A DNA stretch of 64,000 nt, taken from positions 1-64,000 of the forward strand of contig JAUVXW010000012.1 in the NCBI GenBank assembly GCA_030603385.1, given 5' to 3'. Position 1 is the first letter of the stretch. The number at the start of each line of letters is the position of its first letter. This document shows positions 1-64,000 of the stretch, piece after piece. The notes beneath the pieces were generated by a model. The model searched no databases, was not told the origin of the DNA, and was given only the letters and a program-made list of their open reading frames with translations. This stretch comes from Promethearchaeota archaeon (GTDB taxonomy: Archaea > Asgardarchaeota > Lokiarchaeia > Sigyniarchaeales > SOKP01). Made by a program: the position numbers and the translations under genes.

Positions 1-407
1 TGGTTTAATTCGTCTGAGACTACTATATCAGGCTTTCCAACCAACATAGGAATTAATCCTGAGTTAACTGCAAATCCAGTCTGACATAAGAGCGACGCTT
101 CCACTTCTTTATATTTAGCAAATTTTTCTTGAAATTCACGGGTTAAATCAAAACTACCTGCAATTACTGGAACCGCCCCTGCACCTGCCCCATATTTTTT
201 AGTAGCGTCAATTGCCGCCTGAATAATTTTTGGATGTGTAGCTAATCCCAAATAATTATTTGTATTAAGCATCAATACTTCTTTTCCATTTACAATGCAG
301 TGTGGCTTAGAACCTCCTTCTAAATATCTAATTTTCCACTCTAAGTTACTTTTTCTTAATTCAGTCATATCCTCCTTAAGGAATGCAACAGGATCTCTTT
401 TCATCAT
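1..407 (-). CDS. kbl: Glycine C-acetyltransferase / 2-amino-3-ketobutyrate CoA ligase (class II PLP aminotransferase), N-terminal part; runs off window start
   Basis: Manual translation MMKRDPVAFLKEDMTELRKSNLEWKIRYLEGGSKPHCIVNGKEVLMLNTNNYLGLATHPKIIQAAIDATKKYGAGAGAVPVIAG; NNYLGL and YGAG motifs; GGTGAT RBS at 408-413; divergent from tdh. Confidence 0.85.
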   Translation of the reverse strand, partial: MMKRDPVAFLKEDMTELRKSNLEWKIRYLEGGSKPHCIVNGKEVLMLNTNNYLGLATHPKIIQAAIDATKKYGAGAGAVPVIAGSFDLTREFQEKFAKYKEVEASLLCQTGFAVNSGLIPMLVGKPDIVVSDELN

Positions 408-590
408 ATCACCATAAATTTTTTTTAAAACAAGTTAGTGAAATTATAATTTATTGGTATTCTGAAACCTATATTAGTTTTTCTTATCGAAATAGTAGGG
501 GTAAAAAGTGGGTAATTAATGAATAAACCTTTTTTTATGGAGTAAATTATGAACTATACTAACAATTTTAAATGTTAAAATCTGATAAAA

Positions 591-1535
591 ATGAGACGAA
601 TTCTTGTTATAGGCGCGGCGGGGCAAATAGGGAGCGAATTAGTGCCATTTCTAAGGAAAAAATATGGAAATGATAATGTTATTGCGACGGGAAGAAAAAC
701 TCCACTTCCAGATGTTATTAAAAATTCGGGTCCCGTTATATATTTAGATGCTTTAGAGAGGAATAGACTATCAGAAGTTTTATATGAGTATGAAATTGAT
801 ACTATTTTTCACATGGCATCAATCCTTTCAGCTACAGGAGAGAAAATGCCTCAAACAGCATGGGATATTAATATCAACGGATTAATCAACATTCTAGAGG
901 CAGGTCGAAGCTATAAAGTAGATAAGATTGTCTGGCCAAGTTCTATAGCGGCATTTGGCCCTACAACTCCAAGAGAAAATACACCAAATACTACTATACT
1001 GCAACCAACTACAATGTATGGAATTACAAAAGTAGCTGGAGAGCTACTGGCTGAGTACTATTATAAAAAATATAACTTAGACGTTAGATCAATGAGATTG
1101 CCTGGAATTATTAGTAGTGAAACTTTACCTGGTGGTGGAACTACAGATTATGCTGTTGAAATCTTTTATGAAGCTATTAAGAATAAGAAGTATACTTGTT
1201 TTTTAAGAGAAGATACCGTGCTGCCCATGATGTATCAACCTGATTGTCTTAAATGCATGATTGATTTATTAGAAGCAGATAATTCTAGATTAAAAAGACG
1301 GGTTTACAATATTACCGGCATGAGCTTTTCTGCAGGTGAGATCGCAGCGGAAATTAAGAAACATATTCCGGAATTTGAAATTGATTATAAACCAGATTTT
1401 AGGCAAGAGATTGCAGATTCTTGGCCTAAAACAATTGATGATTCACTTGCACGTGAAGATTGGGGTTGGAATCCCGCATACGACTTGTCTTCGATGACTA
1501 AAGATATGATCGAAATACTTAGTAAAAGATTATAA
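591..1535 (+). CDS. tdh: SDR-type L-threonine 3-dehydrogenase
   Basis: GAAGQIG Rossmann motif, YGITK catalytic YxxxK, PGGGTTDYA signature; adjacent to kbl. Confidence 0.85.
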   Translation: MRRILVIGAAGQIGSELVPFLRKKYGNDNVIATGRKTPLPDVIKNSGPVIYLDALERNRLSEVLYEYEIDTIFHMASILSATGEKMPQTAWDININGLINILEAGRSYKVDKIVWPSSIAAFGPTTPRENTPNTTILQPTTMYGITKVAGELLAEYYYKKYNLDVRSMRLPGIISSETLPGGGTTDYAVEIFYEAIKNKKYTCFLREDTVLPMMYQPDCLKCMIDLLEADNSRLKRRVYNITGMSFSAGEIAAEIKKHIPEFEIDYKPDFRQEIADSWPKTIDDSLAREDWGWNPAYDLSSMTKDMIEILSKRL

Positions 1536-1613
1536 AAATAAATTCAGATTTTATTTCTCATTTCGTTTTATTATCATTGAATTCATGTGGATTTTGGTAC
1601 TATATATTAAAGT

Positions 1614-2474
1614 TTATGAAAAGAATTTACTCCGTAATTCATTTAGAAAAGCAATCCCTTTTTCTGGAAACTTCGGGTATCTTTTCCTATTAATAAACCT
1701 TCTAGTTGCTTTCAATCCAATTGATTTGGACGGATTGAATCTTCTCATGAATTCTAATTCTTCATCGTTGGGAGGTGCCGTTTCTTCTAAATTCGGAGAA
1801 ATCTTTAAGTCCCATGGAATATCTTTTCTAATTTCTTCAACGGTAATTCCTGGATGATTATAAGCAAGAAACATCTCTTTAGTTACCGGATCAAATTTGA
1901 AAATACCCTTTCTACTAATGAGAGTAGATGGGCCGCTTCCAATCGGAAAATGACCCGAATTATCCCTGCTATCACCCCCGTCTAAATATCCTGGAGAGGT
2001 TAAATAGTCAAGATTTTTCACAAATTGACCCCTATTCAAGGTTAGTATCGTTCGTTTGGCATAAGAAATAAAATCTGAAGCACCTCCCGAACCTGGAAGC
2101 CGTCTTTCAAAATTATTATAATCTCCTATCACTGTTGAATTAACATTTCCAAATTTATCTACCTGCCCAACACCTAGGAAGCAAGAATCCACAAAACCAC
2201 GATATGTATGTGTTGTGAAAATAGAAAACATATCTGTTGAATAAGAAAATCCTCTACAAGCTTCTACATCTGCAATACCAATTAAAGGAATTAATGGATC
2301 AAATCCTATTAACCCAGATTCCGTCATTAAAATCGCGTTTTTGGCATGTAAACCCTTCGCTAGTACACATGCGGTTACAGGAATACCTGCACCTATAACA
2401 ACATTCTCATAATCACGGATTTCTCTGGCAACTGCAATATTTAATAATTCATCAATTGAATATCTTTTATTCAT
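1614..2474 (-). CDS. Family I CoA-transferase beta subunit (glutaconate CoA-transferase-like)
   Basis: Catalytic Glu in MTESG; GQVDKFGNVN, LPGSGGA and LTSPG motifs; start overlaps the alpha-subunit stop. Confidence 0.85.
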   Translation of the reverse strand: MNKRYSIDELLNIAVAREIRDYENVVIGAGIPVTACVLAKGLHAKNAILMTESGLIGFDPLIPLIGIADVEACRGFSYSTDMFSIFTTHTYRGFVDSCFLGVGQVDKFGNVNSTVIGDYNNFERRLPGSGGASDFISYAKRTILTLNRGQFVKNLDYLTSPGYLDGGDSRDNSGHFPIGSGPSTLISRKGIFKFDPVTKEMFLAYNHPGITVEEIRKDIPWDLKISPNLEETAPPNDEELEFMRRFNPSKSIGLKATRRFINRKRYPKFPEKGIAFLNELRSKFFS

Positions 2475-3501
2475 GAAAAATTCCCTCCTTTTCCATAATT
2501 TTTTCGATGTCTTCGTATTTTATTCCCAATGTTGTGTGTACACCATTATCATCCCAGCTTGGGTGAGGATCTCCGTAATTTACTGGAGCTGAATAAAATG
2601 GTTTACATTTAAGCGAATTTAACATATTGCTTCCATAATATTCTCCATATTTCTGAATATAAGCATCATGATCTTCACATCCATAAACCCATTCATCCAG
2701 CCATCTCTTTATTCCTTCATCTGATGTCATTAAACCGAAAACCCAATTATTGAAAAAAGAATCATCTCTATAATATCCTACTACTGGAGTTGGATGTGCT
2801 CCAAATTTAGTTTCGACAACTGCATTGGTTCTATAAGCCGGAATAATTGTATTGTGGGGACTTGACTAAATAATTTTATGGTCAACAATCTCTTCACATG
2901 ATACAACTATCTTTTTACTTGCAAGTGCAGCGGCTTGAACGCTTCCCATTGCCCCCCAATATTGAGCATTCCCATACTTATCCGCTCTTTGCACATGTAC
3001 TATGCATACATCAGGATTTGCTGCAGGTACCGTAAGAATGTCTTTTCCTGTATAAGGACACTTAATAACCTTAAATTTATTTTCTCCCAGAAATGTCCTT
3101 TTTTTGAAAAGATCTGTATCAATAGCACCCTCAAGCACAGGCATGAAAGAAAAACCATACATCCCCGCCTGAAGTCGTGCATTATAATGAAAATTTGAAT
3201 ATTCTTCTACCTCAATTTCTCCTCTTTGCATCCTGCGAATCACGTTACCAGTTCCGCCAATTACAGATATAAAATTAATGACTAATTTGTCTATGCAATC
3301 CCCTACAGCTAAATACTCAAGATCAATATGACTGGATTGTGTATAAACAGTAAGGTGTTTCTTTTTTTGTCTGATTACTTCCGATGCTAATGCGACGCAC
3401 ATTGAAAGTGTATAATTTCCAAGTATTAATTCATCGCCATCTTTTACATTATTACTAATAGCCTCTTTTAAACTCATAACCTTATTATTTGAATTAACCA
3501 T
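2467..3501 (-). pseudogene. Family I CoA-transferase alpha subunit interrupted by one in-frame TAG (2866-2868)
   Basis: ORFs 2866..3501 and 2467..2730 are in one frame: ...HKII*SSPHNTIIPAYRTNAVVETKFGAHPTPVVGYY...; HVQRADKYGN motif. Confidence 0.8.
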
Positions 3502-3598
3502 TTTTCTATCAACTTTGATAAAAGATTATTACAATAAAAACAAATTTTATTTCTCAATTCCTTTTATTATCAATTAATTCAAATGGAGAAAGAATCAA

Positions 3599-4369
3599 AT
3601 GAAAATTGTATTTCATGAGAGATATTATAATTCAGATTATGCAATGGATCCCGCTGCTAAATCGGGTCGTCTAGAAGGTATTATTGATTTATTATCTAAA
3701 AATAAAGAATTTGAATTTATAAAACCGAAACTAGCAACGAAAGAAGATATATTGCGAGCTCACACGGAAAGGCACTTTAACTATATTAAGAGAGATTCAT
3801 TGTTATATGAATTGTCTTCATTAGCCGCAGGAGGCTCAATTTTAGCAGCCGAAGAAGGATATAACGGAAATCCTACTTTTGCCGTAATTCGCCCTCCGGG
3901 ACACCATGCTTCAGCAGATTCCTGTTGGGGATTTTGCTATTTTAACAATATAAGTATAAGTCTATTGAAATTATTTTCAGAGGGAAAAATTGCTTCTGTC
4001 TTCGTATTAGATTTTGATCTTCATACTGGTGATGGTAATATCAATATTCTAACAAATAGGAATGATCGATTTAAAGTGAAGATATTAAATCCGAGTTCGA
4101 GTGGACGTATTAATTACATGAAGGAAGTCGAGGATTATATGCAAAATTTAAAAAATATTGATATCTTTGTTGCTAGTGCTGGATTCGATCAAGGGATTGA
4201 AGATTGGGGTCATCTTTTGTATCCCGAAGATTATTTTGAATTAGGTAGATTAATGAAAGAGTATTCGGAAAAATTATGTAAGGGAAGACGATATGCTTTA
4301 TTAGAAGGAGGATACAATCACAGCGTATTACCTAAAAATGTAGATTCTTTTTGTCAAGGATTTAAATAA
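3599..4369 (+). CDS. Compact HDAC/AcuC-family deacetylase
   Basis: RPPGHHA, GFCYFNN, DFDLHTGDG, SAGFD and LEGGY motifs. Confidence 0.9.
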   Translation: MKIVFHERYYNSDYAMDPAAKSGRLEGIIDLLSKNKEFEFIKPKLATKEDILRAHTERHFNYIKRDSLLYELSSLAAGGSILAAEEGYNGNPTFAVIRPPGHHASADSCWGFCYFNNISISLLKLFSEGKIASVFVLDFDLHTGDGNINILTNRNDRFKVKILNPSSSGRINYMKEVEDYMQNLKNIDIFVASAGFDQGIEDWGHLLYPEDYFELGRLMKEYSEKLCKGRRYALLEGGYNHSVLPKNVDSFCQGFK

Positions 4370-4428
4370 AGAAGAAATTCTTATCTTGGAGCGAAATTAA
4401 GCTTTTTCTATGTAACCATCAATCTTTT

Positions 4429-6609
4429 ATGTTATTTTATATATATATAGGAAAAAAGCCTTATATTATTTTATTTAAGATTATAAAATTGAATATTATG
4501 GAAAAGCATCGAGTAGGTATCACACGTTATAGGAAAAAAATTAAATCATTAAGAAGGGTTGTAGAACTCTCTGGTGCATTTAATGTTCTAAAAGGAGATG
4601 AAAGAATCTTCTTAAAACCAAATATAGTTTTTTGGTCCACAGTTCCAGATTATCCGGCATATGGAGTAGTTACAACATCTCGAATAGTTGAAGATACAAT
4701 CATTTTACTAAAAGAGCTTGGAATTAAAGATATAACTATAGGGGAAGGGACTGTCACTTTGGATCCTAAAGACATTAAAACTACCCAACATGCATTTGAA
4801 AGTCTGGGATATAATAGGTTTAAAGGAAAATATGGAATTAAGGTAATCAATGTCCTTGAAAGACCCTTTAAAAAATTAGAGTTAGGTGATAATATTCAGT
4901 TAAATTTTAATGTTGATGCTTTAAACAGTGACTTAATTATCTCTCTCCCAGTTCTTAAAACACATAGTCAAGCAAAAGTTAGTCTAAGCTTAAAAAATTT
5001 AAAAGGATTAATTGATGTTCCTTCACGGAAAAAATGTCATACTCCAGACACCGAGAAAGATTTGGAGTTTTACTTATACCATCTACCTAAGAAACTACCT
5101 CCAGTTGTTGCTATTATTGATGGTATTTTTACAAATGAACGAGGGCCTGGTTATGATGGGGTAATGAGGAGGAGCAACATCTTAATTGCTTCTTCAGATA
5201 TGCTTTCAGCTGATAAAGTTGGCGCTTCAGTTCTTGGATATGATCCTTTAGATGTGTCATATTTATCATATTTTGCTCAAGAAAATAATCGACCTATAGA
5301 TCTTTCTGATGTTGAGGTTGTTGGGAAGCCTATTGAAAGTGTTCGGGATCATCATGAATACCAGTTCGCATATAACGAGGATGGTACACGTCCAACAGCA
5401 TTTGTCAAACAAGGTATAAATGGTATTTCATATCGTCAATATGACAATACAACATGTACTTATTGTTCTCTTATTACAGGTTTACTTCCTATAGCAATTA
5501 CATACGCTTGGGATAGTACACAAGGGGAACCCTGGGACGATGTTGAGGTTATCATGGGTAAAAGAATGAATCCAACACCAGGAAAGAAAAAAACTATATT
5601 ACTAGGGCAATGTATGGTTAATAAGCACAGAAATAATCCAGATATTAATGAAATGATCCCCATAAAAGGCTGTCCTGTTAAACCAGAGAATATCACGAAA
5701 GCGTTTCATCAAGCAGGGGTTAAAATTCATCCAGATTTTTTTGAGAACCTCGAAAATATTCCTCGATTTTTTGGTTTGGCATATAAAAATCGTTTTAATG
5801 AGTTTCAAGAATCTTTTTTTAATGATGAGATTGAAGATGAGACTGTTCCTCCTATCGATAATATTAGTGTAAGTCAATTCTTCCTAGATACTAATAAAGA
5901 TTCAAATGGTTTACCAGAAAAGCAGGGCAAATTTGAAGTTAGATTCTTTGGATTAGTCGGAGAAAAAAATACTAATGCTATAAAAAATATTACAGCTGAA
6001 GGCCCAAAAGGGTATGAATTTCATTTTAAAAACCAATTATTTGACAATAAAAATGGAAATGGATATATAGTGGATAATTATAATCGTCAGATGATATGGT
6101 ATCTTGGTTATGATAGAAATGGCTTTTTAGAAGATGGTAAATATAAATTTACGATAGATTATTGGAATGGTGAAACACGGTATAAATCTCGCATCTTGCA
6201 AACTAATAATAAATTTTTAGAGAATTACCTAAAACTTAAAAACAAGATTGATTATTCTTATGAAGAAAAACCTAAATATATGGGAGATCCAAGGATTTAT
6301 GTTAATACAAAATGGACGACACTAAATAAATTAAAAGGTGTCGATGCTTATTATGCACTATATGTATCTAAAGGCAGAAAAGATTTCATTAATTTACATG
6401 ATTTAACTCATTTTGATAATATTTATGTAACTTCAATTTTAATGCCGTCTTTTGGATTGAATAAAAGTTCAGCTTTAGTAAATACTCGATGGAGACCTTT
6501 AAATCCAGATTCTGAATACTCATGGTTAACCGAAATTTGTGACTCTAATTCATATAGTAATATTAACATGACAATTCATCAACCAATTCAATATTTCAAA
6601 ACTAATTAA
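4429..6609 (+). CDS. DUF362-family protein with Cys motifs and an extra C-terminal beta-rich domain (true start may be 4498)
   Basis: LKPN, LPVLKTH, SLKNLKG and DG..GP motifs; CTYC/GQC/GCP; paralog of 9233..10567. Confidence 0.75.
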   Translation: MLFYIYIGKKPYIILFKIIKLNIMEKHRVGITRYRKKIKSLRRVVELSGAFNVLKGDERIFLKPNIVFWSTVPDYPAYGVVTTSRIVEDTIILLKELGIKDITIGEGTVTLDPKDIKTTQHAFESLGYNRFKGKYGIKVINVLERPFKKLELGDNIQLNFNVDALNSDLIISLPVLKTHSQAKVSLSLKNLKGLIDVPSRKKCHTPDTEKDLEFYLYHLPKKLPPVVAIIDGIFTNERGPGYDGVMRRSNILIASSDMLSADKVGASVLGYDPLDVSYLSYFAQENNRPIDLSDVEVVGKPIESVRDHHEYQFAYNEDGTRPTAFVKQGINGISYRQYDNTTCTYCSLITGLLPIAITYAWDSTQGEPWDDVEVIMGKRMNPTPGKKKTILLGQCMVNKHRNNPDINEMIPIKGCPVKPENITKAFHQAGVKIHPDFFENLENIPRFFGLAYKNRFNEFQESFFNDEIEDETVPPIDNISVSQFFLDTNKDSNGLPEKQGKFEVRFFGLVGEKNTNAIKNITAEGPKGYEFHFKNQLFDNKNGNGYIVDNYNRQMIWYLGYDRNGFLEDGKYKFTIDYWNGETRYKSRILQTNNKFLENYLKLKNKIDYSYEEKPKYMGDPRIYVNTKWTTLNKLKGVDAYYALYVSKGRKDFINLHDLTHFDNIYVTSILMPSFGLNKSSALVNTRWRPLNPDSEYSWLTEICDSNSYSNINMTIHQPIQYFKTN

Positions 6610-6626
6610 CAAGAACTGGTTTTTAT

Positions 6627-7256
6627 ATGGATAAGAAAGAAATGGTTAGAGTAGGGTATAATGAAGCTGCCATGACATTGGAAAAAATCTTTGGTATAGA
6701 TAGAGAAGAAGAAGAGGAAGAAGTAAAATCTTTATCTGAATTTTCTTCTCGAATAACTTTAAAAAGCCGAGTTTTAGATGCTGGTTGTGGAAACGGTGCG
6801 TATTCTCGTATTTTAAGCGAGAATTTCGAAGTAATTGGTGTGGATATCTCAGAAAAGCAAATTGAGTTAGCTAAACAAAATGCTCCCAAAGCTAAATTTA
6901 TTTGTCAAGATATGACAAAAGTCACCTTCCCAGATGAGCACTTTTATGGAATATTGGCCTACTATTCTATAATTCATGTCCCAAGAGAAGAACATTATGA
7001 ACTATTGAGAAATTTTCGTCGTATGTTAAAAATTAATGGTACTGTTCTCTTAACTTTCCATTGTATTGATGATCCTGAATCTTATGATGAAGATTTTTTT
7101 GGAACTGGAGCTAAAATGTTTTGGAGTGGTTTTGACGAAGCAACTAATTTAAAAATGATTCAAGATGTTGGATTTAAAATCGTTTGGTCAAAATTGGTAC
7201 TAGAATCGCCCAAATTTGGAGGAAGTTACCATTTATTTGTAATGGCAGAAAAGTAA
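6627..7256 (+). CDS. Class I SAM-dependent methyltransferase
   Basis: VLDAGCGNG, GVDIS and IIHVP motifs. Confidence 0.9.
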   Translation: MDKKEMVRVGYNEAAMTLEKIFGIDREEEEEEVKSLSEFSSRITLKSRVLDAGCGNGAYSRILSENFEVIGVDISEKQIELAKQNAPKAKFICQDMTKVTFPDEHFYGILAYYSIIHVPREEHYELLRNFRRMLKINGTVLLTFHCIDDPESYDEDFFGTGAKMFWSGFDEATNLKMIQDVGFKIVWSKLVLESPKFGGSYHLFVMAEK

Positions 7257-7369
7257 CTATAATACTTAATCAACAAAAATAGAAGTAAGATTTACAAAAT
7301 ACTATTTATAAATTATAGAATTTTTAAAAAAAAAATGTATATAAGAAAATCTTATTTCTTTATTAATCA

Positions 7370-9076
7370 TTATAAGGGGGTTAAAGGTTTCTGTTTCTCT
7401 TGTTCTTCGTTTGTTTTTTCTCTTAGTTTTCTTCTAAATATTTTACCAACAGCTGTTCGAGGTAATACATTTATGAATTCGACTTGACGGGGATATTTAT
7501 ATCCTGCCATTTTTTCTTTTGCCCAATCGATTATATCCCGTTCTGTAGTTTTATCTTTATATTCTGGTTTCAAAACAATATAAGCTTTTATTGTCTCCCC
7601 AATATTTGGATCAGGAACACCGACTACCCCTGCTTCTAGGACTGCTGGATGCTTAACGAGGCTTTCTTCAACTTCTCTGGCCATTACTTTATAGCCCTTA
7701 TATTTCACCATATCTTTCGTACGACCTTCTATATAGAAATACCCATCTTTATCCATTCTCGCTAAGTCCCCTGTTCTTAACCAACCATTAACAATATCTT
7801 GTTTCGTGGCTTCGGACCTTTTCCAGTAGCCTTTCATTATATTAGGGCCTTTAACCAACAATTCTCCTATTTCTCCTATTTTAAGTTCTTCTAAAGTCTC
7901 AGGGTCTACAATTATTGCATCAGTGTCGATCATAGGAACTCCAATACTTTCTGGCTTAATTTCAGGCATCCAGATCGCAGATGTTATTGCAAATGCAGAG
8001 GATTCTGTAAGACCATACCCTTGACTGACTTTAATTCCAACGACATCTTCCCACTTCTTATTAAATTCTGGAGCTAATGCTGCAGAACCAGAACCAGCCG
8101 TTTCAAGACTCGAGAGATCTCGCTCAGTAAAATCAGGAGAATTGATTATCATTTGATACATTACAGGTACTCCTACAAAAAGTGTGACTTTATAATATTC
8201 TATCGCTTCTAAAACATCGGATGGGTTAAAAGGAAACATTACGAGCATAGCAGCCAGATATAGGGAGATAATTAATATTCCAAACCCCATAGCATGACAT
8301 AATGGTAGAATTGATAAAATCACGCCTGTTCCTACATTTTCTTCATAGAGATTCTCAGATGCATAAGCAAGAGAAAGACAGCTATGAAGCAACCTATCAT
8401 GAGGCCACATTACACCCTTTGGTAGACCAGTAGTTCCACCTGTAAACATCAATGCAACTATATCATTTACGGGATCAATCTCCACATCTGGTGGTTTTGG
8501 CCTAATATCCTGTATGAAATCATTGAATGTAGTGGTATTAACTTTCTCTTCCTCTGTACCAAGTAGAATTACATTTGGAAAATTAACTTGTTTTCTTACT
8601 CTTTTAACCGTTCTAAAGTTATTTTTATGGACAAAAAAGGCTTTGACATTGCCTGCTTCTCGGATTATATGAGATACATCGCCTTCTTTCAGTAATGGGT
8701 TTACTGGGATAACGATAGCCCCAGTTTCCATTACTCCTATACAACAAAATATAAATTCCGCACAATTTTCGGACATTAAGGCGACAGAATCTCCCTTCTT
8801 AATACCTAATTGATATAAAGCATTACCAACCCTGTCAGAATAATAAAGTAGTTCGCGATACGTATATTTTTTATCAGTTGGCTTATGATAGATACAAACA
8901 TTATTTGGATACTTTCTAGCAATCCACTTTATAAACTCGTGGATAGGAATCGGATCGAATTTTATTGATTTTGGCACATCAGAAGGTTTATACTTTAACC
9001 AAGGTCTATTTGGGTTTGTATAAGGGGATTCATTTTCAAAATCTAATACAATTTTCCAATCTGAATAATCTTTCAT
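7370..9076 (-). CDS. Long-chain fatty acid--CoA ligase (ANL superfamily)
   Basis: FTGGTTGLPKG, GYGLTE, TGD, GRTKD and PRTAVGK motifs; start moved to ATG 9076 because of a GGGTGA RBS at 9082-9087. Confidence 0.9.
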   Translation of the reverse strand: MKDYSDWKIVLDFENESPYTNPNRPWLKYKPSDVPKSIKFDPIPIHEFIKWIARKYPNNVCIYHKPTDKKYTYRELLYYSDRVGNALYQLGIKKGDSVALMSENCAEFIFCCIGVMETGAIVIPVNPLLKEGDVSHIIREAGNVKAFFVHKNNFRTVKRVRKQVNFPNVILLGTEEEKVNTTTFNDFIQDIRPKPPDVEIDPVNDIVALMFTGGTTGLPKGVMWPHDRLLHSCLSLAYASENLYEENVGTGVILSILPLCHAMGFGILIISLYLAAMLVMFPFNPSDVLEAIEYYKVTLFVGVPVMYQMIINSPDFTERDLSSLETAGSGSAALAPEFNKKWEDVVGIKVSQGYGLTESSAFAITSAIWMPEIKPESIGVPMIDTDAIIVDPETLEELKIGEIGELLVKGPNIMKGYWKRSEATKQDIVNGWLRTGDLARMDKDGYFYIEGRTKDMVKYKGYKVMAREVEESLVKHPAVLEAGVVGVPDPNIGETIKAYIVLKPEYKDKTTERDIIDWAKEKMAGYKYPRQVEFINVLPRTAVGKIFRRKLREKTNEEQEKQKPLTPL

Positions 9077-9134
9077 AGTGTTCACCCTAAAAAAAATTAC
9101 ATTTATGTAAACTTTGAGTTTTATCAAAAATGTA

Positions 9135-9166
9135 TGATCTAAAAATAGATCACCTGTATTTATAAA
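9135..9166 (-). promoter_or_regulatory. Putative TATA box (TTTATAAA) with adjacent 7-4-7 palindrome TGATCTA-N4-TAGATCA upstream of the acyl-CoA ligase
   Basis: Perfect inverted repeat 9135-9141/9146-9152; TTTATAAA at 9159-9166. Confidence 0.4.
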
Positions 9167-9232
9167 TGTTATTTAAACAAGGAATATAGTAAAACTATAG
9201 AAAAAAAAAAAAGAAATACTAAAGTAAAAAAC

Positions 9233-10567
9233 TTATTCAATTTGAAAGAGAGACTCTTCAAACTCGGGTCTTCCTTTATATTTTGCCATTAGGAATCCAG
9301 CACCCCCTTTAGTTATATTCTGAAACATCGAAGCAGGAAGTTCGATTCCAATTTGACTAAACGCGTGTCTTACATCATCCATTGAAGGAGGACAGCCTTT
9401 AATTGGAATCATCTCTTTAATATTGGGGTGATCTTTGTTCTTATTATATTGACATTGACCAATTAGAATGGTTTTATTCATCCCAGGAGTAGGTTCCATA
9501 AGTTTACCATTTAAAAATTCGACATTATCAAATGGTTTACCTTTCCTCGATTGCCATGCACCTTTGATAATAAGTAATAAAGTTCCATTAATTCCTGAGC
9601 AATATGTGCACAGACTACTGTCATATTTATGATACTTTAATCCTTTTACTCCAATTCTTTCTAAAGGAAGTGGGAGATCTCCAGCATCATTATATATAAA
9701 ATCCCATTCATGATGGGAAGCTAAATCATCTAGCTTTTCACCAACAATTTCAACATCAGATAAATCCATAGGTCTTTTTCTATCTTTGGCTGCTTGTACT
9801 AAATGAGGAACATCATCAGGTTCTATACCTAGCAATTTAGAACCTACCATGTCTACTGATAGGATATCAGCCGAAGCAACAAGAATATTTTTTCTATGAG
9901 CCTTTCCATCAATAGCAGGCCCTCGTTCAAGAGTATAGATCCCATCAATGATAGTCAATACTTTTTTTAGTTTGTTAGGTAATTGGGCAACATTATAATG
10001 CAAATCTTTAACTGGATCATCACTGTGAAACTTCTTACGAGAAGCATAGTTGATTAATCCCTTCAAATTCTTAAACCCTAATGTAACAACAGCTTGAGAA
10101 TGAGTCTTTAATACAGGAATATCTATAACAACATCAGCGGCTAAAGCAACCGAACTGAAATTGACTTTAAAACCGGTTCCTAAATCTATCTTCTCAAATG
10201 GATGTTCAAAAGTATTGATTGGTTTCACACCATATCTTTCTTTAAGAAGATTATACCCTAATTTTTTAAATGCATCTGCTGCAGTTTCTGTATCTTTTAT
10301 ATCAGCGGTTACGATCCCTTCTCCTATTGAAATATCATCAATTCCTCGTTCTTTAAGTAAAACAACAACATCCTCAATAACACGGGAAGATGTAATCACA
10401 CCCCATTTTGGGAAATTGGAAAAGCGATTCCAGTATACGATGTTAGGTTTAATAAATATTTTTGCATCCTTGGGGATCTCATCAAATAAATTTACTAATT
10501 CAACTAATTTCCTAACGGATTCAAGAGGTTTCTCGTACTTTACAATAGAAACTTTTGATTTACTCAT
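9233..10567 (-). CDS. DUF362-family protein (probable Fe-S)
   Basis: IKPN, IPVLKTH, FKNLKG, CTYC, GQC and GCPP motifs. Confidence 0.8.
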   Translation of the reverse strand: MSKSKVSIVKYEKPLESVRKLVELVNLFDEIPKDAKIFIKPNIVYWNRFSNFPKWGVITSSRVIEDVVVLLKERGIDDISIGEGIVTADIKDTETAADAFKKLGYNLLKERYGVKPINTFEHPFEKIDLGTGFKVNFSSVALAADVVIDIPVLKTHSQAVVTLGFKNLKGLINYASRKKFHSDDPVKDLHYNVAQLPNKLKKVLTIIDGIYTLERGPAIDGKAHRKNILVASADILSVDMVGSKLLGIEPDDVPHLVQAAKDRKRPMDLSDVEIVGEKLDDLASHHEWDFIYNDAGDLPLPLERIGVKGLKYHKYDSSLCTYCSGINGTLLLIIKGAWQSRKGKPFDNVEFLNGKLMEPTPGMNKTILIGQCQYNKNKDHPNIKEMIPIKGCPPSMDDVRHAFSQIGIELPASMFQNITKGGAGFLMAKYKGRPEFEESLFQIE

Positions 10568-10670
10568 ATAATTACACCTACATATATTTAATATAGAAAT
10601 GAATATGGGATATCTTAAAAATTAATTTGTTATGAAGAATAGTTTAGAAAAAATGAAAAATAAGATATCA

Positions 10671-11786
10671 TTAATTGGAATTTTTAAATATTGGGATGAT
10701 TTCCTCACTTATTATTTTAGTTACGTCAAAATATGTAAAGGGAGCGTTTCTACGCGATACCCCGTGTTGGAGCTCCAAGATGAAGTGCTGTGCACCCGCG
10801 TCAACAAATTTCTGTATCTTTTTGATAACATCTTCCGTAGTACCAATCATACCGCTTTCTTTTATTAATTTATCAGGAATATCCTCTGCCAATGGTGCTA
10901 ATTTCCTGTAATTAAACTTTGTTACATCTTCTCTATCATATACCAGTAGACTCATCTCATCACTACTAAAGCCGGTAGCCTCTTTGAATATTTGTTCATA
11001 TTCATCTTTCCAATATCCCAATTTCTTTAGCGTTCTTGGTTGCATACTTAATCCAGCTTTCATACCCCTATAAAAAGAGTTTAACTTTTCCTCGTCGTCA
11101 TTTATGAAAATTCGCGCAAAATATCCAAAAGTAAAATTATTTGGATCTCTTCCTTCTTTTTTCATGACATCTAGAATTGTATTCCGATTATCCTTATATA
11201 ATTCTGGAAAGGCGCCCAAAGGCATCCAACCGTCAGCTATTTCTGCTGTAAGCTTTAAGGTTTTGGGTCCATTTCCAGCTATCCACACAGGAATTTTGCT
11301 TATTGGCTTAGGGAGCATTACAGCATTTTTAGTTTGGAAATATTTTCCATTAAAAGTTACATCTTTTCCCTTTTCCCAAAATTCCTTCATCAATTTTATA
11401 GATTCACTCATCTTAGTAACAGCATGGTCAAATGGAATATTATATGCCTTTAAATTCATTCCCTCGCCAGCGCCGATCCCCAAAATGAAATTTCCTTCAG
11501 TCATGTGGTTAAGGGTAGTTGCCATTTGAGCCAAAGATGCCGGATGGAATCTGTAAGGATCAGTTACAGCAGACCCTAAAATCTTTCCTTTAGCTAATTC
11601 TGAGAATGCGCCAAATACCGGCCATAAACAAAAAAAATCATCTATAGCACTACCAGGAATGCCACTTAGGTGATCTGGAAGCCAGATAGAGTCCCATGCT
11701 TCTTGGCTAGCTGTTAAGACCTTCTTCTTAAGAAGATCCCATGCTTGAGAATAATATAGATTAACTCCAAATTTAATGTCTGTCAT
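10671..11786 (-). CDS. LLM-class (probably F420-dependent) oxidoreductase
   Basis: WLPDH, LGIGAGE and ADGWMP luciferase-like motifs. Confidence 0.85.
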   Translation of the reverse strand: MTDIKFGVNLYYSQAWDLLKKKVLTASQEAWDSIWLPDHLSGIPGSAIDDFFCLWPVFGAFSELAKGKILGSAVTDPYRFHPASLAQMATTLNHMTEGNFILGIGAGEGMNLKAYNIPFDHAVTKMSESIKLMKEFWEKGKDVTFNGKYFQTKNAVMLPKPISKIPVWIAGNGPKTLKLTAEIADGWMPLGAFPELYKDNRNTILDVMKKEGRDPNNFTFGYFARIFINDDEEKLNSFYRGMKAGLSMQPRTLKKLGYWKDEYEQIFKEATGFSSDEMSLLVYDREDVTKFNYRKLAPLAEDIPDKLIKESGMIGTTEDVIKKIQKFVDAGAQHFILELQHGVSRRNAPFTYFDVTKIISEEIIPIFKNSN

Positions 11787-11873
11787 TATAATACTTGTAT
11801 TTTAATTAATTTAAGATATTTTAAAGTAGTTAAATTGAAATTTAAGTTTTATTTTATCAATCATTTTTACTTC

Positions 11874-12413
11874 TTATCTTTCTTTCAACCACTCTTCTTG
11901 TAGAATACTCATAAAAATAGTATCATGATATTCTCCATTGACGAACATTGCTTGCCTCATTCGGCCTTCTTCTACAAATCCTATTTTGTTATAAGAATTT
12001 ATAGCTCTACTATTGAACTCATAAACACGTAACTGGATTCGGTTCAAATTCACAGTTTTAAATCCATACTCTAATAATAATTCCATTGCTTCTGTTCCAT
12101 ACCCTTTACCTTGGTATTCTTTTTCTCCTATAATGATTCCTACTTCTCCAACTCGATTTTTCCAATCTATTGCATGCAACCCACAATTTCCAATAAGCTT
12201 TTCTGCATCATTTTCATCAGTAATAATAATACCAAAAACAATAGTATCATTTTGATTCTTTAGGTTTTCAATCCAATCTTCCTCCATCATGCGAGTAAGT
12301 GGACGAAAAAAAGTTAAATATTGAGTTATTTCTGGATCATTTAACCACTTGAGATAAGATTCAACATACTCTCTTTTAACTGGACCAAGTTTTATTCTGT
12401 CTCCTTTTAACAT
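11874..12413 (-). CDS. GNAT acetyltransferase, RimJ/RimL type
   Basis: QGKGYGTEA, NSRAI..Y.KIGF and EGRMR motifs. Confidence 0.9.
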   Translation of the reverse strand: MLKGDRIKLGPVKREYVESYLKWLNDPEITQYLTFFRPLTRMMEEDWIENLKNQNDTIVFGIIITDENDAEKLIGNCGLHAIDWKNRVGEVGIIIGEKEYQGKGYGTEAMELLLEYGFKTVNLNRIQLRVYEFNSRAINSYNKIGFVEEGRMRQAMFVNGEYHDTIFMSILQEEWLKER

Positions 12414-12492
12414 AAATGAAAAAAATCGGTATTTGAATAAAAAATTAATTAAATAAATTTAGAATAAAAAAAGAAAAATAGAAATAAACTTT

Positions 12493-15378
12493 TTAAAAGG
12501 TTATACCATAGCTGCGAGCTGCATATTTTACAATCTCAAATGAGGCAATGCAGATTAACGAGATCAAGAAACACATTAACCAATCTAGTCCTGTTAAATA
12601 CATGAACATAAAATTAATTCCTGCATCTGCGAGCGCTACTTGAACGCCAGGAATGTACATTAATGCTAGAAGGACAAAGAATAATAATCCTATCAATAGA
12701 TACATAAATTTGTTACTATCTTCTTTTATGCTTCTCATTAGAGACTTATTTGGTCGTCTGATTTGAAATACTAAAAATGATTCGCAGAAAAATAAGGTAA
12801 CCATAAGCATTGTTAGAGTTTTTGCTTCCACTAATGTAACTCCAGAAGGAAGCAAATAAGCTGTTTTAGATGTAAAGAGATAAGCGTTGTCAAGACCACC
12901 AAAATCTAAAATGTCTGGTGTTGGATATACTCCACTAAAAGTGATTGAATAAACCACAACCATGCTAATAGCTAATAAAATTCCAAATATGAATAAAAGA
13001 ATAATAGTGTTTTTCGATAGTATCTCTTCTGAATCTTTTGGTTTTTCTTTCATTACATCTTCGGATGTTGAGTCAAATGTAAGGATTAAACCTGGAAACA
13101 TATGTAAAGTAATTGCAAGAAAGATCCATTGATTGTAAAATTCAAGATTGAGGAAATATGGCAAATCTAAAATAATTGCTAATATGAATTGAACAATCCC
13201 TTCAAAAACATTGATGCAAATATAAAAGAACACTACAGCACGGATTCTTGCAAATATACCTCTCCCATGATGAATGCCAGTTACAATAGAATTAAAAGAA
13301 TCGTCTGAGATTACCATATCTGAAGCCTCTTTAGCTACATCGGTTCCTGTGATTCCCATTGCCACACCTGCATCTGCCATATTTAAAGCTAAAGCATCAT
13401 TTACCCCATCCCCTGTCATGGCGACGACTTTTTTTTGTGCTTGATAATTTTCCACGATATCCTCTTTATGTTCTGGCGAAACCCGTGCAAATACACGTAT
13501 TTGCGAAAATTCTTCGTATGATTCAATATTTTTAACATCTTTACCCTCTGCTACAATATCGCTTTCTTGAGTTATAATTGCTATTTGTGAAGCAATTGCT
13601 CTAGCTGTAGTTGGCGAGTCACCGGTAATCATTACAACTTCTACTCCCGCTTCATGGCATTGTTCTACAGATTCTCTCACACCCTCTCTTGGAGGATCTA
13701 ATATTGTTACAAATCCAATAAAGGTTAAATCTGATTCACTTACTTTCCTCCCCTCATCTCCTTCAGGAGGAATTTCATCCATTTCTTTATAACATAAACT
13801 CAGTATTCTGTATCCTTGATTTGCATATAGATTTACTATTTCCATTACTTTTGTTTTAATTTCTTGACTAAACTCAATTTCTTTATCATTATAAATAATT
13901 TTCTTACACAAAGGCAATAAAACTTCACTTGCTCCCTTTGTAAAAGAAATGTAGACATTATCTCTCTTATAGAGTTTGGTCATCCTTTTTACAGAGGAAT
14001 CAAAAGGGTATTCTGTTATAGGCTTAAATTCATCAAGAAGATAATCACCCATAATTTTCTGAAACAGCACATTCAATGATCCTTCTGTTGGACTGCCAAT
14101 TACCTCCCAATTATAGTGTGTTTTCCCGGAGATCTGTATTTCATTTTTTATTAAAGCAGAATTGTTATTTAAAAAACCTGCAGTTAAAAGTAATTTTAAA
14201 TGTGGATATTCATCAATGTGCTTTACATAAATAAAATCCTTAGGATCATCCATTAAAACTATGTCTCCATCAGGAGTATACCCGCCACCTGTAACTCTAA
14301 AAATTGAACCATTAGTCCAAACATGTTGAACGGACATCTGATTTTTAGTCAATGTTCCCGTTTTATCAGAACAGACAACACTAACACGCCCTAAACTGTC
14401 TACTGATGCGAGATTTCTTATAATTACACCATGATGGGCCATTGCCAGAACCCCTGTTATCAAAACAATCGTTACGAGTAGAGGAATATTTATAGGCATT
14501 AAATCAAGTGCAGAATTTAAACTTTCAACAATCTCGAGTCGAGTAAATCCACTTGCGATCCAAATTACCATCAATATTATAAACCAAAATATAAAAACAG
14601 CCAGTCCTAACCATTTACCAAAATTATTCATTTTCTCTCGAATTGGGATTTCACTGGTTCCAGCTTCTTCCAGACCATGAGAGATCTTACCAATTTCAGT
14701 ATCTCCCCCCGTTTTTACTACAATAGATTTTCCAGTACCTGTTGTGATATAGGTCCCATAAAACACCATATTCGCACGTTCGCCTATAGTAATTTCCTTT
14801 TCGCTTATTGCTTTTCCAGATTCAACTTTTTCTACGGGCTCACTTTCTCCTGTTAATGATGCTTCATTTACTATGAGGTTAAAAGCTTCAACTATTCTAG
14901 CATCCGCAGGAATTTTATCTCCTTGATTTATAACTAAAAGATCTCCCTTAACAATATCTTTTGTAGGAACCTCCATCTTTTGTCCATCTCTTATAATAGT
15001 AGATGTAGGAGCAGTTAGTTCGCGTAAAGCTTTAAGTTTTTTAGTTGCTCTGTATTGTTGAATAATAGCAACCAAACAATTAAGTCCAACAATTCCTAAA
15101 GTTAAGGCTATAAAGGTTAGGTTTCCTTCTCCACCAAAAACCCATGCTAAGAATAATATTAAGGACCCAATAAGATATATAACGATTAACCAATTAAATA
15201 ACGGAGCTAAATATATTTTAATGAACCCTTTTGAGACTTTGGGGATCTCATTTAAACCATATTCTTCCAATCGTATTGTAGCTTCCTTTTGAGTTAATCC
15301 TTTATCAGGATCAGTTTGAAGTTTTTTATAAATTTGCTCTAATTCAAGATTATAAAAGTTTTCTTCTGTTGCTTCCAT
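12493..15378 (-). CDS. P-type ATPase, P2A-like scaffold with atypical transport site
   Basis: LTGES, CSDKTGT, KGA, MITGD and TGDGVND motifs; M4 PINIP instead of PEGLP. Confidence 0.9.
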   Translation of the reverse strand: MEATEENFYNLELEQIYKKLQTDPDKGLTQKEATIRLEEYGLNEIPKVSKGFIKIYLAPLFNWLIVIYLIGSLILFLAWVFGGEGNLTFIALTLGIVGLNCLVAIIQQYRATKKLKALRELTAPTSTIIRDGQKMEVPTKDIVKGDLLVINQGDKIPADARIVEAFNLIVNEASLTGESEPVEKVESGKAISEKEITIGERANMVFYGTYITTGTGKSIVVKTGGDTEIGKISHGLEEAGTSEIPIREKMNNFGKWLGLAVFIFWFIILMVIWIASGFTRLEIVESLNSALDLMPINIPLLVTIVLITGVLAMAHHGVIIRNLASVDSLGRVSVVCSDKTGTLTKNQMSVQHVWTNGSIFRVTGGGYTPDGDIVLMDDPKDFIYVKHIDEYPHLKLLLTAGFLNNNSALIKNEIQISGKTHYNWEVIGSPTEGSLNVLFQKIMGDYLLDEFKPITEYPFDSSVKRMTKLYKRDNVYISFTKGASEVLLPLCKKIIYNDKEIEFSQEIKTKVMEIVNLYANQGYRILSLCYKEMDEIPPEGDEGRKVSESDLTFIGFVTILDPPREGVRESVEQCHEAGVEVVMITGDSPTTARAIASQIAIITQESDIVAEGKDVKNIESYEEFSQIRVFARVSPEHKEDIVENYQAQKKVVAMTGDGVNDALALNMADAGVAMGITGTDVAKEASDMVISDDSFNSIVTGIHHGRGIFARIRAVVFFYICINVFEGIVQFILAIILDLPYFLNLEFYNQWIFLAITLHMFPGLILTFDSTSEDVMKEKPKDSEEILSKNTIILLFIFGILLAISMVVVYSITFSGVYPTPDILDFGGLDNAYLFTSKTAYLLPSGVTLVEAKTLTMLMVTLFFCESFLVFQIRRPNKSLMRSIKEDSNKFMYLLIGLLFFVLLALMYIPGVQVALADAGINFMFMYLTGLDWLMCFLISLICIASFEIVKYAARSYGITF

Positions 15379-15500
15379 ATTGGATCTACCAATTTTAGTA
15401 TTATAATTTAGAGATAATTGAATTCAAATATTCAATATAATAATAAATAACCTATAATAATTATGCCTTTTAATATTACTTTTTTTTAAAAAATAGGTAT

Positions 15501-16040
15501 TTAGCTCCAATTTTGTTTAAGTTCTTTTTTAGTAATTTTAGATACGTTATCAACTGCAAATAGAATGAAATTACAACATTTATTTTCCCAAGCTCTAGTT
15601 TTAACATACTGTCTAAGATCGATATTCAAATCAAAGCCACAAAGTTCCTCACACATTACTGAACCAAATTCTTCTTCAAACCTTTTAGCAAATCTTACAG
15701 CTTTACCATATACTTTTGGCACATCTAGATCTTTTATTTTATCCTGACCTCCCATTATAATCCCAATAGCTGCTAGGGCACCAGAAATAGCGCCACATGG
15801 TCCTTTCCATCCATTTTTACACTTGAATTGGGCAAAACCGCTAAATGGAACAGCTAGGTTGTTAAAGTAATCATATTTTCCTTCTCCTAAATTTAAGACA
15901 TCTACGATACTATTAAAAGTATCAGCAGCACAACTATTTCCAATATTTTTTCCCATAGGGGGAAGTGTATCTTTTAATTCGATAAGTTTTTCATCAAAAC
16001 GTTTGATAATATCTGTTTTTAAAGAGTTGAGGTTACTCAT
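15501..16040 (-). CDS. C_GCAxxG_C_C family putative redox/metal-binding protein
   Basis: SCA, GPCGAISGA, CEELCG and terminal CC pattern. Confidence 0.75.
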   Translation of the reverse strand: MSNLNSLKTDIIKRFDEKLIELKDTLPPMGKNIGNSCAADTFNSIVDVLNLGEGKYDYFNNLAVPFSGFAQFKCKNGWKGPCGAISGALAAIGIIMGGQDKIKDLDVPKVYGKAVRFAKRFEEEFGSVMCEELCGFDLNIDLRQYVKTRAWENKCCNFILFAVDNVSKITKKELKQNWS

Positions 16041-16095
16041 AATAGGTTTATAAGATAGGTTATAATATTTAAAGTTGACTTAATTATAAAGATAA

Positions 16096-18951
16096 TTAGA
16101 AGAAAACCTTCTTCTTCCTTGCTACATTTTTATAAATTTCAATACCGAGGATACCAGGTAAAGCTAGTAATATACATATTAACCAGTCCGTGCCACTAAG
16201 GAACATAAAATTTATTTGCAAATTTAGGCCAAAAACATCATTTATATAATAATTTATGGAATAAGAAAAGCAAATAAATAGCACGTGTAATGTTAACGTA
16301 AATAGACAAATAACCAATAGAGAAATGGATAATTCTTCTTTTAAACTTTTAGAGAGAGATGAATTTGGCCTTCTGAAGGTCCATATGAAATTTGTTTCAA
16401 CAATAAATATTGTTGTAATGAACATCGTTCTTGCTTTTTGAGCCAGTTCTTGTCCTGGAACAACATAACTAATATTTGGGTTTAAATTCCATTCATTTAA
16501 TGGGATGGCACCCCCTAAAGTTAATTGTAACGCCAATACTAATCCTATTCCCATCAAAAACGCTTGTACCAATAACATTATCCACAGATTCTTATTCAAT
16601 ATTTGTTCTTCATCTCTAGGAGCTTCGCGCATAATATCCTTAGGATGTGTATCAATCACCAGTGCTAAGGAAGGTAGTGAGTGTACAATGCCAAAAATAT
16701 AAATATGTTGCCATTCTGAACTAAAGAGATCAAATATTGGTATGAATTCATAAGAGAAAAAAATAATCGATTCCATTATATTCAGGCATATGAAGAAGTA
16801 GATTATTGTTCTAATTTTTGAAAAAAGACCACGACCTATTCGAACTCCTTTTTCAATTGAAGTAAAGTTATCGTCTGAGATAACCATATCAGCAGTTTCT
16901 TTAGCTACATCAGTTCCTGTTATTCCCATAGCAATACCTGCGTTCGCTAATTTTAAGGCAAGAGAATCATTTATTCCATCGCCAGTCATAGCTACGACGT
17001 GATCTTTATTTTGATAGTGATTTACAATGATTTCCTTGTCAGAAGGCTCCACTCTAGCGAATACAGACACTTTTTCAAATTCAGTTTCACTGAGATCTTT
17101 AATTTGTTTTCCTTCTGCTAAAACATCTCCTTCTTTATAAATGCTCATTTGAGTAGCAATAGTTTTTGCTGTGGCGGGATGGTCACCAGTTATCATAATA
17201 ACTTTAATATCACCAGATTGACATTCCTCTATTGATTCTTTAACACCTATACGGGGAGGATCCATAATTGAAACATATCCTAAAAATATTAGGTTATCTT
17301 CGATAACTTCACGTTTTGGTTGATTGATATCACTTAACATTTTATAAGCAATAGATAATGTTCTAAAACCTTGACTTGCTCGCTCCCTTATTTCTTCTAA
17401 GATTTTTGTTTTATTATTATTATCAAATTTTTCAATATTTCCATTTATTTCAATCTGAGAGCAAATGGTAATAATATTCTCAGGGGCTCCTTTAGAGAAT
17501 ACAAAAATATCTTTATTAGTTTCCTTTAATTCATAGATCGAGCTCATACGTTTTAATTCGGAGCTAAAAGAAAATTCGGTAAGAAGAGTATATTTTTTTT
17601 TTACATCATATGGAATATAACCTGCCTTTTCAGATAAAACAAGCAAGGCTGCTTCGGTAGGGGATCCTAATGCACGTCTTACTGCCATTTCTTTTTTGTC
17701 TCCTACCCTAACTTTTACATCTTCGAAAACAAGTTGCGCGTTATTATTCAAAACAATTGAATCGATGAATTTCTGAAATGTAGAATTATCGTTAAGATGG
17801 ATAATTCCACCATTGAATGATATCTCGCCTTCTGCATCATACCCGGAACCACTAACATCATACTCTTTCTCATTTATCCAAAATTTTTCAACTGTCATCT
17901 CGTTCTTTGTAATTGTACCAGTTTTATCAGAACAGATAACAGATACACGACCCAGTGATTCAATTGCTGATAAATTTTTGATAATTACTCCGTGTTGGGC
18001 CATGCTTAAAACACCTGTTATAAGAACAAGAGTACTTAATAAAGGTAAATTTATTGGAAGTATATTTGTTGCCCTTAAAATAGAACTTACTAAAGCACTA
18101 CTAATTTCTGCTTGAATAAAATTTCCTTCATAAGCTAAAAGAATGAATTTATAAGATATTAATATGAATAAATTGATCAATACGATTGTTCCCAAAATAT
18201 ATCCCAATCTATTCAGTTTTCGCGTCAATGGAATATCTTCAATACTCCCCATTTCATTTAGAGTTGTAGATATTTTTCCTATCTGTGTATTCACACCGGT
18301 ACCCGTTATTAAGGCTTTTGCCCTCCCAGTATTTACATATGTTCCCATAAACACCATATTGGTTTGTTTTTGAATGGGTACATCATTTTTCTCTAATATT
18401 TTATGGGTCTTTTCTACAGGTTCGCTTTCACCAGTTAAAGGTGCTTCATCTACTCTCAAATTAATTTGATTAATAATTCTTCCATCTGCTGGAGTTTTAT
18501 CTCCTTGATCTAGTAGAATTATATCTCCAGGTACCAATTCTCTGTTGGGAATCTCTAGTTGATCTCCATCCCTTAGAACCGTAGCTTTCAAAGCAGATAT
18601 TTGCCTTAGAGATTCCAGTGCTTTTTGGGCTCTAAATTGTTGAACAATAACAGTAGCAGAATTTATTACTACAACTGTGAATGTAATGACCGTTTCACCA
18701 GGAGAACCCAAAATAACAACTATTACTCCAGTAATAAGAAGGATGACTATTAAAAAATTAAAAATTGGAGCAAGATATATTTTCCAAATAGATTTTTTAA
18801 TTTTTGGTAATTCATTGTATCCTGATTTTAGATATCTGTTTTCTAAATCAGAAGATTTTAATCCTTGATCAGGATCAGTATTGAAATGTTCTAATAGTTC
18901 ATCAACTGATTGAGAATAATAAGTTTCATTGGAATTTTTTACTGTTGACAT
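16096..18951 (-). CDS. P-type ATPase paralog, P2A-like scaffold with atypical transport site
   Basis: LTGES, CSDKTGT, KGAPE, MITGD and TGDGIND motifs; M4 PINLP. Confidence 0.9.
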   Translation of the reverse strand: MSTVKNSNETYYSQSVDELLEHFNTDPDQGLKSSDLENRYLKSGYNELPKIKKSIWKIYLAPIFNFLIVILLITGVIVVILGSPGETVITFTVVVINSATVIVQQFRAQKALESLRQISALKATVLRDGDQLEIPNRELVPGDIILLDQGDKTPADGRIINQINLRVDEAPLTGESEPVEKTHKILEKNDVPIQKQTNMVFMGTYVNTGRAKALITGTGVNTQIGKISTTLNEMGSIEDIPLTRKLNRLGYILGTIVLINLFILISYKFILLAYEGNFIQAEISSALVSSILRATNILPINLPLLSTLVLITGVLSMAQHGVIIKNLSAIESLGRVSVICSDKTGTITKNEMTVEKFWINEKEYDVSGSGYDAEGEISFNGGIIHLNDNSTFQKFIDSIVLNNNAQLVFEDVKVRVGDKKEMAVRRALGSPTEAALLVLSEKAGYIPYDVKKKYTLLTEFSFSSELKRMSSIYELKETNKDIFVFSKGAPENIITICSQIEINGNIEKFDNNNKTKILEEIRERASQGFRTLSIAYKMLSDINQPKREVIEDNLIFLGYVSIMDPPRIGVKESIEECQSGDIKVIMITGDHPATAKTIATQMSIYKEGDVLAEGKQIKDLSETEFEKVSVFARVEPSDKEIIVNHYQNKDHVVAMTGDGINDSLALKLANAGIAMGITGTDVAKETADMVISDDNFTSIEKGVRIGRGLFSKIRTIIYFFICLNIMESIIFFSYEFIPIFDLFSSEWQHIYIFGIVHSLPSLALVIDTHPKDIMREAPRDEEQILNKNLWIMLLVQAFLMGIGLVLALQLTLGGAIPLNEWNLNPNISYVVPGQELAQKARTMFITTIFIVETNFIWTFRRPNSSLSKSLKEELSISLLVICLFTLTLHVLFICFSYSINYYINDVFGLNLQINFMFLSGTDWLICILLALPGILGIEIYKNVARKKKVFF

Positions 18952-19052
18952 ATTTGTTATAAATGTGCTAATTGTTAAATAATAAATATCATAAATTCTA
19001 AAGTTTTTAATGGTTTATAATTTCTTAAAAATTCTTAATGATATTTAAAGAA

Positions 19053-19997
19053 TTAGAGTTTTAATTCTTGAGGATCTCCCAAGATCTCTTTTAATAAGTG
19101 ATATTTCTTTCTAATAGTAGTACTTGAGAATTTGCTATATCTTTCAATAACACTCTGTGTAAAAATCTTTCTATTCTCCAAGGTTTGTCCGATATAATAG
19201 ATTAAGCCAGCTGTGAAAGCTTTATAATTTAGGTTTTGGATTTGTTTATATGGAATTAAGTTGAGGATCTTATCTACTAACAACTGCATATTAATTTTCG
19301 TCTTTTCAAATTGAGACTTATTTGAAAAGAATTCTTGGACTTTCTCATATGGAATACTATTTAAATCTTTTTGAAAAACAATTTTTATTTTATTTTTAAT
19401 CTCTTTTTCTAATGATGAAGCATCTTTTTTCTGTTCTTTTAACATTTTTTCAGTTCTTTTTGCCTTTAACATGGCATTTGATAACATCTTTTTATTGACC
19501 TTATGACCTAACTCCTTGGTAACTCCAATAAATTCTTCAATACGAATATTTGTGGTGTCTTTTATTTCCAACCAAATTATAGCCAGAAATATTATAACCA
19601 TATTTTGATAATTATGTCTGTGATATTTATTATAGCGTAAATAACGATCTTTAATCTCTCGGTATTTTACATTATCTATATTTAACCCAATACCATGACT
19701 TTTTAGTAATTCAATGGTTTTCTTTTGTTCTGTGAAATCGGATTCGTAATCGCGAAACCACTTTTCGAGTGTCTTTATCCGTTCATATTTTTCACGTATG
19801 ATTGGATCTTGCAAAGCTTTTGAGTCGTTAACACGGATACGCCTTTCATAATCTCTTTGAGACTCTGAATAATATTCACCGTAAGTTTGTTTATCCTCAG
19901 AAGCTAATTTTTCTTCTAAGATTAAACCACAATCTTGGCAAATTATATCTCCTCCCTCCCGTTTCACATTTTTGTGCTGGCACTTCGAGGTTTCCAT
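19053..19997 (-). CDS. Divergent TFIIB/TFB-like protein (Zn ribbon plus cyclin-like repeats)
   Basis: CxH...CQDCG ribbon; C-terminal AGLIY...TQ..I...SSTTIRK resembling the TFB second-repeat HTH. Confidence 0.65.
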   Translation of the reverse strand: METSKCQHKNVKREGGDIICQDCGLILEEKLASEDKQTYGEYYSESQRDYERRIRVNDSKALQDPIIREKYERIKTLEKWFRDYESDFTEQKKTIELLKSHGIGLNIDNVKYREIKDRYLRYNKYHRHNYQNMVIIFLAIIWLEIKDTTNIRIEEFIGVTKELGHKVNKKMLSNAMLKAKRTEKMLKEQKKDASSLEKEIKNKIKIVFQKDLNSIPYEKVQEFFSNKSQFEKTKINMQLLVDKILNLIPYKQIQNLNYKAFTAGLIYYIGQTLENRKIFTQSVIERYSKFSSTTIRKKYHLLKEILGDPQELKL

Positions 19998-20166
19998 ATC
20001 TATATCCTTATTACTCCTTAAAAAAAAATCAATTTATGTTTTTTATTTGAAATATTATTAAATTTTCTTAAAAATAATAATATTAATAATTTTTATTAAT
20101 TTCAAAAACAATAATAAGTAAAAATATAATTGCATAAAAAATTTTCTTACAATTTTAATAGAAAGT

Positions 20167-20742
20167 GTGATGGTAAACATGGAACATAAGAAAGTGTCAA
20201 AATTGCTGGAAATTATCGGTTACATTTTTATGAGCCTTTCTTGCCTTGAGATTACTTTTTTTATCTCATTAAATTTCATGGAATTTAATAATATAGAGAC
20301 AAATCCAATTCTTCTTTCAGAATTTATTTACGGATCTAATTATATATCCTTAACAGGAACAGTATTATGGTTAATTCTAATTATTTCTATGGGGTGTTAT
20401 GCAATAATTGGCTTCGTTATGTTCAAAACTGCGAAGAGTAATAAGATTAAAAATAATTTATTAGCTAAACTTATGGTTGTTATTGGAATGGTAATTTTAC
20501 TCGGAGCTCTTGTTAAGATGAATTACATAGTTCTGTTAGGTAAGACTGATATATCTACACTTTCTGTGGACATTTCATTCCAATCGGCTTTATATGATTT
20601 TGATATTACACCAATTTTACCTGCGATATTTTGGGTATATTTCATTTCTGCCACATGTTGCTATATGATCGGGGGATTAGTAATAACTACCCTTGGTATT
20701 AAATGGAATTTATTAATAGAAAAACCAGAGGATACAAAATAA
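20167..20742 (+). CDS. Hypothetical 4-TM membrane protein
   Basis: Four hydrophobic segments; fills the intergenic space. Confidence 0.7.
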   Translation: MMVNMEHKKVSKLLEIIGYIFMSLSCLEITFFISLNFMEFNNIETNPILLSEFIYGSNYISLTGTVLWLILIISMGCYAIIGFVMFKTAKSNKIKNNLLAKLMVVIGMVILLGALVKMNYIVLLGKTDISTLSVDISFQSALYDFDITPILPAIFWVYFISATCCYMIGGLVITTLGIKWNLLIEKPEDTK

Positions 20743-20801
20743 TAAAAAGAAATTAAAAATATAAAAAGGTTAATTTATTTTAACCAAAATTGTGAAATTC
20801 T

Positions 20802-21728
20802 TTATGTAAGCTTACCTTTAATCTGTTTGGCACGGCTCCTCAATGTAACCTCAGTAATTTTAGCAATAAAAGCTACTTTTGATTGGGTTTTTCTAATAGA
20901 ACCATTCTTTGCGGCAATATAAATGCAAGCAGCAGCTAAACCCTTCGGATCTTTTCCTGTTCGTTTTAATCCATTCTTCGAAGCATCTTTCAACATATTA
21001 ATTGCGTTTTTTTGAATTTGAATTGGAAGGTCTAATTCATTTCCAAAACGAAATACCAGAGATTCGGCAGTTATAGGTTGATATCTAAGGTTTAATTCCG
21101 GTAAAACCTCCCTAATTATCATTGCAAGACTCCTATGAACAGTTCTTCTTGGTGTTAAAGAGGCTTCACATACCTCATCTAATAATCGGGGAAAGTCATG
21201 AACACGAATCGCAGCATATAAGGATCCTGCTATAAATCCGTTAATTGACCGTCCCATTGTTAACTTTTTCTTTGCTACAATGCTATATATTTTCCAAGCT
21301 GTCTCTGCAATATATTCTGGAATATTAAGCTTAGACGTAAGCATTTTTAGTTTTGGTTTAGCTTCCCAAAAATTCCTTTCAATACTCGAAATTAAAGAAT
21401 TTTGGATTTTTGAAAGACGAGAAAAAAGAGCTTGTTCTTTCGCACCAATGCTCTTCCCTTTGCTGTCAGTCTTCGTATTAGGGAGCATTGTACGGGGTCC
21501 AAAGTCTCTCCAGCGAGGTTCTGTCCTACGGCGGGTCTGTATTTCCTCCACAGTATAAGCTCTGCGCTCATTTCCCACAAAAGTTCTTTCAAATATTAGT
21601 CCACAATTTAAACACACTTTATTGCCGTCTCTAGATTCAATAAATGGAGTTTCACAACAAAAAGTTTGAGGTACGACGTTCTCATCTACTTTACTATTAA
21701 AATAACGATTACGGTATTGTTCGTTCAT
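20802..21728 (-). CDS. tfb: Transcription initiation factor IIB
   Basis: Zn ribbon CC...CLNCG, ERRAY B-reader, GRS, GKDPKGLAAACIY and ITEVTLR motifs. Confidence 0.92.
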   Translation of the reverse strand: MNEQYRNRYFNSKVDENVVPQTFCCETPFIESRDGNKVCLNCGLIFERTFVGNERRAYTVEEIQTRRRTEPRWRDFGPRTMLPNTKTDSKGKSIGAKEQALFSRLSKIQNSLISSIERNFWEAKPKLKMLTSKLNIPEYIAETAWKIYSIVAKKKLTMGRSINGFIAGSLYAAIRVHDFPRLLDEVCEASLTPRRTVHRSLAMIIREVLPELNLRYQPITAESLVFRFGNELDLPIQIQKNAINMLKDASKNGLKRTGKDPKGLAAACIYIAAKNGSIRKTQSKVAFIAKITEVTLRSRAKQIKGKLT

Positions 21729-21781
21729 ATTTTCTCACAAATTATTAAATTAAAAAAGAATATGGCAAGTTCAATAATATC

Positions 21782-21801
21782 CTTATCACAACGGTGATAA
21801 G
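21782..21801. promoter_or_regulatory. 8-4-8 inverted repeat CTTATCAC-AACG-GTGATAAG in the tfb/aor divergent intergenic region
   Basis: Perfect palindrome arms seen directly. Confidence 0.45.
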
Positions 21802-22034
21802 ACAATGTGACAATACTTGATGTAATAATCATACATCTAGTTGTATATTTAAATCTATGTCTCATTAATTGACATTTATCTGAATTTTTTTTTTACAAAT
21901 TAAATAAATAAGAAGGTATCAGTTCATTTTTTTTCAATAAAATGAAAAAAAAATATCAAAATGTTTAGCCTAAGGATTTATGATAAATTGACACTAAGTA
22001 ATAATAATATAATTTCAATTATTATTATTTTATA

Positions 22035-23750
22035 ATGAAAATTGCCAGAATTAATGTTGATACTGAAAAATTAAAATATGAAGATATATCAGGAGAATCA
22101 AAATACTTCCTATTGGGAGGTCGTGGTTTAAGTTCTCAAATTATTCATGATGAAGTGCCACCATTATGTGACCCTTTAGGTGAGGAAAATAAACTAATTC
22201 TTGCTACGGGGTTACTTACAGGAAGTCCTTTTCCTTGTTCTGGGCGTACTTCAGTTGGGGCAAAAAGTCCGTTAACTAAGGGGATAAAAGAAGCGAACGT
22301 AGGTGGTCGCCCCTCCATAATGCTAGCCTCTTATGGGATAAGAGCATTAGTTTTAGAAGGGAAGTCACCGGAATTAAAATTTATTTTCATTGATAAAGAT
22401 GGTATTAAATTTGAATCTGCTGAGAAATATAAAGGATTTGGGAATTACAAGCTTCATGAGGATTTAGCTAGAAAATACGGAAAAAGATTAGGAATTTATT
22501 CAATTGGTCCTTCTGGAGAATATTTAATGAAAGCTGCTAGTGTTGCTACGAACGATTTAGAAGGATACCCAAGTCGTCATGCAGCTCGAGGTGGTCTAGG
22601 TGCCGTTATGGGGTCTAAGAAGATCAAAGCGATTATTATTTTTTCTAGGAAAAGTTCAGAAGTCCGAATATCTGATATAAAAAAGTTTCGAGAAGTCTCA
22701 AAACCATTTGCAAAAGAACTGGCAGAGTCCAAGAAGAATTTTTCAATTTATGGTACTTCAAATATGGTTAGAGGGATGAATGCTTATGGAGGGTTGCCTA
22801 CCAAAAATTTTAGAATGGGTTCATATGATAAAGCCATTGATATATCAGGGGAGAGACTTCATGAGCTAGTTACTGCTAGAAATGGAAGGAAACGCGTTCC
22901 ATGTAGTCCTACATGTGTTATTAAATGTTCTAATATAATTGTTGATGAGAATGGAAACCATGTTACCTCAAGTCTTGAGTATGAAACTATCTTCGCAAAC
23001 GGTTCTAACTTACTAATTGATAACCTTGATGATATAGCGAGAATAGATCATTTATGCGATGATGCTGGGATCGATACCATTGAATTTGGAGTTACAATGG
23101 GTGTTGCTATGGACGCCGGCAAAGTTCAATGGGGTGATGCTCAGAAAGTATTTGAAATTTTAGAAGAAATCAAAGAAGGATCGAAAGTCGGTAAACTCTA
23201 TGGGAATGGTGTTTGTCATCTTGGAAAAGAAATCGGTTTTGATAGAATTCCTCATGTGAAAGGTCAAGGAATATCAGGTTATGATCCACGAGTCTTCAAA
23301 GCTATGAGTGTCACATACGCAACATCTCCAATGGGCGCAGATCATACTTCTGGTGCGGCTATCGCGGGAAGAGTTGCAAACCAAACGAAAGATTATGGGG
23401 AACTCACTGAAAATAAAGGAAAACTGGATTTATCTTATGAATTGCAACTTTATACTACTATTTTAGATTCTTTAGGTTGTTGTTATTTCATAGGACCGAG
23501 TTATGAAAATATGGAAATTGTGCAAGATGCATTAAACGCAATGTATAATTTAGAATTAACCAGGGAAGATGTAATTAACATTGGAAAGAGTATTTTAAAG
23601 GCTGAATTAGATTTTAATGCTAGAGCAGGAATTCTACAAGATAGGAATGATTTACCAGAATTTTTAAGAAAAGAATCATCTGAACCTACTGGTTTGAAAT
23701 TTACATTTACAAAAGAAGAATTAAATCAGTTCTGGAAAAAATTAAATTAA
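22035..23750 (+). CDS. aor: Aldehyde:ferredoxin oxidoreductase (W-dependent family)
   Basis: GGRG, KSPLT..IKEANVGG, AARGGLGAVMGSK, EYET and GADH motifs. Confidence 0.92.
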   Translation: MKIARINVDTEKLKYEDISGESKYFLLGGRGLSSQIIHDEVPPLCDPLGEENKLILATGLLTGSPFPCSGRTSVGAKSPLTKGIKEANVGGRPSIMLASYGIRALVLEGKSPELKFIFIDKDGIKFESAEKYKGFGNYKLHEDLARKYGKRLGIYSIGPSGEYLMKAASVATNDLEGYPSRHAARGGLGAVMGSKKIKAIIIFSRKSSEVRISDIKKFREVSKPFAKELAESKKNFSIYGTSNMVRGMNAYGGLPTKNFRMGSYDKAIDISGERLHELVTARNGRKRVPCSPTCVIKCSNIIVDENGNHVTSSLEYETIFANGSNLLIDNLDDIARIDHLCDDAGIDTIEFGVTMGVAMDAGKVQWGDAQKVFEILEEIKEGSKVGKLYGNGVCHLGKEIGFDRIPHVKGQGISGYDPRVFKAMSVTYATSPMGADHTSGAAIAGRVANQTKDYGELTENKGKLDLSYELQLYTTILDSLGCCYFIGPSYENMEIVQDALNAMYNLELTREDVINIGKSILKAELDFNARAGILQDRNDLPEFLRKESSEPTGLKFTFTKEELNQFWKKLN

Positions 23751-23835
23751 TAAATAAAAGATAATTCAAGAATTCTAAAAAATAATTGATAGTGAAATTT
23801 AAATGGATAAAACTAAAATAATTTCGGAGATTTAA

Positions 23836-24705
23836 ATGAGAATTGGTGCCCATATGAGTGTATCTGGGGGAAAGTTTAAAGCTTTTGAGAGAGGTAAAGA
23901 ATTAGGGTGTGAATCAATCCAAGTATTTGTTAGGAACGTGCGTGGTTGGTCTTCTGGACCTTTAAAGCAGGAAGAAATTGTTGATTTTTTAAAAAAGAAA
24001 GAAGAATTAAAGGATGAAATATGGCCAGTAATAAGCCATAACTCGTATTTAGTAAATTTGGCTACCTTAGATAAAGAAAAGTTAGAAAAATCTTATAATG
24101 CCATGATTGACGAGCTTACTAAAGTTGATCAATTAAATATAGAATACGAGAACATGCACCCTGGAGTTATTCCCATCATTGATAAGAAGGAAATCACCAA
24201 GAAAGAGGCCTTAAATCAAATTGCTGATCAATTAAATAAATTGATGGATGCAACAAAAGATTCTAAAGTTATTATTTTACTTGAAACCACTGCAGGACAA
24301 GGAAAAGGGTTAGGAAACAAATTTCATCATTTTAAATCTATTATTAATAAAATTAAGAACAAGAATAGAATAGGAATCTGTTTTGATACCGCTCATTCAT
24401 TTGCTGCAGGATATGACTTCACAACTAAAACAAAATATAATAAAATGTGGGATGAGTTTGATGACACAATTGGCTTAGCATATCTTTATGCTTTCCATTT
24501 AAATGATACTGATAAGGAATGTGGTTCAAGGGTCGATAGGCATACTCATATCGGTCAGGGAAAAATTGGAAAAGAATCTTTCGGATTTTTTATCAATGAT
24601 GATAGGTTTAAAGATATGCCTGGTATTTTAGAAACACCTAAAGGAAAAGATGATAAATTAGACATTATGAATATTGATTTATTAAAAAAATTAAGAAAAG
24701 CCTAG
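23836..24705 (+). CDS. nfo: Endonuclease IV
   Basis: IGAH, HPG, LETTAGQG, DTAH, HLND, DRH and LETP motifs. Confidence 0.93.
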   Translation: MRIGAHMSVSGGKFKAFERGKELGCESIQVFVRNVRGWSSGPLKQEEIVDFLKKKEELKDEIWPVISHNSYLVNLATLDKEKLEKSYNAMIDELTKVDQLNIEYENMHPGVIPIIDKKEITKKEALNQIADQLNKLMDATKDSKVIILLETTAGQGKGLGNKFHHFKSIINKIKNKNRIGICFDTAHSFAAGYDFTTKTKYNKMWDEFDDTIGLAYLYAFHLNDTDKECGSRVDRHTHIGQGKIGKESFGFFINDDRFKDMPGILETPKGKDDKLDIMNIDLLKKLRKA

Positions 24706-24706
24706 A

Positions 24707-25111
24707 TTATTCCATCTCAAACCAAACAGGACTTTTATCATTAACTAATCCATTATAATTTACTTCTATTTCCTCGCCTTTAGAAATATCCCGTAATGTT
24801 TCAAATTCAATGCAATTATTATCATAATAATATATATATCTAACATTTGGAGCAAAAGAATGATTTATGAATTGACTAATGCTTAAAGATATAGCATTCT
24901 TATATTCTGGATTATATTTTGGATCTCCCCAAATATAACAATAATTATACAAAACAGTTTTACTAATTTTTTTATAGTCATTATTTGGTAACGGAACTAC
25001 ATGTGCAACATCGATAATAGTTCCCTTTTTAATTTCACTTAATGCGAAAACCCCCTTACCCTTTTTTGGAGAAATAAATTTTACTTCGATTAATTCATTC
25101 ATTAATACCAC
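24707..25111 (-). CDS. SET-domain protein-lysine methyltransferase (single domain)
   Basis: GKGVFA, FINHS..PN and RDI.KGEEI.VNY motifs. Confidence 0.88.
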   Translation of the reverse strand: MVLMNELIEVKFISPKKGKGVFALSEIKKGTIIDVAHVVPLPNNDYKKISKTVLYNYCYIWGDPKYNPEYKNAISLSISQFINHSFAPNVRYIYYYDNNCIEFETLRDISKGEEIEVNYNGLVNDKSPVWFEME

Positions 25112-25130
25112 TAATTAATTTATATGAAAT

Positions 25131-25718
25131 TTATTCTATTGAAGCATGTCTTTTATCAATGTCAGCTTCTGTTACACCCAATTTTTTCATTAGTACACCA
25201 CCTATTGAATCTAAGACAGCTAAAGTTGAAATATCAAACAGGCTTGTATATGGTGCGAGAGTCTCTTGTGAAAGAGCCACATCCTTACTTTTACCTTTAA
25301 TATCAATTATATAGTCTGAAATTTTTCCAATTGTACTTTTTGGATTATTACTTAATAATATTATTTTCCCTCCAATTTCCTTTGCTTTTTTTGCTATTGC
25401 AACCGTTGAGGTTGTCTCTCCACTTCCACTGATTAAAACTAATAGATCTGTTTCTTCATATTGATAAGTTACTGCATCTGAAATAAAACAGGATCTAATT
25501 CCTAAATGCATTAGTCTTTGAGCAAAACATCTCCCAATAAATCCAGAACGCCCCGCACCATAAATAAAAACTTTATTATTTTCATCGTGCATATGTAGTA
25601 TTAAATCAATGGTGTTTAAGATATCATTAAAATTAATAATATTCGCATTTTCTTTCACTTGATTGGCGATTTCAAGCATCGTCTCATTAAATCTATCTTG
25701 AAAATCATTTGTTTTCAT
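25131..25718 (-). CDS. hxlB: 6-phospho-3-hexuloisomerase (SIS domain)
   Basis: GAGRSG, RLMHLG, ISGSGET motifs; C-terminal RHASIE. Confidence 0.85.
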   Translation of the reverse strand: MKTNDFQDRFNETMLEIANQVKENANIINFNDILNTIDLILHMHDENNKVFIYGAGRSGFIGRCFAQRLMHLGIRSCFISDAVTYQYEETDLLVLISGSGETTSTVAIAKKAKEIGGKIILLSNNPKSTIGKISDYIIDIKGKSKDVALSQETLAPYTSLFDISTLAVLDSIGGVLMKKLGVTEADIDKRHASIE

Positions 25719-25737
25719 TTTTTCTTACCATATTGAT

Positions 25738-27003
25738 TTATTCCTTATACTTTTCAGGATTAACACATGTTCGCCATTCCATTAGCGTTTCTTTAGGACC
25801 CAAACCAATAAGTAAATCTCCCTCTTTGAAAAGGAAATCCGGGTTAAAACGATAAATCCATTTATCTTCTCTCTTTAATGCTATTATATGGAAACCACGC
25901 TTATAGCGACTATGTTGTAGCTCATTATAAGTTTTTTCTTTAAAATACGAATCTTCAGAGAGAGTCTCTCTTACGACAATTTCAGACGTTTCTCGAATAG
26001 CTTGCTGTAAAATACTATGTGGTTCAAAACCTTTGACTATATTCTCTGCTATATGTGTTGCTGAATCTGCAATAAGTTCACAAGAAAAGACAATTCGCAT
26101 AATACCTGTTAGATCTCTTGGCGTTTCCACCAATTGAGCTAGATCAAGGAGATCTTTTTCAAAAGCTAAATTTAATCCATCCATTAATTCTTCCATTTCT
26201 AAAATATCTTCAGCAAGCTCTTCATTTTTAAAAAATAATGCTGCTAAAGCTAATTCTATCATACTTTCTGAGAGATCTGTTATTAAAACATAATTCTTCT
26301 GGAGTTGTTCAATTTTTTCGCATATGTCTGGATTTTCTAAATCAATTAAGAATTCTTCGTCTTTATTATCAATATCAAATGAGAAAGGCTCAGGATCTTT
26401 ACATAATACTTTCAATTCAATTATTGGTTGAATTTCACCTTTCACAATTAATATGTCATCTGTTAATATTTTTTCTTCTTTTTCGAAAAACCATTTATTT
26501 CCTCTCCGTATTGCGATTAAATCAACACCATGTTTAGATCTAAAGTGTATATCTTTTCGATATTGACCTATAAAGCTACAATCTCTTTTTACCGCAATCT
26601 TTACTATAGGTTCAGGCACGAAACTAATATCACTAAATAGTTGTACAAAATAAGATATATCCTTATTGATATAAACAACTCTAGCAATATCACTTAACGC
26701 ATCAGATATTTTATCAATCGAATAACCCATAACAACAATGGGTTCCAATGTTTTAGCTTCATTTAAGCCTCCCGGATGCGCTTGAATTATTTGAAAATTC
26801 AATAAAAAAGTGAGTTCGTGAATTCTTTGTTCCATTTTATAGGTTTCGTCAGCTAATTCTTTACTTCCAAATTTTATAGCACTATAAGCCAAATCAATCA
26901 TTAAATCAATGTTCTGTTTCATTTCCCTAATTATATCTTTTAGAGAAAGTGGTTTATATTTGAATTTTTTACTCCGTTTGGGCATATTGTTGTACTCACT
27001 CAT
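25738..27003 (-). CDS. Duplicated PhoU + TrkA-C (RCK-C) domain protein
   Basis: MIDLAYSA/MIELALAA PhoU helices; IAIRRG and IIALKRE..EGDLLIGLG TrkA-C motifs. Confidence 0.8.
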   Translation of the reverse strand: MSEYNNMPKRSKKFKYKPLSLKDIIREMKQNIDLMIDLAYSAIKFGSKELADETYKMEQRIHELTFLLNFQIIQAHPGGLNEAKTLEPIVVMGYSIDKISDALSDIARVVYINKDISYFVQLFSDISFVPEPIVKIAVKRDCSFIGQYRKDIHFRSKHGVDLIAIRRGNKWFFEKEEKILTDDILIVKGEIQPIIELKVLCKDPEPFSFDIDNKDEEFLIDLENPDICEKIEQLQKNYVLITDLSESMIELALAALFFKNEELAEDILEMEELMDGLNLAFEKDLLDLAQLVETPRDLTGIMRIVFSCELIADSATHIAENIVKGFEPHSILQQAIRETSEIVVRETLSEDSYFKEKTYNELQHSRYKRGFHIIALKREDKWIYRFNPDFLFKEGDLLIGLGPKETLMEWRTCVNPEKYKE

Positions 27004-27022
27004 TTTTCATATAAATTTGATT

Positions 27023-27574
27023 TTATATAAATATTATTATAAATAAAATAATGAATAATGGGGTTAGGAAATCGGCTAGCGATGTAATAAATGGTATAAG
27101 AAAATTATTCGGGTCCATACCTCGTTTAAATAAGTATATTGCGCCTATAAATAGCAAAATAAACATCATGAGAAAAATTATTAGAATCGTGAAAGTTATA
27201 ATCAAAACTATTATTAGTGGATTTACTAGCTTTACTCCCGAAATAACTGCAATAGAGTACCCTAAAAAAATTAAAACAACTAAGCTTAATAAAAGAGTCA
27301 TAAGAAGACCATAAAAATCTTCTTTCAACCTTTTAGATTTCTGGATTTTAGGTAATATGGTACCAATATAAAGATGCGTAGTTAATCTTGACACCAGAAC
27401 TGTTGAAATATCTCCAATTAGAGAGTTTAATGCTGGTAATATTAGAAGTAATATAGGAATTGTATAGAGTATCTCTTTATTTGATGATAACAATGTACCA
27501 GAAATTAAACCAAATATAGAGGATAAGATTACAACTATTATTGATTCTTTGAAAATCTTTATGAAATATTTCAT
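27023..27574 (-). CDS. MgtE/SLC41-type membrane domain protein (half transporter)
   Basis: PX6GD and DPNNFLIPFITSLAD motifs; ATG 27574 overlaps the upstream TAA (TAATG). Confidence 0.8.
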   Translation of the reverse strand: MKYFIKIFKESIIVVILSSIFGLISGTLLSSNKEILYTIPILLLILPALNSLIGDISTVLVSRLTTHLYIGTILPKIQKSKRLKEDFYGLLMTLLLSLVVLIFLGYSIAVISGVKLVNPLIIVLIITFTILIIFLMMFILLFIGAIYLFKRGMDPNNFLIPFITSLADFLTPLFIILFIIIFI

Positions 27575-28128
27575 TATGACACCCCCAACATTATTAATGT
27601 CAAAAAGAAACAAAAAACTGTAAAAAAATCATCAATGGCAGTCATAACAGGATTTACTACATTATTTGGGTTCAATCCTTTTTTAAACACAATATAATTT
27701 AACCCTGTTGAACACGGAATTGAAATAGAAAGGGTTAGTATTATTGAAACTATTGGAATTAGAATAAAGTGAATAGTAGGAAGAACTTTGAAATCAAATA
27801 TTATCGAATTCAAAATAATTGAAAATATACCAATGAAAATTGCCGTTATAATTGCCAAAATAAATGTAGCAAATACATTTTCAATCCATGATCTTTTGGT
27901 AAAGTCTCCAATAATTAGATCGCGAGAGGTTCTTGCTATAAAAGGACCACTTAAGTTCCCTCTTAACGAAAGAAGGGCGGGAATCATTAATATTAGGGCA
28001 AGAAAACTTTCAAAAGGCAAAATAAAGATAGAAAGGATTATCCCTGCTAGGATATCTCCAATAATTGATACTGTTTCTGATGGGAAGGTCTCCTTAACGA
28101 TTTTACCTTTAGTGTCTTGGGTCTCCAT
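27574..28128 (-). CDS. MgtE/SLC41-type membrane domain protein (half transporter)
   Basis: PALLSLRGN (PX6GN) and NPNNVVNPVMTAIDD motifs. Confidence 0.8.
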   Translation of the reverse strand: METQDTKGKIVKETFPSETVSIIGDILAGIILSIFILPFESFLALILMIPALLSLRGNLSGPFIARTSRDLIIGDFTKRSWIENVFATFILAIITAIFIGIFSIILNSIIFDFKVLPTIHFILIPIVSIILTLSISIPCSTGLNYIVFKKGLNPNNVVNPVMTAIDDFFTVFCFFLTLIMLGVS

Positions 28129-28534
28129 ATGCCATCCTCATCAGAATCTTTTGTTAAAGAAATTTGATTTACAGCCATTTTTTTTTTAATAAACCTAAGA
28201 CTTTGTTTAATTAAAAACTTATTATTATTATATTTTAATTTACTATTTTATTTAAATATTAGTTGTGCCTAGATCCATTTTATCAATTGTTAAATACATA
28301 TTAATTGAATAACTTTACAACGAATAAATCATTGGTTATACTATTCTTTAAGTTTACAAAGATGTTATTTAATAAAATATTAAATATTTTTAGAATTATT
28401 AGTAAAATCTTCAATTAGAAATTTAGAAATATCTAATCTTTAATATAAAAGAAACATTTTTTATTTGAAAAAACCAATTCTTAAATATATTTTAGGATAG
28501 ATAATGTAAAAATAATTATTAGAGTAATAATCTT

Positions 28535-30187
28535 TTGAGTCTTTGGAAGGTCATCGCTAAGAATGAAATACGATTAAAGACAAGTCGATTTAGAAAAAGA
28601 CGGAGATTATTTTTTATCATAATTTTTTCAATTTTTCTATTTTGGGGAATATATTTAGGACCTGCTCTATTTGATGCAATTTTACCAGAAATTTTAAAAG
28701 GTTTTATTGAAGAATATGGATCTTTTATTATTCCATTAATTGAATACATTTTTACTTCTTTGTTTCTAATGTATGTGATGTATCCTCTTTTTATTCTCTT
28801 TAGAAAAACTGAAATAAAAAATAAAGAAATCTTACTTTCTTCTCCAGTCAAACCAGGTGATATTTTCCTTGGTGAATTTCTTGGACGTTTTCCTTCTTAT
28901 TTCCTATTTCTTTTAGGAATCGGTCCATTTGGTATATCATTAGTTGCACAGGTTAATCCTCAAATAACCCTTTTCCATCATCTAGTTTTCTATTTAAGCT
29001 TTTTTATGATGTCCATTTTCGGTTCCTTAATAGGGGCTATAATTGCTAATTGGATTGAATCTAAATTTTTAAATAACAGGAAATTGCAAAATTTTGGGAA
29101 GATAGCACTGATTATATTGGCTATAACTATTATTGGATCTTTTTATATCATTCATTATATATTTGAATTGATAATTACTTATCCAGAGCTCAAAAGATAC
29201 CTATTCTTTTATCCTTCATTTTGGTATTCAAATATAATTCTGTATTTCATAGATCCAATTTTTATAAAATCATATAGCTTAAATCTTTGGGTAAATATTG
29301 GCTTAGGAATAGTTTTACCAAGCTTAATTTTATATATTTCATATAAAAAAGCACATTCCTTTTATGAATTAAAGAATAGAGATATAGCTGATTTAAGATT
29401 CTTTGTTCAAGAAAAAAAATATCACGACATTATAAGAAAAATCACCCCTAGGAAGTATAAAGGATTAGTTTTATTTCAAAGTAAGGTGTTTTTTAGAAGT
29501 AAAGAAAATACCTTAAAATTATTATATATCTCTGGTATTATTGTAATATTTGGGTTGTTGACGTCACTTTCTGTAGTAGAGGGTTCAGTTATTCTTGAAG
29601 AGTTTTTATCAAGCTTTCCTATTGAAACCCAAATTACTATAGATAAAAATTTAATGATATTAGTCTTATCATGGACAGGTGGAATAATTGTTGGGCTTTT
29701 CTTAGGGATGCACGTTTTTATAGATTCAAAAGATTTATTACAAGTTTACCAGAAATCACTTGTAGGAGTAAAAGGACTAATATTTTCATATCTATTCAGC
29801 CAAATCTTCCTAATAATCTTCCTTGATATCCTTATGACAATTTTTTTTACAGTAGTCTTTCAATTAGAAATTATGTTTGTACTACTTTTTTTTACTACTT
29901 TCTTTATTAATAGTAGTATTGTCCTTTCACATGCAGTTGGTATTCAGGGTATTAGACCTTTATTTGAAGAAAAACGTAAAAATATGCTTTTTAATAATTA
30001 CACAGTGATACTTTTACAAATATTATCATTATATCTTTCCCTTTACATCTTTATCCCATTATTTCCAGCATTAATAGATGTTGTAGTTGGGTTTTTCATT
30101 ATTTTTATAATAAATCTAGGTATTTCTCTAATATTTAGCATCTTAATATTACATCTTGGGATTCAAAGATTAAACAAAATAGAATAA
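28535..30187 (+). CDS. Polytopic membrane protein, ABC-2 permease-like
   Basis: About 12 TM segments; LLSSPVKPGDIFLGEF motif typical of ABC exporter permeases. Confidence 0.65.
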   Translation: MSLWKVIAKNEIRLKTSRFRKRRRLFFIIIFSIFLFWGIYLGPALFDAILPEILKGFIEEYGSFIIPLIEYIFTSLFLMYVMYPLFILFRKTEIKNKEILLSSPVKPGDIFLGEFLGRFPSYFLFLLGIGPFGISLVAQVNPQITLFHHLVFYLSFFMMSIFGSLIGAIIANWIESKFLNNRKLQNFGKIALIILAITIIGSFYIIHYIFELIITYPELKRYLFFYPSFWYSNIILYFIDPIFIKSYSLNLWVNIGLGIVLPSLILYISYKKAHSFYELKNRDIADLRFFVQEKKYHDIIRKITPRKYKGLVLFQSKVFFRSKENTLKLLYISGIIVIFGLLTSLSVVEGSVILEEFLSSFPIETQITIDKNLMILVLSWTGGIIVGLFLGMHVFIDSKDLLQVYQKSLVGVKGLIFSYLFSQIFLIIFLDILMTIFFTVVFQLEIMFVLLFFTTFFINSSIVLSHAVGIQGIRPLFEEKRKNMLFNNYTVILLQILSLYLSLYIFIPLFPALIDVVVGFFIIFIINLGISLIFSILILHLGIQRLNKIE

Positions 30188-30189
30188 AA

Positions 30190-30465
30190 TTAATACATTC
30201 TTTTTTTAGAGTTAATAACTTTCTTTACGCATTGATATAACACATTTATTGTTAAAGGTATAAGTAAGAATACAAAACCTAATGGATTAAAAAGAAAGTA
30301 ATTAGTTAATGAAAAAATAATCTCTAATGGATCAAAAAAAAATAATTGAATAAGTAAAAATAAATAAATAGCAGCACCAAATATAAAAAAGAAAGTATTT
30401 GACTTCACGGTTGATAAATATATTAATAAAAAGAATAAAAAAATCACAGAATCTATAAACTCCAT
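30190..30465 (-). CDS. Small hydrophobic hypothetical protein
   Basis: 91-aa ORF exactly filling the gap; 2-3 TM segments. Confidence 0.45.
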   Translation of the reverse strand: MEFIDSVIFLFFLLIYLSTVKSNTFFFIFGAAIYLFLLIQLFFFDPLEIIFSLTNYFLFNPLGFVFLLIPLTINVLYQCVKKVINSKKRMY

Positions 30466-30515
30466 TTTAGTTTTAAAAATTAAAAATTATATAAAAAAAA
30501 AAGAAAATATTATAT

Positions 30516-31349
30516 TTATACTTTAAACCTATTTTTTTTCCTTATTGAAAGTATTACCCCAATACATACAGCAGTAGTAATACCTATAATCATTGGAAGT
30601 TCATATCCAGGGATTTCTCCTTCATCTCCGATATTGACTGACAATATGGTTCCTCCTCCATAGGTAATTTTAGCTGTATTAAAAACACCTTTTTGGTCCC
30701 ACGTAGCAAAAATTTCCATTTGTTGTAATGTAATAGTCTCAACTGTTTGTGAGGGCATTGTTATTTTAAAACCATTTCCATATACTTCAGTGGTTATACC
30801 TGACATTCCTGGTAAAAACGAATACAGGGCTTCTAAAGCTTGAACCTCTTGAGTCCAATTTAAATTTAAAGGTACAATTAACATAGGAATGCTACTCTCA
30901 ACATATGAGGGTAAAACCTCATGATTTATAGCGTTTATTGTATCATTGAAGTAATTGGCTGTATTGTTATTTAATACGAATATAGTAAAATAATGTCCAG
31001 GAAGGGTCATTGGAACATCTCCATACCCAGGTACAGCCATTGTTATTGATATATTGATCAACGTATAATCGTATAAACTACCAACGATCTCATCACTGAT
31101 CCATTCTATTTTAGCTTTAATTGTAGTGTCAGACATAGTTTCAAACGGTGTTAAATCAATAGGAAGAGTTTCGTTCATATCATCTATGAGATTTTGTAGA
31201 TTATTTATATTTATGTGAATTTTCCATGAATATTCTTCTCCTACTTGAACACCAATGTAATCTGGAGGAGCCGCAGTAGAAAAATTAACAAAAGGAATTA
31301 GAACCAAAGCAAAAAAAATAGAAATACATACTATCCTTGTTTTTCTCAT
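30516..31349 (-). CDS. Secreted surface protein with IPGY-TM-basic C-terminal sorting signal (Loki-CTERM-like)
   Basis: N-terminal signal peptide; C-terminus EIPGYELPMIIG...IRKKNR. Confidence 0.75.
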   Translation of the reverse strand: MRKTRIVCISIFFALVLIPFVNFSTAAPPDYIGVQVGEEYSWKIHININNLQNLIDDMNETLPIDLTPFETMSDTTIKAKIEWISDEIVGSLYDYTLINISITMAVPGYGDVPMTLPGHYFTIFVLNNNTANYFNDTINAINHEVLPSYVESSIPMLIVPLNLNWTQEVQALEALYSFLPGMSGITTEVYGNGFKITMPSQTVETITLQQMEIFATWDQKGVFNTAKITYGGGTILSVNIGDEGEIPGYELPMIIGITTAVCIGVILSIRKKNRFKV

Positions 31350-31487
31350 TTTTTCTTACCTAAAATCTCTTTTTTTTTTTAAAATATAGAAAGATATTGA
31401 CATATATATACTACTTTGATTATATAAATTTATCAGTGTATTCCGAAGACAATTTATATATTAATGTAAATATCATTTTAATTAATA

Positions 31488-32198
31488 ATGCGCCCATCCA
31501 AGTATGAATCAAGATTTAAAGCAGGAGAGTTATTAGCAAGTTTTATTAGTAAAGAAGATAAAACCCTAAATGATCTTATAATAAGAGATCCTAACTTTTT
31601 TTTTTGTTTTGCGATTCCAAATGGAGGTGTGCCAGTTACAGAGGGCTTTTGCTCTAAATATAATTTATATTATGATATATTAATAGTTCGAAAAATTAAG
31701 ATTCCCTATAATACAGAAGCAGGTTTTGGTTCTGTGACTACGGATGGGACAATTTTAATTAATGAAAAGCTATTATCCCGCTTAAATTTGTCAGAACAAG
31801 TCGTTAGAGATTCAATAGAATTAACAAAGACAGAAATCAGGGAGAGATTAAAATTCTATAATAAAGAACTTGGCTCAGAGAAATTTTATGCTAATCAAAT
31901 TCAAAAGAAACGCATTTTTATTCTTGACGATGGACTAGCTTCAGGATTTACAATGTTGGCAGCTATTAACATGATAAAGAAGTATAATCCGGAAAAAATC
32001 TATATAGCCGTTCCAACGGCACCATTAAGAACAGTTAAAAATGTTAAAACTGAAGTATATGAAATTTTTTGTCCAAATATCAGAGAAGTGTTATGGTTTG
32101 CTGTTGCTGATGCATATAAAAATTGGTATGATGTGCCTGAATCAGAGGTACTCGAATTAATCAACAATTCAAAATTCTATATTACTGAAACAGGATAA
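31488..32198 (+). CDS. Type I phosphoribosyltransferase-like protein
   Basis: IPNGGVPV, ILDDGLASG and AVPTAP motifs. Confidence 0.85.
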   Translation: MRPSKYESRFKAGELLASFISKEDKTLNDLIIRDPNFFFCFAIPNGGVPVTEGFCSKYNLYYDILIVRKIKIPYNTEAGFGSVTTDGTILINEKLLSRLNLSEQVVRDSIELTKTEIRERLKFYNKELGSEKFYANQIQKKRIFILDDGLASGFTMLAAINMIKKYNPEKIYIAVPTAPLRTVKNVKTEVYEIFCPNIREVLWFAVADAYKNWYDVPESEVLELINNSKFYITETG

Positions 32199-32263
32199 GG
32201 ATAATAATACCATTTGATTTTAAGATGATACGATATTAAAAGAAAAGTAAAAAAAAATAAATT

Positions 32264-32539
32264 TTAGGCACTAAGCAAACGGAACAATATTGAAGCATGT
32301 GGTATAAAGAACTCATCTTTCCTCTTTATCACCACTGTGTGAAAATACTCAGCAAGGCCGAGAAAACCTCGAATTACTGATTCATCTTCTTCAAACCTGA
32401 AAATTACTGAAGCGATAGCTGCTCCCGTACTGAAATTGACCTTATCATACACTCTCTCATCAATCAAAGGAATTTTGAGTTCATTGACAATTTCATAGAC
32501 CCTTTTTATGAAAAGTTCTCTCTTTGGCATTTTAATCAA
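32264..32539 (-). CDS. Hypothetical protein
   Basis: 91-aa ORF with normal composition. Confidence 0.6.
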   Translation of the reverse strand: MIKMPKRELFIKRVYEIVNELKIPLIDERVYDKVNFSTGAAIASVIFRFEEDESVIRGFLGLAEYFHTVVIKRKDEFFIPHASILFRLLSA

Positions 32540-32795
32540 CTTTTTTATATTAATTCAATTCAGAAGAAATTTTTAGATGATTGAATTTTTTAATAATTTT
32601 TATGATATATAATATTATTAGGTTTTTTAATAATTAACGTTTTTTTAAAATTATAGAATATTTAGAATTTCAGATTCATTCACGGATGGAATAAAAATAT
32701 AAATACATATTAATATAACTTAAGTATAAAAGTTATTACTTAGTAATAAAAAAATTTATCAAATTTTCAATAATAGCAGAGGAATTGAGTAGAAC

Positions 32796-33494
32796 GTGGT
32801 TTCAAAAGAGCATAAAAAAATCGAACGCGTTATAAATTTTATGAAAAAGGGGTTAACTTCTTTAGCTGATGATCTCGATGAAACAGTTAAAGGAATTAAT
32901 GATTTTATTAAATCTTTGGGTAAAGCTCAAAAGGATTTGAAGGAAATTACTGTTGGAGAAGTAATCCAAACAGTCAGTACTTCCTCGAAAAAAGTAGTAA
33001 CAACCTCAACTGGCGAAGCGAAAACAGCAGCAGCTAGTACATTATTCACTTTATTGAGTGGAAGTGGTGGAGCACCCGCACCAGCAACACCTGCAGCTCC
33101 ACCTGTGTCCGCAGTACCTGCACCACCTGCACCCCCTAGTGGAGGTGGGCCCCCAACTGCCCCACCAACTGGGCCACCGAAGGCAGGAGGAAGTCCTCCT
33201 AAAAGACCCAATTTACCACCAGCACCAAGATTACCACCTAGTGGCGGTGGACCCCCAAAAGCACCTAGTGGACCACCCGGTGCACCACCAAAAGCCCCTG
33301 CTTTTGCTAAAAGACCAGTAACGCCTGGTGCCCCACCCAGTGGAGGACCCCCTAGTGCGGGACCACCCAAACCCCCAGGAGCTCCAGCAGCAGCACCCGC
33401 GGCTGCAGCACAAGTCGGTGGAGGTTTAGGCTCACTAAGAGATGAAATGTTGGACGAGTTGAATAGATTAAAGAAAATTATGCGCGGAGAGTGA
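32796..33494 (+). CDS. Coiled-coil / Pro-rich / C-terminal WH2-like helix protein
   Basis: N-terminal heptad helix, P/G/A-rich linker, C-terminus SLRDEMLDELNRLKKIMRGE. Confidence 0.8.
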   Translation: MVSKEHKKIERVINFMKKGLTSLADDLDETVKGINDFIKSLGKAQKDLKEITVGEVIQTVSTSSKKVVTTSTGEAKTAAASTLFTLLSGSGGAPAPATPAAPPVSAVPAPPAPPSGGGPPTAPPTGPPKAGGSPPKRPNLPPAPRLPPSGGGPPKAPSGPPGAPPKAPAFAKRPVTPGAPPSGGPPSAGPPKPPGAPAAAPAAAAQVGGGLGSLRDEMLDELNRLKKIMRGE

Positions 33495-33536
33495 CCAATT
33501 CTTCGGTCTGGCAGAGTTGGTCAACACGGTTCGCAT
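33480..33536. other. GC-rich stem-loop starting at the TGA stop of 32796..33494
   Basis: TGACCAATTCT (33492-33502) pairs with AGAGTTGGTCA (33513-33523) with one G-U; outer ATGCG/CGCAT stem. Confidence 0.55.
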
Positions 33537-33550
33537 CCAAGGCAATAAGT

Positions 33551-33896
33551 TTAACAGAAATACGTCCTACTCCATGTAAAAGCTTTTTTTCTTAAAATAT
33601 ATTTTTCTCTAATTTTCTGATTAATTTTGAGACATATATTAACTTGAGAGTGTTCTTCGCCCCTCACGGCAAAACAATAGCAATCAAGCTGGTTATGAGA
33701 ATTAAAGACCTGTACTGCATTTCCAAGCGTAATCACCACAATGTCAGATTCTTCTATATCATCTTTCGCATTAGATACTTGCCTTTCTAATAACCCTAAT
33801 CGCTCCAGTATTCTTTCTAACAAATCTCCAGAAAAAGCTAAAAGATTCTTTGATTCTGTACAGGCAGACTTGGAAGAATTGAATGATGAAGATTAA
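33551..33896. pseudogene. Gene-fragment debris on both strands
   Basis: Minus strand has a beta-strand-like DIEESDIVVITLGNA fragment with no clean start; plus strand has an orphan C-terminus ...KRFFDSVQADLEELNDED*. Confidence 0.4.
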
Positions 33897-33922
33897 ATAC
33901 GCTAGTAAAATATATTAATATA
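33849..33922 (+). repeat. 74-bp imperfect direct repeat, copy 1
   Basis: 66/74 identical to 36562..36635 by manual alignment. Confidence 0.9.
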
Positions 33923-33997
33923 TTTGGATTAAATTTCAGGATTGCCACTAACTATTTTATATAACATAAGTTATAGATCTATGTTCTGATTACATAA

Positions 33998-36574
33998 GTG
34001 TTAAATACAAAAGATCCAATTCTTTATTATAATTCAATGACTTTTTTGTGGAATCGAATGAAAGAACACACAATATCAAAATTAGTTTTAATTATAGTAG
34101 GAATATTATTTGCTTCAATACATATTAATGGCAATAAGAAAGTTCTTAATATTATAAATGAAGAAAATCAAATTGAAAGAGATTATTTAGAAAGTGCTAA
34201 TGATAATTGGGAGCCAGAACTCACTAGATCTGTTGGAGATGAGCCTCATAGTGTGTTTGTTGGTGATGCGAATAATGATGGGTATAACGATATTGTAACC
34301 TCTAATGTGAATGATGATGATGTTTCAATTCTTTTATGGAATCCAATCTCGAGCGATTGGTATGCACAATTCACGAAACCTGTTGGTGATGGACCTGATG
34401 AAGTTTTTATTGGTGATGCGAATAATGATAGGTATAATGATATTGTAACCGTTAATATGTTTAGTGATGATGTCTCAATTTTATTATGGAATCCAATCTC
34501 GGGTGATTGGGATCCACAAATTACAAAAGCAGTCGGAGATTGGCCTTCAGGCCTATTTATAGGAGATGCAAATAATGATGGGTATAATGATATTATAAAC
34601 ACCAATAGCCAACTTGATGACACTGTTTCAATTCTTTTATGGAATCCAGCATCGGGTGATTGGGATCCACAAATTACAAAATCTGTTGGAAATGGTCCTT
34701 CAAGCTCATTTATAGGTGATGCGAATAATGATGGGTATAATGATATAGTAACCGCTAATTTTTATGATGACGATGTTTCAATTCTTTTATGGAATCCAAT
34801 ATCAGGAGATTGGGATGCACAATTCACGAAAACTGTTGGAGATACTCCTACTAGTGTTTTTATTGGTGATGCGAATAATGATGGGTACAATGATATTGCA
34901 GCCGCAAGTTTTGGGTATGATTATGTCTCAATTCTTTTATGGAATCCAATATCGGGAGATTGGGACGAACAACTCAAGGGACCTGTTGGGGATCAACCTG
35001 TTTGTGTTTTTATTGGTGATGCGAATAATGATGGGTATAATGATATTGTAAGTGCTAATCAATGGGATGATACTGCTTCAGTTATTTTATGGAATCCGAT
35101 ATCGGGTGATTGGGATGCACAATTCACGAAACCTGTTGGAGAACATCCTTATAGTGTTTCTATTGGTGATGCGAATAATGATGGGTATAATGATATTGTA
35201 ACCGCAAATATTGTGGATGATGATATTTCTATTTATTTATGGCGTTATGTGACACCTTCCATTGTGTTACAAACACCAGAAAATAAAGTTTATAAAGCCC
35301 CGATGAGCGGATATTATCCTGCAACCTATGGATTTGAAAAAAGCGAGATTGGAACTGTTCCGAAAGGATGGTTAAATACTAGTGAATCAGGATGTTCAGT
35401 GGAAGTTATTGAAGAAGTTGGGAATCATAGAAATGTTGTTGAGCTTTATGATCATAGTAATACAACAAGAAGCCACATTTTTAATTCTTTTTCATTGAAA
35501 TCTCATGGTACAGTTGAATTTTACATGAGGGCTACCAGTGTGGGATGGTTCTCAGAAGTTTATCTAAGTAAGGAGGGTACTCATTTATTTAGGGTATTGT
35601 TTGGTGGTCATTACCTCCGAATTTTTAACAATACACAAATTGTAAACTTACTAAATGTGAGTACTCATCAGTGGTATCACATACGCGTTGATTTCCGATG
35701 TAGAGCCGCTCCTGAATACATGGGATTGAATGAGAAGCGATTCAAGATTCATGTTAACGGTCAGGAGTTCGGGCCATATATCATATACAATGACCGCTCA
35801 CACGCGGGAGTGAATAGGATGAATGTCTGGACGGGGGAATACCAACACGATTATCGTTTATATGTGGATGATATTGGATATTCATGGGATCCCAATTATG
35901 ATATCGGAGATAATTTGAATGAGGGATTATTGCTTAGTTTTGATAAGAATTACCCATTTAATTGGATAGGGTATTCTATTGATGGGCTTGCTAGTAAAGC
36001 AATTCTGGGTAATGTATCAATTCCTTTTCCCGAAGATGGTCCACATTCAATACTAGTATTCGGTAAGGATTCTATTGGAAATCTCTATCAATCAGATCCA
36101 AGAAATTTTTCAGTTGATACCCAAATCCCTGAATTCATACAGGTAGAGATTATTTACCAATTTTATTCATTGGATCATTTTAATATAACACTTTTCGTGT
36201 CTGATGAGTATGAAAAGGGTTTAGGGACAGCAAATATTAAAATGTGGTGGGATGGAAATAATGTCTCTGATGATGTTAGAAATTTAGGAGATGGTTATTA
36301 TTTCATTTCATTAGAACCTATAACAATCCCTCCAGGGGAAGATCCAATCTTATTAAACATGACAATCTCTGCCACCGGATATAAAGATGAATACTTCGAA
36401 GCATATATTACCATAGATCCTGATACTTTGGATAAAAATCTCGGAAAAAGTCCTCCAGACGTTCTACTCTTAATACTCATTATAGCAATCACATCAATCA
36501 TAGGGGGAATCGGAGTAGCAGTAATTACCGTATTTCTATTGCGAAAAAAAAGCCGATTAAATTTGATACTGTAA
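33998..36574 (+). CDS. FG-GAP/VCBS 7-repeat beta-propeller surface protein with lectin-like and Ig-like stalk domains and C-terminal TM
   Basis: Seven GDANNDGYNDI repeats; N-terminal hydrophobic signal (start probably later than annotated); C-terminal TM plus RKK. Confidence 0.85.
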   Translation: MLNTKDPILYYNSMTFLWNRMKEHTISKLVLIIVGILFASIHINGNKKVLNIINEENQIERDYLESANDNWEPELTRSVGDEPHSVFVGDANNDGYNDIVTSNVNDDDVSILLWNPISSDWYAQFTKPVGDGPDEVFIGDANNDRYNDIVTVNMFSDDVSILLWNPISGDWDPQITKAVGDWPSGLFIGDANNDGYNDIINTNSQLDDTVSILLWNPASGDWDPQITKSVGNGPSSSFIGDANNDGYNDIVTANFYDDDVSILLWNPISGDWDAQFTKTVGDTPTSVFIGDANNDGYNDIAAASFGYDYVSILLWNPISGDWDEQLKGPVGDQPVCVFIGDANNDGYNDIVSANQWDDTASVILWNPISGDWDAQFTKPVGEHPYSVSIGDANNDGYNDIVTANIVDDDISIYLWRYVTPSIVLQTPENKVYKAPMSGYYPATYGFEKSEIGTVPKGWLNTSESGCSVEVIEEVGNHRNVVELYDHSNTTRSHIFNSFSLKSHGTVEFYMRATSVGWFSEVYLSKEGTHLFRVLFGGHYLRIFNNTQIVNLLNVSTHQWYHIRVDFRCRAAPEYMGLNEKRFKIHVNGQEFGPYIIYNDRSHAGVNRMNVWTGEYQHDYRLYVDDIGYSWDPNYDIGDNLNEGLLLSFDKNYPFNWIGYSIDGLASKAILGNVSIPFPEDGPHSILVFGKDSIGNLYQSDPRNFSVDTQIPEFIQVEIIYQFYSLDHFNITLFVSDEYEKGLGTANIKMWWDGNNVSDDVRNLGDGYYFISLEPITIPPGEDPILLNMTISATGYKDEYFEAYITIDPDTLDKNLGKSPPDVLLLILIIAITSIIGGIGVAVITVFLLRKKSRLNLIL
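34205..35245 (+). repeat. Coding tandem repeat, 7 units of 150 nt (one of 153 nt)
   Basis: GDANNDG-encoding cores start at 34262, 34412, 34562, 34715, 34865, 35015 and 35165. Confidence 0.92.
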
Positions 36575-36635
36575 AGGCAGATTTGGAAGAATTGAATGAT
36601 GAAGATTAGATTCACTAGTAGAATGTATTAATATA
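36562..36635 (+). repeat. 74-bp imperfect direct repeat, copy 2 (overlaps the FG-GAP gene stop)
   Basis: Matches 33849..33922. Confidence 0.9.
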
Positions 36636-36719
36636 AATCAGTTGTTCAATTTTTTCTTTATATATTTTCCTTCTATTAGTTCATAAAATCGGTTTTAATG
36701 TGAAGTATAAGTGCCTGCG

Positions 36720-36950
36720 ATGCAAGATCCTCATAGAAAAAGAACCTTCACCCTCATCCTTTCTCTTTATTTTAGTATCTATTTTTGCTTAAGTACGATT
36801 CCCGCTAATATTGACAACTTAATTGCTACGTTTGGAGATATCGCCCAATTTGGAATAGGCATAGTGATAATCTGTAAATTACTAGCAGGTACAATCAGCA
36901 TGCTTTTATTTGGATACTATACCGAATATTTTTCAAGAAGAAGTTTAATT
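36720..36950 (+). pseudogene. Truncated N-terminus of an MFS-like transporter
   Basis: Two TM helices ending LLFGYYTEYFSRR (resembles MFS motif A, GxxxDxxxRR), then the frame degenerates. Confidence 0.55.
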
Positions 36951-37009
36951 AAACTGTGTATCGAAAACTATTCATTAATTTTAAATACTTTTAAAGCAGA
37001 AATAAAGAT

Positions 37010-38173
37010 ATGTCAAACGAAATAGAAGTAAAAGGTAATACTGATCCAAAATTTGAGACTATAAAAGACGTGTTTAAGGAGAATTTTAAGGAATTTAACG
37101 AAATAGGTGCATCTTTTGCAGTTTTTCTAGACAACAAATTCGTTGTAGATATTTGGGGGGGATATTCAAACCCAGAAAAAACTAAACTATGGAATAAAGA
37201 TTCAATCACTAAAGTATATTCGACTAATAAAATTATAACTGCCATTTGTGCTCTTATTCTAGTAGATAAAGAATTATTAGATCTGGATGCACCCGTTGCA
37301 AAGTACTGGCCCGAATTTGCGCAATCGGGTAAGGAAAAATTACCTGTACGTTATCTATTTAGTCATTCAGCAGGTCTTCCTGGTTTTGATGAAAAAATTA
37401 CAGTTGAGGATTTGAAAGATTGGAACAAAATAGTCAATATTTTAGCAAGACAAAAACCGTGGTGGGAACCTGGAACAAAAATAGGTTACCATGCAACTAC
37501 CATGTATTATTTACTTGGAGAATTGGTGAGGAGGATATCAGGAAAACCAATAAGTCAATTTTTCGGAGAAGAAATCGCAGAACCCTTCAATGTTGATTAT
37601 CATATCATGTTGCCAGAAAAATTCAGAACAAACTTCGCAGATATGATTCCCGCAAGTAGTTCGATAAGTTCGATTGTATGGGAAAATATTGATCGTAACT
37701 CAGTTATTTTTAGAGTTTGGTCTAATCCGGATTTAAGTAACGTACATGATAATGATTCAATATGGTTTGATATTGAAACTCGAGGCTTTGGCAATGCAAG
37801 ATCCGTAGCAAAGATAGGATCAATTATCGCTAACGGGGGAATTTTGGATGGAACTCAAATTTTATCAGCAAAAACGATTGCAAAATCTATAGAAGAACAA
37901 ATTTTTGACATTGATCTCGTATTGGCCGCTAAAATTCGATATGGATTGGGTTGGGGGCTGAAAACTGATTATCATTCTTTTCCGAATCCAAATACGGCTT
38001 ACTGGGGGGGCATGGGAGGGTCTTCACTCATAATGGATTTAGATAATAAGATGAGCATAGCGTACGTTATGAACCAGATGCGGACTCAACCATTGAATGA
38101 AACCCGAAAAAATAGATACACCTCCGATAGTAGGGGAAATCGTCTTGTAAAGAAAATTTACGAGCTTTTTTAA
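37010..38173 (+). CDS. Serine hydrolase, beta-lactamase class C / family VIII esterase
   Basis: SxxK (STNK), HSAGL, PWWEPG, YHA and WGGMGGS motifs. Confidence 0.9.
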   Translation: MSNEIEVKGNTDPKFETIKDVFKENFKEFNEIGASFAVFLDNKFVVDIWGGYSNPEKTKLWNKDSITKVYSTNKIITAICALILVDKELLDLDAPVAKYWPEFAQSGKEKLPVRYLFSHSAGLPGFDEKITVEDLKDWNKIVNILARQKPWWEPGTKIGYHATTMYYLLGELVRRISGKPISQFFGEEIAEPFNVDYHIMLPEKFRTNFADMIPASSSISSIVWENIDRNSVIFRVWSNPDLSNVHDNDSIWFDIETRGFGNARSVAKIGSIIANGGILDGTQILSAKTIAKSIEEQIFDIDLVLAAKIRYGLGWGLKTDYHSFPNPNTAYWGGMGGSSLIMDLDNKMSIAYVMNQMRTQPLNETRKNRYTSDSRGNRLVKKIYELF

Positions 38174-38427
38174 AATTTTTTTTACAATAAAGCCTTAAAT
38201 GATTTTCTGATATTTTTACCTTTACAAGAAATATTATGTCCTTAACGTATTGATATTATAAAATTTTTTAAAGATAAAAAAGAGTCTTATATTAAAGGTC
38301 AGAAAGAGTCTTAGAAACGATATATTCATCATAGAAAGTTTTGTTAGTGTAATATTAATTAAGATATTTAGGATTATAATATAATATTAGAAATTAAATA
38401 GTAGACAAGATATTTTCGAAGGGAAGA

Positions 38428-39549
38428 ATGGGAAATCTTACTGTCGTAATGGATATAGGCCAGTTTTCTACCAAAATAGGATTTGCAGGAGAAGATTCAC
38501 CTAATCAAGTATTTTTAACGATGGTTGGGAAACCAAAATATCAAAGCGTAAGCATCGATTATGCACCTCCAAAAGCTCGAGAAGAAGATTTTTATGTGGG
38601 GGATGAAATCCAATCTATCGGTTTATATAAGATTTTTCACCCTATTGAAAAAGGGATTATTATTGATTGGAAGCATTTTGAAAACATTATAGATTATATC
38701 TTTTATAACTTAAGAGTTGATCCTACTCTTGTTAATGTACTATTCTCAGTTCATCCATTGTTTCCATACAAAGATTTAGAAAAAATTTTTGAGCTCTTTT
38801 TAGAAAAGTATCAATGTATGGCATTCTATCCTGTTTTAGGCTCAATGTTAACCTTATATTCAGGAGGATTCCAAACAGGATTGATTATCGAAATTGGGGA
38901 TAGTAATACAAGAATTGTTCCAATCTATGAAGGTTATAAGTTGGAACATGCAGTAAGAATTTTAGATATTGGAGGGAGAGTTTTAACTCACTATATGGAA
39001 CAAATATTAGAATCTATTGGTTGGTCTGTTGATTCATCTATTCGAAGAGAACTAGTTAGGGTATTAAAAGAGAAAGCTTGTTTTGTTTCATTAGACTATA
39101 AAGAAGACTTAAAAAGAAGTGAACAATATAATAAAGAATACTCTTTACCGGATGGTTCTACAATCTCATTGAGTAATGAAAGATTTATGGTACCTGAATT
39201 ATTATTTAATCCGTCTTCTGAATTAGAGGAGGACTCACTGCCAGTGGCAGTTATGGATGTAGTGGAAGCTTGTGATTTAGATATACGTCCGGAATTATTG
39301 AACAATATTTTTTTATCGGGAGGTTCTTCGATGTTTCCAAATTTAAAATCAAGAATGTATCAAGAATTGGAACTCGAATTAGCCAGGAGGAAAAAGAAAA
39401 ATCAGGTTGTAAGAATCATTGCCCCAAGAGAGAGAACTTTTTCTGTTTGGGTAGGAGGCTCTATTCTAGCTATGATACCAGAATTCTCAGAAAATTGGGT
39501 AACTAGAGAAAAGTATTTTAAAGAAGGAATTCCCCCAAATTTGTTATAG
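38428..39549 (+). CDS. Actin-family protein (divergent Asgard actin/ARP)
   Basis: KIGFAGED, PIEKG, LPDG, ERF.VPELLF.P, LSGGSSMFP and SVWVGGSILA motifs. Confidence 0.93.
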   Translation: MGNLTVVMDIGQFSTKIGFAGEDSPNQVFLTMVGKPKYQSVSIDYAPPKAREEDFYVGDEIQSIGLYKIFHPIEKGIIIDWKHFENIIDYIFYNLRVDPTLVNVLFSVHPLFPYKDLEKIFELFLEKYQCMAFYPVLGSMLTLYSGGFQTGLIIEIGDSNTRIVPIYEGYKLEHAVRILDIGGRVLTHYMEQILESIGWSVDSSIRRELVRVLKEKACFVSLDYKEDLKRSEQYNKEYSLPDGSTISLSNERFMVPELLFNPSSELEEDSLPVAVMDVVEACDLDIRPELLNNIFLSGGSSMFPNLKSRMYQELELELARRKKKNQVVRIIAPRERTFSVWVGGSILAMIPEFSENWVTREKYFKEGIPPNLL

Positions 39550-39659
39550 AACGTGTTTCTACTCTTTTTTTGTAACACTGTGATATTACATTTAAATATA
39601 TAATTTTGCTCAATATTTATTCATAATACAAATATTCTCCTTTAAAGGTCCTTTAAAAG

Positions 39660-39998
39660 ATGGAAGAATTTAAAAACGACAATTTTTATAAACCTGGTTA
39701 TTCCATTTTATTTAATAAAATCAAAGATATCAAAACTCCAATAAAAAATGAAATTCTTATGTCTCTATTAGATGGTCATTGGCATTCTGAGCTTGAATTA
39801 ATAAGAATTACTAAGAAACAACATGGATTTATTGGTGCGGTTACTTTAGGAACTATGATAAACTCGTTGAACCACATGATTAAAAATAATTATTTGGAAA
39901 AGAAGATAGTAAATAATAAACTTTACTACAAAATTTCAGATAATTACGTAGGCTTAACTAGAGCAGCTTATCGATTTGATGCAAAGCGGTTCTTTTAG
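39660..39998 (+). CDS. Putative winged-helix protein
   Basis: ILMSL...ELIR...L..LEKK....YYKI helix/wing pattern. Confidence 0.55.
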   Translation: MEEFKNDNFYKPGYSILFNKIKDIKTPIKNEILMSLLDGHWHSELELIRITKKQHGFIGAVTLGTMINSLNHMIKNNYLEKKIVNNKLYYKISDNYVGLTRAAYRFDAKRFF

Positions 39999-40038
39999 AA
40001 ATAAATGAAGTTTTGTTTGATTAGAAAATAAGTTAAAT

Positions 40039-42186
40039 TCATTCTTTTTTTATGCATTTCCCTTTAAAAATTTTGAAATCTTCGCAATTAGAACAAAATC
40101 CTTTTCCTTGCTTATCTTTAAAACCTTCATTCCAGCATTTAGGGCATATGTAATAATTATATGACTTTTCATTATTTCTAAGATATACCCTAAAAATGTT
40201 GAAGTTGCAAATTGAACAAGATGAATTTAATAATTCTATTTTTCCATTCTTGGGTAATGATAAATAACTCTTGCAACTTTCATCTGCGCAAACTAGAAAT
40301 CTTTTATTTTTTAGATTAATAAATTTCATGGGGCTTTTATTACAGAATGGACAATTAGACGAAGTAAGAGGAATAGTATAGCTCATTTTAAAACTATTAG
40401 CTTTAGAGATCAATTCATTTTTATTAGCTAAAAACTTATCAAATAGTTTTAAAAACTCCAATCTTACTTCATTTACAACATCTTCCATTTTTCTTCTTTT
40501 TTCTTTAATTTCTTCAAGTTTTTCTTCGACTCTTTTTGTAAAATTTGGTTCTAAAAAAGGTAACCATATTTTCATCAAATTTTCAATAATAAATTTACCT
40601 AAATCTGTTATTGAATATTGATACTTAATTCTTTCTATCAACTTGCGAGTTTGAAGTATCTTTATAATAAAAGGTCGTGTTGATTTTGTACCCAAATGAT
40701 TTTTTTCCATTAGTTTAAGTAACGAAGTGTCTGAATACTTTGGTGGTGGTTTCGTTTCTTTTTGACTCAATAAAATTTCCTTTATTGGAATCTCGTCACT
40801 AGAAATTTGGATTTGCTCTTCATACTTAGGTTTAAGAAAAGGTGCAATTTCTAAAAATCCTTCAGAAATTAATGATATTCGTTGAGCTTTAAAAGGCTCA
40901 TCCTTAATCAAAAGATTTAACACTTGCAGTGATTCTACTGCTTGTTCACCAAATAACGCGAGATAATGACGTGCAAGTAAGTTATAAACTTTCTTTTGTA
41001 AATTATTTTCAAATCTCGAATCGTTTATTTCTAAGCTCTCGAGAGGCGTAATAGGGGGATGATCTCCAGCATCTTTCTTTCCTTTTGTTGGAACTATTCT
41101 ATTAGCTTTTAGTAAATTAAGGGTATACTTTCCTAATTGAGAATGTGAAGAGAAATGTTTTAAAATCTCAATATGGTTAAAATCCGGTTTATATATATCA
41201 CTATCTGTTCTTGGATACGAGATTAATTTATTTAGATATAAGGCATTTATAGTATTTAATGCCACGTTTGCTGAAATCTTTAAATTTCTAGTTAAAAGGA
41301 TTAGAGCTTTTGAGGTATTTAATGGAGTTGGAGGAGCTCTCTTTTTTAATTTTTGAGGTTTATCGATTATCTTAGCAACTTTCTCATCCTCAATTTTTTG
41401 AAATATTTGTTGTGCTTTGAATTCTTGATCTTTTTTAAAGGGGTTTAATACATGATGAGCTTGAAAAGTTCCATTTTCATGAAATAAGACCGCATCTATT
41501 AAGAAGTAAGGTTCCGGTACAAAACTTGTTATATCTTGGTCTCTTAAATATATGAGATAAAGGAGGCTGGTCTGAACCCTTCCAATTGAAGTAAATTGGA
41601 CTCTAAATTTATTTAATATAGGTCGAAGTGTATTAGTAACTTCTCTAGTCGCAGAAAAGCCTATAAATGCATCAATAAGGGCTCTTGCCTCACCTGACTC
41701 ACCCCAACTATACTTTGGGTTAATAAGATTATTAAATTTATTAATTATTTCATTTTTCTGTAATGAACTAAGCCATAATTGTGAGATTTTTATTTGGGGA
41801 TTTGCTTGCTTTACAAAGGGAAGCGCATCAATTAGTCCGATGTTGCATCCCTCAATATCAGCATCAGTCCCAATAATACAGTGATTTGAAATCCTTGAAT
41901 ATTCTTTTAAAACCTTAATATATGGAGCAGCATAACGTTTCGGAAATTTCTTAATTGCTTTAGAATTGGTAATAATTTCTCTAGGATTAGTTTTAGTCCA
42001 ACTTTTATAAGCTTCTGTATTTTTATGTTCGAGGAGATGACCACGTAACGGAATTACGTATAGATTTTTCGATGGAACGGTGTATACATTTAATGATTTT
42101 GTTTTATTAATTGTTTTAACTGAACCAAGAGCCTTTGCAATAGCTTCTGCAGCTTTATTTTTTTCGGCTACTATTATGGTTGCCAT
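40039..42186 (-). CDS. topA: DNA topoisomerase IA with C-terminal Zn ribbons
   Basis: TOPRIM AEK and DADIEG; GRVQT, SYPRTDS, HPPITP and GTKSTR motifs. Confidence 0.93.
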   Translation of the reverse strand: MATIIVAEKNKAAEAIAKALGSVKTINKTKSLNVYTVPSKNLYVIPLRGHLLEHKNTEAYKSWTKTNPREIITNSKAIKKFPKRYAAPYIKVLKEYSRISNHCIIGTDADIEGCNIGLIDALPFVKQANPQIKISQLWLSSLQKNEIINKFNNLINPKYSWGESGEARALIDAFIGFSATREVTNTLRPILNKFRVQFTSIGRVQTSLLYLIYLRDQDITSFVPEPYFLIDAVLFHENGTFQAHHVLNPFKKDQEFKAQQIFQKIEDEKVAKIIDKPQKLKKRAPPTPLNTSKALILLTRNLKISANVALNTINALYLNKLISYPRTDSDIYKPDFNHIEILKHFSSHSQLGKYTLNLLKANRIVPTKGKKDAGDHPPITPLESLEINDSRFENNLQKKVYNLLARHYLALFGEQAVESLQVLNLLIKDEPFKAQRISLISEGFLEIAPFLKPKYEEQIQISSDEIPIKEILLSQKETKPPPKYSDTSLLKLMEKNHLGTKSTRPFIIKILQTRKLIERIKYQYSITDLGKFIIENLMKIWLPFLEPNFTKRVEEKLEEIKEKRRKMEDVVNEVRLEFLKLFDKFLANKNELISKANSFKMSYTIPLTSSNCPFCNKSPMKFINLKNKRFLVCADESCKSYLSLPKNGKIELLNSSCSICNFNIFRVYLRNNEKSYNYYICPKCWNEGFKDKQGKGFCSNCEDFKIFKGKCIKKE

Positions 42187-42344
42187 TCTAGTTTATTATT
42201 TACAAGACATTTTATAAGTAAATTTTCGAAGATCAAATAATATATTATAACAGTTAAATAAATTACTGGTTGTTATTAAAAGAAAAATACTGATTTATTA
42301 TTTTAATTATTAAGAGATCTTCAAATCTTCTTGTTTCACTTATT

Positions 42345-45300
42345 TTAAATCGGTAGCGTAAATGTGAAGGTTGATCCTTTATTAGGTCCATCTGAATCAG
42401 CGTTAATTTCACCACCATGTAATTCAACTATTCCTTTGGTGATGTAGAGTCCTAGTCCTGTTCCACTATCCTTGATATTGATATTCTCATTAGGAATTGG
42501 TTGTATAATTCTTTCAAATTTCTTAAATAACTTTCCTAATTCTTCTTCAGTGAGTCCAATTCCATTATCCTTTACTTCAAAAAGATATCCTTCATTCATT
42601 TTTTTAGCTGATATTTCAATCCAACCATAATCAGGTGTAAATTTAATAGCATTTGAGATTAAATTAGTAAAAACAGTAAAAATGCGTGTCATATCCACAT
42701 TTAACATTATTTCATGATTGATATTTAATATTATCTCGAGATTTTTCTCATTAATCAGATAACTTAATTCATCAAGACAATCATTTATGATATTACTTAC
42801 ATTAATTTGTTCTTTTTGAAGTTGTAATTTATCTTCATCAATTTTCATGACTTCTAAAAGTTGATCCATTAAAACTTCTAATCTTTTGACATTTCTCTGA
42901 ACTGTTACTAAATCTTCTGTAATTTCAGGTGTTAAACTACTTCTGTGCTTTATAAGTATGTAATCCGTATAACCTGAAATGGAGATTAAAGGTGTCTTTA
43001 ATTCATGTGTTGCCATGGTTATAAAGTCATTTTTAATTTGATCCATTTGCATCAATTCAATATTTTTTTCTCTTAATTTCTTTTCTGATTCCAGTAATTC
43101 TTGTTCTAATTTGAATTTCTCAGTAATATCTGTAAAAGTGCCCTCAACTTCCACAGGTTTCCCAGCAGAATCATAAATTACGTGAGCATTTACATTTAAA
43201 GTTATTATTTCACTATCCTTCATCCTAACCTGCACAATGAAATTTCTGATAAATCCTTTTTCTTCTAATTCTTTATAATATTGTATTTGAGTTTCTTCAT
43301 TGACAAAAAACCTAGATGCCTTTGCTCCGACAATACTATCATGTGGTTTAAATCCGAGAATTCTATTTAATGCTTGATTATGCATTAATAAATTACCCTT
43401 ATATTCTCCTTTATAAAATCCTACATCCAAATTATTAACCATGGTTCGAAATTTTTCTTCTGATTCTTTTAATTGGTTTTCCATTTCCGTATTTTCAGTA
43501 ATGTCTCGTAAAATTGTAATAACTTGCTCAACTTTACCTTCACTAAAGATTGGGATTTTTCGAGTTTCAGTGATTACATCTTGATCATCCAATTTTGTAG
43601 TTTCCATTGTAATGAGTGGCATCCCATTATCAAACACTTGCTCATATTCTTCACGGATTTTAGATGGTAAGAATGGAAAGGCTTCAAATATCTTTTTTCC
43701 AAATATTTCTTTATCAATATTTAATCTTTCCAACCATTTTTCAAATTCCTTGTTTACTAGAATAATTCTTAAATCTTTATCTACAACATGGAGAGGGTCA
43801 CCTAATGAATCGATTGTAGTACGATACTGTCGTTCAGACTCTTTCAACTTCTCTTCAGCATTTTTTTTTTCAGTAATATCTTGGATAATAACTTGATGAA
43901 TGATTTCATCGTCTAATTCTATAGTTGAAATTTCAGATTGAACCCATGCACGTGTGTTGTCTTTTTTATAGATTTCTGTTAATTTAGGTATTACTTTTGA
44001 ATCTAAAGTTCTTCTTTCTGATAACAAATCAGGTAATTCTCTTAAAGCATTTTTAGTATCAGGGGTGTAAATTCCAATTAGAGTTGAATAATTGTTTCCA
44101 ATAAGATCTTCTTTATCATACCCAAACAACATTGGGATTGTAGAATTTATATCAATTATCGCTCCCTCTGAATTTAAAAGAACAATACCATAAGGAGAGT
44201 TTTCATATAGATGCCGAAATTTCCGCTCAGATTCCATTAATTTTTGCTCTGCAATACGCTTTTCTGTTATATCAATAAATGTTATTAAGTCAGCAATTTT
44301 ACCTTGGTAATTTATTGCTTTTGAATGTAGTTCTATCCATCTAATTTCTTTTGAAGGATTTATTATTCTAACAGTATAATGAGACATTTGATCTGTTTCT
44401 CCATCCATTTTTTCCCTTAATTGCTCTAAAACATAAGGCAAATCGTCGGGATGAATCTTTTTTGCGAAGTCATTTCTATTCCATTTACTTATATCCATAA
44501 TTGAATAACCAGTAATTTCAGATAAAGCTTGATTTGTGTAGATTACATACCCCTCTTGTAAAATTGCTATACCTAAAGAGGTTTGTTCAGCAATAGTTCT
44601 AAATTTCTCCTCGGATTCTCTTAGTTCTTTGGTTCTCTCTAAAATAACTTGTTCAAGTTCTTCATTTAATACTCTCAATTCCTCTTCAGATTCTTTTAAA
44701 TCTGTTATGTCTTGAATAATTGCTTGTGTAAGTGTTTTATCTTCAATTTTTACAAGAGAACTTTGAATTGACAACCAAATCTTTCTTCCGTCAAGTCGAG
44801 TAATCTGGAATTCTAATTGTCCTAATTTATCGCTTTTTAGAAATTTATCAAACCGTTCCTTCAATAAAAATATAAGGTCATCGGGCCTTTCTAGGAATTT
44901 TAAAACTTCAGTAAACTTTTTACCTATTATATCTTCTATTTTTAAGACTGAAAGTAAGCTATTAATTGTTGAATTACAATCAATAATAATTCCATCCTCA
45001 TCCATTAACCAAATAGCATAAGGAGAGCTTTCAAATAGGTGGTGATACTTTTGTTCAGAATTTTTTAATTTTTGTTCTAACTGAAATTTTTCTGTTATAT
45101 CTCGTGCTATACCACTAAAACCAACAATTTTTCCATTTATATCATGTCTTAGGTATACTGAAGATTCACATGTAATTAGTTCCCCATTTTTATTCCGAAG
45201 TTGGTATTGAAAATCAAACTTTGGGTTTCCAGTTTGATACACCCCCGTGTAGACTTCTACTATTTTCTGTTTATTTGTCTCGTCAACGAAGCTTTGGTAA

Positions 45301-46289
45301 TTTACACCTAACATTTCCTCATTAGTATAGCCATGGAGTTCGCATAAAGCATCATTGAAGAAAGTAAAATATCCATCAATATCAACTTCAAAATAGCCTT
45401 CTTTAATAGTATCAAGGATTCCACGATATTTTTCTTCAGATTCTTTTAATTTTTCTTCAGCAGTTTTTCGAATTGTGATATCTTCATAAGTAGAGAGAAT
45501 TCCGACTACTTTACCTTTTAAATCATGCAAAGGAATTCTGTTAATTTCAAACCAGACTTGATTTCCATCTTTTGTAATAAATGATGCTATAGAATTAAAT
45601 TCTGGTATATTATTCTTCATAACTCTACGCTCATTCTCTTGAATAGTCTCGATATTATTCTTAAGCCAAATTAAATCATTATCTGTTCTACCGATGATAT
45701 TAGATCCTTCTACTAAACCATTCATTAATGCAAAATTTTTGTTACACCCTAAGTAAACCAAATTTATATCTTTCCAATAAATGAAATGAGGGATGTTATC
45801 GAGTACCAAATCTAACATTTCTCTTGTTTTTTGAACGGTTCTTACACCTTCTTTTGATTGAATGAGTTTCCAGTATCTGATTTCAGGTAAAGAATCTGCT
45901 AACTCACTAAATCTTTTTTGGCTTTCATTATAACTTTCTTCAATCTTTTTAAATTTAGAGATATCTCGGCATATTAAAAATACCATCCTATTGTTAGTGT
46001 CATCTAGAAATCGTCTTCCTTTTATTTCATACCATCTAAAAAGTCCTTTACCATCAATTATCCTTGATTCTTCAGTTCCAAATCCATGTTTAAAGATATT
46101 TTTTATAAATTTGTTTACACGTTTTTTATCATCAAGATGAATAAAATCGAATATATGTTTTTCCTCCTTGAAATCTTCAAAATTAGCGTACTCACACATG
46201 AATTTTTCATTAAGTATTAATATTGGATCTTCTATGTTTTCAGAGATAATTTGATTAATATTATTAATTTGATTAATTGTACTTGCCAT
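42345..46289 (-). CDS. Soluble multi-PAS sensor histidine kinase
   Basis: Repeated DITE...ESEEKYR PAS/PAC linkers; ATHELKTP H-box, NAIKF, DNGIG and GTGLGL motifs. Confidence 0.93.
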   Translation of the reverse strand: MASTINQINNINQIISENIEDPILILNEKFMCEYANFEDFKEEKHIFDFIHLDDKKRVNKFIKNIFKHGFGTEESRIIDGKGLFRWYEIKGRRFLDDTNNRMVFLICRDISKFKKIEESYNESQKRFSELADSLPEIRYWKLIQSKEGVRTVQKTREMLDLVLDNIPHFIYWKDINLVYLGCNKNFALMNGLVEGSNIIGRTDNDLIWLKNNIETIQENERRVMKNNIPEFNSIASFITKDGNQVWFEINRIPLHDLKGKVVGILSTYEDITIRKTAEEKLKESEEKYRGILDTIKEGYFEVDIDGYFTFFNDALCELHGYTNEEMLGVNYQSFVDETNKQKIVEVYTGVYQTGNPKFDFQYQLRNKNGELITCESSVYLRHDINGKIVGFSGIARDITEKFQLEQKLKNSEQKYHHLFESSPYAIWLMDEDGIIIDCNSTINSLLSVLKIEDIIGKKFTEVLKFLERPDDLIFLLKERFDKFLKSDKLGQLEFQITRLDGRKIWLSIQSSLVKIEDKTLTQAIIQDITDLKESEEELRVLNEELEQVILERTKELRESEEKFRTIAEQTSLGIAILQEGYVIYTNQALSEITGYSIMDISKWNRNDFAKKIHPDDLPYVLEQLREKMDGETDQMSHYTVRIINPSKEIRWIELHSKAINYQGKIADLITFIDITEKRIAEQKLMESERKFRHLYENSPYGIVLLNSEGAIIDINSTIPMLFGYDKEDLIGNNYSTLIGIYTPDTKNALRELPDLLSERRTLDSKVIPKLTEIYKKDNTRAWVQSEISTIELDDEIIHQVIIQDITEKKNAEEKLKESERQYRTTIDSLGDPLHVVDKDLRIILVNKEFEKWLERLNIDKEIFGKKIFEAFPFLPSKIREEYEQVFDNGMPLITMETTKLDDQDVITETRKIPIFSEGKVEQVITILRDITENTEMENQLKESEEKFRTMVNNLDVGFYKGEYKGNLLMHNQALNRILGFKPHDSIVGAKASRFFVNEETQIQYYKELEEKGFIRNFIVQVRMKDSEIITLNVNAHVIYDSAGKPVEVEGTFTDITEKFKLEQELLESEKKLREKNIELMQMDQIKNDFITMATHELKTPLISISGYTDYILIKHRSSLTPEITEDLVTVQRNVKRLEVLMDQLLEVMKIDEDKLQLQKEQINVSNIINDCLDELSYLINEKNLEIILNINHEIMLNVDMTRIFTVFTNLISNAIKFTPDYGWIEISAKKMNEGYLFEVKDNGIGLTEEELGKLFKKFERIIQPIPNENINIKDSGTGLGLYITKGIVELHGGEINADSDGPNKGSTFTFTLPI

Positions 46290-46417
46290 TTTGGGGATTA
46301 CCTCATTACAGAGAGTAATTATTTCTTTTCTTTAATTAAGATTAGAAGAATTAATAATATAATTTTTCCTATTGAAGTTCTTTTATTAGGATTTGAGAAA
46401 ATACTTTCACGAAATTC

Positions 46418-47533
46418 TTATCCTAACTCGCCTGCAATTCCTCGAATTTTTTTCCTCATTTCTTCTTGTTTTCTAACTATCTCTGAATACTGAAATTCTG
46501 TTTTATTTGTTAAATCAGCTAGTTCTGGTACAAAATTATATTCAACAAAGAGTTCTTTAGTCTCTTTTGAAATTAAACCATTGGTTATTTTCATTGGATT
46601 ATTTTGAAAATTTTCAAATTTTGATTCCCAATCGTTTAAAAAATCATCTATATCGTTTTTTAAATTAAAAATAGGCAGCACTCCTAAACTATTTGGAGTT
46701 GTTACTGCAACATTTGCTCTTTTTAAGCTGAATCTATTTCCATTAAAGGATATTGCAATGCCTCCTTCGTCTCTTACCCTCTGAAGCATATTAATATCTG
46801 TAATTGAATCTCCCAATACTATCATTTCTGATATTGCTATTCCTGTCCTTCGAGATATATCTTCAACAGCATTTTCCTTTCTTTTTCCACCTCTAACTTT
46901 TACTCGATTCATTACTCGAATATAGTCTGTTTCTTTTCCCATCCAGAAGAAATTGTTTAAATCTTCAATAACGCTGTTAAGATTTTTATTATTATTTAGA
47001 TATTTTTGGAAAATTACATTCATTAGTAGTTCTACATCTTCTTCAATGTTATTAAGCCCTTTCTTCAAATTTTTAATATTTAGTTCTGTGCAGTAAACAT
47101 TGTCTTTTGGAATACCTAAAGAAGCAGTTACATTATGAGCAAAATGAGAATAACTAGTCGAAATAACGAATATTTCCCAATCTTTACGTAAAATATTCAT
47201 TAATTCTCGACATCCGGGTAATAACCCAAGATCACTTTTTGCTAATTTTATCAATTCTTTGTCCGTATAACATGCAGTATAGAGAGGTGCCATTATTCTC
47301 AGGGTGTCTCCAGGTTGATAATCTGGAATGTTTAATGTTTCCTTTACTCCTGGAACATCGATAATATAATCATCGTAGTTAGAAATCATTCTAAAGAAAG
47401 CACCCATATCAAACATTTTTAAATTAAACTTAGATTTATCGCCTAAAAGCTTTCCAATTTCCGCCGCAAAATCAATAATGCTAATTGGTCCTTCCAAATC
47501 AAACAAGCAAATATTTTTTTTTCTCATAAACAT
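46418..47533 (-). CDS. HAD-superfamily hydrolase (COG4030/EhaR-like)
   Basis: FDLEGP, ISTSY, GDSITD and SFNGN motifs. Confidence 0.75.
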   Translation of the reverse strand: MFMRKKNICLFDLEGPISIIDFAAEIGKLLGDKSKFNLKMFDMGAFFRMISNYDDYIIDVPGVKETLNIPDYQPGDTLRIMAPLYTACYTDKELIKLAKSDLGLLPGCRELMNILRKDWEIFVISTSYSHFAHNVTASLGIPKDNVYCTELNIKNLKKGLNNIEEDVELLMNVIFQKYLNNNKNLNSVIEDLNNFFWMGKETDYIRVMNRVKVRGGKRKENAVEDISRRTGIAISEMIVLGDSITDINMLQRVRDEGGIAISFNGNRFSLKRANVAVTTPNSLGVLPIFNLKNDIDDFLNDWESKFENFQNNPMKITNGLISKETKELFVEYNFVPELADLTNKTEFQYSEIVRKQEEMRKKIRGIAGELG

Positions 47534-47607
47534 GTAAAATTATCTCCTTTTAGTAGAATGATGCAGAAATATTTTAAAAAAAATTTCTATTAAAGTAGAA
47601 ATAACTC

Positions 47608-49342
47608 TCACGCTATAACAAACTTTAAAAAATCAATATTATTCCATTTAGAAATTTTATTCAGGTCTATTTCAGAGAAAGTTTCAAATTTTAAACGATG
47701 GAATGGTATTTGAAACATCCTCTCAAAGAAATCTGGACCATATTTAATACCATTTATATCAGTTCTGTGAAAAGCTGTATAATTTAATTTATCCTCATAT
47801 ATCCTTTTCCAAGAATTTACCTTCCTGTCGATATTTTATTGTTATATATTGTTGAAATTTGAGCAAAATCTCTCTAGAATGTAGACGCTCACGAACTCGT
47901 TTTACCTGCTTTCTTGAAAGATTTGTTTCTTTACAAATCTTTTTTAAAGGTATGCGATTAATTATCCAATTAACCCAAGTGGATCTTGAAATTCCGTAGT
48001 ATCTTTTTTTCTTGATAAACCATTCGTTAAAGGCGCAAATATTACTATCCTTTATAAAATTTTCCCAATATATAAAGTCTAAGTTTAATTCTCCCCTATA
48101 GAATGACCAAAACCAAGTTTTTAGCTTTAGCTTATCTTCCTGTTCAAATATAGATTTTAAAAAATTTAATATTTTTAGATACTTTTTTTCATCCAATTTG
48201 CCAAGAAACTGTTCATAAAGTAAAATTTCAATTACAGGCTTTAAAAATTCTTTATTCGCGTTATATCTACTACTTTTATTATAATCTCCGGAGAAGTAAG
48301 ATGAAATTCTTTTTTTAATCTGCCTTACAGAAACCCCTATATCATAAAATTTCAATAAATATTCTTTAATTGTTTTATACTCAAATCCAAATGTCATCAT
48401 CATGCTTACATCATACATTGGTAAATCGAGACCTATTCCACCACCACCTCCATGAATTTCGTTAAGACCATCAATCTTATAGTTTACTCCATCAATAAGA
48501 CCTTCTATGTATAGTTTTTCTTTATGAATCGCAGTTGATATCGATTTATGTATTTCAAGAATTTCCCGTTCGAATAAATTTTCGCATTCTTTAACCAATG
48601 GCATTACTGCACCTCCTATCATATAAAATTTTTTATGACGAATTTGTGAATAATAATAACTAAAATCCTCTTCTGTCAAACCGTGAGTTTTTAGAGCTTG
48701 AATAATAACTTCTGCTTTCTTAGTCATAGTTCTTTTCGCTGAATATCTTATTATTGAGTCTGCAATATGTTGCGCAAATCGGATTTCTTCTTTTTCTGTA
48801 GTAACACCTAAATAATACTTATTACCTTTGGATTCATCCAAAAATTGCCACTTATAAATAATCGCCCCATATGCTTTTTTATCTAAGGTTTTTTCAAAAA
48901 ATCTATCTCCTACTAGAGCTCTAGTTACATAATCTCTGATAAACCACTCTCTGGTTTCGGGATTCTGATATTCATATATAGATAAATATTTCTTAGCAAA
49001 TTTCGGACTTATTTCATCAAGATATAATGGAAATCTATGTGATTTAATTAGATTATCAAGAATTATATCCACTTTCTCAAATAGAATGAAGTATTTTTTT
49101 TTAAAATTTCGCTTATAGTTCTCATACCAGCTTAATTCAACTTCCGATCTTGATATTTGAATAATCTCTTCTTCTTTATTAATTACACCGATTTCCTTTT
49201 TGGATTTAAGAAATTCAAATTTTAATTGATCAAATGGATTAAAATTTTCGATATATTTGTTGAAATTATTAAAGCTATTGCCCTGATTTCGAGGTCTTGA
49301 ACCTCTTTTATGACAGCGATTATCGATTTTTCGCGGACTCAT
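47608..49342 (-). pseudogene. GIY-YIG-like nuclease with C-terminal HTH region, apparent frameshift near 47816
   Basis: IIY...YLG.T...R..H and E..YI...GLN...GG motifs; a second frame continues SWKRIYEDKLNY... to TGA at 47608. Confidence 0.6.
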
Positions 49343-49684
49343 GGTACCTCCATCTTTTTAATTTTTAATAGATACAACAATATTTTGTGATAATCTTGAC
49401 TCATCGGTTTCCCACTCATTTTGTCTTTTAGTTATGAAAATTCTCTAAAAAATTGCTTTCTGAATTTATTGCATTTATTATGCTTATTTATTAATTAGGG
49501 GTATGGATTAAAAATCTTTAATATAAATATATAAAAAGAGAGTGTTGAAAATTAGTTATTATAATTTTTGTCGATTAAAGTTGAGTTTAAAGAAAATTCA
49601 AATAACTCTTTTATTAAGAGCTTATTATAGTTGAGAATTTTTTTAAAAAAAATATCAGAAAATATTCGAGTTTAGAATCTAACT

Positions 49685-50152
49685 TTAGAAATTTCTTGGA
49701 TTGATCTTTCTTTCTCTCTTAATAATTTCTTTCCAGTTTGGTTCTATTGCGTCAAAGGTTTCTTGGGCAAGATTCTTGACTTCTTCATCGGAAGAACTAA
49801 GAAATGTTCCAATATACTCTAAGGCTCTTTTATCTTTAATTTTTTTTAAAGCCTCTATTATATAAATAATCCTATACCGATCTATCTCGGAGGCATTTAA
49901 TTCATCTTGAAGTTTTTCTATAATCCTTAAAGTTGCTCGACCATCTCCAATCCTTCCTAGAGCTTCTATGATCTTGTTAATAACGAGATGATCTTCTTCT
50001 GATCTTAAAGCACGACAAAGTAAATTTACAGACCTACCTTCTTTCATAATTCCAAGTTCTCTTGCTGCATCGGCTCTTTTTTGCCATTCCTCATCGTGAA
50101 AGAGCTGTTTTATTAATGAGTTAAATTTAACATTTTGTTCATGCCAATTCAT
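49685..50152 (-). CDS. HEAT/PBS-lyase repeat protein
   Basis: RADAARELG, IEALGRIGD and IEALKKIKD repeats. Confidence 0.85.
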   Translation of the reverse strand: MNWHEQNVKFNSLIKQLFHDEEWQKRADAARELGIMKEGRSVNLLCRALRSEEDHLVINKIIEALGRIGDGRATLRIIEKLQDELNASEIDRYRIIYIIEALKKIKDKRALEYIGTFLSSSDEEVKNLAQETFDAIEPNWKEIIKRERKINPRNF

Positions 50153-50219
50153 TATTCAAGTAAAGCTTAATATTGAAATTATTATAAGTTGATGATTATA
50201 AAATATAAAAATATTATTC

Positions 50220-51539
50220 TTATTTTTTAAGAAGAGAATTCATATGATCTATTCGTTTTTGCAATAATTTTAGAGTTCCTACATCTTTCCTATGAAATAA
50301 TTTACCTTTGATACATCCTACTCCGGCTTCCGCAATTTTTTCGGCTTTTTCAAGAGTATCAGAGATTCCTAACACACCCATTGCTCTAGAGGTTGTTGTA
50401 TAGACATTTTGTCCTTCTCTATAAACTGATGCGTAATAATATTTTGCACCAGTCTTATCTAGTTTTTTCTTATCAATAAGAATTTGTTCGTCTCTTTTTG
50501 GATTCATTGGATAGCCTTCAGGAGCAAGATATTTACATACAGATGCTTTTTTCTCAAATTCATAACTTTTGGATAAGTTACCATTAATGATAGCCCAACA
50601 GATATCAACAAAATTACTTTTAAGAAGAGGTAAAAGATTCATTGCCTCGGGATCACCCAATCGAGAATTATATTCAATTAATTTAATACCAGATGCAGTT
50701 TTCATGAATTGTCCATACAAAAAACCTTTATATTCTACACCCGTTTCTGCCTTAACTGCTGCTACTGTTTTTTTCATATCTGCGAGGGCTTCATTAACAT
50801 CATTTTGAGTGAAAAAGGGCATGAGATGATCTTCCATGCTATATGATCCCATTCCTCCCGTATTTGGACCCTTGTCATCTTCATAAGCTCTTTTGTGGTC
50901 TTGAACTAATGGAGAACCTATTACATTTTTCCCATCAACAAAAGCCTGTAGTGTAAACTCCTCTCCATCACATTTTTCCTCTAAGAGAAATCTATTTTTT
51001 TTATCTACCAATTCATTACAATACTCTAAGATATCCTTTTTTGAAAAAAGGTGATCACCATAAACTTTTACTCCTTTACCTCCTGTAAGCCCTTCTGGTT
51101 TAACGACAATATTATCTTCACCCATATCCTTTATATAACTTTCAACGCCTTCCATAGAATCAAATATTTTGCTCATAATGTTTGATTGGATTTTATATTT
51201 TTCAAGCAGCTCTCTCATGAAAACCTTAGAACCTTCTAATTGAGCCGCTTCTATTTTCGGTCCAACACAAGGGATCCCACCTTTTTCTAAAGCGTCAACT
51301 ATTCCAACTACTAAAGGAGCTTCTGGTCCAATAACGGCAAAATCTATACTATTTTTTTTACAAAATTCAAGTATTTTTTGAAAATCGGTTTCGGAGTGAA
51401 TTTCAATATTTTTACTCAAATCTTCTAATCCCGCATTCTTAAAACTCATGAAAGAAAATAAGCTTGCTCCTCCTCTAACAAGAGTTTCCCCGACAACGTG
51501 TTCCCTGGCGCCATGCCCTACAATCAAACAATTTACCAT
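50220..51539 (-). CDS. purD: Phosphoribosylamine--glycine ligase
   Basis: GAREH, GPEAPL, LEGSK, QDHKR, GPNTGGMG and RLGDPE motifs. Confidence 0.96.
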   Translation of the reverse strand: MVNCLIVGHGAREHVVGETLVRGGASLFSFMSFKNAGLEDLSKNIEIHSETDFQKILEFCKKNSIDFAVIGPEAPLVVGIVDALEKGGIPCVGPKIEAAQLEGSKVFMRELLEKYKIQSNIMSKIFDSMEGVESYIKDMGEDNIVVKPEGLTGGKGVKVYGDHLFSKKDILEYCNELVDKKNRFLLEEKCDGEEFTLQAFVDGKNVIGSPLVQDHKRAYEDDKGPNTGGMGSYSMEDHLMPFFTQNDVNEALADMKKTVAAVKAETGVEYKGFLYGQFMKTASGIKLIEYNSRLGDPEAMNLLPLLKSNFVDICWAIINGNLSKSYEFEKKASVCKYLAPEGYPMNPKRDEQILIDKKKLDKTGAKYYYASVYREGQNVYTTTSRAMGVLGISDTLEKAEKIAEAGVGCIKGKLFHRKDVGTLKLLQKRIDHMNSLLKK

Positions 51540-51792
51540 TATTTTTCAACACAAGAAATGTATCTATTTTAATTAATTATAATTACTAACTAGATTAACA
51601 AATAATTTTAACATTAATTATTAACCAAGTAATTACTGCTATCTTAAAGAAAGACTTTTAATACTTTTAAAAAGCCCTTAAAATTAAAATCCAAATTTCA
51701 AATAGGTAAAAGAAGTTTTTATAAGGTTTTTAAGAAGCAAAAATAGAGTCTACTATATGATATAGTTCATCTATATTTTATTTAAATCGGAA

Positions 51793-52359
51793 TTATTCCA
51801 TTTTTGCACCACATTTAGCACAAAACTTGGCATCTAACGGTAATTCATGCCCACAACTTGAACATATTTTAGTTTTTTTCTCTTCTTTTTGTTTTTCTCC
51901 GAGTTTAGCTCCACATATAGGACAGAATTTAGCATCACTTTCAATTTCCTCTCCACAAAACGGACAATTAACTTTTGTTAAAGGTTTTTCAAAAACAGGT
52001 TGCGCTTGTTGTATAGAAGGTCTTAATGGAATTTGGACATTTCCAGCTCTAACTTCGATTGGTAATGTTAAAATGACATTGTTTCTTGATGAAAGTGTAG
52101 CTGTTAAAGTAAAAATACCTTCCGCTTTAGGTATAATTGAAAATAATCTACTTTTCTTGTACTTATTCCCAATCCCTCCATAACGCTCAGATCTAATTAA
52201 AATTCTAATTTCTGGAGGCCCATTAAGCATTACTCTTACTTGGGGAAGATACTTACCGTGAAAATTTTGAACAACTAAATAAAATTCTTGTTTTTTATGT
52301 AAAGAACCGTATACTGCTTCTGCGTCGTTCTTTAAACCAAATTTTATTTGATTACTCAT
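51793..52359 (-). CDS. Double zinc-ribbon protein with N-terminal beta-sandwich domain
   Basis: CPFCG..KFCPICG and CSSCG..KFCAKCG. Confidence 0.8.
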   Translation of the reverse strand: MSNQIKFGLKNDAEAVYGSLHKKQEFYLVVQNFHGKYLPQVRVMLNGPPEIRILIRSERYGGIGNKYKKSRLFSIIPKAEGIFTLTATLSSRNNVILTLPIEVRAGNVQIPLRPSIQQAQPVFEKPLTKVNCPFCGEEIESDAKFCPICGAKLGEKQKEEKKTKICSSCGHELPLDAKFCAKCGAKME

Positions 52360-52514
52360 TTTCTTTAATCCTTTTTAAGATTTATAGAATTTTATAATGA
52401 TTTCAATATTTAAATTTTTCTATATTCAGTACTATAAAATTGAGATTTAATATAAATCAATCTAATCTTAATAAAATAGAATTAAATATTTGAACATAAA
52501 AATCAGACTAATTC

Positions 52515-53111
52515 CTAATCTTTCTTTTGGATTTCTTCTTTATTCGAAAATTTACGGTACGCAAATATTATTCTTTGAAGTACTGTAAAGTTAGTACCCA
52601 CAGCTAGTACCACCATTGTCCACCAAAATGATGTAGAAAACCAAAGTTGTAAGATTGATCCTATAAACAAAATGGGAACTCGGTCTGTTCGCTCTATCAA
52701 CCCCACACCATAAAGATTATCAATTCCTAAAGCCTCAATCTTAGCTCGAGTGTATGACGTTAAAAAAGCGCCTATTAAAACTAATAAGCCAATTTCAATT
52801 TTCGTGTATCCTCCAAGGATAACACCAGTAAATATAAAAAAGTCTCCTATTCTATCTAATGTTGAGTCTAAAAATGCCCCCAATTTTGTTGGTCCTTGAA
52901 GTCGAGCAACAACCCCATCTAGTTGGTCGAAAAATTCTGTAATAAATAAGCAGATAATAATAAAAAACAAAATGTTAAAAATAAAACTGAAAAAAGTTAA
53001 AATGGCAAAGAGTAATCCTAAAGATGTAATAACATTGGCGGGGATTCTTTTTATTTTGCGAGCTAATGGTAACAATAATTTTCCTGAGAACTTTTTCACT
53101 TGTAATAACAT
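52515..53111 (-). CDS. CDP-alcohol phosphatidyltransferase (archaetidylinositol-phosphate synthase-like)
   Basis: DQLDG..AR...G.FLDSTLDRIGD, SYTRA and ER..R motifs. Confidence 0.9.
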   Translation of the reverse strand: MLLQVKKFSGKLLLPLARKIKRIPANVITSLGLLFAILTFFSFIFNILFFIIICLFITEFFDQLDGVVARLQGPTKLGAFLDSTLDRIGDFFIFTGVILGGYTKIEIGLLVLIGAFLTSYTRAKIEALGIDNLYGVGLIERTDRVPILFIGSILQLWFSTSFWWTMVVLAVGTNFTVLQRIIFAYRKFSNKEEIQKKD

Positions 53112-53175
53112 GCTAACTTACACCTATTAATGTTATATACAATAAAAATAGTATAAAAGAAAAAAAAGAAATTAA

Positions 53176-54672
53176 TTATAATCTATAAATTAGTTTGAAT
53201 TTTTCCTCAATATATTTTAAAAAGTAGTCTGTATTCAAGTCTTCTCCAGTAACCCTTTTTATTAGATCATTAGCTCTGTAGATACTACCAAACTGATGTA
53301 TTTCCTCTTTTAAATAATTCAACAGATTCGAGAATTCACCTTTTTTGTAATCATCAGGTAAATTAGGCATCTTCTCTAAAACTTTTGCATATATCTGTGT
53401 TCCATATAGATTCCCAAGAAAATAAGTAGGGAAATACCCTATGCTTCCACCTGACCAATGAACATCCTGCAAAACTCCTTGTGCATCATTAGGCGGAACA
53501 ATTCCTAACAATTCTTCAAATTTAGAATTCCATATCTCAGGTAACTCACTTACTTGAATTTTCCCTTCAATAAGATCTTTTTCGATTTCAAATCTTAAAA
53601 TAATATGCAAACCATATGTTACTTCATCCGCATTTACTCTAATGAAAGATGGTTGAACAATATTAATGGCTCTATGAAATTCTTCCATAGGAACATCTTT
53701 TAAATTTTCCGGAAAGTATTCTTGAAAAGTTGGATACCAATACATCCAAAATTCTTTGCTTCTGCCAACGATGTTCTCCCACATGCGACTTTGTGATTCA
53801 TGAATTCCCATTGAAGTACCAGTGCATAGTATTGTATCGTGAAGCTCTTTTTTAATTCCCATCTCATAAATTGCATGACCATACTCGTGGATTGTACTTG
53901 TAATGCAATCTGGAAAGGGTTCCGTAGTTCTTGTAGTAATCCTAACATCCATGGACGCAAGAGATGTTGTAAATGGATGTGTTACCTTATCTTGACGCCC
54001 ATAACCAAAATCAAAATTTAATTTTTTAATAATTTTACTACTTAGTTCAAATTGTTTATCTTCATCATAATGCTTCTTAAATATAGAACCATCAGGTTTA
54101 TCTGAAGAAGAATTTAGCTTCTTAACAAAATCAATTAATTTTGGTTTAATTGGATTAAAGATGTTAGCAATCCAGTCATAGGTTGCTCCTGGTTCGTATA
54201 AGTCTATCAGCGTAGAATATAAATCAGGATGAGTTCCAAGTTTTTCTGCTTTTTCTTTCTGCAATTCAACCGTTTTTTCTAATAATTTTTGGAAAATTGA
54301 AAAATCACTTTTTGCTCTTGCTTCTCTCCACTCTTTCGCAGCTAAAATACTCGTTTCCGCAATTTCTGTGACTAACTTTTCAGGTAATTTAATCGCAAGA
54401 TTATATTCCCGAGTAATCTCTCGCAACATAGCACTTTCAATTTCGTTGAGATCAAGTTTTTCGGCTTCCTTTATTAATCTCCCAACTTTTTCAGAAGTAA
54501 CTCTCTGATGTATTAATTTTTCTATTAAAGAAACTTGTTTAGACCTTCCTTCAAGCCCCTTATACTCCATCATATTCACCTCTTGGTCCCAACTTAAAAG
54601 CGCTTGAATATAATGCAATCTCATTATTTCAGCAAAATGTTCTCGAAGTTCTTTTATAGCATTCATTTTCAA
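53176..54672 (-). CDS. M32 carboxypeptidase (Taq type)
   Basis: HPF, HEYGH, HESQSR, IRVNADE, QDVHW and GYFPTY motifs. Confidence 0.95.
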   Translation of the reverse strand: MKMNAIKELREHFAEIMRLHYIQALLSWDQEVNMMEYKGLEGRSKQVSLIEKLIHQRVTSEKVGRLIKEAEKLDLNEIESAMLREITREYNLAIKLPEKLVTEIAETSILAAKEWREARAKSDFSIFQKLLEKTVELQKEKAEKLGTHPDLYSTLIDLYEPGATYDWIANIFNPIKPKLIDFVKKLNSSSDKPDGSIFKKHYDEDKQFELSSKIIKKLNFDFGYGRQDKVTHPFTTSLASMDVRITTRTTEPFPDCITSTIHEYGHAIYEMGIKKELHDTILCTGTSMGIHESQSRMWENIVGRSKEFWMYWYPTFQEYFPENLKDVPMEEFHRAINIVQPSFIRVNADEVTYGLHIILRFEIEKDLIEGKIQVSELPEIWNSKFEELLGIVPPNDAQGVLQDVHWSGGSIGYFPTYFLGNLYGTQIYAKVLEKMPNLPDDYKKGEFSNLLNYLKEEIHQFGSIYRANDLIKRVTGEDLNTDYFLKYIEEKFKLIYRL

Positions 54673-54801
54673 AACCTTTATTTTATATTTAAAGAAAATA
54701 GTAGTACTTTTGCAATAAAGTTTTTCTAATAATATTGAGAATATTTAATTCTTTTAAAGGAAGTAAGATATGAACTTTTGTTGAACTATATTTTATTTAG
54801 T

Positions 54802-56361
54802 TTAGACAGATTGTTCTTGTTTTATAAAAAAACCAGCAGCTAATTTAACATCCTCTATAGTTAAGGGTCGTCCTAAGGATTGCTCTAAATCAGTGACCAA
54901 TTGTTCACACAATTTCAAACTAAGTGAACTTCCTTTTTCAGAAATTATTTTTTGAACTTCTTTGGCAAAGTCAGAGATCTTTGGTTTTTTAATTTCTTTC
55001 GCTAAATCTTCATGAGGAGGAAATAATTCCATAGGCATTTTTAATTCAGATTTATTTGTTTTTTCTTTACTTTTAGTGAATATCACAGGTTTAACTGGTT
55101 TAGAAGGTATTTCAGAAGGTTTTATAAGTTTTAGTCCTAATGGTTTAGTTTCTAATTTTTGAAAAGAAACCATGTTCCTGGCAGATTTTGCAGAGGGGGG
55201 AATAATTTCTTCTTTAGTTTCTTTTTGACTAACTGGTTCAACAGTAGGTGCAGTAGTGGGAAGAGGTTTAACTTTAATCTTCTTTTTAAATTTTAATTCT
55301 CTAGGGATTTCAAATTCCATTTCTTTCGCGAGTTCTTTCCTAAGCTCTTTCTGCTCTTTTAATTTTACACTAAGTTCACGCACTTTTTGTTGAAAAAGAT
55401 TAACGTGTTCAAAATTTTGGTAGGCTGTGGCGATTTTAACAAGTTCTCTATACTTTGCTAATGCATGGATGATATTTCCGACATTAAACAAATTTTCTGC
55501 TTCTTTTACTAATTCTTCAAAATTTTTTGGTAGCTCTTTTTTTAATTCTAAAGATTCTTTAATTAGAGCTTGAAATTGTGATTTAGCATCTGGAGAATTT
55601 AAAGATATTTCCTCAAAATCAGAAAAATTTAAATCATTCTTAATTCGTTTAATGTCTTCATCAGCCACTAAATCTCGTTTATTTCCGACAATTAATAGTT
55701 TAGAAAGATTACTGTCCATTTTCTGAATATTCATGAAATGATTCATTATTTTTAAATGGTAATTTGCTAAATTAAATACGAAAATTACTAAATCAGAACC
55801 TTTGACGAATTTAGACCATAATAATGAAAAATTATCTCGTAATTGGAAATCCCAAATTTCAAAAGTTAATCCATCAATACTTAAAGTAGATGATTTCGCA
55901 AAATCCATTATCACTTTTTCATTATTACTTCTCAGCAAACCATAAAGTGTGGTCTTACCTGCATTAGTTGGACCGATAATTGATATTTTTGAGTGCATAT
56001 CTCTTTGAACTTGATTAAGAAAACTCAAGAACTCATCTAGCTGCTCAGTATATTCTTTGAATTTTATAGGATCTGGAAATAATTCTTGGAATTTATTCAT
56101 AACCTTTACCATTATTACTTCTATGTATTGAAGTGAATCAACAAGGTCCGTTACAAATAAGAAGTATAAGCCGTCTTTACCTTTGTGGAAGATCTGAAAA
56201 TTTGAGATTTTTCTGTTAATAATTTTACCAGGTATAGGCATTTCCATGTATTTGTTAATGGTTTCAAGAATATTTTTTAATTCTTCACTTCCAAAAGCTA
56301 TAGCAAAATCCTTAACAAAAATATGTTCTTTTTCAGAAAAGATATGAACTTGACGAAGCAT
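54802..56361 (-). CDS. Longin-like domain fused to a small-GTPase-like domain, helical region and low-complexity tail
   Basis: N-terminal longin-like beta pattern; G1 GPTNAGKT, G4 NKRD; G3 degenerate (WDFQLR). Confidence 0.75.
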   Translation of the reverse strand: MLRQVHIFSEKEHIFVKDFAIAFGSEELKNILETINKYMEMPIPGKIINRKISNFQIFHKGKDGLYFLFVTDLVDSLQYIEVIMVKVMNKFQELFPDPIKFKEYTEQLDEFLSFLNQVQRDMHSKISIIGPTNAGKTTLYGLLRSNNEKVIMDFAKSSTLSIDGLTFEIWDFQLRDNFSLLWSKFVKGSDLVIFVFNLANYHLKIMNHFMNIQKMDSNLSKLLIVGNKRDLVADEDIKRIKNDLNFSDFEEISLNSPDAKSQFQALIKESLELKKELPKNFEELVKEAENLFNVGNIIHALAKYRELVKIATAYQNFEHVNLFQQKVRELSVKLKEQKELRKELAKEMEFEIPRELKFKKKIKVKPLPTTAPTVEPVSQKETKEEIIPPSAKSARNMVSFQKLETKPLGLKLIKPSEIPSKPVKPVIFTKSKEKTNKSELKMPMELFPPHEDLAKEIKKPKISDFAKEVQKIISEKGSSLSLKLCEQLVTDLEQSLGRPLTIEDVKLAAGFFIKQEQSV

Positions 56362-56530
56362 GATACATTAATTCTAAAGAAATACTAATTAATAATTCTT
56401 TATAATTAAGTTACTAGTAAGTTTTACCATCTTTTATAATATTTTAGAAAAACAATAAAAATTATTAGATTTTAATCATTTCTTTATCATAGGATAAGTT
56501 AGATAAAACTAAATTTAAGAAATTCCTAAG

Positions 56531-57487
56531 ATGCCTTTAACTCCTGATAAGATTTTAAAATTTCTAGACAATGAATCAGAGACAAAATTTAAATCGGAAT
56601 TATTAGATTTATTAAGGAAACGAATAGATAAACTTTGTTTTGACGAATGCGAAAAAGATAGGATACTTTGTACCTTGACACCACTTTGTAGTCGCAGATT
56701 TTTACTTAAACTACGAATAAAAAATGATCTTAAGTTAGATGAATTGCCTAAGTTCTGTTATAGTGTTCATAAGGGTGTTATTGAAAGGTTTTTCAGAAAT
56801 AAGACTATCGTTTACAGACCATATGATGCTTACCTATATCTAATTGATTTTTTGGATGTATTTTTTCATGGAGATTATCGTAAATTAAATAAGTTTTTGT
56901 CTTTTAAAAATTGGGATGAAGCGTTTAAGATATTTGATGATCGAATACACAATAGGAATGAAAAATTCGATTATCTTTTAACAGAGAACTATTTAGTTTT
57001 TAAATTTGAAGATAGGATCCATGTAATATTTCTGAATGAAATATATGTCTTATGTAATGCAAATCGGGAGAAAATCCCTGACCTTGAGCTATTAGAAGGT
57101 ATTTGCAAGCTTTATTCTGGGATTAATTTCCCTGAAGTAAAATTGAGACAAAGACAATCCAAACATGTAGAAATTACTGTTAAGGTTCCTTATGATGTGT
57201 TAAATGAAATATCAACAGAACCTTCTATAAAAAATGATTCTAAAGCAGATCAATATTTTTGGAATACATTTTGGGAAGACCTTAATGCTTTGACTCAATA
57301 TTGTGATGAAATACATCTACAAATGGATAAAAATCAAAACTTAGAGATAATATTATATCTTAGAACTGAAACTAGTAATTACGATGAAGAAGAAAATCCT
57401 GTACCTCTTAGATTTAGGGATTTAGGGCTAATATTAAATTTTATAAATCGTATTTATCAAGATTATTATATAATTTATTTGGATTAA
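56531..57487 (+). CDS. Hypothetical protein with N-terminal Cys cluster
   Basis: CFDEC..C..C..C pattern; long ORF. Confidence 0.7.
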   Translation: MPLTPDKILKFLDNESETKFKSELLDLLRKRIDKLCFDECEKDRILCTLTPLCSRRFLLKLRIKNDLKLDELPKFCYSVHKGVIERFFRNKTIVYRPYDAYLYLIDFLDVFFHGDYRKLNKFLSFKNWDEAFKIFDDRIHNRNEKFDYLLTENYLVFKFEDRIHVIFLNEIYVLCNANREKIPDLELLEGICKLYSGINFPEVKLRQRQSKHVEITVKVPYDVLNEISTEPSIKNDSKADQYFWNTFWEDLNALTQYCDEIHLQMDKNQNLEIILYLRTETSNYDEEENPVPLRFRDLGLILNFINRIYQDYYIIYLD

Positions 57488-57502
57488 AAAAAGAAAAATT
57501 AT

Positions 57503-58762
57503 GTGGTTATAATGAGTGAAGAGGAAACAAATATTGCTGAAATCAAATCAATTAAAGATTTTGTTAAGGATGGAAGAATTGATGATGCTGTAAACATTAT
57601 AGCTCTTTATCTTGGCGATTCAACAGAAGAAAATTATATCGATCGACTAGAAAATATCTTGGAAGCACTTTTACATCTTCATGGGGGTAGAACTGTATTA
57701 AGGTTTTTACTTGAAAATTTAATTATTGATATTCCCTCTTTATTAGAAAATCTTTCTAAAAAAGATTCTGTTTTGAGATATACCTTTTTGTTATTATTAA
57801 AAACGATATGTGAAAATGAATGTGATTTATTCCTTCCCTACAGTGAAGACTTATTGAAGTCTGACGACCCAAATGTAAGGGAAGCAGATTTACAGTTAAT
57901 AATTTACATGGCAGGTGGAGATGCAAAAATTGATGATGAATCTTTAATTAACACAATTGTTGAAAAATTGGCTGATGAAAAAGATTTTGTGGTTGAAAAG
58001 ACAATACAAACTCTAATAACTATCGGTGGAAAATCTCCAACAATGGTGACAAAAATTTTAACTGATTATGCTAAGAAATCATCAGAAAATGAAGAATTAA
58101 AAAACTCTATTGATACTATTTTAAAATCAATAGTCACCGTTGAAAAAATAGAGGAAATCGTTGAGGATGAAAAGAGTAAATTAGAAACACCTTCTGAAGA
58201 GAGAGCTTTAGAAGTGCAACCACCTGTGGATTTAAAGAAAGAAGCATATAAGATCTTAGATAAAGAGTTTGAACTGAAAAAGAAAGAAATAGAGATAAAG
58301 AAAAAAAAATTAGAGTTAGAGGAAAAAGAGAAAGAAATTGAAGAGGAAGTATTGAAGTTAAAAGAAGAGATGTTGATAAAGGAAGGTGAATTTGGTGAGG
58401 AAACTGTAACTAAAGAAAAGCTCCCAAAAGTAAAACTTCCTAAAAAATTGAAAAAAGAAGAATCAGAAATCATTGATAAGGAGCTTGAATTAAAAAAGAA
58501 AGACCTTGAGATCAAAAAGAAAAAATTAGAAATTGAGGAAAAGGAGAAAGAATTAGAGGAAAAAGAAATTTTAGAGAGAGAAAAGGCTCTAAAATTAAAA
58601 GAGGAGCTAATTGAAAAGGAAAAGGAGTTATCTCAGGTGGAGTTAGAACTAAAGCAAAAAATTATTGAACAGAAAGAACAAAAGATTAAAGAAGAAGAAA
58701 TGAAAAGAGTAGAAGAAGAAATGAAAAATATTCAACGAAAACTCGAAGAAGACGAAGATTAA
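57503..58762 (+). CDS. HEAT/ARM-repeat protein with E/K-rich coiled-coil tail
   Basis: DDPNVRE and DEKDFV HEAT-like motifs; internal duplication of about 40 aa at 58232 and 58448. Confidence 0.75.
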   Translation: MVIMSEEETNIAEIKSIKDFVKDGRIDDAVNIIALYLGDSTEENYIDRLENILEALLHLHGGRTVLRFLLENLIIDIPSLLENLSKKDSVLRYTFLLLLKTICENECDLFLPYSEDLLKSDDPNVREADLQLIIYMAGGDAKIDDESLINTIVEKLADEKDFVVEKTIQTLITIGGKSPTMVTKILTDYAKKSSENEELKNSIDTILKSIVTVEKIEEIVEDEKSKLETPSEERALEVQPPVDLKKEAYKILDKEFELKKKEIEIKKKKLELEEKEKEIEEEVLKLKEEMLIKEGEFGEETVTKEKLPKVKLPKKLKKEESEIIDKELELKKKDLEIKKKKLEIEEKEKELEEKEILEREKALKLKEELIEKEKELSQVELELKQKIIEQKEQKIKEEEMKRVEEEMKNIQRKLEEDED

Positions 58763-58771
58763 AACTAAATT

Positions 58772-59818
58772 TTATTCCTCCTTGCCGTTTTCCTCTAAAT
58801 CATAATCTAAACTTGATTCAGGTTTATTTTCAGATATTGGCGCGGAATGTAATCTTCTTACTATTTTTCTTATATCCTCTACTTTAACACTCTCAGGAGG
58901 CAAACTTACCTGAATTTTCTTAGCAAGATCATACGCAAGTTCTATATACTTCAGATCCTCGAGGAATTCAACAATTTGAATTTTAGTGTCATTATCCTCA
59001 AGCACTTCATTTCCATACGCCATTAATTTTTCTTTTAGTATAATATCTATTTTATCAGTTCGCTCGTGATGTTTTATTTTATTAACAAGTTGCTTAAAAC
59101 TATTCATTACATTATACATTTCGGATTTTGCATAAGCATCAATATTTTTTAATACATAAAAGATATATAATTCTGCTTTCTCCCATCTTCTAAATCTAAG
59201 ACTAACCTCAACTAACTCTAATAGTCCTTGTTCATAAAGAAATTTACTATTAATATTAGGTACAATCTTATCGAAAATCCAATCAAGTAAATTCGGTTGA
59301 TCAAACTTGTTTATTATATCAATTAGAAACTTTTCAACTGAGTAATACAGCTTGGCATTTTCTGTTTTAGTGGATGAGAGAAATGAGACTAATGCATACT
59401 TGACTCTGCCCATCGCATCCTCTAAATTGACTGGTGTTTCAGCGAATTTATAGAAGGCTGATTCTAATATTGGTTGTATTTTATCCTTTGCCTCAAAATC
59501 ATAAACAAAATATTCCCCCCATGCGGGACTGGGTTGAGCAGATTTTTTAGCTTTAATAGATTTTTTATCACCTGTGGCTTTAATGATTTTTGGCTGTTTT
59601 GCTTTTATTTTTTCAGAAAGTTCTTTTGCCAGTTCTTCAGTTATAAATTCCAAGATTATTTTATTCTTTTCTTTAGGAACACTTAGCTTAAAGAATACTT
59701 CTGAGTCTTCTTCAAATAATAACTCTCTTAGGTTTTTTGGAAATGTTATTCCTGTTTTTGTTTTTTTGATAATATCCTCAAAAATAGGGTCATCATTCGA
59801 TTTCTGATTATCTGCCAT
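58772..59818 (-). CDS. Hypothetical protein: AbrB/SpoVT-like N-terminus plus helical-repeat domain
   Basis: GITFPKNLRELL motif; TPR-like helices. Confidence 0.6.
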   Translation of the reverse strand: MADNQKSNDDPIFEDIIKKTKTGITFPKNLRELLFEEDSEVFFKLSVPKEKNKIILEFITEELAKELSEKIKAKQPKIIKATGDKKSIKAKKSAQPSPAWGEYFVYDFEAKDKIQPILESAFYKFAETPVNLEDAMGRVKYALVSFLSSTKTENAKLYYSVEKFLIDIINKFDQPNLLDWIFDKIVPNINSKFLYEQGLLELVEVSLRFRRWEKAELYIFYVLKNIDAYAKSEMYNVMNSFKQLVNKIKHHERTDKIDIILKEKLMAYGNEVLEDNDTKIQIVEFLEDLKYIELAYDLAKKIQVSLPPESVKVEDIRKIVRRLHSAPISENKPESSLDYDLEENGKEE

Positions 59819-59918
59819 AATAATTTAAAGGTTTAAAGGCTTAATAATTATTTCCAATCTTATTAACCTATAAATAAAAATGGAATTATAACGCAAATAA
59901 GTTTAGATTAATAACCTT

Positions 59919-60515
59919 TTATCCAGTAATATTTACAAGTTCTACGCCACGATGATGAAAATTCTGATCTATAAAACATAATATAGCGTGACCTTCATGA
60001 ACATACACAATAGGTACTGGATAAGAATCAGCATTTTCAATCATGCTTTTTTTAACAAATAAAGGAAGTACTGTTTTACATACTCGACATTCAACTTTGA
60101 TTCTTTTTACTAACCCCAAATCTGCAAAATTTTTTATAATGTCTTCTATAACTTCTTTAAATCCGTGAAACATTGCAGGAGTGAAGTCTCCATACGACAT
60201 AATAACGTCTACATCATACATTTCATGAAATTTAAAACTAACATGTTCTAGTAAAGCTTCTAATAGTTGAAATTGCACTTTAATACTGGCTCCAACAGTA
60301 TAGAGGAGACTATCCTTCCGAATATAAGCCAATTTCATATTTCCTTTATCTCTATGGAAAAAAATATCACTTACAGGGTTTTTCTTAACTATATTTAGAT
60401 CCAAATCAAATCTTCTGAAAGAATTCTCTGGTTTCCATTCAAATAAAGTAGATACTTCATTACTGATGTTAATAAATTCAAGAAATTCTCCGATATTTCT
60501 ATAGACAGGCATCAA
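59919..60515 (-). CDS. Longin-like domain plus C-terminal CxxC/His Zn-binding domain
   Basis: Longin-like strand/helix pattern; CRVC...H.GH...C. Confidence 0.55.
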   Translation of the reverse strand: MMPVYRNIGEFLEFINISNEVSTLFEWKPENSFRRFDLDLNIVKKNPVSDIFFHRDKGNMKLAYIRKDSLLYTVGASIKVQFQLLEALLEHVSFKFHEMYDVDVIMSYGDFTPAMFHGFKEVIEDIIKNFADLGLVKRIKVECRVCKTVLPLFVKKSMIENADSYPVPIVYVHEGHAILCFIDQNFHHRGVELVNITG

Positions 60516-60678
60516 TTTAATTTAATCCAATTTAATTTAACAAAGTAATGATACTGAACATATTTATATCTTTCAATTACATTAAAAACTTTAAAAATCA
60601 TCTTTCTTTGAATCAGATAAAATTATAAATTGTTTGTATATAGTATAAAAATAAAAAAAATTAAGGTGGATTTGAAAA

Positions 60679-61332
60679 ATGATTTATTTAGAACAAACTC
60701 TTAATATTACTCCGGCTAGCCCAGATATTCGTGACTCGTATATTAAAATCGCCCAAGAATTATTAGTTCCTGCTTGTAAGCGTCTTGGAGCACGTTTAGT
60801 AGCTGCTTGGAATGGGAATTACGAATGGGTTATGCAGACAACTCAAATATTTGAGTTTGATGATATAGAAGCCTTGAAGAATTTTCGCATTAATGCTAGT
60901 CAGGATAGAGAATGGGGTGAATATACGGCTCAATTAGAGGTTTTTGCTCCAGAACGTCGCACTCGATTACTAGAACCAATAGGTGCAGTCCCACCAGAAG
61001 TACTGCATGAAGCAATAGAAGAAAGCCAGAAATCACCACTCAAAGTTTACAGTATGGCGATTCTCGAAGTAAACCCCGGTAAAATGTCTGATTTTATCGC
61101 GGGAGTATCTGCAGGATATAAAGTTGTTCCGATTATCGCTAGTTGGCGCCCAATTGCAGGAAGCCCAAATCAAGTAATTGATTTATGGAAGGGAGATGTG
61201 TTATTTAGTGCTGAAGCTATGGCTTATCGTCCTTTTAGTAATGATCAACAATGGGTTCGACAACTTCGAGAAAATGCCCCGAAAGAAAGAATTGTTCCCT
61301 TATATACATTACCGTATTCTCCACTGAGGTAA
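60679..61332 (+). CDS. NIPSNAP-like duplicated domain protein
   Basis: GARLVAAW...; C-terminal PYSPLR. Confidence 0.7.
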   Translation: MIYLEQTLNITPASPDIRDSYIKIAQELLVPACKRLGARLVAAWNGNYEWVMQTTQIFEFDDIEALKNFRINASQDREWGEYTAQLEVFAPERRTRLLEPIGAVPPEVLHEAIEESQKSPLKVYSMAILEVNPGKMSDFIAGVSAGYKVVPIIASWRPIAGSPNQVIDLWKGDVLFSAEAMAYRPFSNDQQWVRQLRENAPKERIVPLYTLPYSPLR

Positions 61333-61467
61333 GTTTTATAATAATTCCTAAAAGTTCTTTTTTTCTATTTTCCTTTTTATTTTGAGACATCATATTATGT
61401 AAAAATTTTAGTCTTGTCTTAATTTGTTAAAGTTGAAATTCAATAGTATAGAATGAGGTAAGCTTAG

Positions 61468-62310
61468 TTGAATAAAAAAAAACTCAAAAGAGATTTGGAT
61501 TCATATCATGAAACTCAAAGAGCCGAAGAATACAAAAATTTAACTTTTACTGTAATATTAGTGCGCCCTGAGCATGCTGGAAATATAGGATCCATAGCTC
61601 GTGTCATGAGAAATTTTAATTTCTCTAAATTAATAGTATTTAATCCAATTGAGAACAAGGAAAATATATTCAGCTATGAAACTCAGGGATTTGCCATGCA
61701 CGGAAAAAATATTCTAATGAATGCCGATATTAAAGAAGTAGAAGATCAAGACAATCATTTGTCAGAATATAAGAAACTACTTACCCAATTTGATTTGGTC
61801 ATTGCTACTACAGCGAAGGGTGAGAAAAATTATAATATAAAGAGATTAGCAATATTTCCAATGGATTTCTCACTACCAAATTCAGTTCAACCCTTAAACA
61901 TCGCAATTTTATTTGGAAGAGAATCTCGAGGATTAACTAATGATGAGATTAGCCTTGCTGATATCTTACTAAGAATACCTACAGGTCTAGATTATCCTGC
62001 TTTAAATATATCACACGCTTGTGGCGTAATACTATATGAATTATTTAAAAAGGTAAATACTATAAACATCGGAAGAGGAAAAAATCCTGTTTTATTGGCA
62101 AGCAGAGATGATCGTCAAATACTTCTGAGTATGGTCAAAAATATAATCAAAAAACTTAAAGTACGAACCCATAAGAAAGAACATGTATATTTTGCATTTA
62201 GAAATATCTTTGAGCGTACTTTTATGTCAAGAAAGGAATTAGGCTTAATAACAGGTGTTTTTTCAAAAGTAAATAAGATTTTAGAAAGTTTGGACCTATA
62301 TGAAGAATAG
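61468..62310 (+). CDS. trmJ: SPOUT tRNA 2'-O-methyltransferase, TrmJ family
   Basis: GNIGSIARVMRNF, FGRESRGLTNDE and YPALNISHA motifs. Confidence 0.88.
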   Translation: MNKKKLKRDLDSYHETQRAEEYKNLTFTVILVRPEHAGNIGSIARVMRNFNFSKLIVFNPIENKENIFSYETQGFAMHGKNILMNADIKEVEDQDNHLSEYKKLLTQFDLVIATTAKGEKNYNIKRLAIFPMDFSLPNSVQPLNIAILFGRESRGLTNDEISLADILLRIPTGLDYPALNISHACGVILYELFKKVNTINIGRGKNPVLLASRDDRQILLSMVKNIIKKLKVRTHKKEHVYFAFRNIFERTFMSRKELGLITGVFSKVNKILESLDLYEE

Positions 62311-62574
62311 ATTTTTTTCATTTATTGAATTTTGACTAAAACAGAGAAAAAGAAAAGCTACTTATAAAATATAAGATTTATTCCTTAAATTATTATAGGG
62401 ACTCATAGTATTTAAATCTTTCGGTTCAATGATAAAGGAACTATGCACTCTCCTAAGAAGAATGTAAAAATTTAAATATTTAGTGGTTCTAGTATATTAC
62501 TTAACAGATCCATTATAAAATGTAAATTATTCCAAATTTTACTTTACTTTCATTTGAATTGAACTTTACAGAGG

Positions 62575-64000
62575 GTGAGAAAAGTAAAAAATAATAATGA
62601 AGACAAAAGCACTATTCGGAAATTGTTCGGGTATTTCTCATTAAAAAGGCGTATCTTACTTTTAACAATAGCATGTGCAACTATGTGGGCAATTATCCGG
62701 GCAATATCGCCTTATATTACAGGTCTAGCATTTGATGTAATATACAATAGCCTGGATAAAGGTGAATCAGTTAACATAACGATTCGGGCATATATATTGA
62801 TTCTCACTCTTATGGCGGTATCAGCATTCCTGGCCCAAGGTCTTGCGATATTTTTTGGGGGGAACTTACATCAAGGAATCTATAAAGAACTTAGGGGGGA
62901 TGTATTTGACTCACTTCAAAGACAATCACATAAATATTTTGGTGATCATAGTACTGGGGAACTCATTTCTAGGTCCACCTCAGATATACAGCGAGCAACA
63001 GAAATCTTCTGGGCAATACCCATCAGTGGCACATTAATGATTGTCGAATTTACAGTACTTATATCGTTGTTATTTATTATCAACTTTTTAATCGGAATCA
63101 TCTGTGTGATTTCTCTACCAATGATGTGGTTTATAACAAGACATTTTAAGAAAAAGTTCTGGCCAATATATTTTGAAGCTCGAGAACAAATTGGCATACT
63201 CAACAAAGTTATGGCAGAAAATATCGCCGGAGCGATTGTTTCACGAGTTTTTGACGCGAGAAAGAAAGATCTTATGCGATTAGATAGAGATAATTCGCAA
63301 TACCGAGATTTTATGATTAAATCACATAAGTATTATGCACTGGTTTGGCCTCAAATGCTTTTAATTGGAGGGATTGTAGTTTCAATTGTAATATTATTCG
63401 GGGGATCCTTAGTCATGAACAACGAGATGACAGCTGGAAGCTTTATCGCAGCTATAATGCTCTCTGGACGCCTTTTTATACCAATAGATAATGGTACCCG
63501 CGTTGGAGTTTGGTTAGGCATAGCTCAAGCAACAGGAAGGAGAGTTTTTGAGGTAATTGAAAATATCCCCGTGATAATGGACGATCCAGAAGCAATCACC
63601 CTCCCAGAAGATGGAGAAGGTGAAATTAGTTTTGAAGGCGTGAGTTTTGGTTATAGGAAAGAACCAGTATTAGAAGGGATTACATTGTCAATTCCCGCGG
63701 GAAGTACTCTAGCCCTCTTAGGTGGAACGGGTTCTGGGAAGAGTTCATTGATCAATTTGATCCCGAGGTTCTATGATGTTACGACAGGGGCTGTAAAAAT
63801 AGATGGGATTGATGTTCGGAACTTGAAGCTGGAATCAATAAGGAGGAGAATTGGTTTTTGTGATCAAGAAACATTTCTTTTTTCTAGAAGTATTGGAGAA
63901 AATATCGCATTTGGGAATCAGCAGGCAACAAAAGAAGAGATCATTCAAGTTGCAAAGATATCTCAAATTCATGAATTCATTGAAAGTCTTCCTGATGGAT
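62575..64000 (+). CDS. ABC exporter (fused TMD-NBD, MdlB/MsbA type); runs off window end
   Basis: Manual translation from GTG 62575; TM helices, TGELISR, Walker A GGTGSGKS at 63721, Q-loop DQETFLFS. Confidence 0.9.
   Translation, partial: MRKVKNNNEDKSTIRKLFGYFSLKRRILLLTIACATMWAIIRAISPYITGLAFDVIYNSLDKGESVNITIRAYILILTLMAVSAFLAQGLAIFFGGNLHQGIYKELRGDVFDSLQRQSHKYFGDHSTGELISRSTSDIQRATEIFWAIPISGTLMIVEFTVLISLLFIINFLIGIICVISLPMMWFITRHFKKKFWPIYFEAREQIGILNKVMAENIAGAIVSRVFDARKKDLMRLDRDNSQYRDFMIKSHKYYALVWPQMLLIGGIVVSIVILFGGSLVMNNEMTAGSFIAAIMLSGRLFIPIDNGTRVGVWLGIAQATGRRVFEVIENIPVIMDDPEAITLPEDGEGEISFEGVSFGYRKEPVLEGITLSIPAGSTLALLGGTGSGKSSLINLIPRFYDVTTGAVKIDGIDVRNLKLESIRRRIGFCDQETFLFSRSIGENIAFGNQQATKEEIIQVAKISQIHEFIESLPDG

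Follow-up and report, generated by a model that had tools for sequence, protein, structure and literature searches.

Two neighbouring P2-type pumps with an altered cation site

Two neighbouring genes in the window, a stretch of 64,000 nucleotides from a Promethearchaeota archaeon (positions 1 to 64,000 of contig JAUVXW010000012.1), are best read as encoding intact ATP-driven membrane pumps that are predicted to be working P2-type ATPases. On balance we favour the reading that the two pumps, P0001 (paralogue A) and P0002 (paralogue B), belong to a separate archaeal family, referred to here as the PxNxP/His family, which would run the usual cycle of phosphorylation and dephosphorylation around a single re-engineered cation site. 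In P-type ATPases a few residues within the membrane decide the specificity, and we are more confident that the cargo of these pumps would be an inorganic cation of some kind, H+ included.

The two proteins were 40% identical over their full length. The full P-type catalytic set (TGES, DKTGT, KGA, TGD and GDGxND) was present in both, as a preliminary description of this DNA had claimed, and all of the motifs were located to the base (Table 1). Both proteins scored above the cut-off of 62.3 bits for the P-type superfamily model TIGR01494 (284 and 272 bits) and above the cut-offs for PF00690 and PF00689, a feature of the P2 architecture, and P0001 matched the Pfam families E1-E2_ATPase, Cation_ATPase, Hydrolase, Cation_ATPase_N and Cation_ATPase_C. 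The AF2 model of P0001 (pLDDT 80, pTM 0.71) had the ten transmembrane helices of the P2 type and matched P2 structures across residues 5-960. Neither of the two pumps carried a metal-binding tail.

Table 1. Positions in the window of the two pump genes, their catalytic motifs and the residues of the membrane site
Feature	Paralogue A (P0001)	Paralogue B (P0002)	Strand	Remarks
Pump gene	12493-15378 (961 aa)	16096-18951 (951 aa)	(-)	ORFs; clade A and clade B of the PxNxP/His family
TGES	14842-14853	18424-18435	(-)	
DKTGT	14353-14367	17914-17928	(-)	
GDGxND	13396-13413	16966-16983	(-)	
M2 motif	QQYRA 15046-15060		(-)	Gln108 at SERCA E109 (cytoplasmic entry funnel); specificity-determining-position analysis
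M4 motif	PINIP 14482-14496	PINLP 18043-18057	(-)	In A, Ile296 at SERCA E309 and Asn297 at G310; HMMER against LMCA1, MAFFT against the same-genome PEGLI pump
M5 motif	NVFE 13201-13212	NIME 16771-16782	(-)	In A, Asn723 and Glu726 at SERCA N768 and E771
M6 stretch	QWIFLAITLHMFP 13093-13131	QHIYIFGIVHSLP 16672-16710	(-)	
M6 His	His759, codon CAT, 13102-13104	His757, codon CAC, 16681-16683	(-)	In A, SERCA D800 / Na,K-ATPase D808 position
M8 Glu	Glu866, codon GAA, 12781-12783	Glu852, codon GAA, 16396-16398	(-)	In A, paired with the M8 Glu that canonical P2A pumps carry; inferred SERCA E908 position

Loss of site II and retention of site I

HMMER alignment with Listeria LMCA1 paired PEALS with PINIP and qllfiNlvnDslp with qwiflAitlHmfp, and alignment with Na,K-ATPase paired the M6 His with D808 and the M5 NVFE with NIPE. 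In the MAFFT alignment with the genome's own canonical P2A pump, PEGLI was paired with PINIP, NFDE with NVFE, NIATDGIP with AITLHMFP and the M8 Glu of one pump with that of the other. The transmembrane registers held in these alignments and indels were confined to loops, so the gap-free match to SERCA given in the preliminary description was not literally true. Its residue assignments stood. The M4 motifs lay where it had placed them, in a register backed by both HMMER and MAFFT; the change of D800 to His in M6 was reproduced in the LMCA1, Na,K-ATPase and same-genome P2A alignments and the loss of N796 in the LMCA1 and same-genome ones, T799 being lost in the Asgard clades; and the retention of N768 and E771 in M5 and of E908 in M8 was confirmed by MAFFT and by conservation across 36 family members. 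The wider contexts were MPINIP (A) and LPINLP (B) in M4 and CINVFEG (A) and CLNIMES (B) in M5.

Site II was lost, as the SERCA E309, N796 and D800 positions read Ile, Ala or Phe, and His in the two pumps and a bulkier Leu-Leu followed the M4 motif. Across the family the E309 position was hydrophobic (Ile, Val, Phe, Trp or Leu) and M4 retained its second Pro, as in P2 pumps. Site I survived in an altered form (two Glu, two Asn and a His), with the Asn and Glu of M5 and the Glu of M8 kept and an invariant His in place of the M6 Asp (D800), which is common to both Ca2+ sites of SERCA. An Asn was added on the unwound part of M4 (Ser in Thermoplasmatota), and the M2 funnel position, Glu in 94% of canonical pumps, was Gln in A; in the Thermoplasmatota clade it was Met or Leu. 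The changes separating 31 full-length family representatives from 89 canonical ones were few and concentrated on M1, M2, M4 and M6 (Q56P, E109Q, G310N, AV to LL and D800H in SERCA numbering). The usual pattern is inverted in the family, with site II gone, site I kept and the central Asp changed to His; LMCA1 and SPCA show the reverse, keeping site II without site I. A family-specific RRPN motif was also observed after the M8 Glu866.

In the mechanism proposed here, one small cation per cycle would be held between M4, M5, M6 and M8, in a His/Glu/Asn cluster whose geometry was inferred from the alignment to SERCA. The His could serve as a direct ligand or as a built-in positive counter-charge, and in the latter role it would allow dephosphorylation without counter-transport. 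The built-in counter-ion principle has been described, including a His in P1B-4 pumps (PMC10654040). P1B-2, P3A and P4 pumps use Lys or Arg as the counter-charge and P1B-4 pumps use His, and the family His may act likewise. The likeness to P1B-4 pumps (sCoaT) is one of analogy only, in that a His of the membrane site acts there as a ligand or an internal counter-ion (PMC10654040), whereas P1B-4 pumps have eight TM helices and an SPC motif in M4, and P1B models scored low on the family pumps. The preliminary description had named three classes of substrate (lipid, organic ion and His-liganded metal); a cation is a likelier cargo than a lipid, given the acidic residues that site I has kept.

Placement among the P-type classes

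Hidden Markov model scores, structural-alignment identity and trees place the family with the P2 pumps and far from the P3A, P4 and P5 classes. Its best sequence relatives in the PDB were LMCA1, SPCA1, Na,K-ATPase and SERCA (E 4e-118 to 5e-96) and Foldseek ranked SERCA2b and SPCA1 highest, with Na,K- and H,K-ATPases next. Identity in structural alignments was 30-31% to P2A, 15-20% to P4 and 17-19% to P5 pumps. Structures of P2 to P5 all fell within Z 22-32, varying with conformation, so the fold alone does not discriminate between the classes. The top VIA-align match was PfATP4 (Z 31.6), which keeps SERCA-like ligands (PMC12537908).

The family shares with P2A pumps (LMCA1, PDB 9euq and 6zhf; SPCA1/PMR1, 8iwp and 7yag; SERCA1/2) the 10-TM P2 build, the N- and C-terminal Pfam domains and TGES, and with SERCA the M5 NxxE and the M8 Glu, but differs from P2A in its missing site II ligands (E309 changed to Ile/Val/Phe/Trp, N796 gone) and its His at D800. 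The two pumps scored below the cut-offs of the P2A equivalog models TIGR01522 (483 and 442 bits, cut-off 798) and TIGR01116 (422 and 450 bits, cut-off 703), as did ordinary prokaryotic P2-like pumps, although these scored well above the family at 590-725 bits. The ENA-type P2D class was rejected (417 and 400 bits on TIGR01523, which has its cut-off at 645), although P0001 aligned with that model over its full length.

The family was monophyletic in two trees (SH-aLRT 100), with A and B as separate clades. In trees that covered sampled P2 references, the P3A reference and the P1B pumps of the genome, it formed a clade of its own on a long stem, grouping with the P2 pumps, with the P3A reference outside the P2-plus-family clade and the P1B pumps as a distant outgroup. 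The free tree nested the family beside LMCA1/PMR1-type pumps, and a position sister to all sampled P2 references was not rejected by the AU test (p 0.57).

Kinship with P3A pumps was rejected. On TIGR01647, where the cut-off is 615.5 bits, the two pumps reached 338 and 337 bits and a genuine archaeal P3A pump 920, and the M6 residue was His and not Asp (AHA2 D684). P3A pumps (AHA2, PDB 5ksd; Methanobacterium L104:3155-5221) resemble the family in a hydrophobic residue at the E309 position (PIAMP/PVAQP compared with PINIP), in a structural match at Z 28.3 and in a single site from an M5/M6 acid/base pair, which would permit electrogenic transport without a counter-ion. They differ in that P3A pumps have an Asp in M6 and an Arg in M5, whereas the family has its acids in M5 and M8 and its base (His) in M6. 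A novel possibility, less exotic than the flippase-like one considered below, is that the family supplies Asgard cells with their principal electrogenic pump for H+ or Na+.

The preliminary description had also connected the pumps with the origin of P4 and P5 ATPases, a connection that failed on TIGR01652, TIGR01657, Pfam, structural identity and the lack of any eukaryotic member among the top matches of an exhaustive protein search. On the P4 model TIGR01652 (cut-off 431) the pumps reached 110 bits and fared no better than the canonical Ca2+ pump encoded on contig C50 of the same genome, and genome-wide the model matched only sub-cut-off pieces; PhoLip_ATPase_N and PhoLip_ATPase_C had no match at E <= 1e-3. 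P5 kinship was likewise rejected, with 234 and 233 bits on TIGR01657 (cut-off 618), an M4 other than PP(E/A)LP and no P5-specific Pfam match. Cdc50/Lem3 (PF03381) had no match in the genome, but none in the control genomes either, and Cdc50 is dispensable for some P4 pumps.

A flippase-like pump for lipid, amphipathic or organic cargo would use the hydrophobic residue at the E309 position as a gate, with Asn297 corresponding to the Ser of the P4 PISL motif, and we regard it as very improbable. It is just as doubtful that cargo would pass along M2-M4-M6 with the Asn/His/Glu cluster reading the polar head of an archaeal lipid or an organic cation. Such a pump would account for the M4 pattern P-[IVFW]-[NS]-x, which resembles P4 pumps (Drs2, ATP8A1, Neo1) in an Ile right after the M4 Pro with a small polar residue beside it (PISL compared with PINI), and for the neutralised funnel position mentioned above, and P4 folds matched at Z 25-26.6. 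To our knowledge, P4 pumps do not need a buried Glu pair and they are without one, whereas the two buried Glu of the family were invariant or nearly so. The A-domain motif was TGES and not the DGET of P4 pumps, and M5 carried NxxE in place of the Lys typical of P4 (PMC10654040); the low structural identity to P4 and the grouping with P2 in the trees also speak against this possibility.

Conservation and spread of the family

His759, Glu726 and Pro295 were invariant in 36 of 36 diverse members (33-56% identical), and Asn297, Asn723 and Glu866 were at least 90% conserved in these members. The site residues were also conserved in 33 orthologues from 21 genomes. In some clade B orthologues the M5 Asn was changed to Asp, an exchange to be expected of a residue that binds a cation. 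TGES was found in nearly all family members and the signature was common to about 40 clusters at 50% identity. The near-invariance of the His, Glu, Pro and Asn/Glu positions supports selection and not drift as the source of the site changes. Selection for a non-Ca2+ substrate had been put forward, of which the selection is upheld by this invariance and the non-Ca2+ role is only plausible.

A survey of the motif and M6 His in Asgard genomes, as had been suggested, found family matches in 382 of the 400 genomes and in 89 of the 90 high-quality ones, usually in two copies and often in tandem. The undescribed Asgard subfamily that was proposed at the outset stands as a distinct clade, and no description was found in the literature searched, so that the family is apparently new; it is not strictly Asgard, as a basal clade (M4 PWSFP, M6 His) was labelled Thermoplasmatota by the names attached to the protein matches. 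A contig search for members outside Asgard returned, among the matches listed, almost only canonical pumps, and says little on range. A search of the ESM Atlas gave only generic P-type clusters.

Genomic context and candidate cargoes

The order of genes in the source's own family was DUF362, GNAT, pump A, sometimes a C_GCAxxG_C_C gene, pump B, a TFB-like gene and a small membrane protein, and in another Asgard family a single pump stood beside a subtilase, a ketopantoate hydroxymethyltransferase and an MFS transporter. No neighbour gene was shared across lineages and the neighbourhoods gave no hint of substrate, nor was there an Rfam match to a riboswitch or other known RNA at E <= 1 in positions 11000-21000. 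The near-universal presence in Asgard genomes, the usual two paralogues and the lack of a conserved partner gene point to a role in housekeeping ion homeostasis and not in accessory resistance.

The genome encodes the canonical Ca2+-type P2A pump (PEGLI, NFDE, NIATDGIP) on contig C50, which makes a non-Ca2+ role of the family pumps plausible, and three P1B-type pumps. CorA, CNNM and Nramp homologues were not found in the genome and MgtE-domain genes were present in the window, a combination too weak to name the ion. Among the inorganic cations, H+, Na+ or K+ has something short of an even chance, a transition metal (Mn2+, Fe2+ or Zn2+) is unlikely and Ca2+ or Mg2+ is more unlikely still.

A transition-metal pump, also considered for Co2+ and Ni2+, would coordinate the metal by the His, two Glu and one or two Asn and would be a P2-scaffold counterpart of the P1B exporters. 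His, two carboxylates and Asn are a typical ligand set for borderline metals, and reduced metals are often abundant where Asgard archaea live; the invariant M6 His and the missing Nramp homologue would fit such a pump. The low probability we give this alternative reflects that no metal-binding domain, chaperone or metal regulator was found nearby in any lineage, that the genome already has its three P1B-type pumps, and that the family is near-universal and duplicated where metal exporters are usually patchy.

A pump for Ca2+ (or Mg2+) using the site I position only would mirror the site II-only LMCA1 and SPCA pumps and is very improbable. Neither Ca2+ site of SERCA can do without D800, and His is rarely a ligand of Mg2+ or Ca2+; the D800 position was His in every member, with T799 also lost in the Asgard clades. 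The genome has its canonical Ca2+-type pump with two sites besides, and the MgtE-domain genes in the window weigh against Mg2+ or Ca2+ as well. In favour of this cargo are the retained N768, E771 and E908 equivalents, the missing CorA and CNNM homologues, and the name 'putative Ca2+ ATPase' given to Asgard P2 pumps in databases and in an Asgard transportome paper (PMC7997004).

Implications for Asgard ion transport

The only transportome study covering Asgard P-type pumps labels them 'Ca2+-ATPase' (PMC7997004), and for the pumps of the family this label is probably wrong. Knowing which ion is carried would put right how ion homeostasis and bioenergetics have been reconstructed for Asgard archaea and would add a specificity class to the P2 group. 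The pumps have no present bearing on the origin of lipid flippases, to which one Ile alone links them; if the flippase-like possibility were true, they would represent a P2-derived transporter convergent with, or foreshadowing, the eukaryotic P4 and P5 pumps. The Asgard archaea are the archaeal phylum closest to eukaryotes, and if the pumps are the main H+ or Na+ pump of the cell, they would be an early instance of the way in which eukaryotes energise the plasma membrane with P-type ATPases.

Tandem pumps and their transport site

Two genes for P2-like P-type ATPases, pump A (P0001) and pump B (P0002), lie in tandem and their products are 40% identical across the full length. Each has the domains of a P2 pump (Cation_ATPase_N, E1-E2_ATPase, Cation_ATPase, Hydrolase and Cation_ATPase_C) and a complete set of catalytic motifs. 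Motif coordinates in the preliminary description were exact throughout, while its gap-free fit to SERCA was overstated because of indels in the loops.

In a HMMER alignment with LMCA1 of Listeria, PEALS corresponded to PINIP and qllfiNlvnDslp to qwiflAitlHmfp. Alignment of the C-terminal half with the Na,K-ATPase matched D808 to the M6 His and NIPE to NVFE, and the same registers were obtained by MAFFT against a canonical P2A pump encoded elsewhere in this genome. From these three alignments, the equivalents of SERCA E309, N796 and D800 are Ile, Ala/Phe and His. The equivalents of N768, E771 and E908 are kept in both pumps, as had been proposed.

Features of the pump locus and the canonical pump of the genome
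Feature	Position	Strand	Remarks
GNAT acetyltransferase	11874-12413		after the pump pair
P0001	12493-15378	-	ORF; P2-like P-type ATPase, 961 aa
Hinge motif	13390-13413	-	GDGVNDAL
C_GCAxxG_C_C family protein	15501-16040	-	between the pumps; putative redox-active, 179 aa
P0002	16096-18951	-	ORF; P2-like P-type ATPase, 951 aa
Hinge motif	16960-16983	-	GDGINDSL
314-aa protein	19053-19997	-	directly upstream of pump B; N-terminal zinc-ribbon-like CxxC...CxxC
Predicted multi-pass membrane protein	20167-20742	+	191 aa
TFIIB	20802-21728	-	bona fide
Small ORF, first of pair	27047-27436	-	open frame 201 aa; only MgtE membrane domain PF01769
Small ORF, second of pair	27601-27984	-	open frame 187 aa; only MgtE membrane domain PF01769
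Canonical P2A Ca2+-type pump	C50:19607-22444	+	PEGLI, NFDE, NIATDGIP, M8 Glu

A conserved family signature

An exhaustive HMMER search over 1.84 billion representatives gave a sharp score gap at approximately 515 bits. About 40 clusters above it had M4 P-[IVFWLM]-[NS]-x-[PVI], M5 NxxE, M6 His and M8 Glu, and below it PEGLP and NLVTDGLP were present throughout. No eukaryotic members were found among the top matches. Residues P295, E726 and H759 (P0001 numbering) were unchanged in 36 diverse members with 33-56% identity to P0001, and N297, N723, Q750, P762, E866 and R874 were at least 90% conserved.

An unbiased position scan of 31 family members versus 89 canonical pumps identified just 15 positions that were conserved in the family and rare in canonical pumps. 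Among these specificity-determining positions, the changes that bear on transport were Q56 to Pro in M1, E109 to Gln in M2, G310 to Asn and AV to LL in M4, D800 to His in M6, an Arg-Arg past M8 and GDGVNDAP to GDGVNDAL in the hinge. The rewriting is therefore concentrated at site II and in the cytoplasmic funnel. The hinge sequence GDGVNDAP was found in 94% of canonical pumps, and Leu occupied its last position in 87% of the family and in both pumps in the window. The M5 Asn is replaced by Asp in some orthologues of the P0002 clade, an exchange typical of cation ligands. One family member in the representative library, P0148, has lost the signature (M4 PVSIP, M5 SIAE and M6 without His, ITQFA-P) and may have either degenerated or become re-specialised.

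Placement among P-type classes

Both pumps scored under the cut-off of all nine NCBIfam subclass models. For calibration, the IIA2 model gave 590-725 bits for 10 ordinary or variant prokaryotic P2-like pumps and the IIIA model 920 bits for a true archaeal P3A, which together indicate that the family is P2-like yet unusually divergent.

NCBIfam subclass scores of the two pumps (bits)
Model	P0001	P0002	Cut-off
IIA2 (PMR1-type)	483	442	798
IIA1 (SERCA-type)	422	450	703
IID	417	400	645
IIC	385	359	946
IIB	364	399	507
IIIA	338	337	615.5
IIIB	306	321	611
V	234	233	618
IV	110	111	431

In a PMSF tree rooted on the P1B pumps of the genome, the family was monophyletic (SH-aLRT 100, stem length 0.6) and adjoined bacterial LMCA1/PMR1-type pumps, with the P3A reference outside. 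A clade of all sampled P2 references without the family was not rejected by the AU test (p 0.57), so the family may be either nested among these references or sister to them.

The AlphaFold2 model (pLDDT 80, pTM 0.71) was matched by Foldseek best to SERCA2b and SPCA1 in E2P-like states, then to Na,K- and H,K-ATPases. VIA-align, covering 48,000 chains, ranked PfATP4 top (Z 31.6), followed by AHA2, SPCA1, SERCA2, MgtA, PMCA and LMCA1 (Z 26.6-28.3), with P4 and P5 pumps at Z 21.6-26.6; identity within these alignments was 30-31% for P2A, 15-20% for P4 and 17-19% for P5. PfATP4 retains SERCA-like ligands (PMC12537908), and its top rank therefore reflects fold and conformation, not the site.

Distribution

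With a profile of the family, matches at E <=1e-100 were obtained in 382 of the 400 species genomes from the window's phylum and in 89 of the 90 high-quality ones; a few of the weakest (E ~1e-117 to 1e-150) could represent canonical pumps. Two matches were usual, the scoring having taken just two candidates per genome, and tandem pairs occurred in no fewer than 15 genomes from the taxonomic family of the window. Source names of members included Loki-, Thor-, Heimdall-, Hod-, Odin-, Hermod- and Sigynarchaeota. A basal clade with PWSFP, NxxE, STH and M8 Glu carries a Thermoplasmatota label, which makes the family archaeal and not strictly Asgard.

Gene neighbourhood and genome context

The C_GCAxxG_C_C gene was found between the pumps in the window and one other sampled tandem locus only and is thus not a conserved partner. 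The 314-aa protein had no Pfam match, keeps its position in 10 of 21 loci and looks like a divergent TFB/TFIIB paralogue. Divergent from its gene is that of the 191-aa membrane protein, also without a Pfam match, which keeps its place next to the two pumps in 10 loci from this Asgard family. Flanking genes at 7370-11786(-) and 22035-23750(+), encoding an AMP-binding enzyme, DUF362, a luciferase-like monooxygenase and an aldehyde:ferredoxin oxidoreductase, are ordinary metabolic genes without an evident tie to the pumps, and no substrate clue was found among the pumps' neighbours. An Rfam scan of 11-21 kb found no element. Upstream of each pump gene is a separate AT-rich stretch containing TATA-like boxes, and each gene is probably under its own promoter.

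CorA, CNNM and Nramp were absent from the genome and MgtE-domain genes were present. The two adjacent small ORFs (PF01769, 54 and 57 bits) resemble an Mg2+ channel of the MgtE type in split or minimal form. Besides the tandem pair, the genome encodes three P1B-type pumps (contigs C11, C33 and C36) and the canonical P2A pump; a simple pattern scan found no CPC/SPC motif in the C36 pump. Elsewhere, in a Methanobacterium MAG (locus L104), a P2C-like pump (PEGLL, IDLGTD; L104:130-2886) adjoins a true P3A-type pump (TIGR01647 920 bits; L104:3155-5221), a pair in agreement with remarks in the literature on P2C and P3A pumps of archaea.

Proposed mechanism and cargo

Literature searches found no account of the PxNxP/His family; an Asgard transportome paper (PMC7997004) reports a 'putative Ca2+ ATPase, TC 3.A.3.2.21' with orthologues in five of five proteomes. 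In sequence, the catalytic machinery of both pumps is intact and site II is erased, and the site I ligands are kept alongside the Asp to His change and a new M4 Asn; all of this is strongly conserved. Each pump would then have one cation site, where the M6 His may act as a ligand or as a built-in counter-charge, a principle already described in other P-type subfamilies with Lys, Arg or His (PMC10654040). As cargo we would favour a monovalent cation or H+ first and a transition metal second, ahead of Ca2+ or Mg2+ and, last, a lipid or organic substrate.
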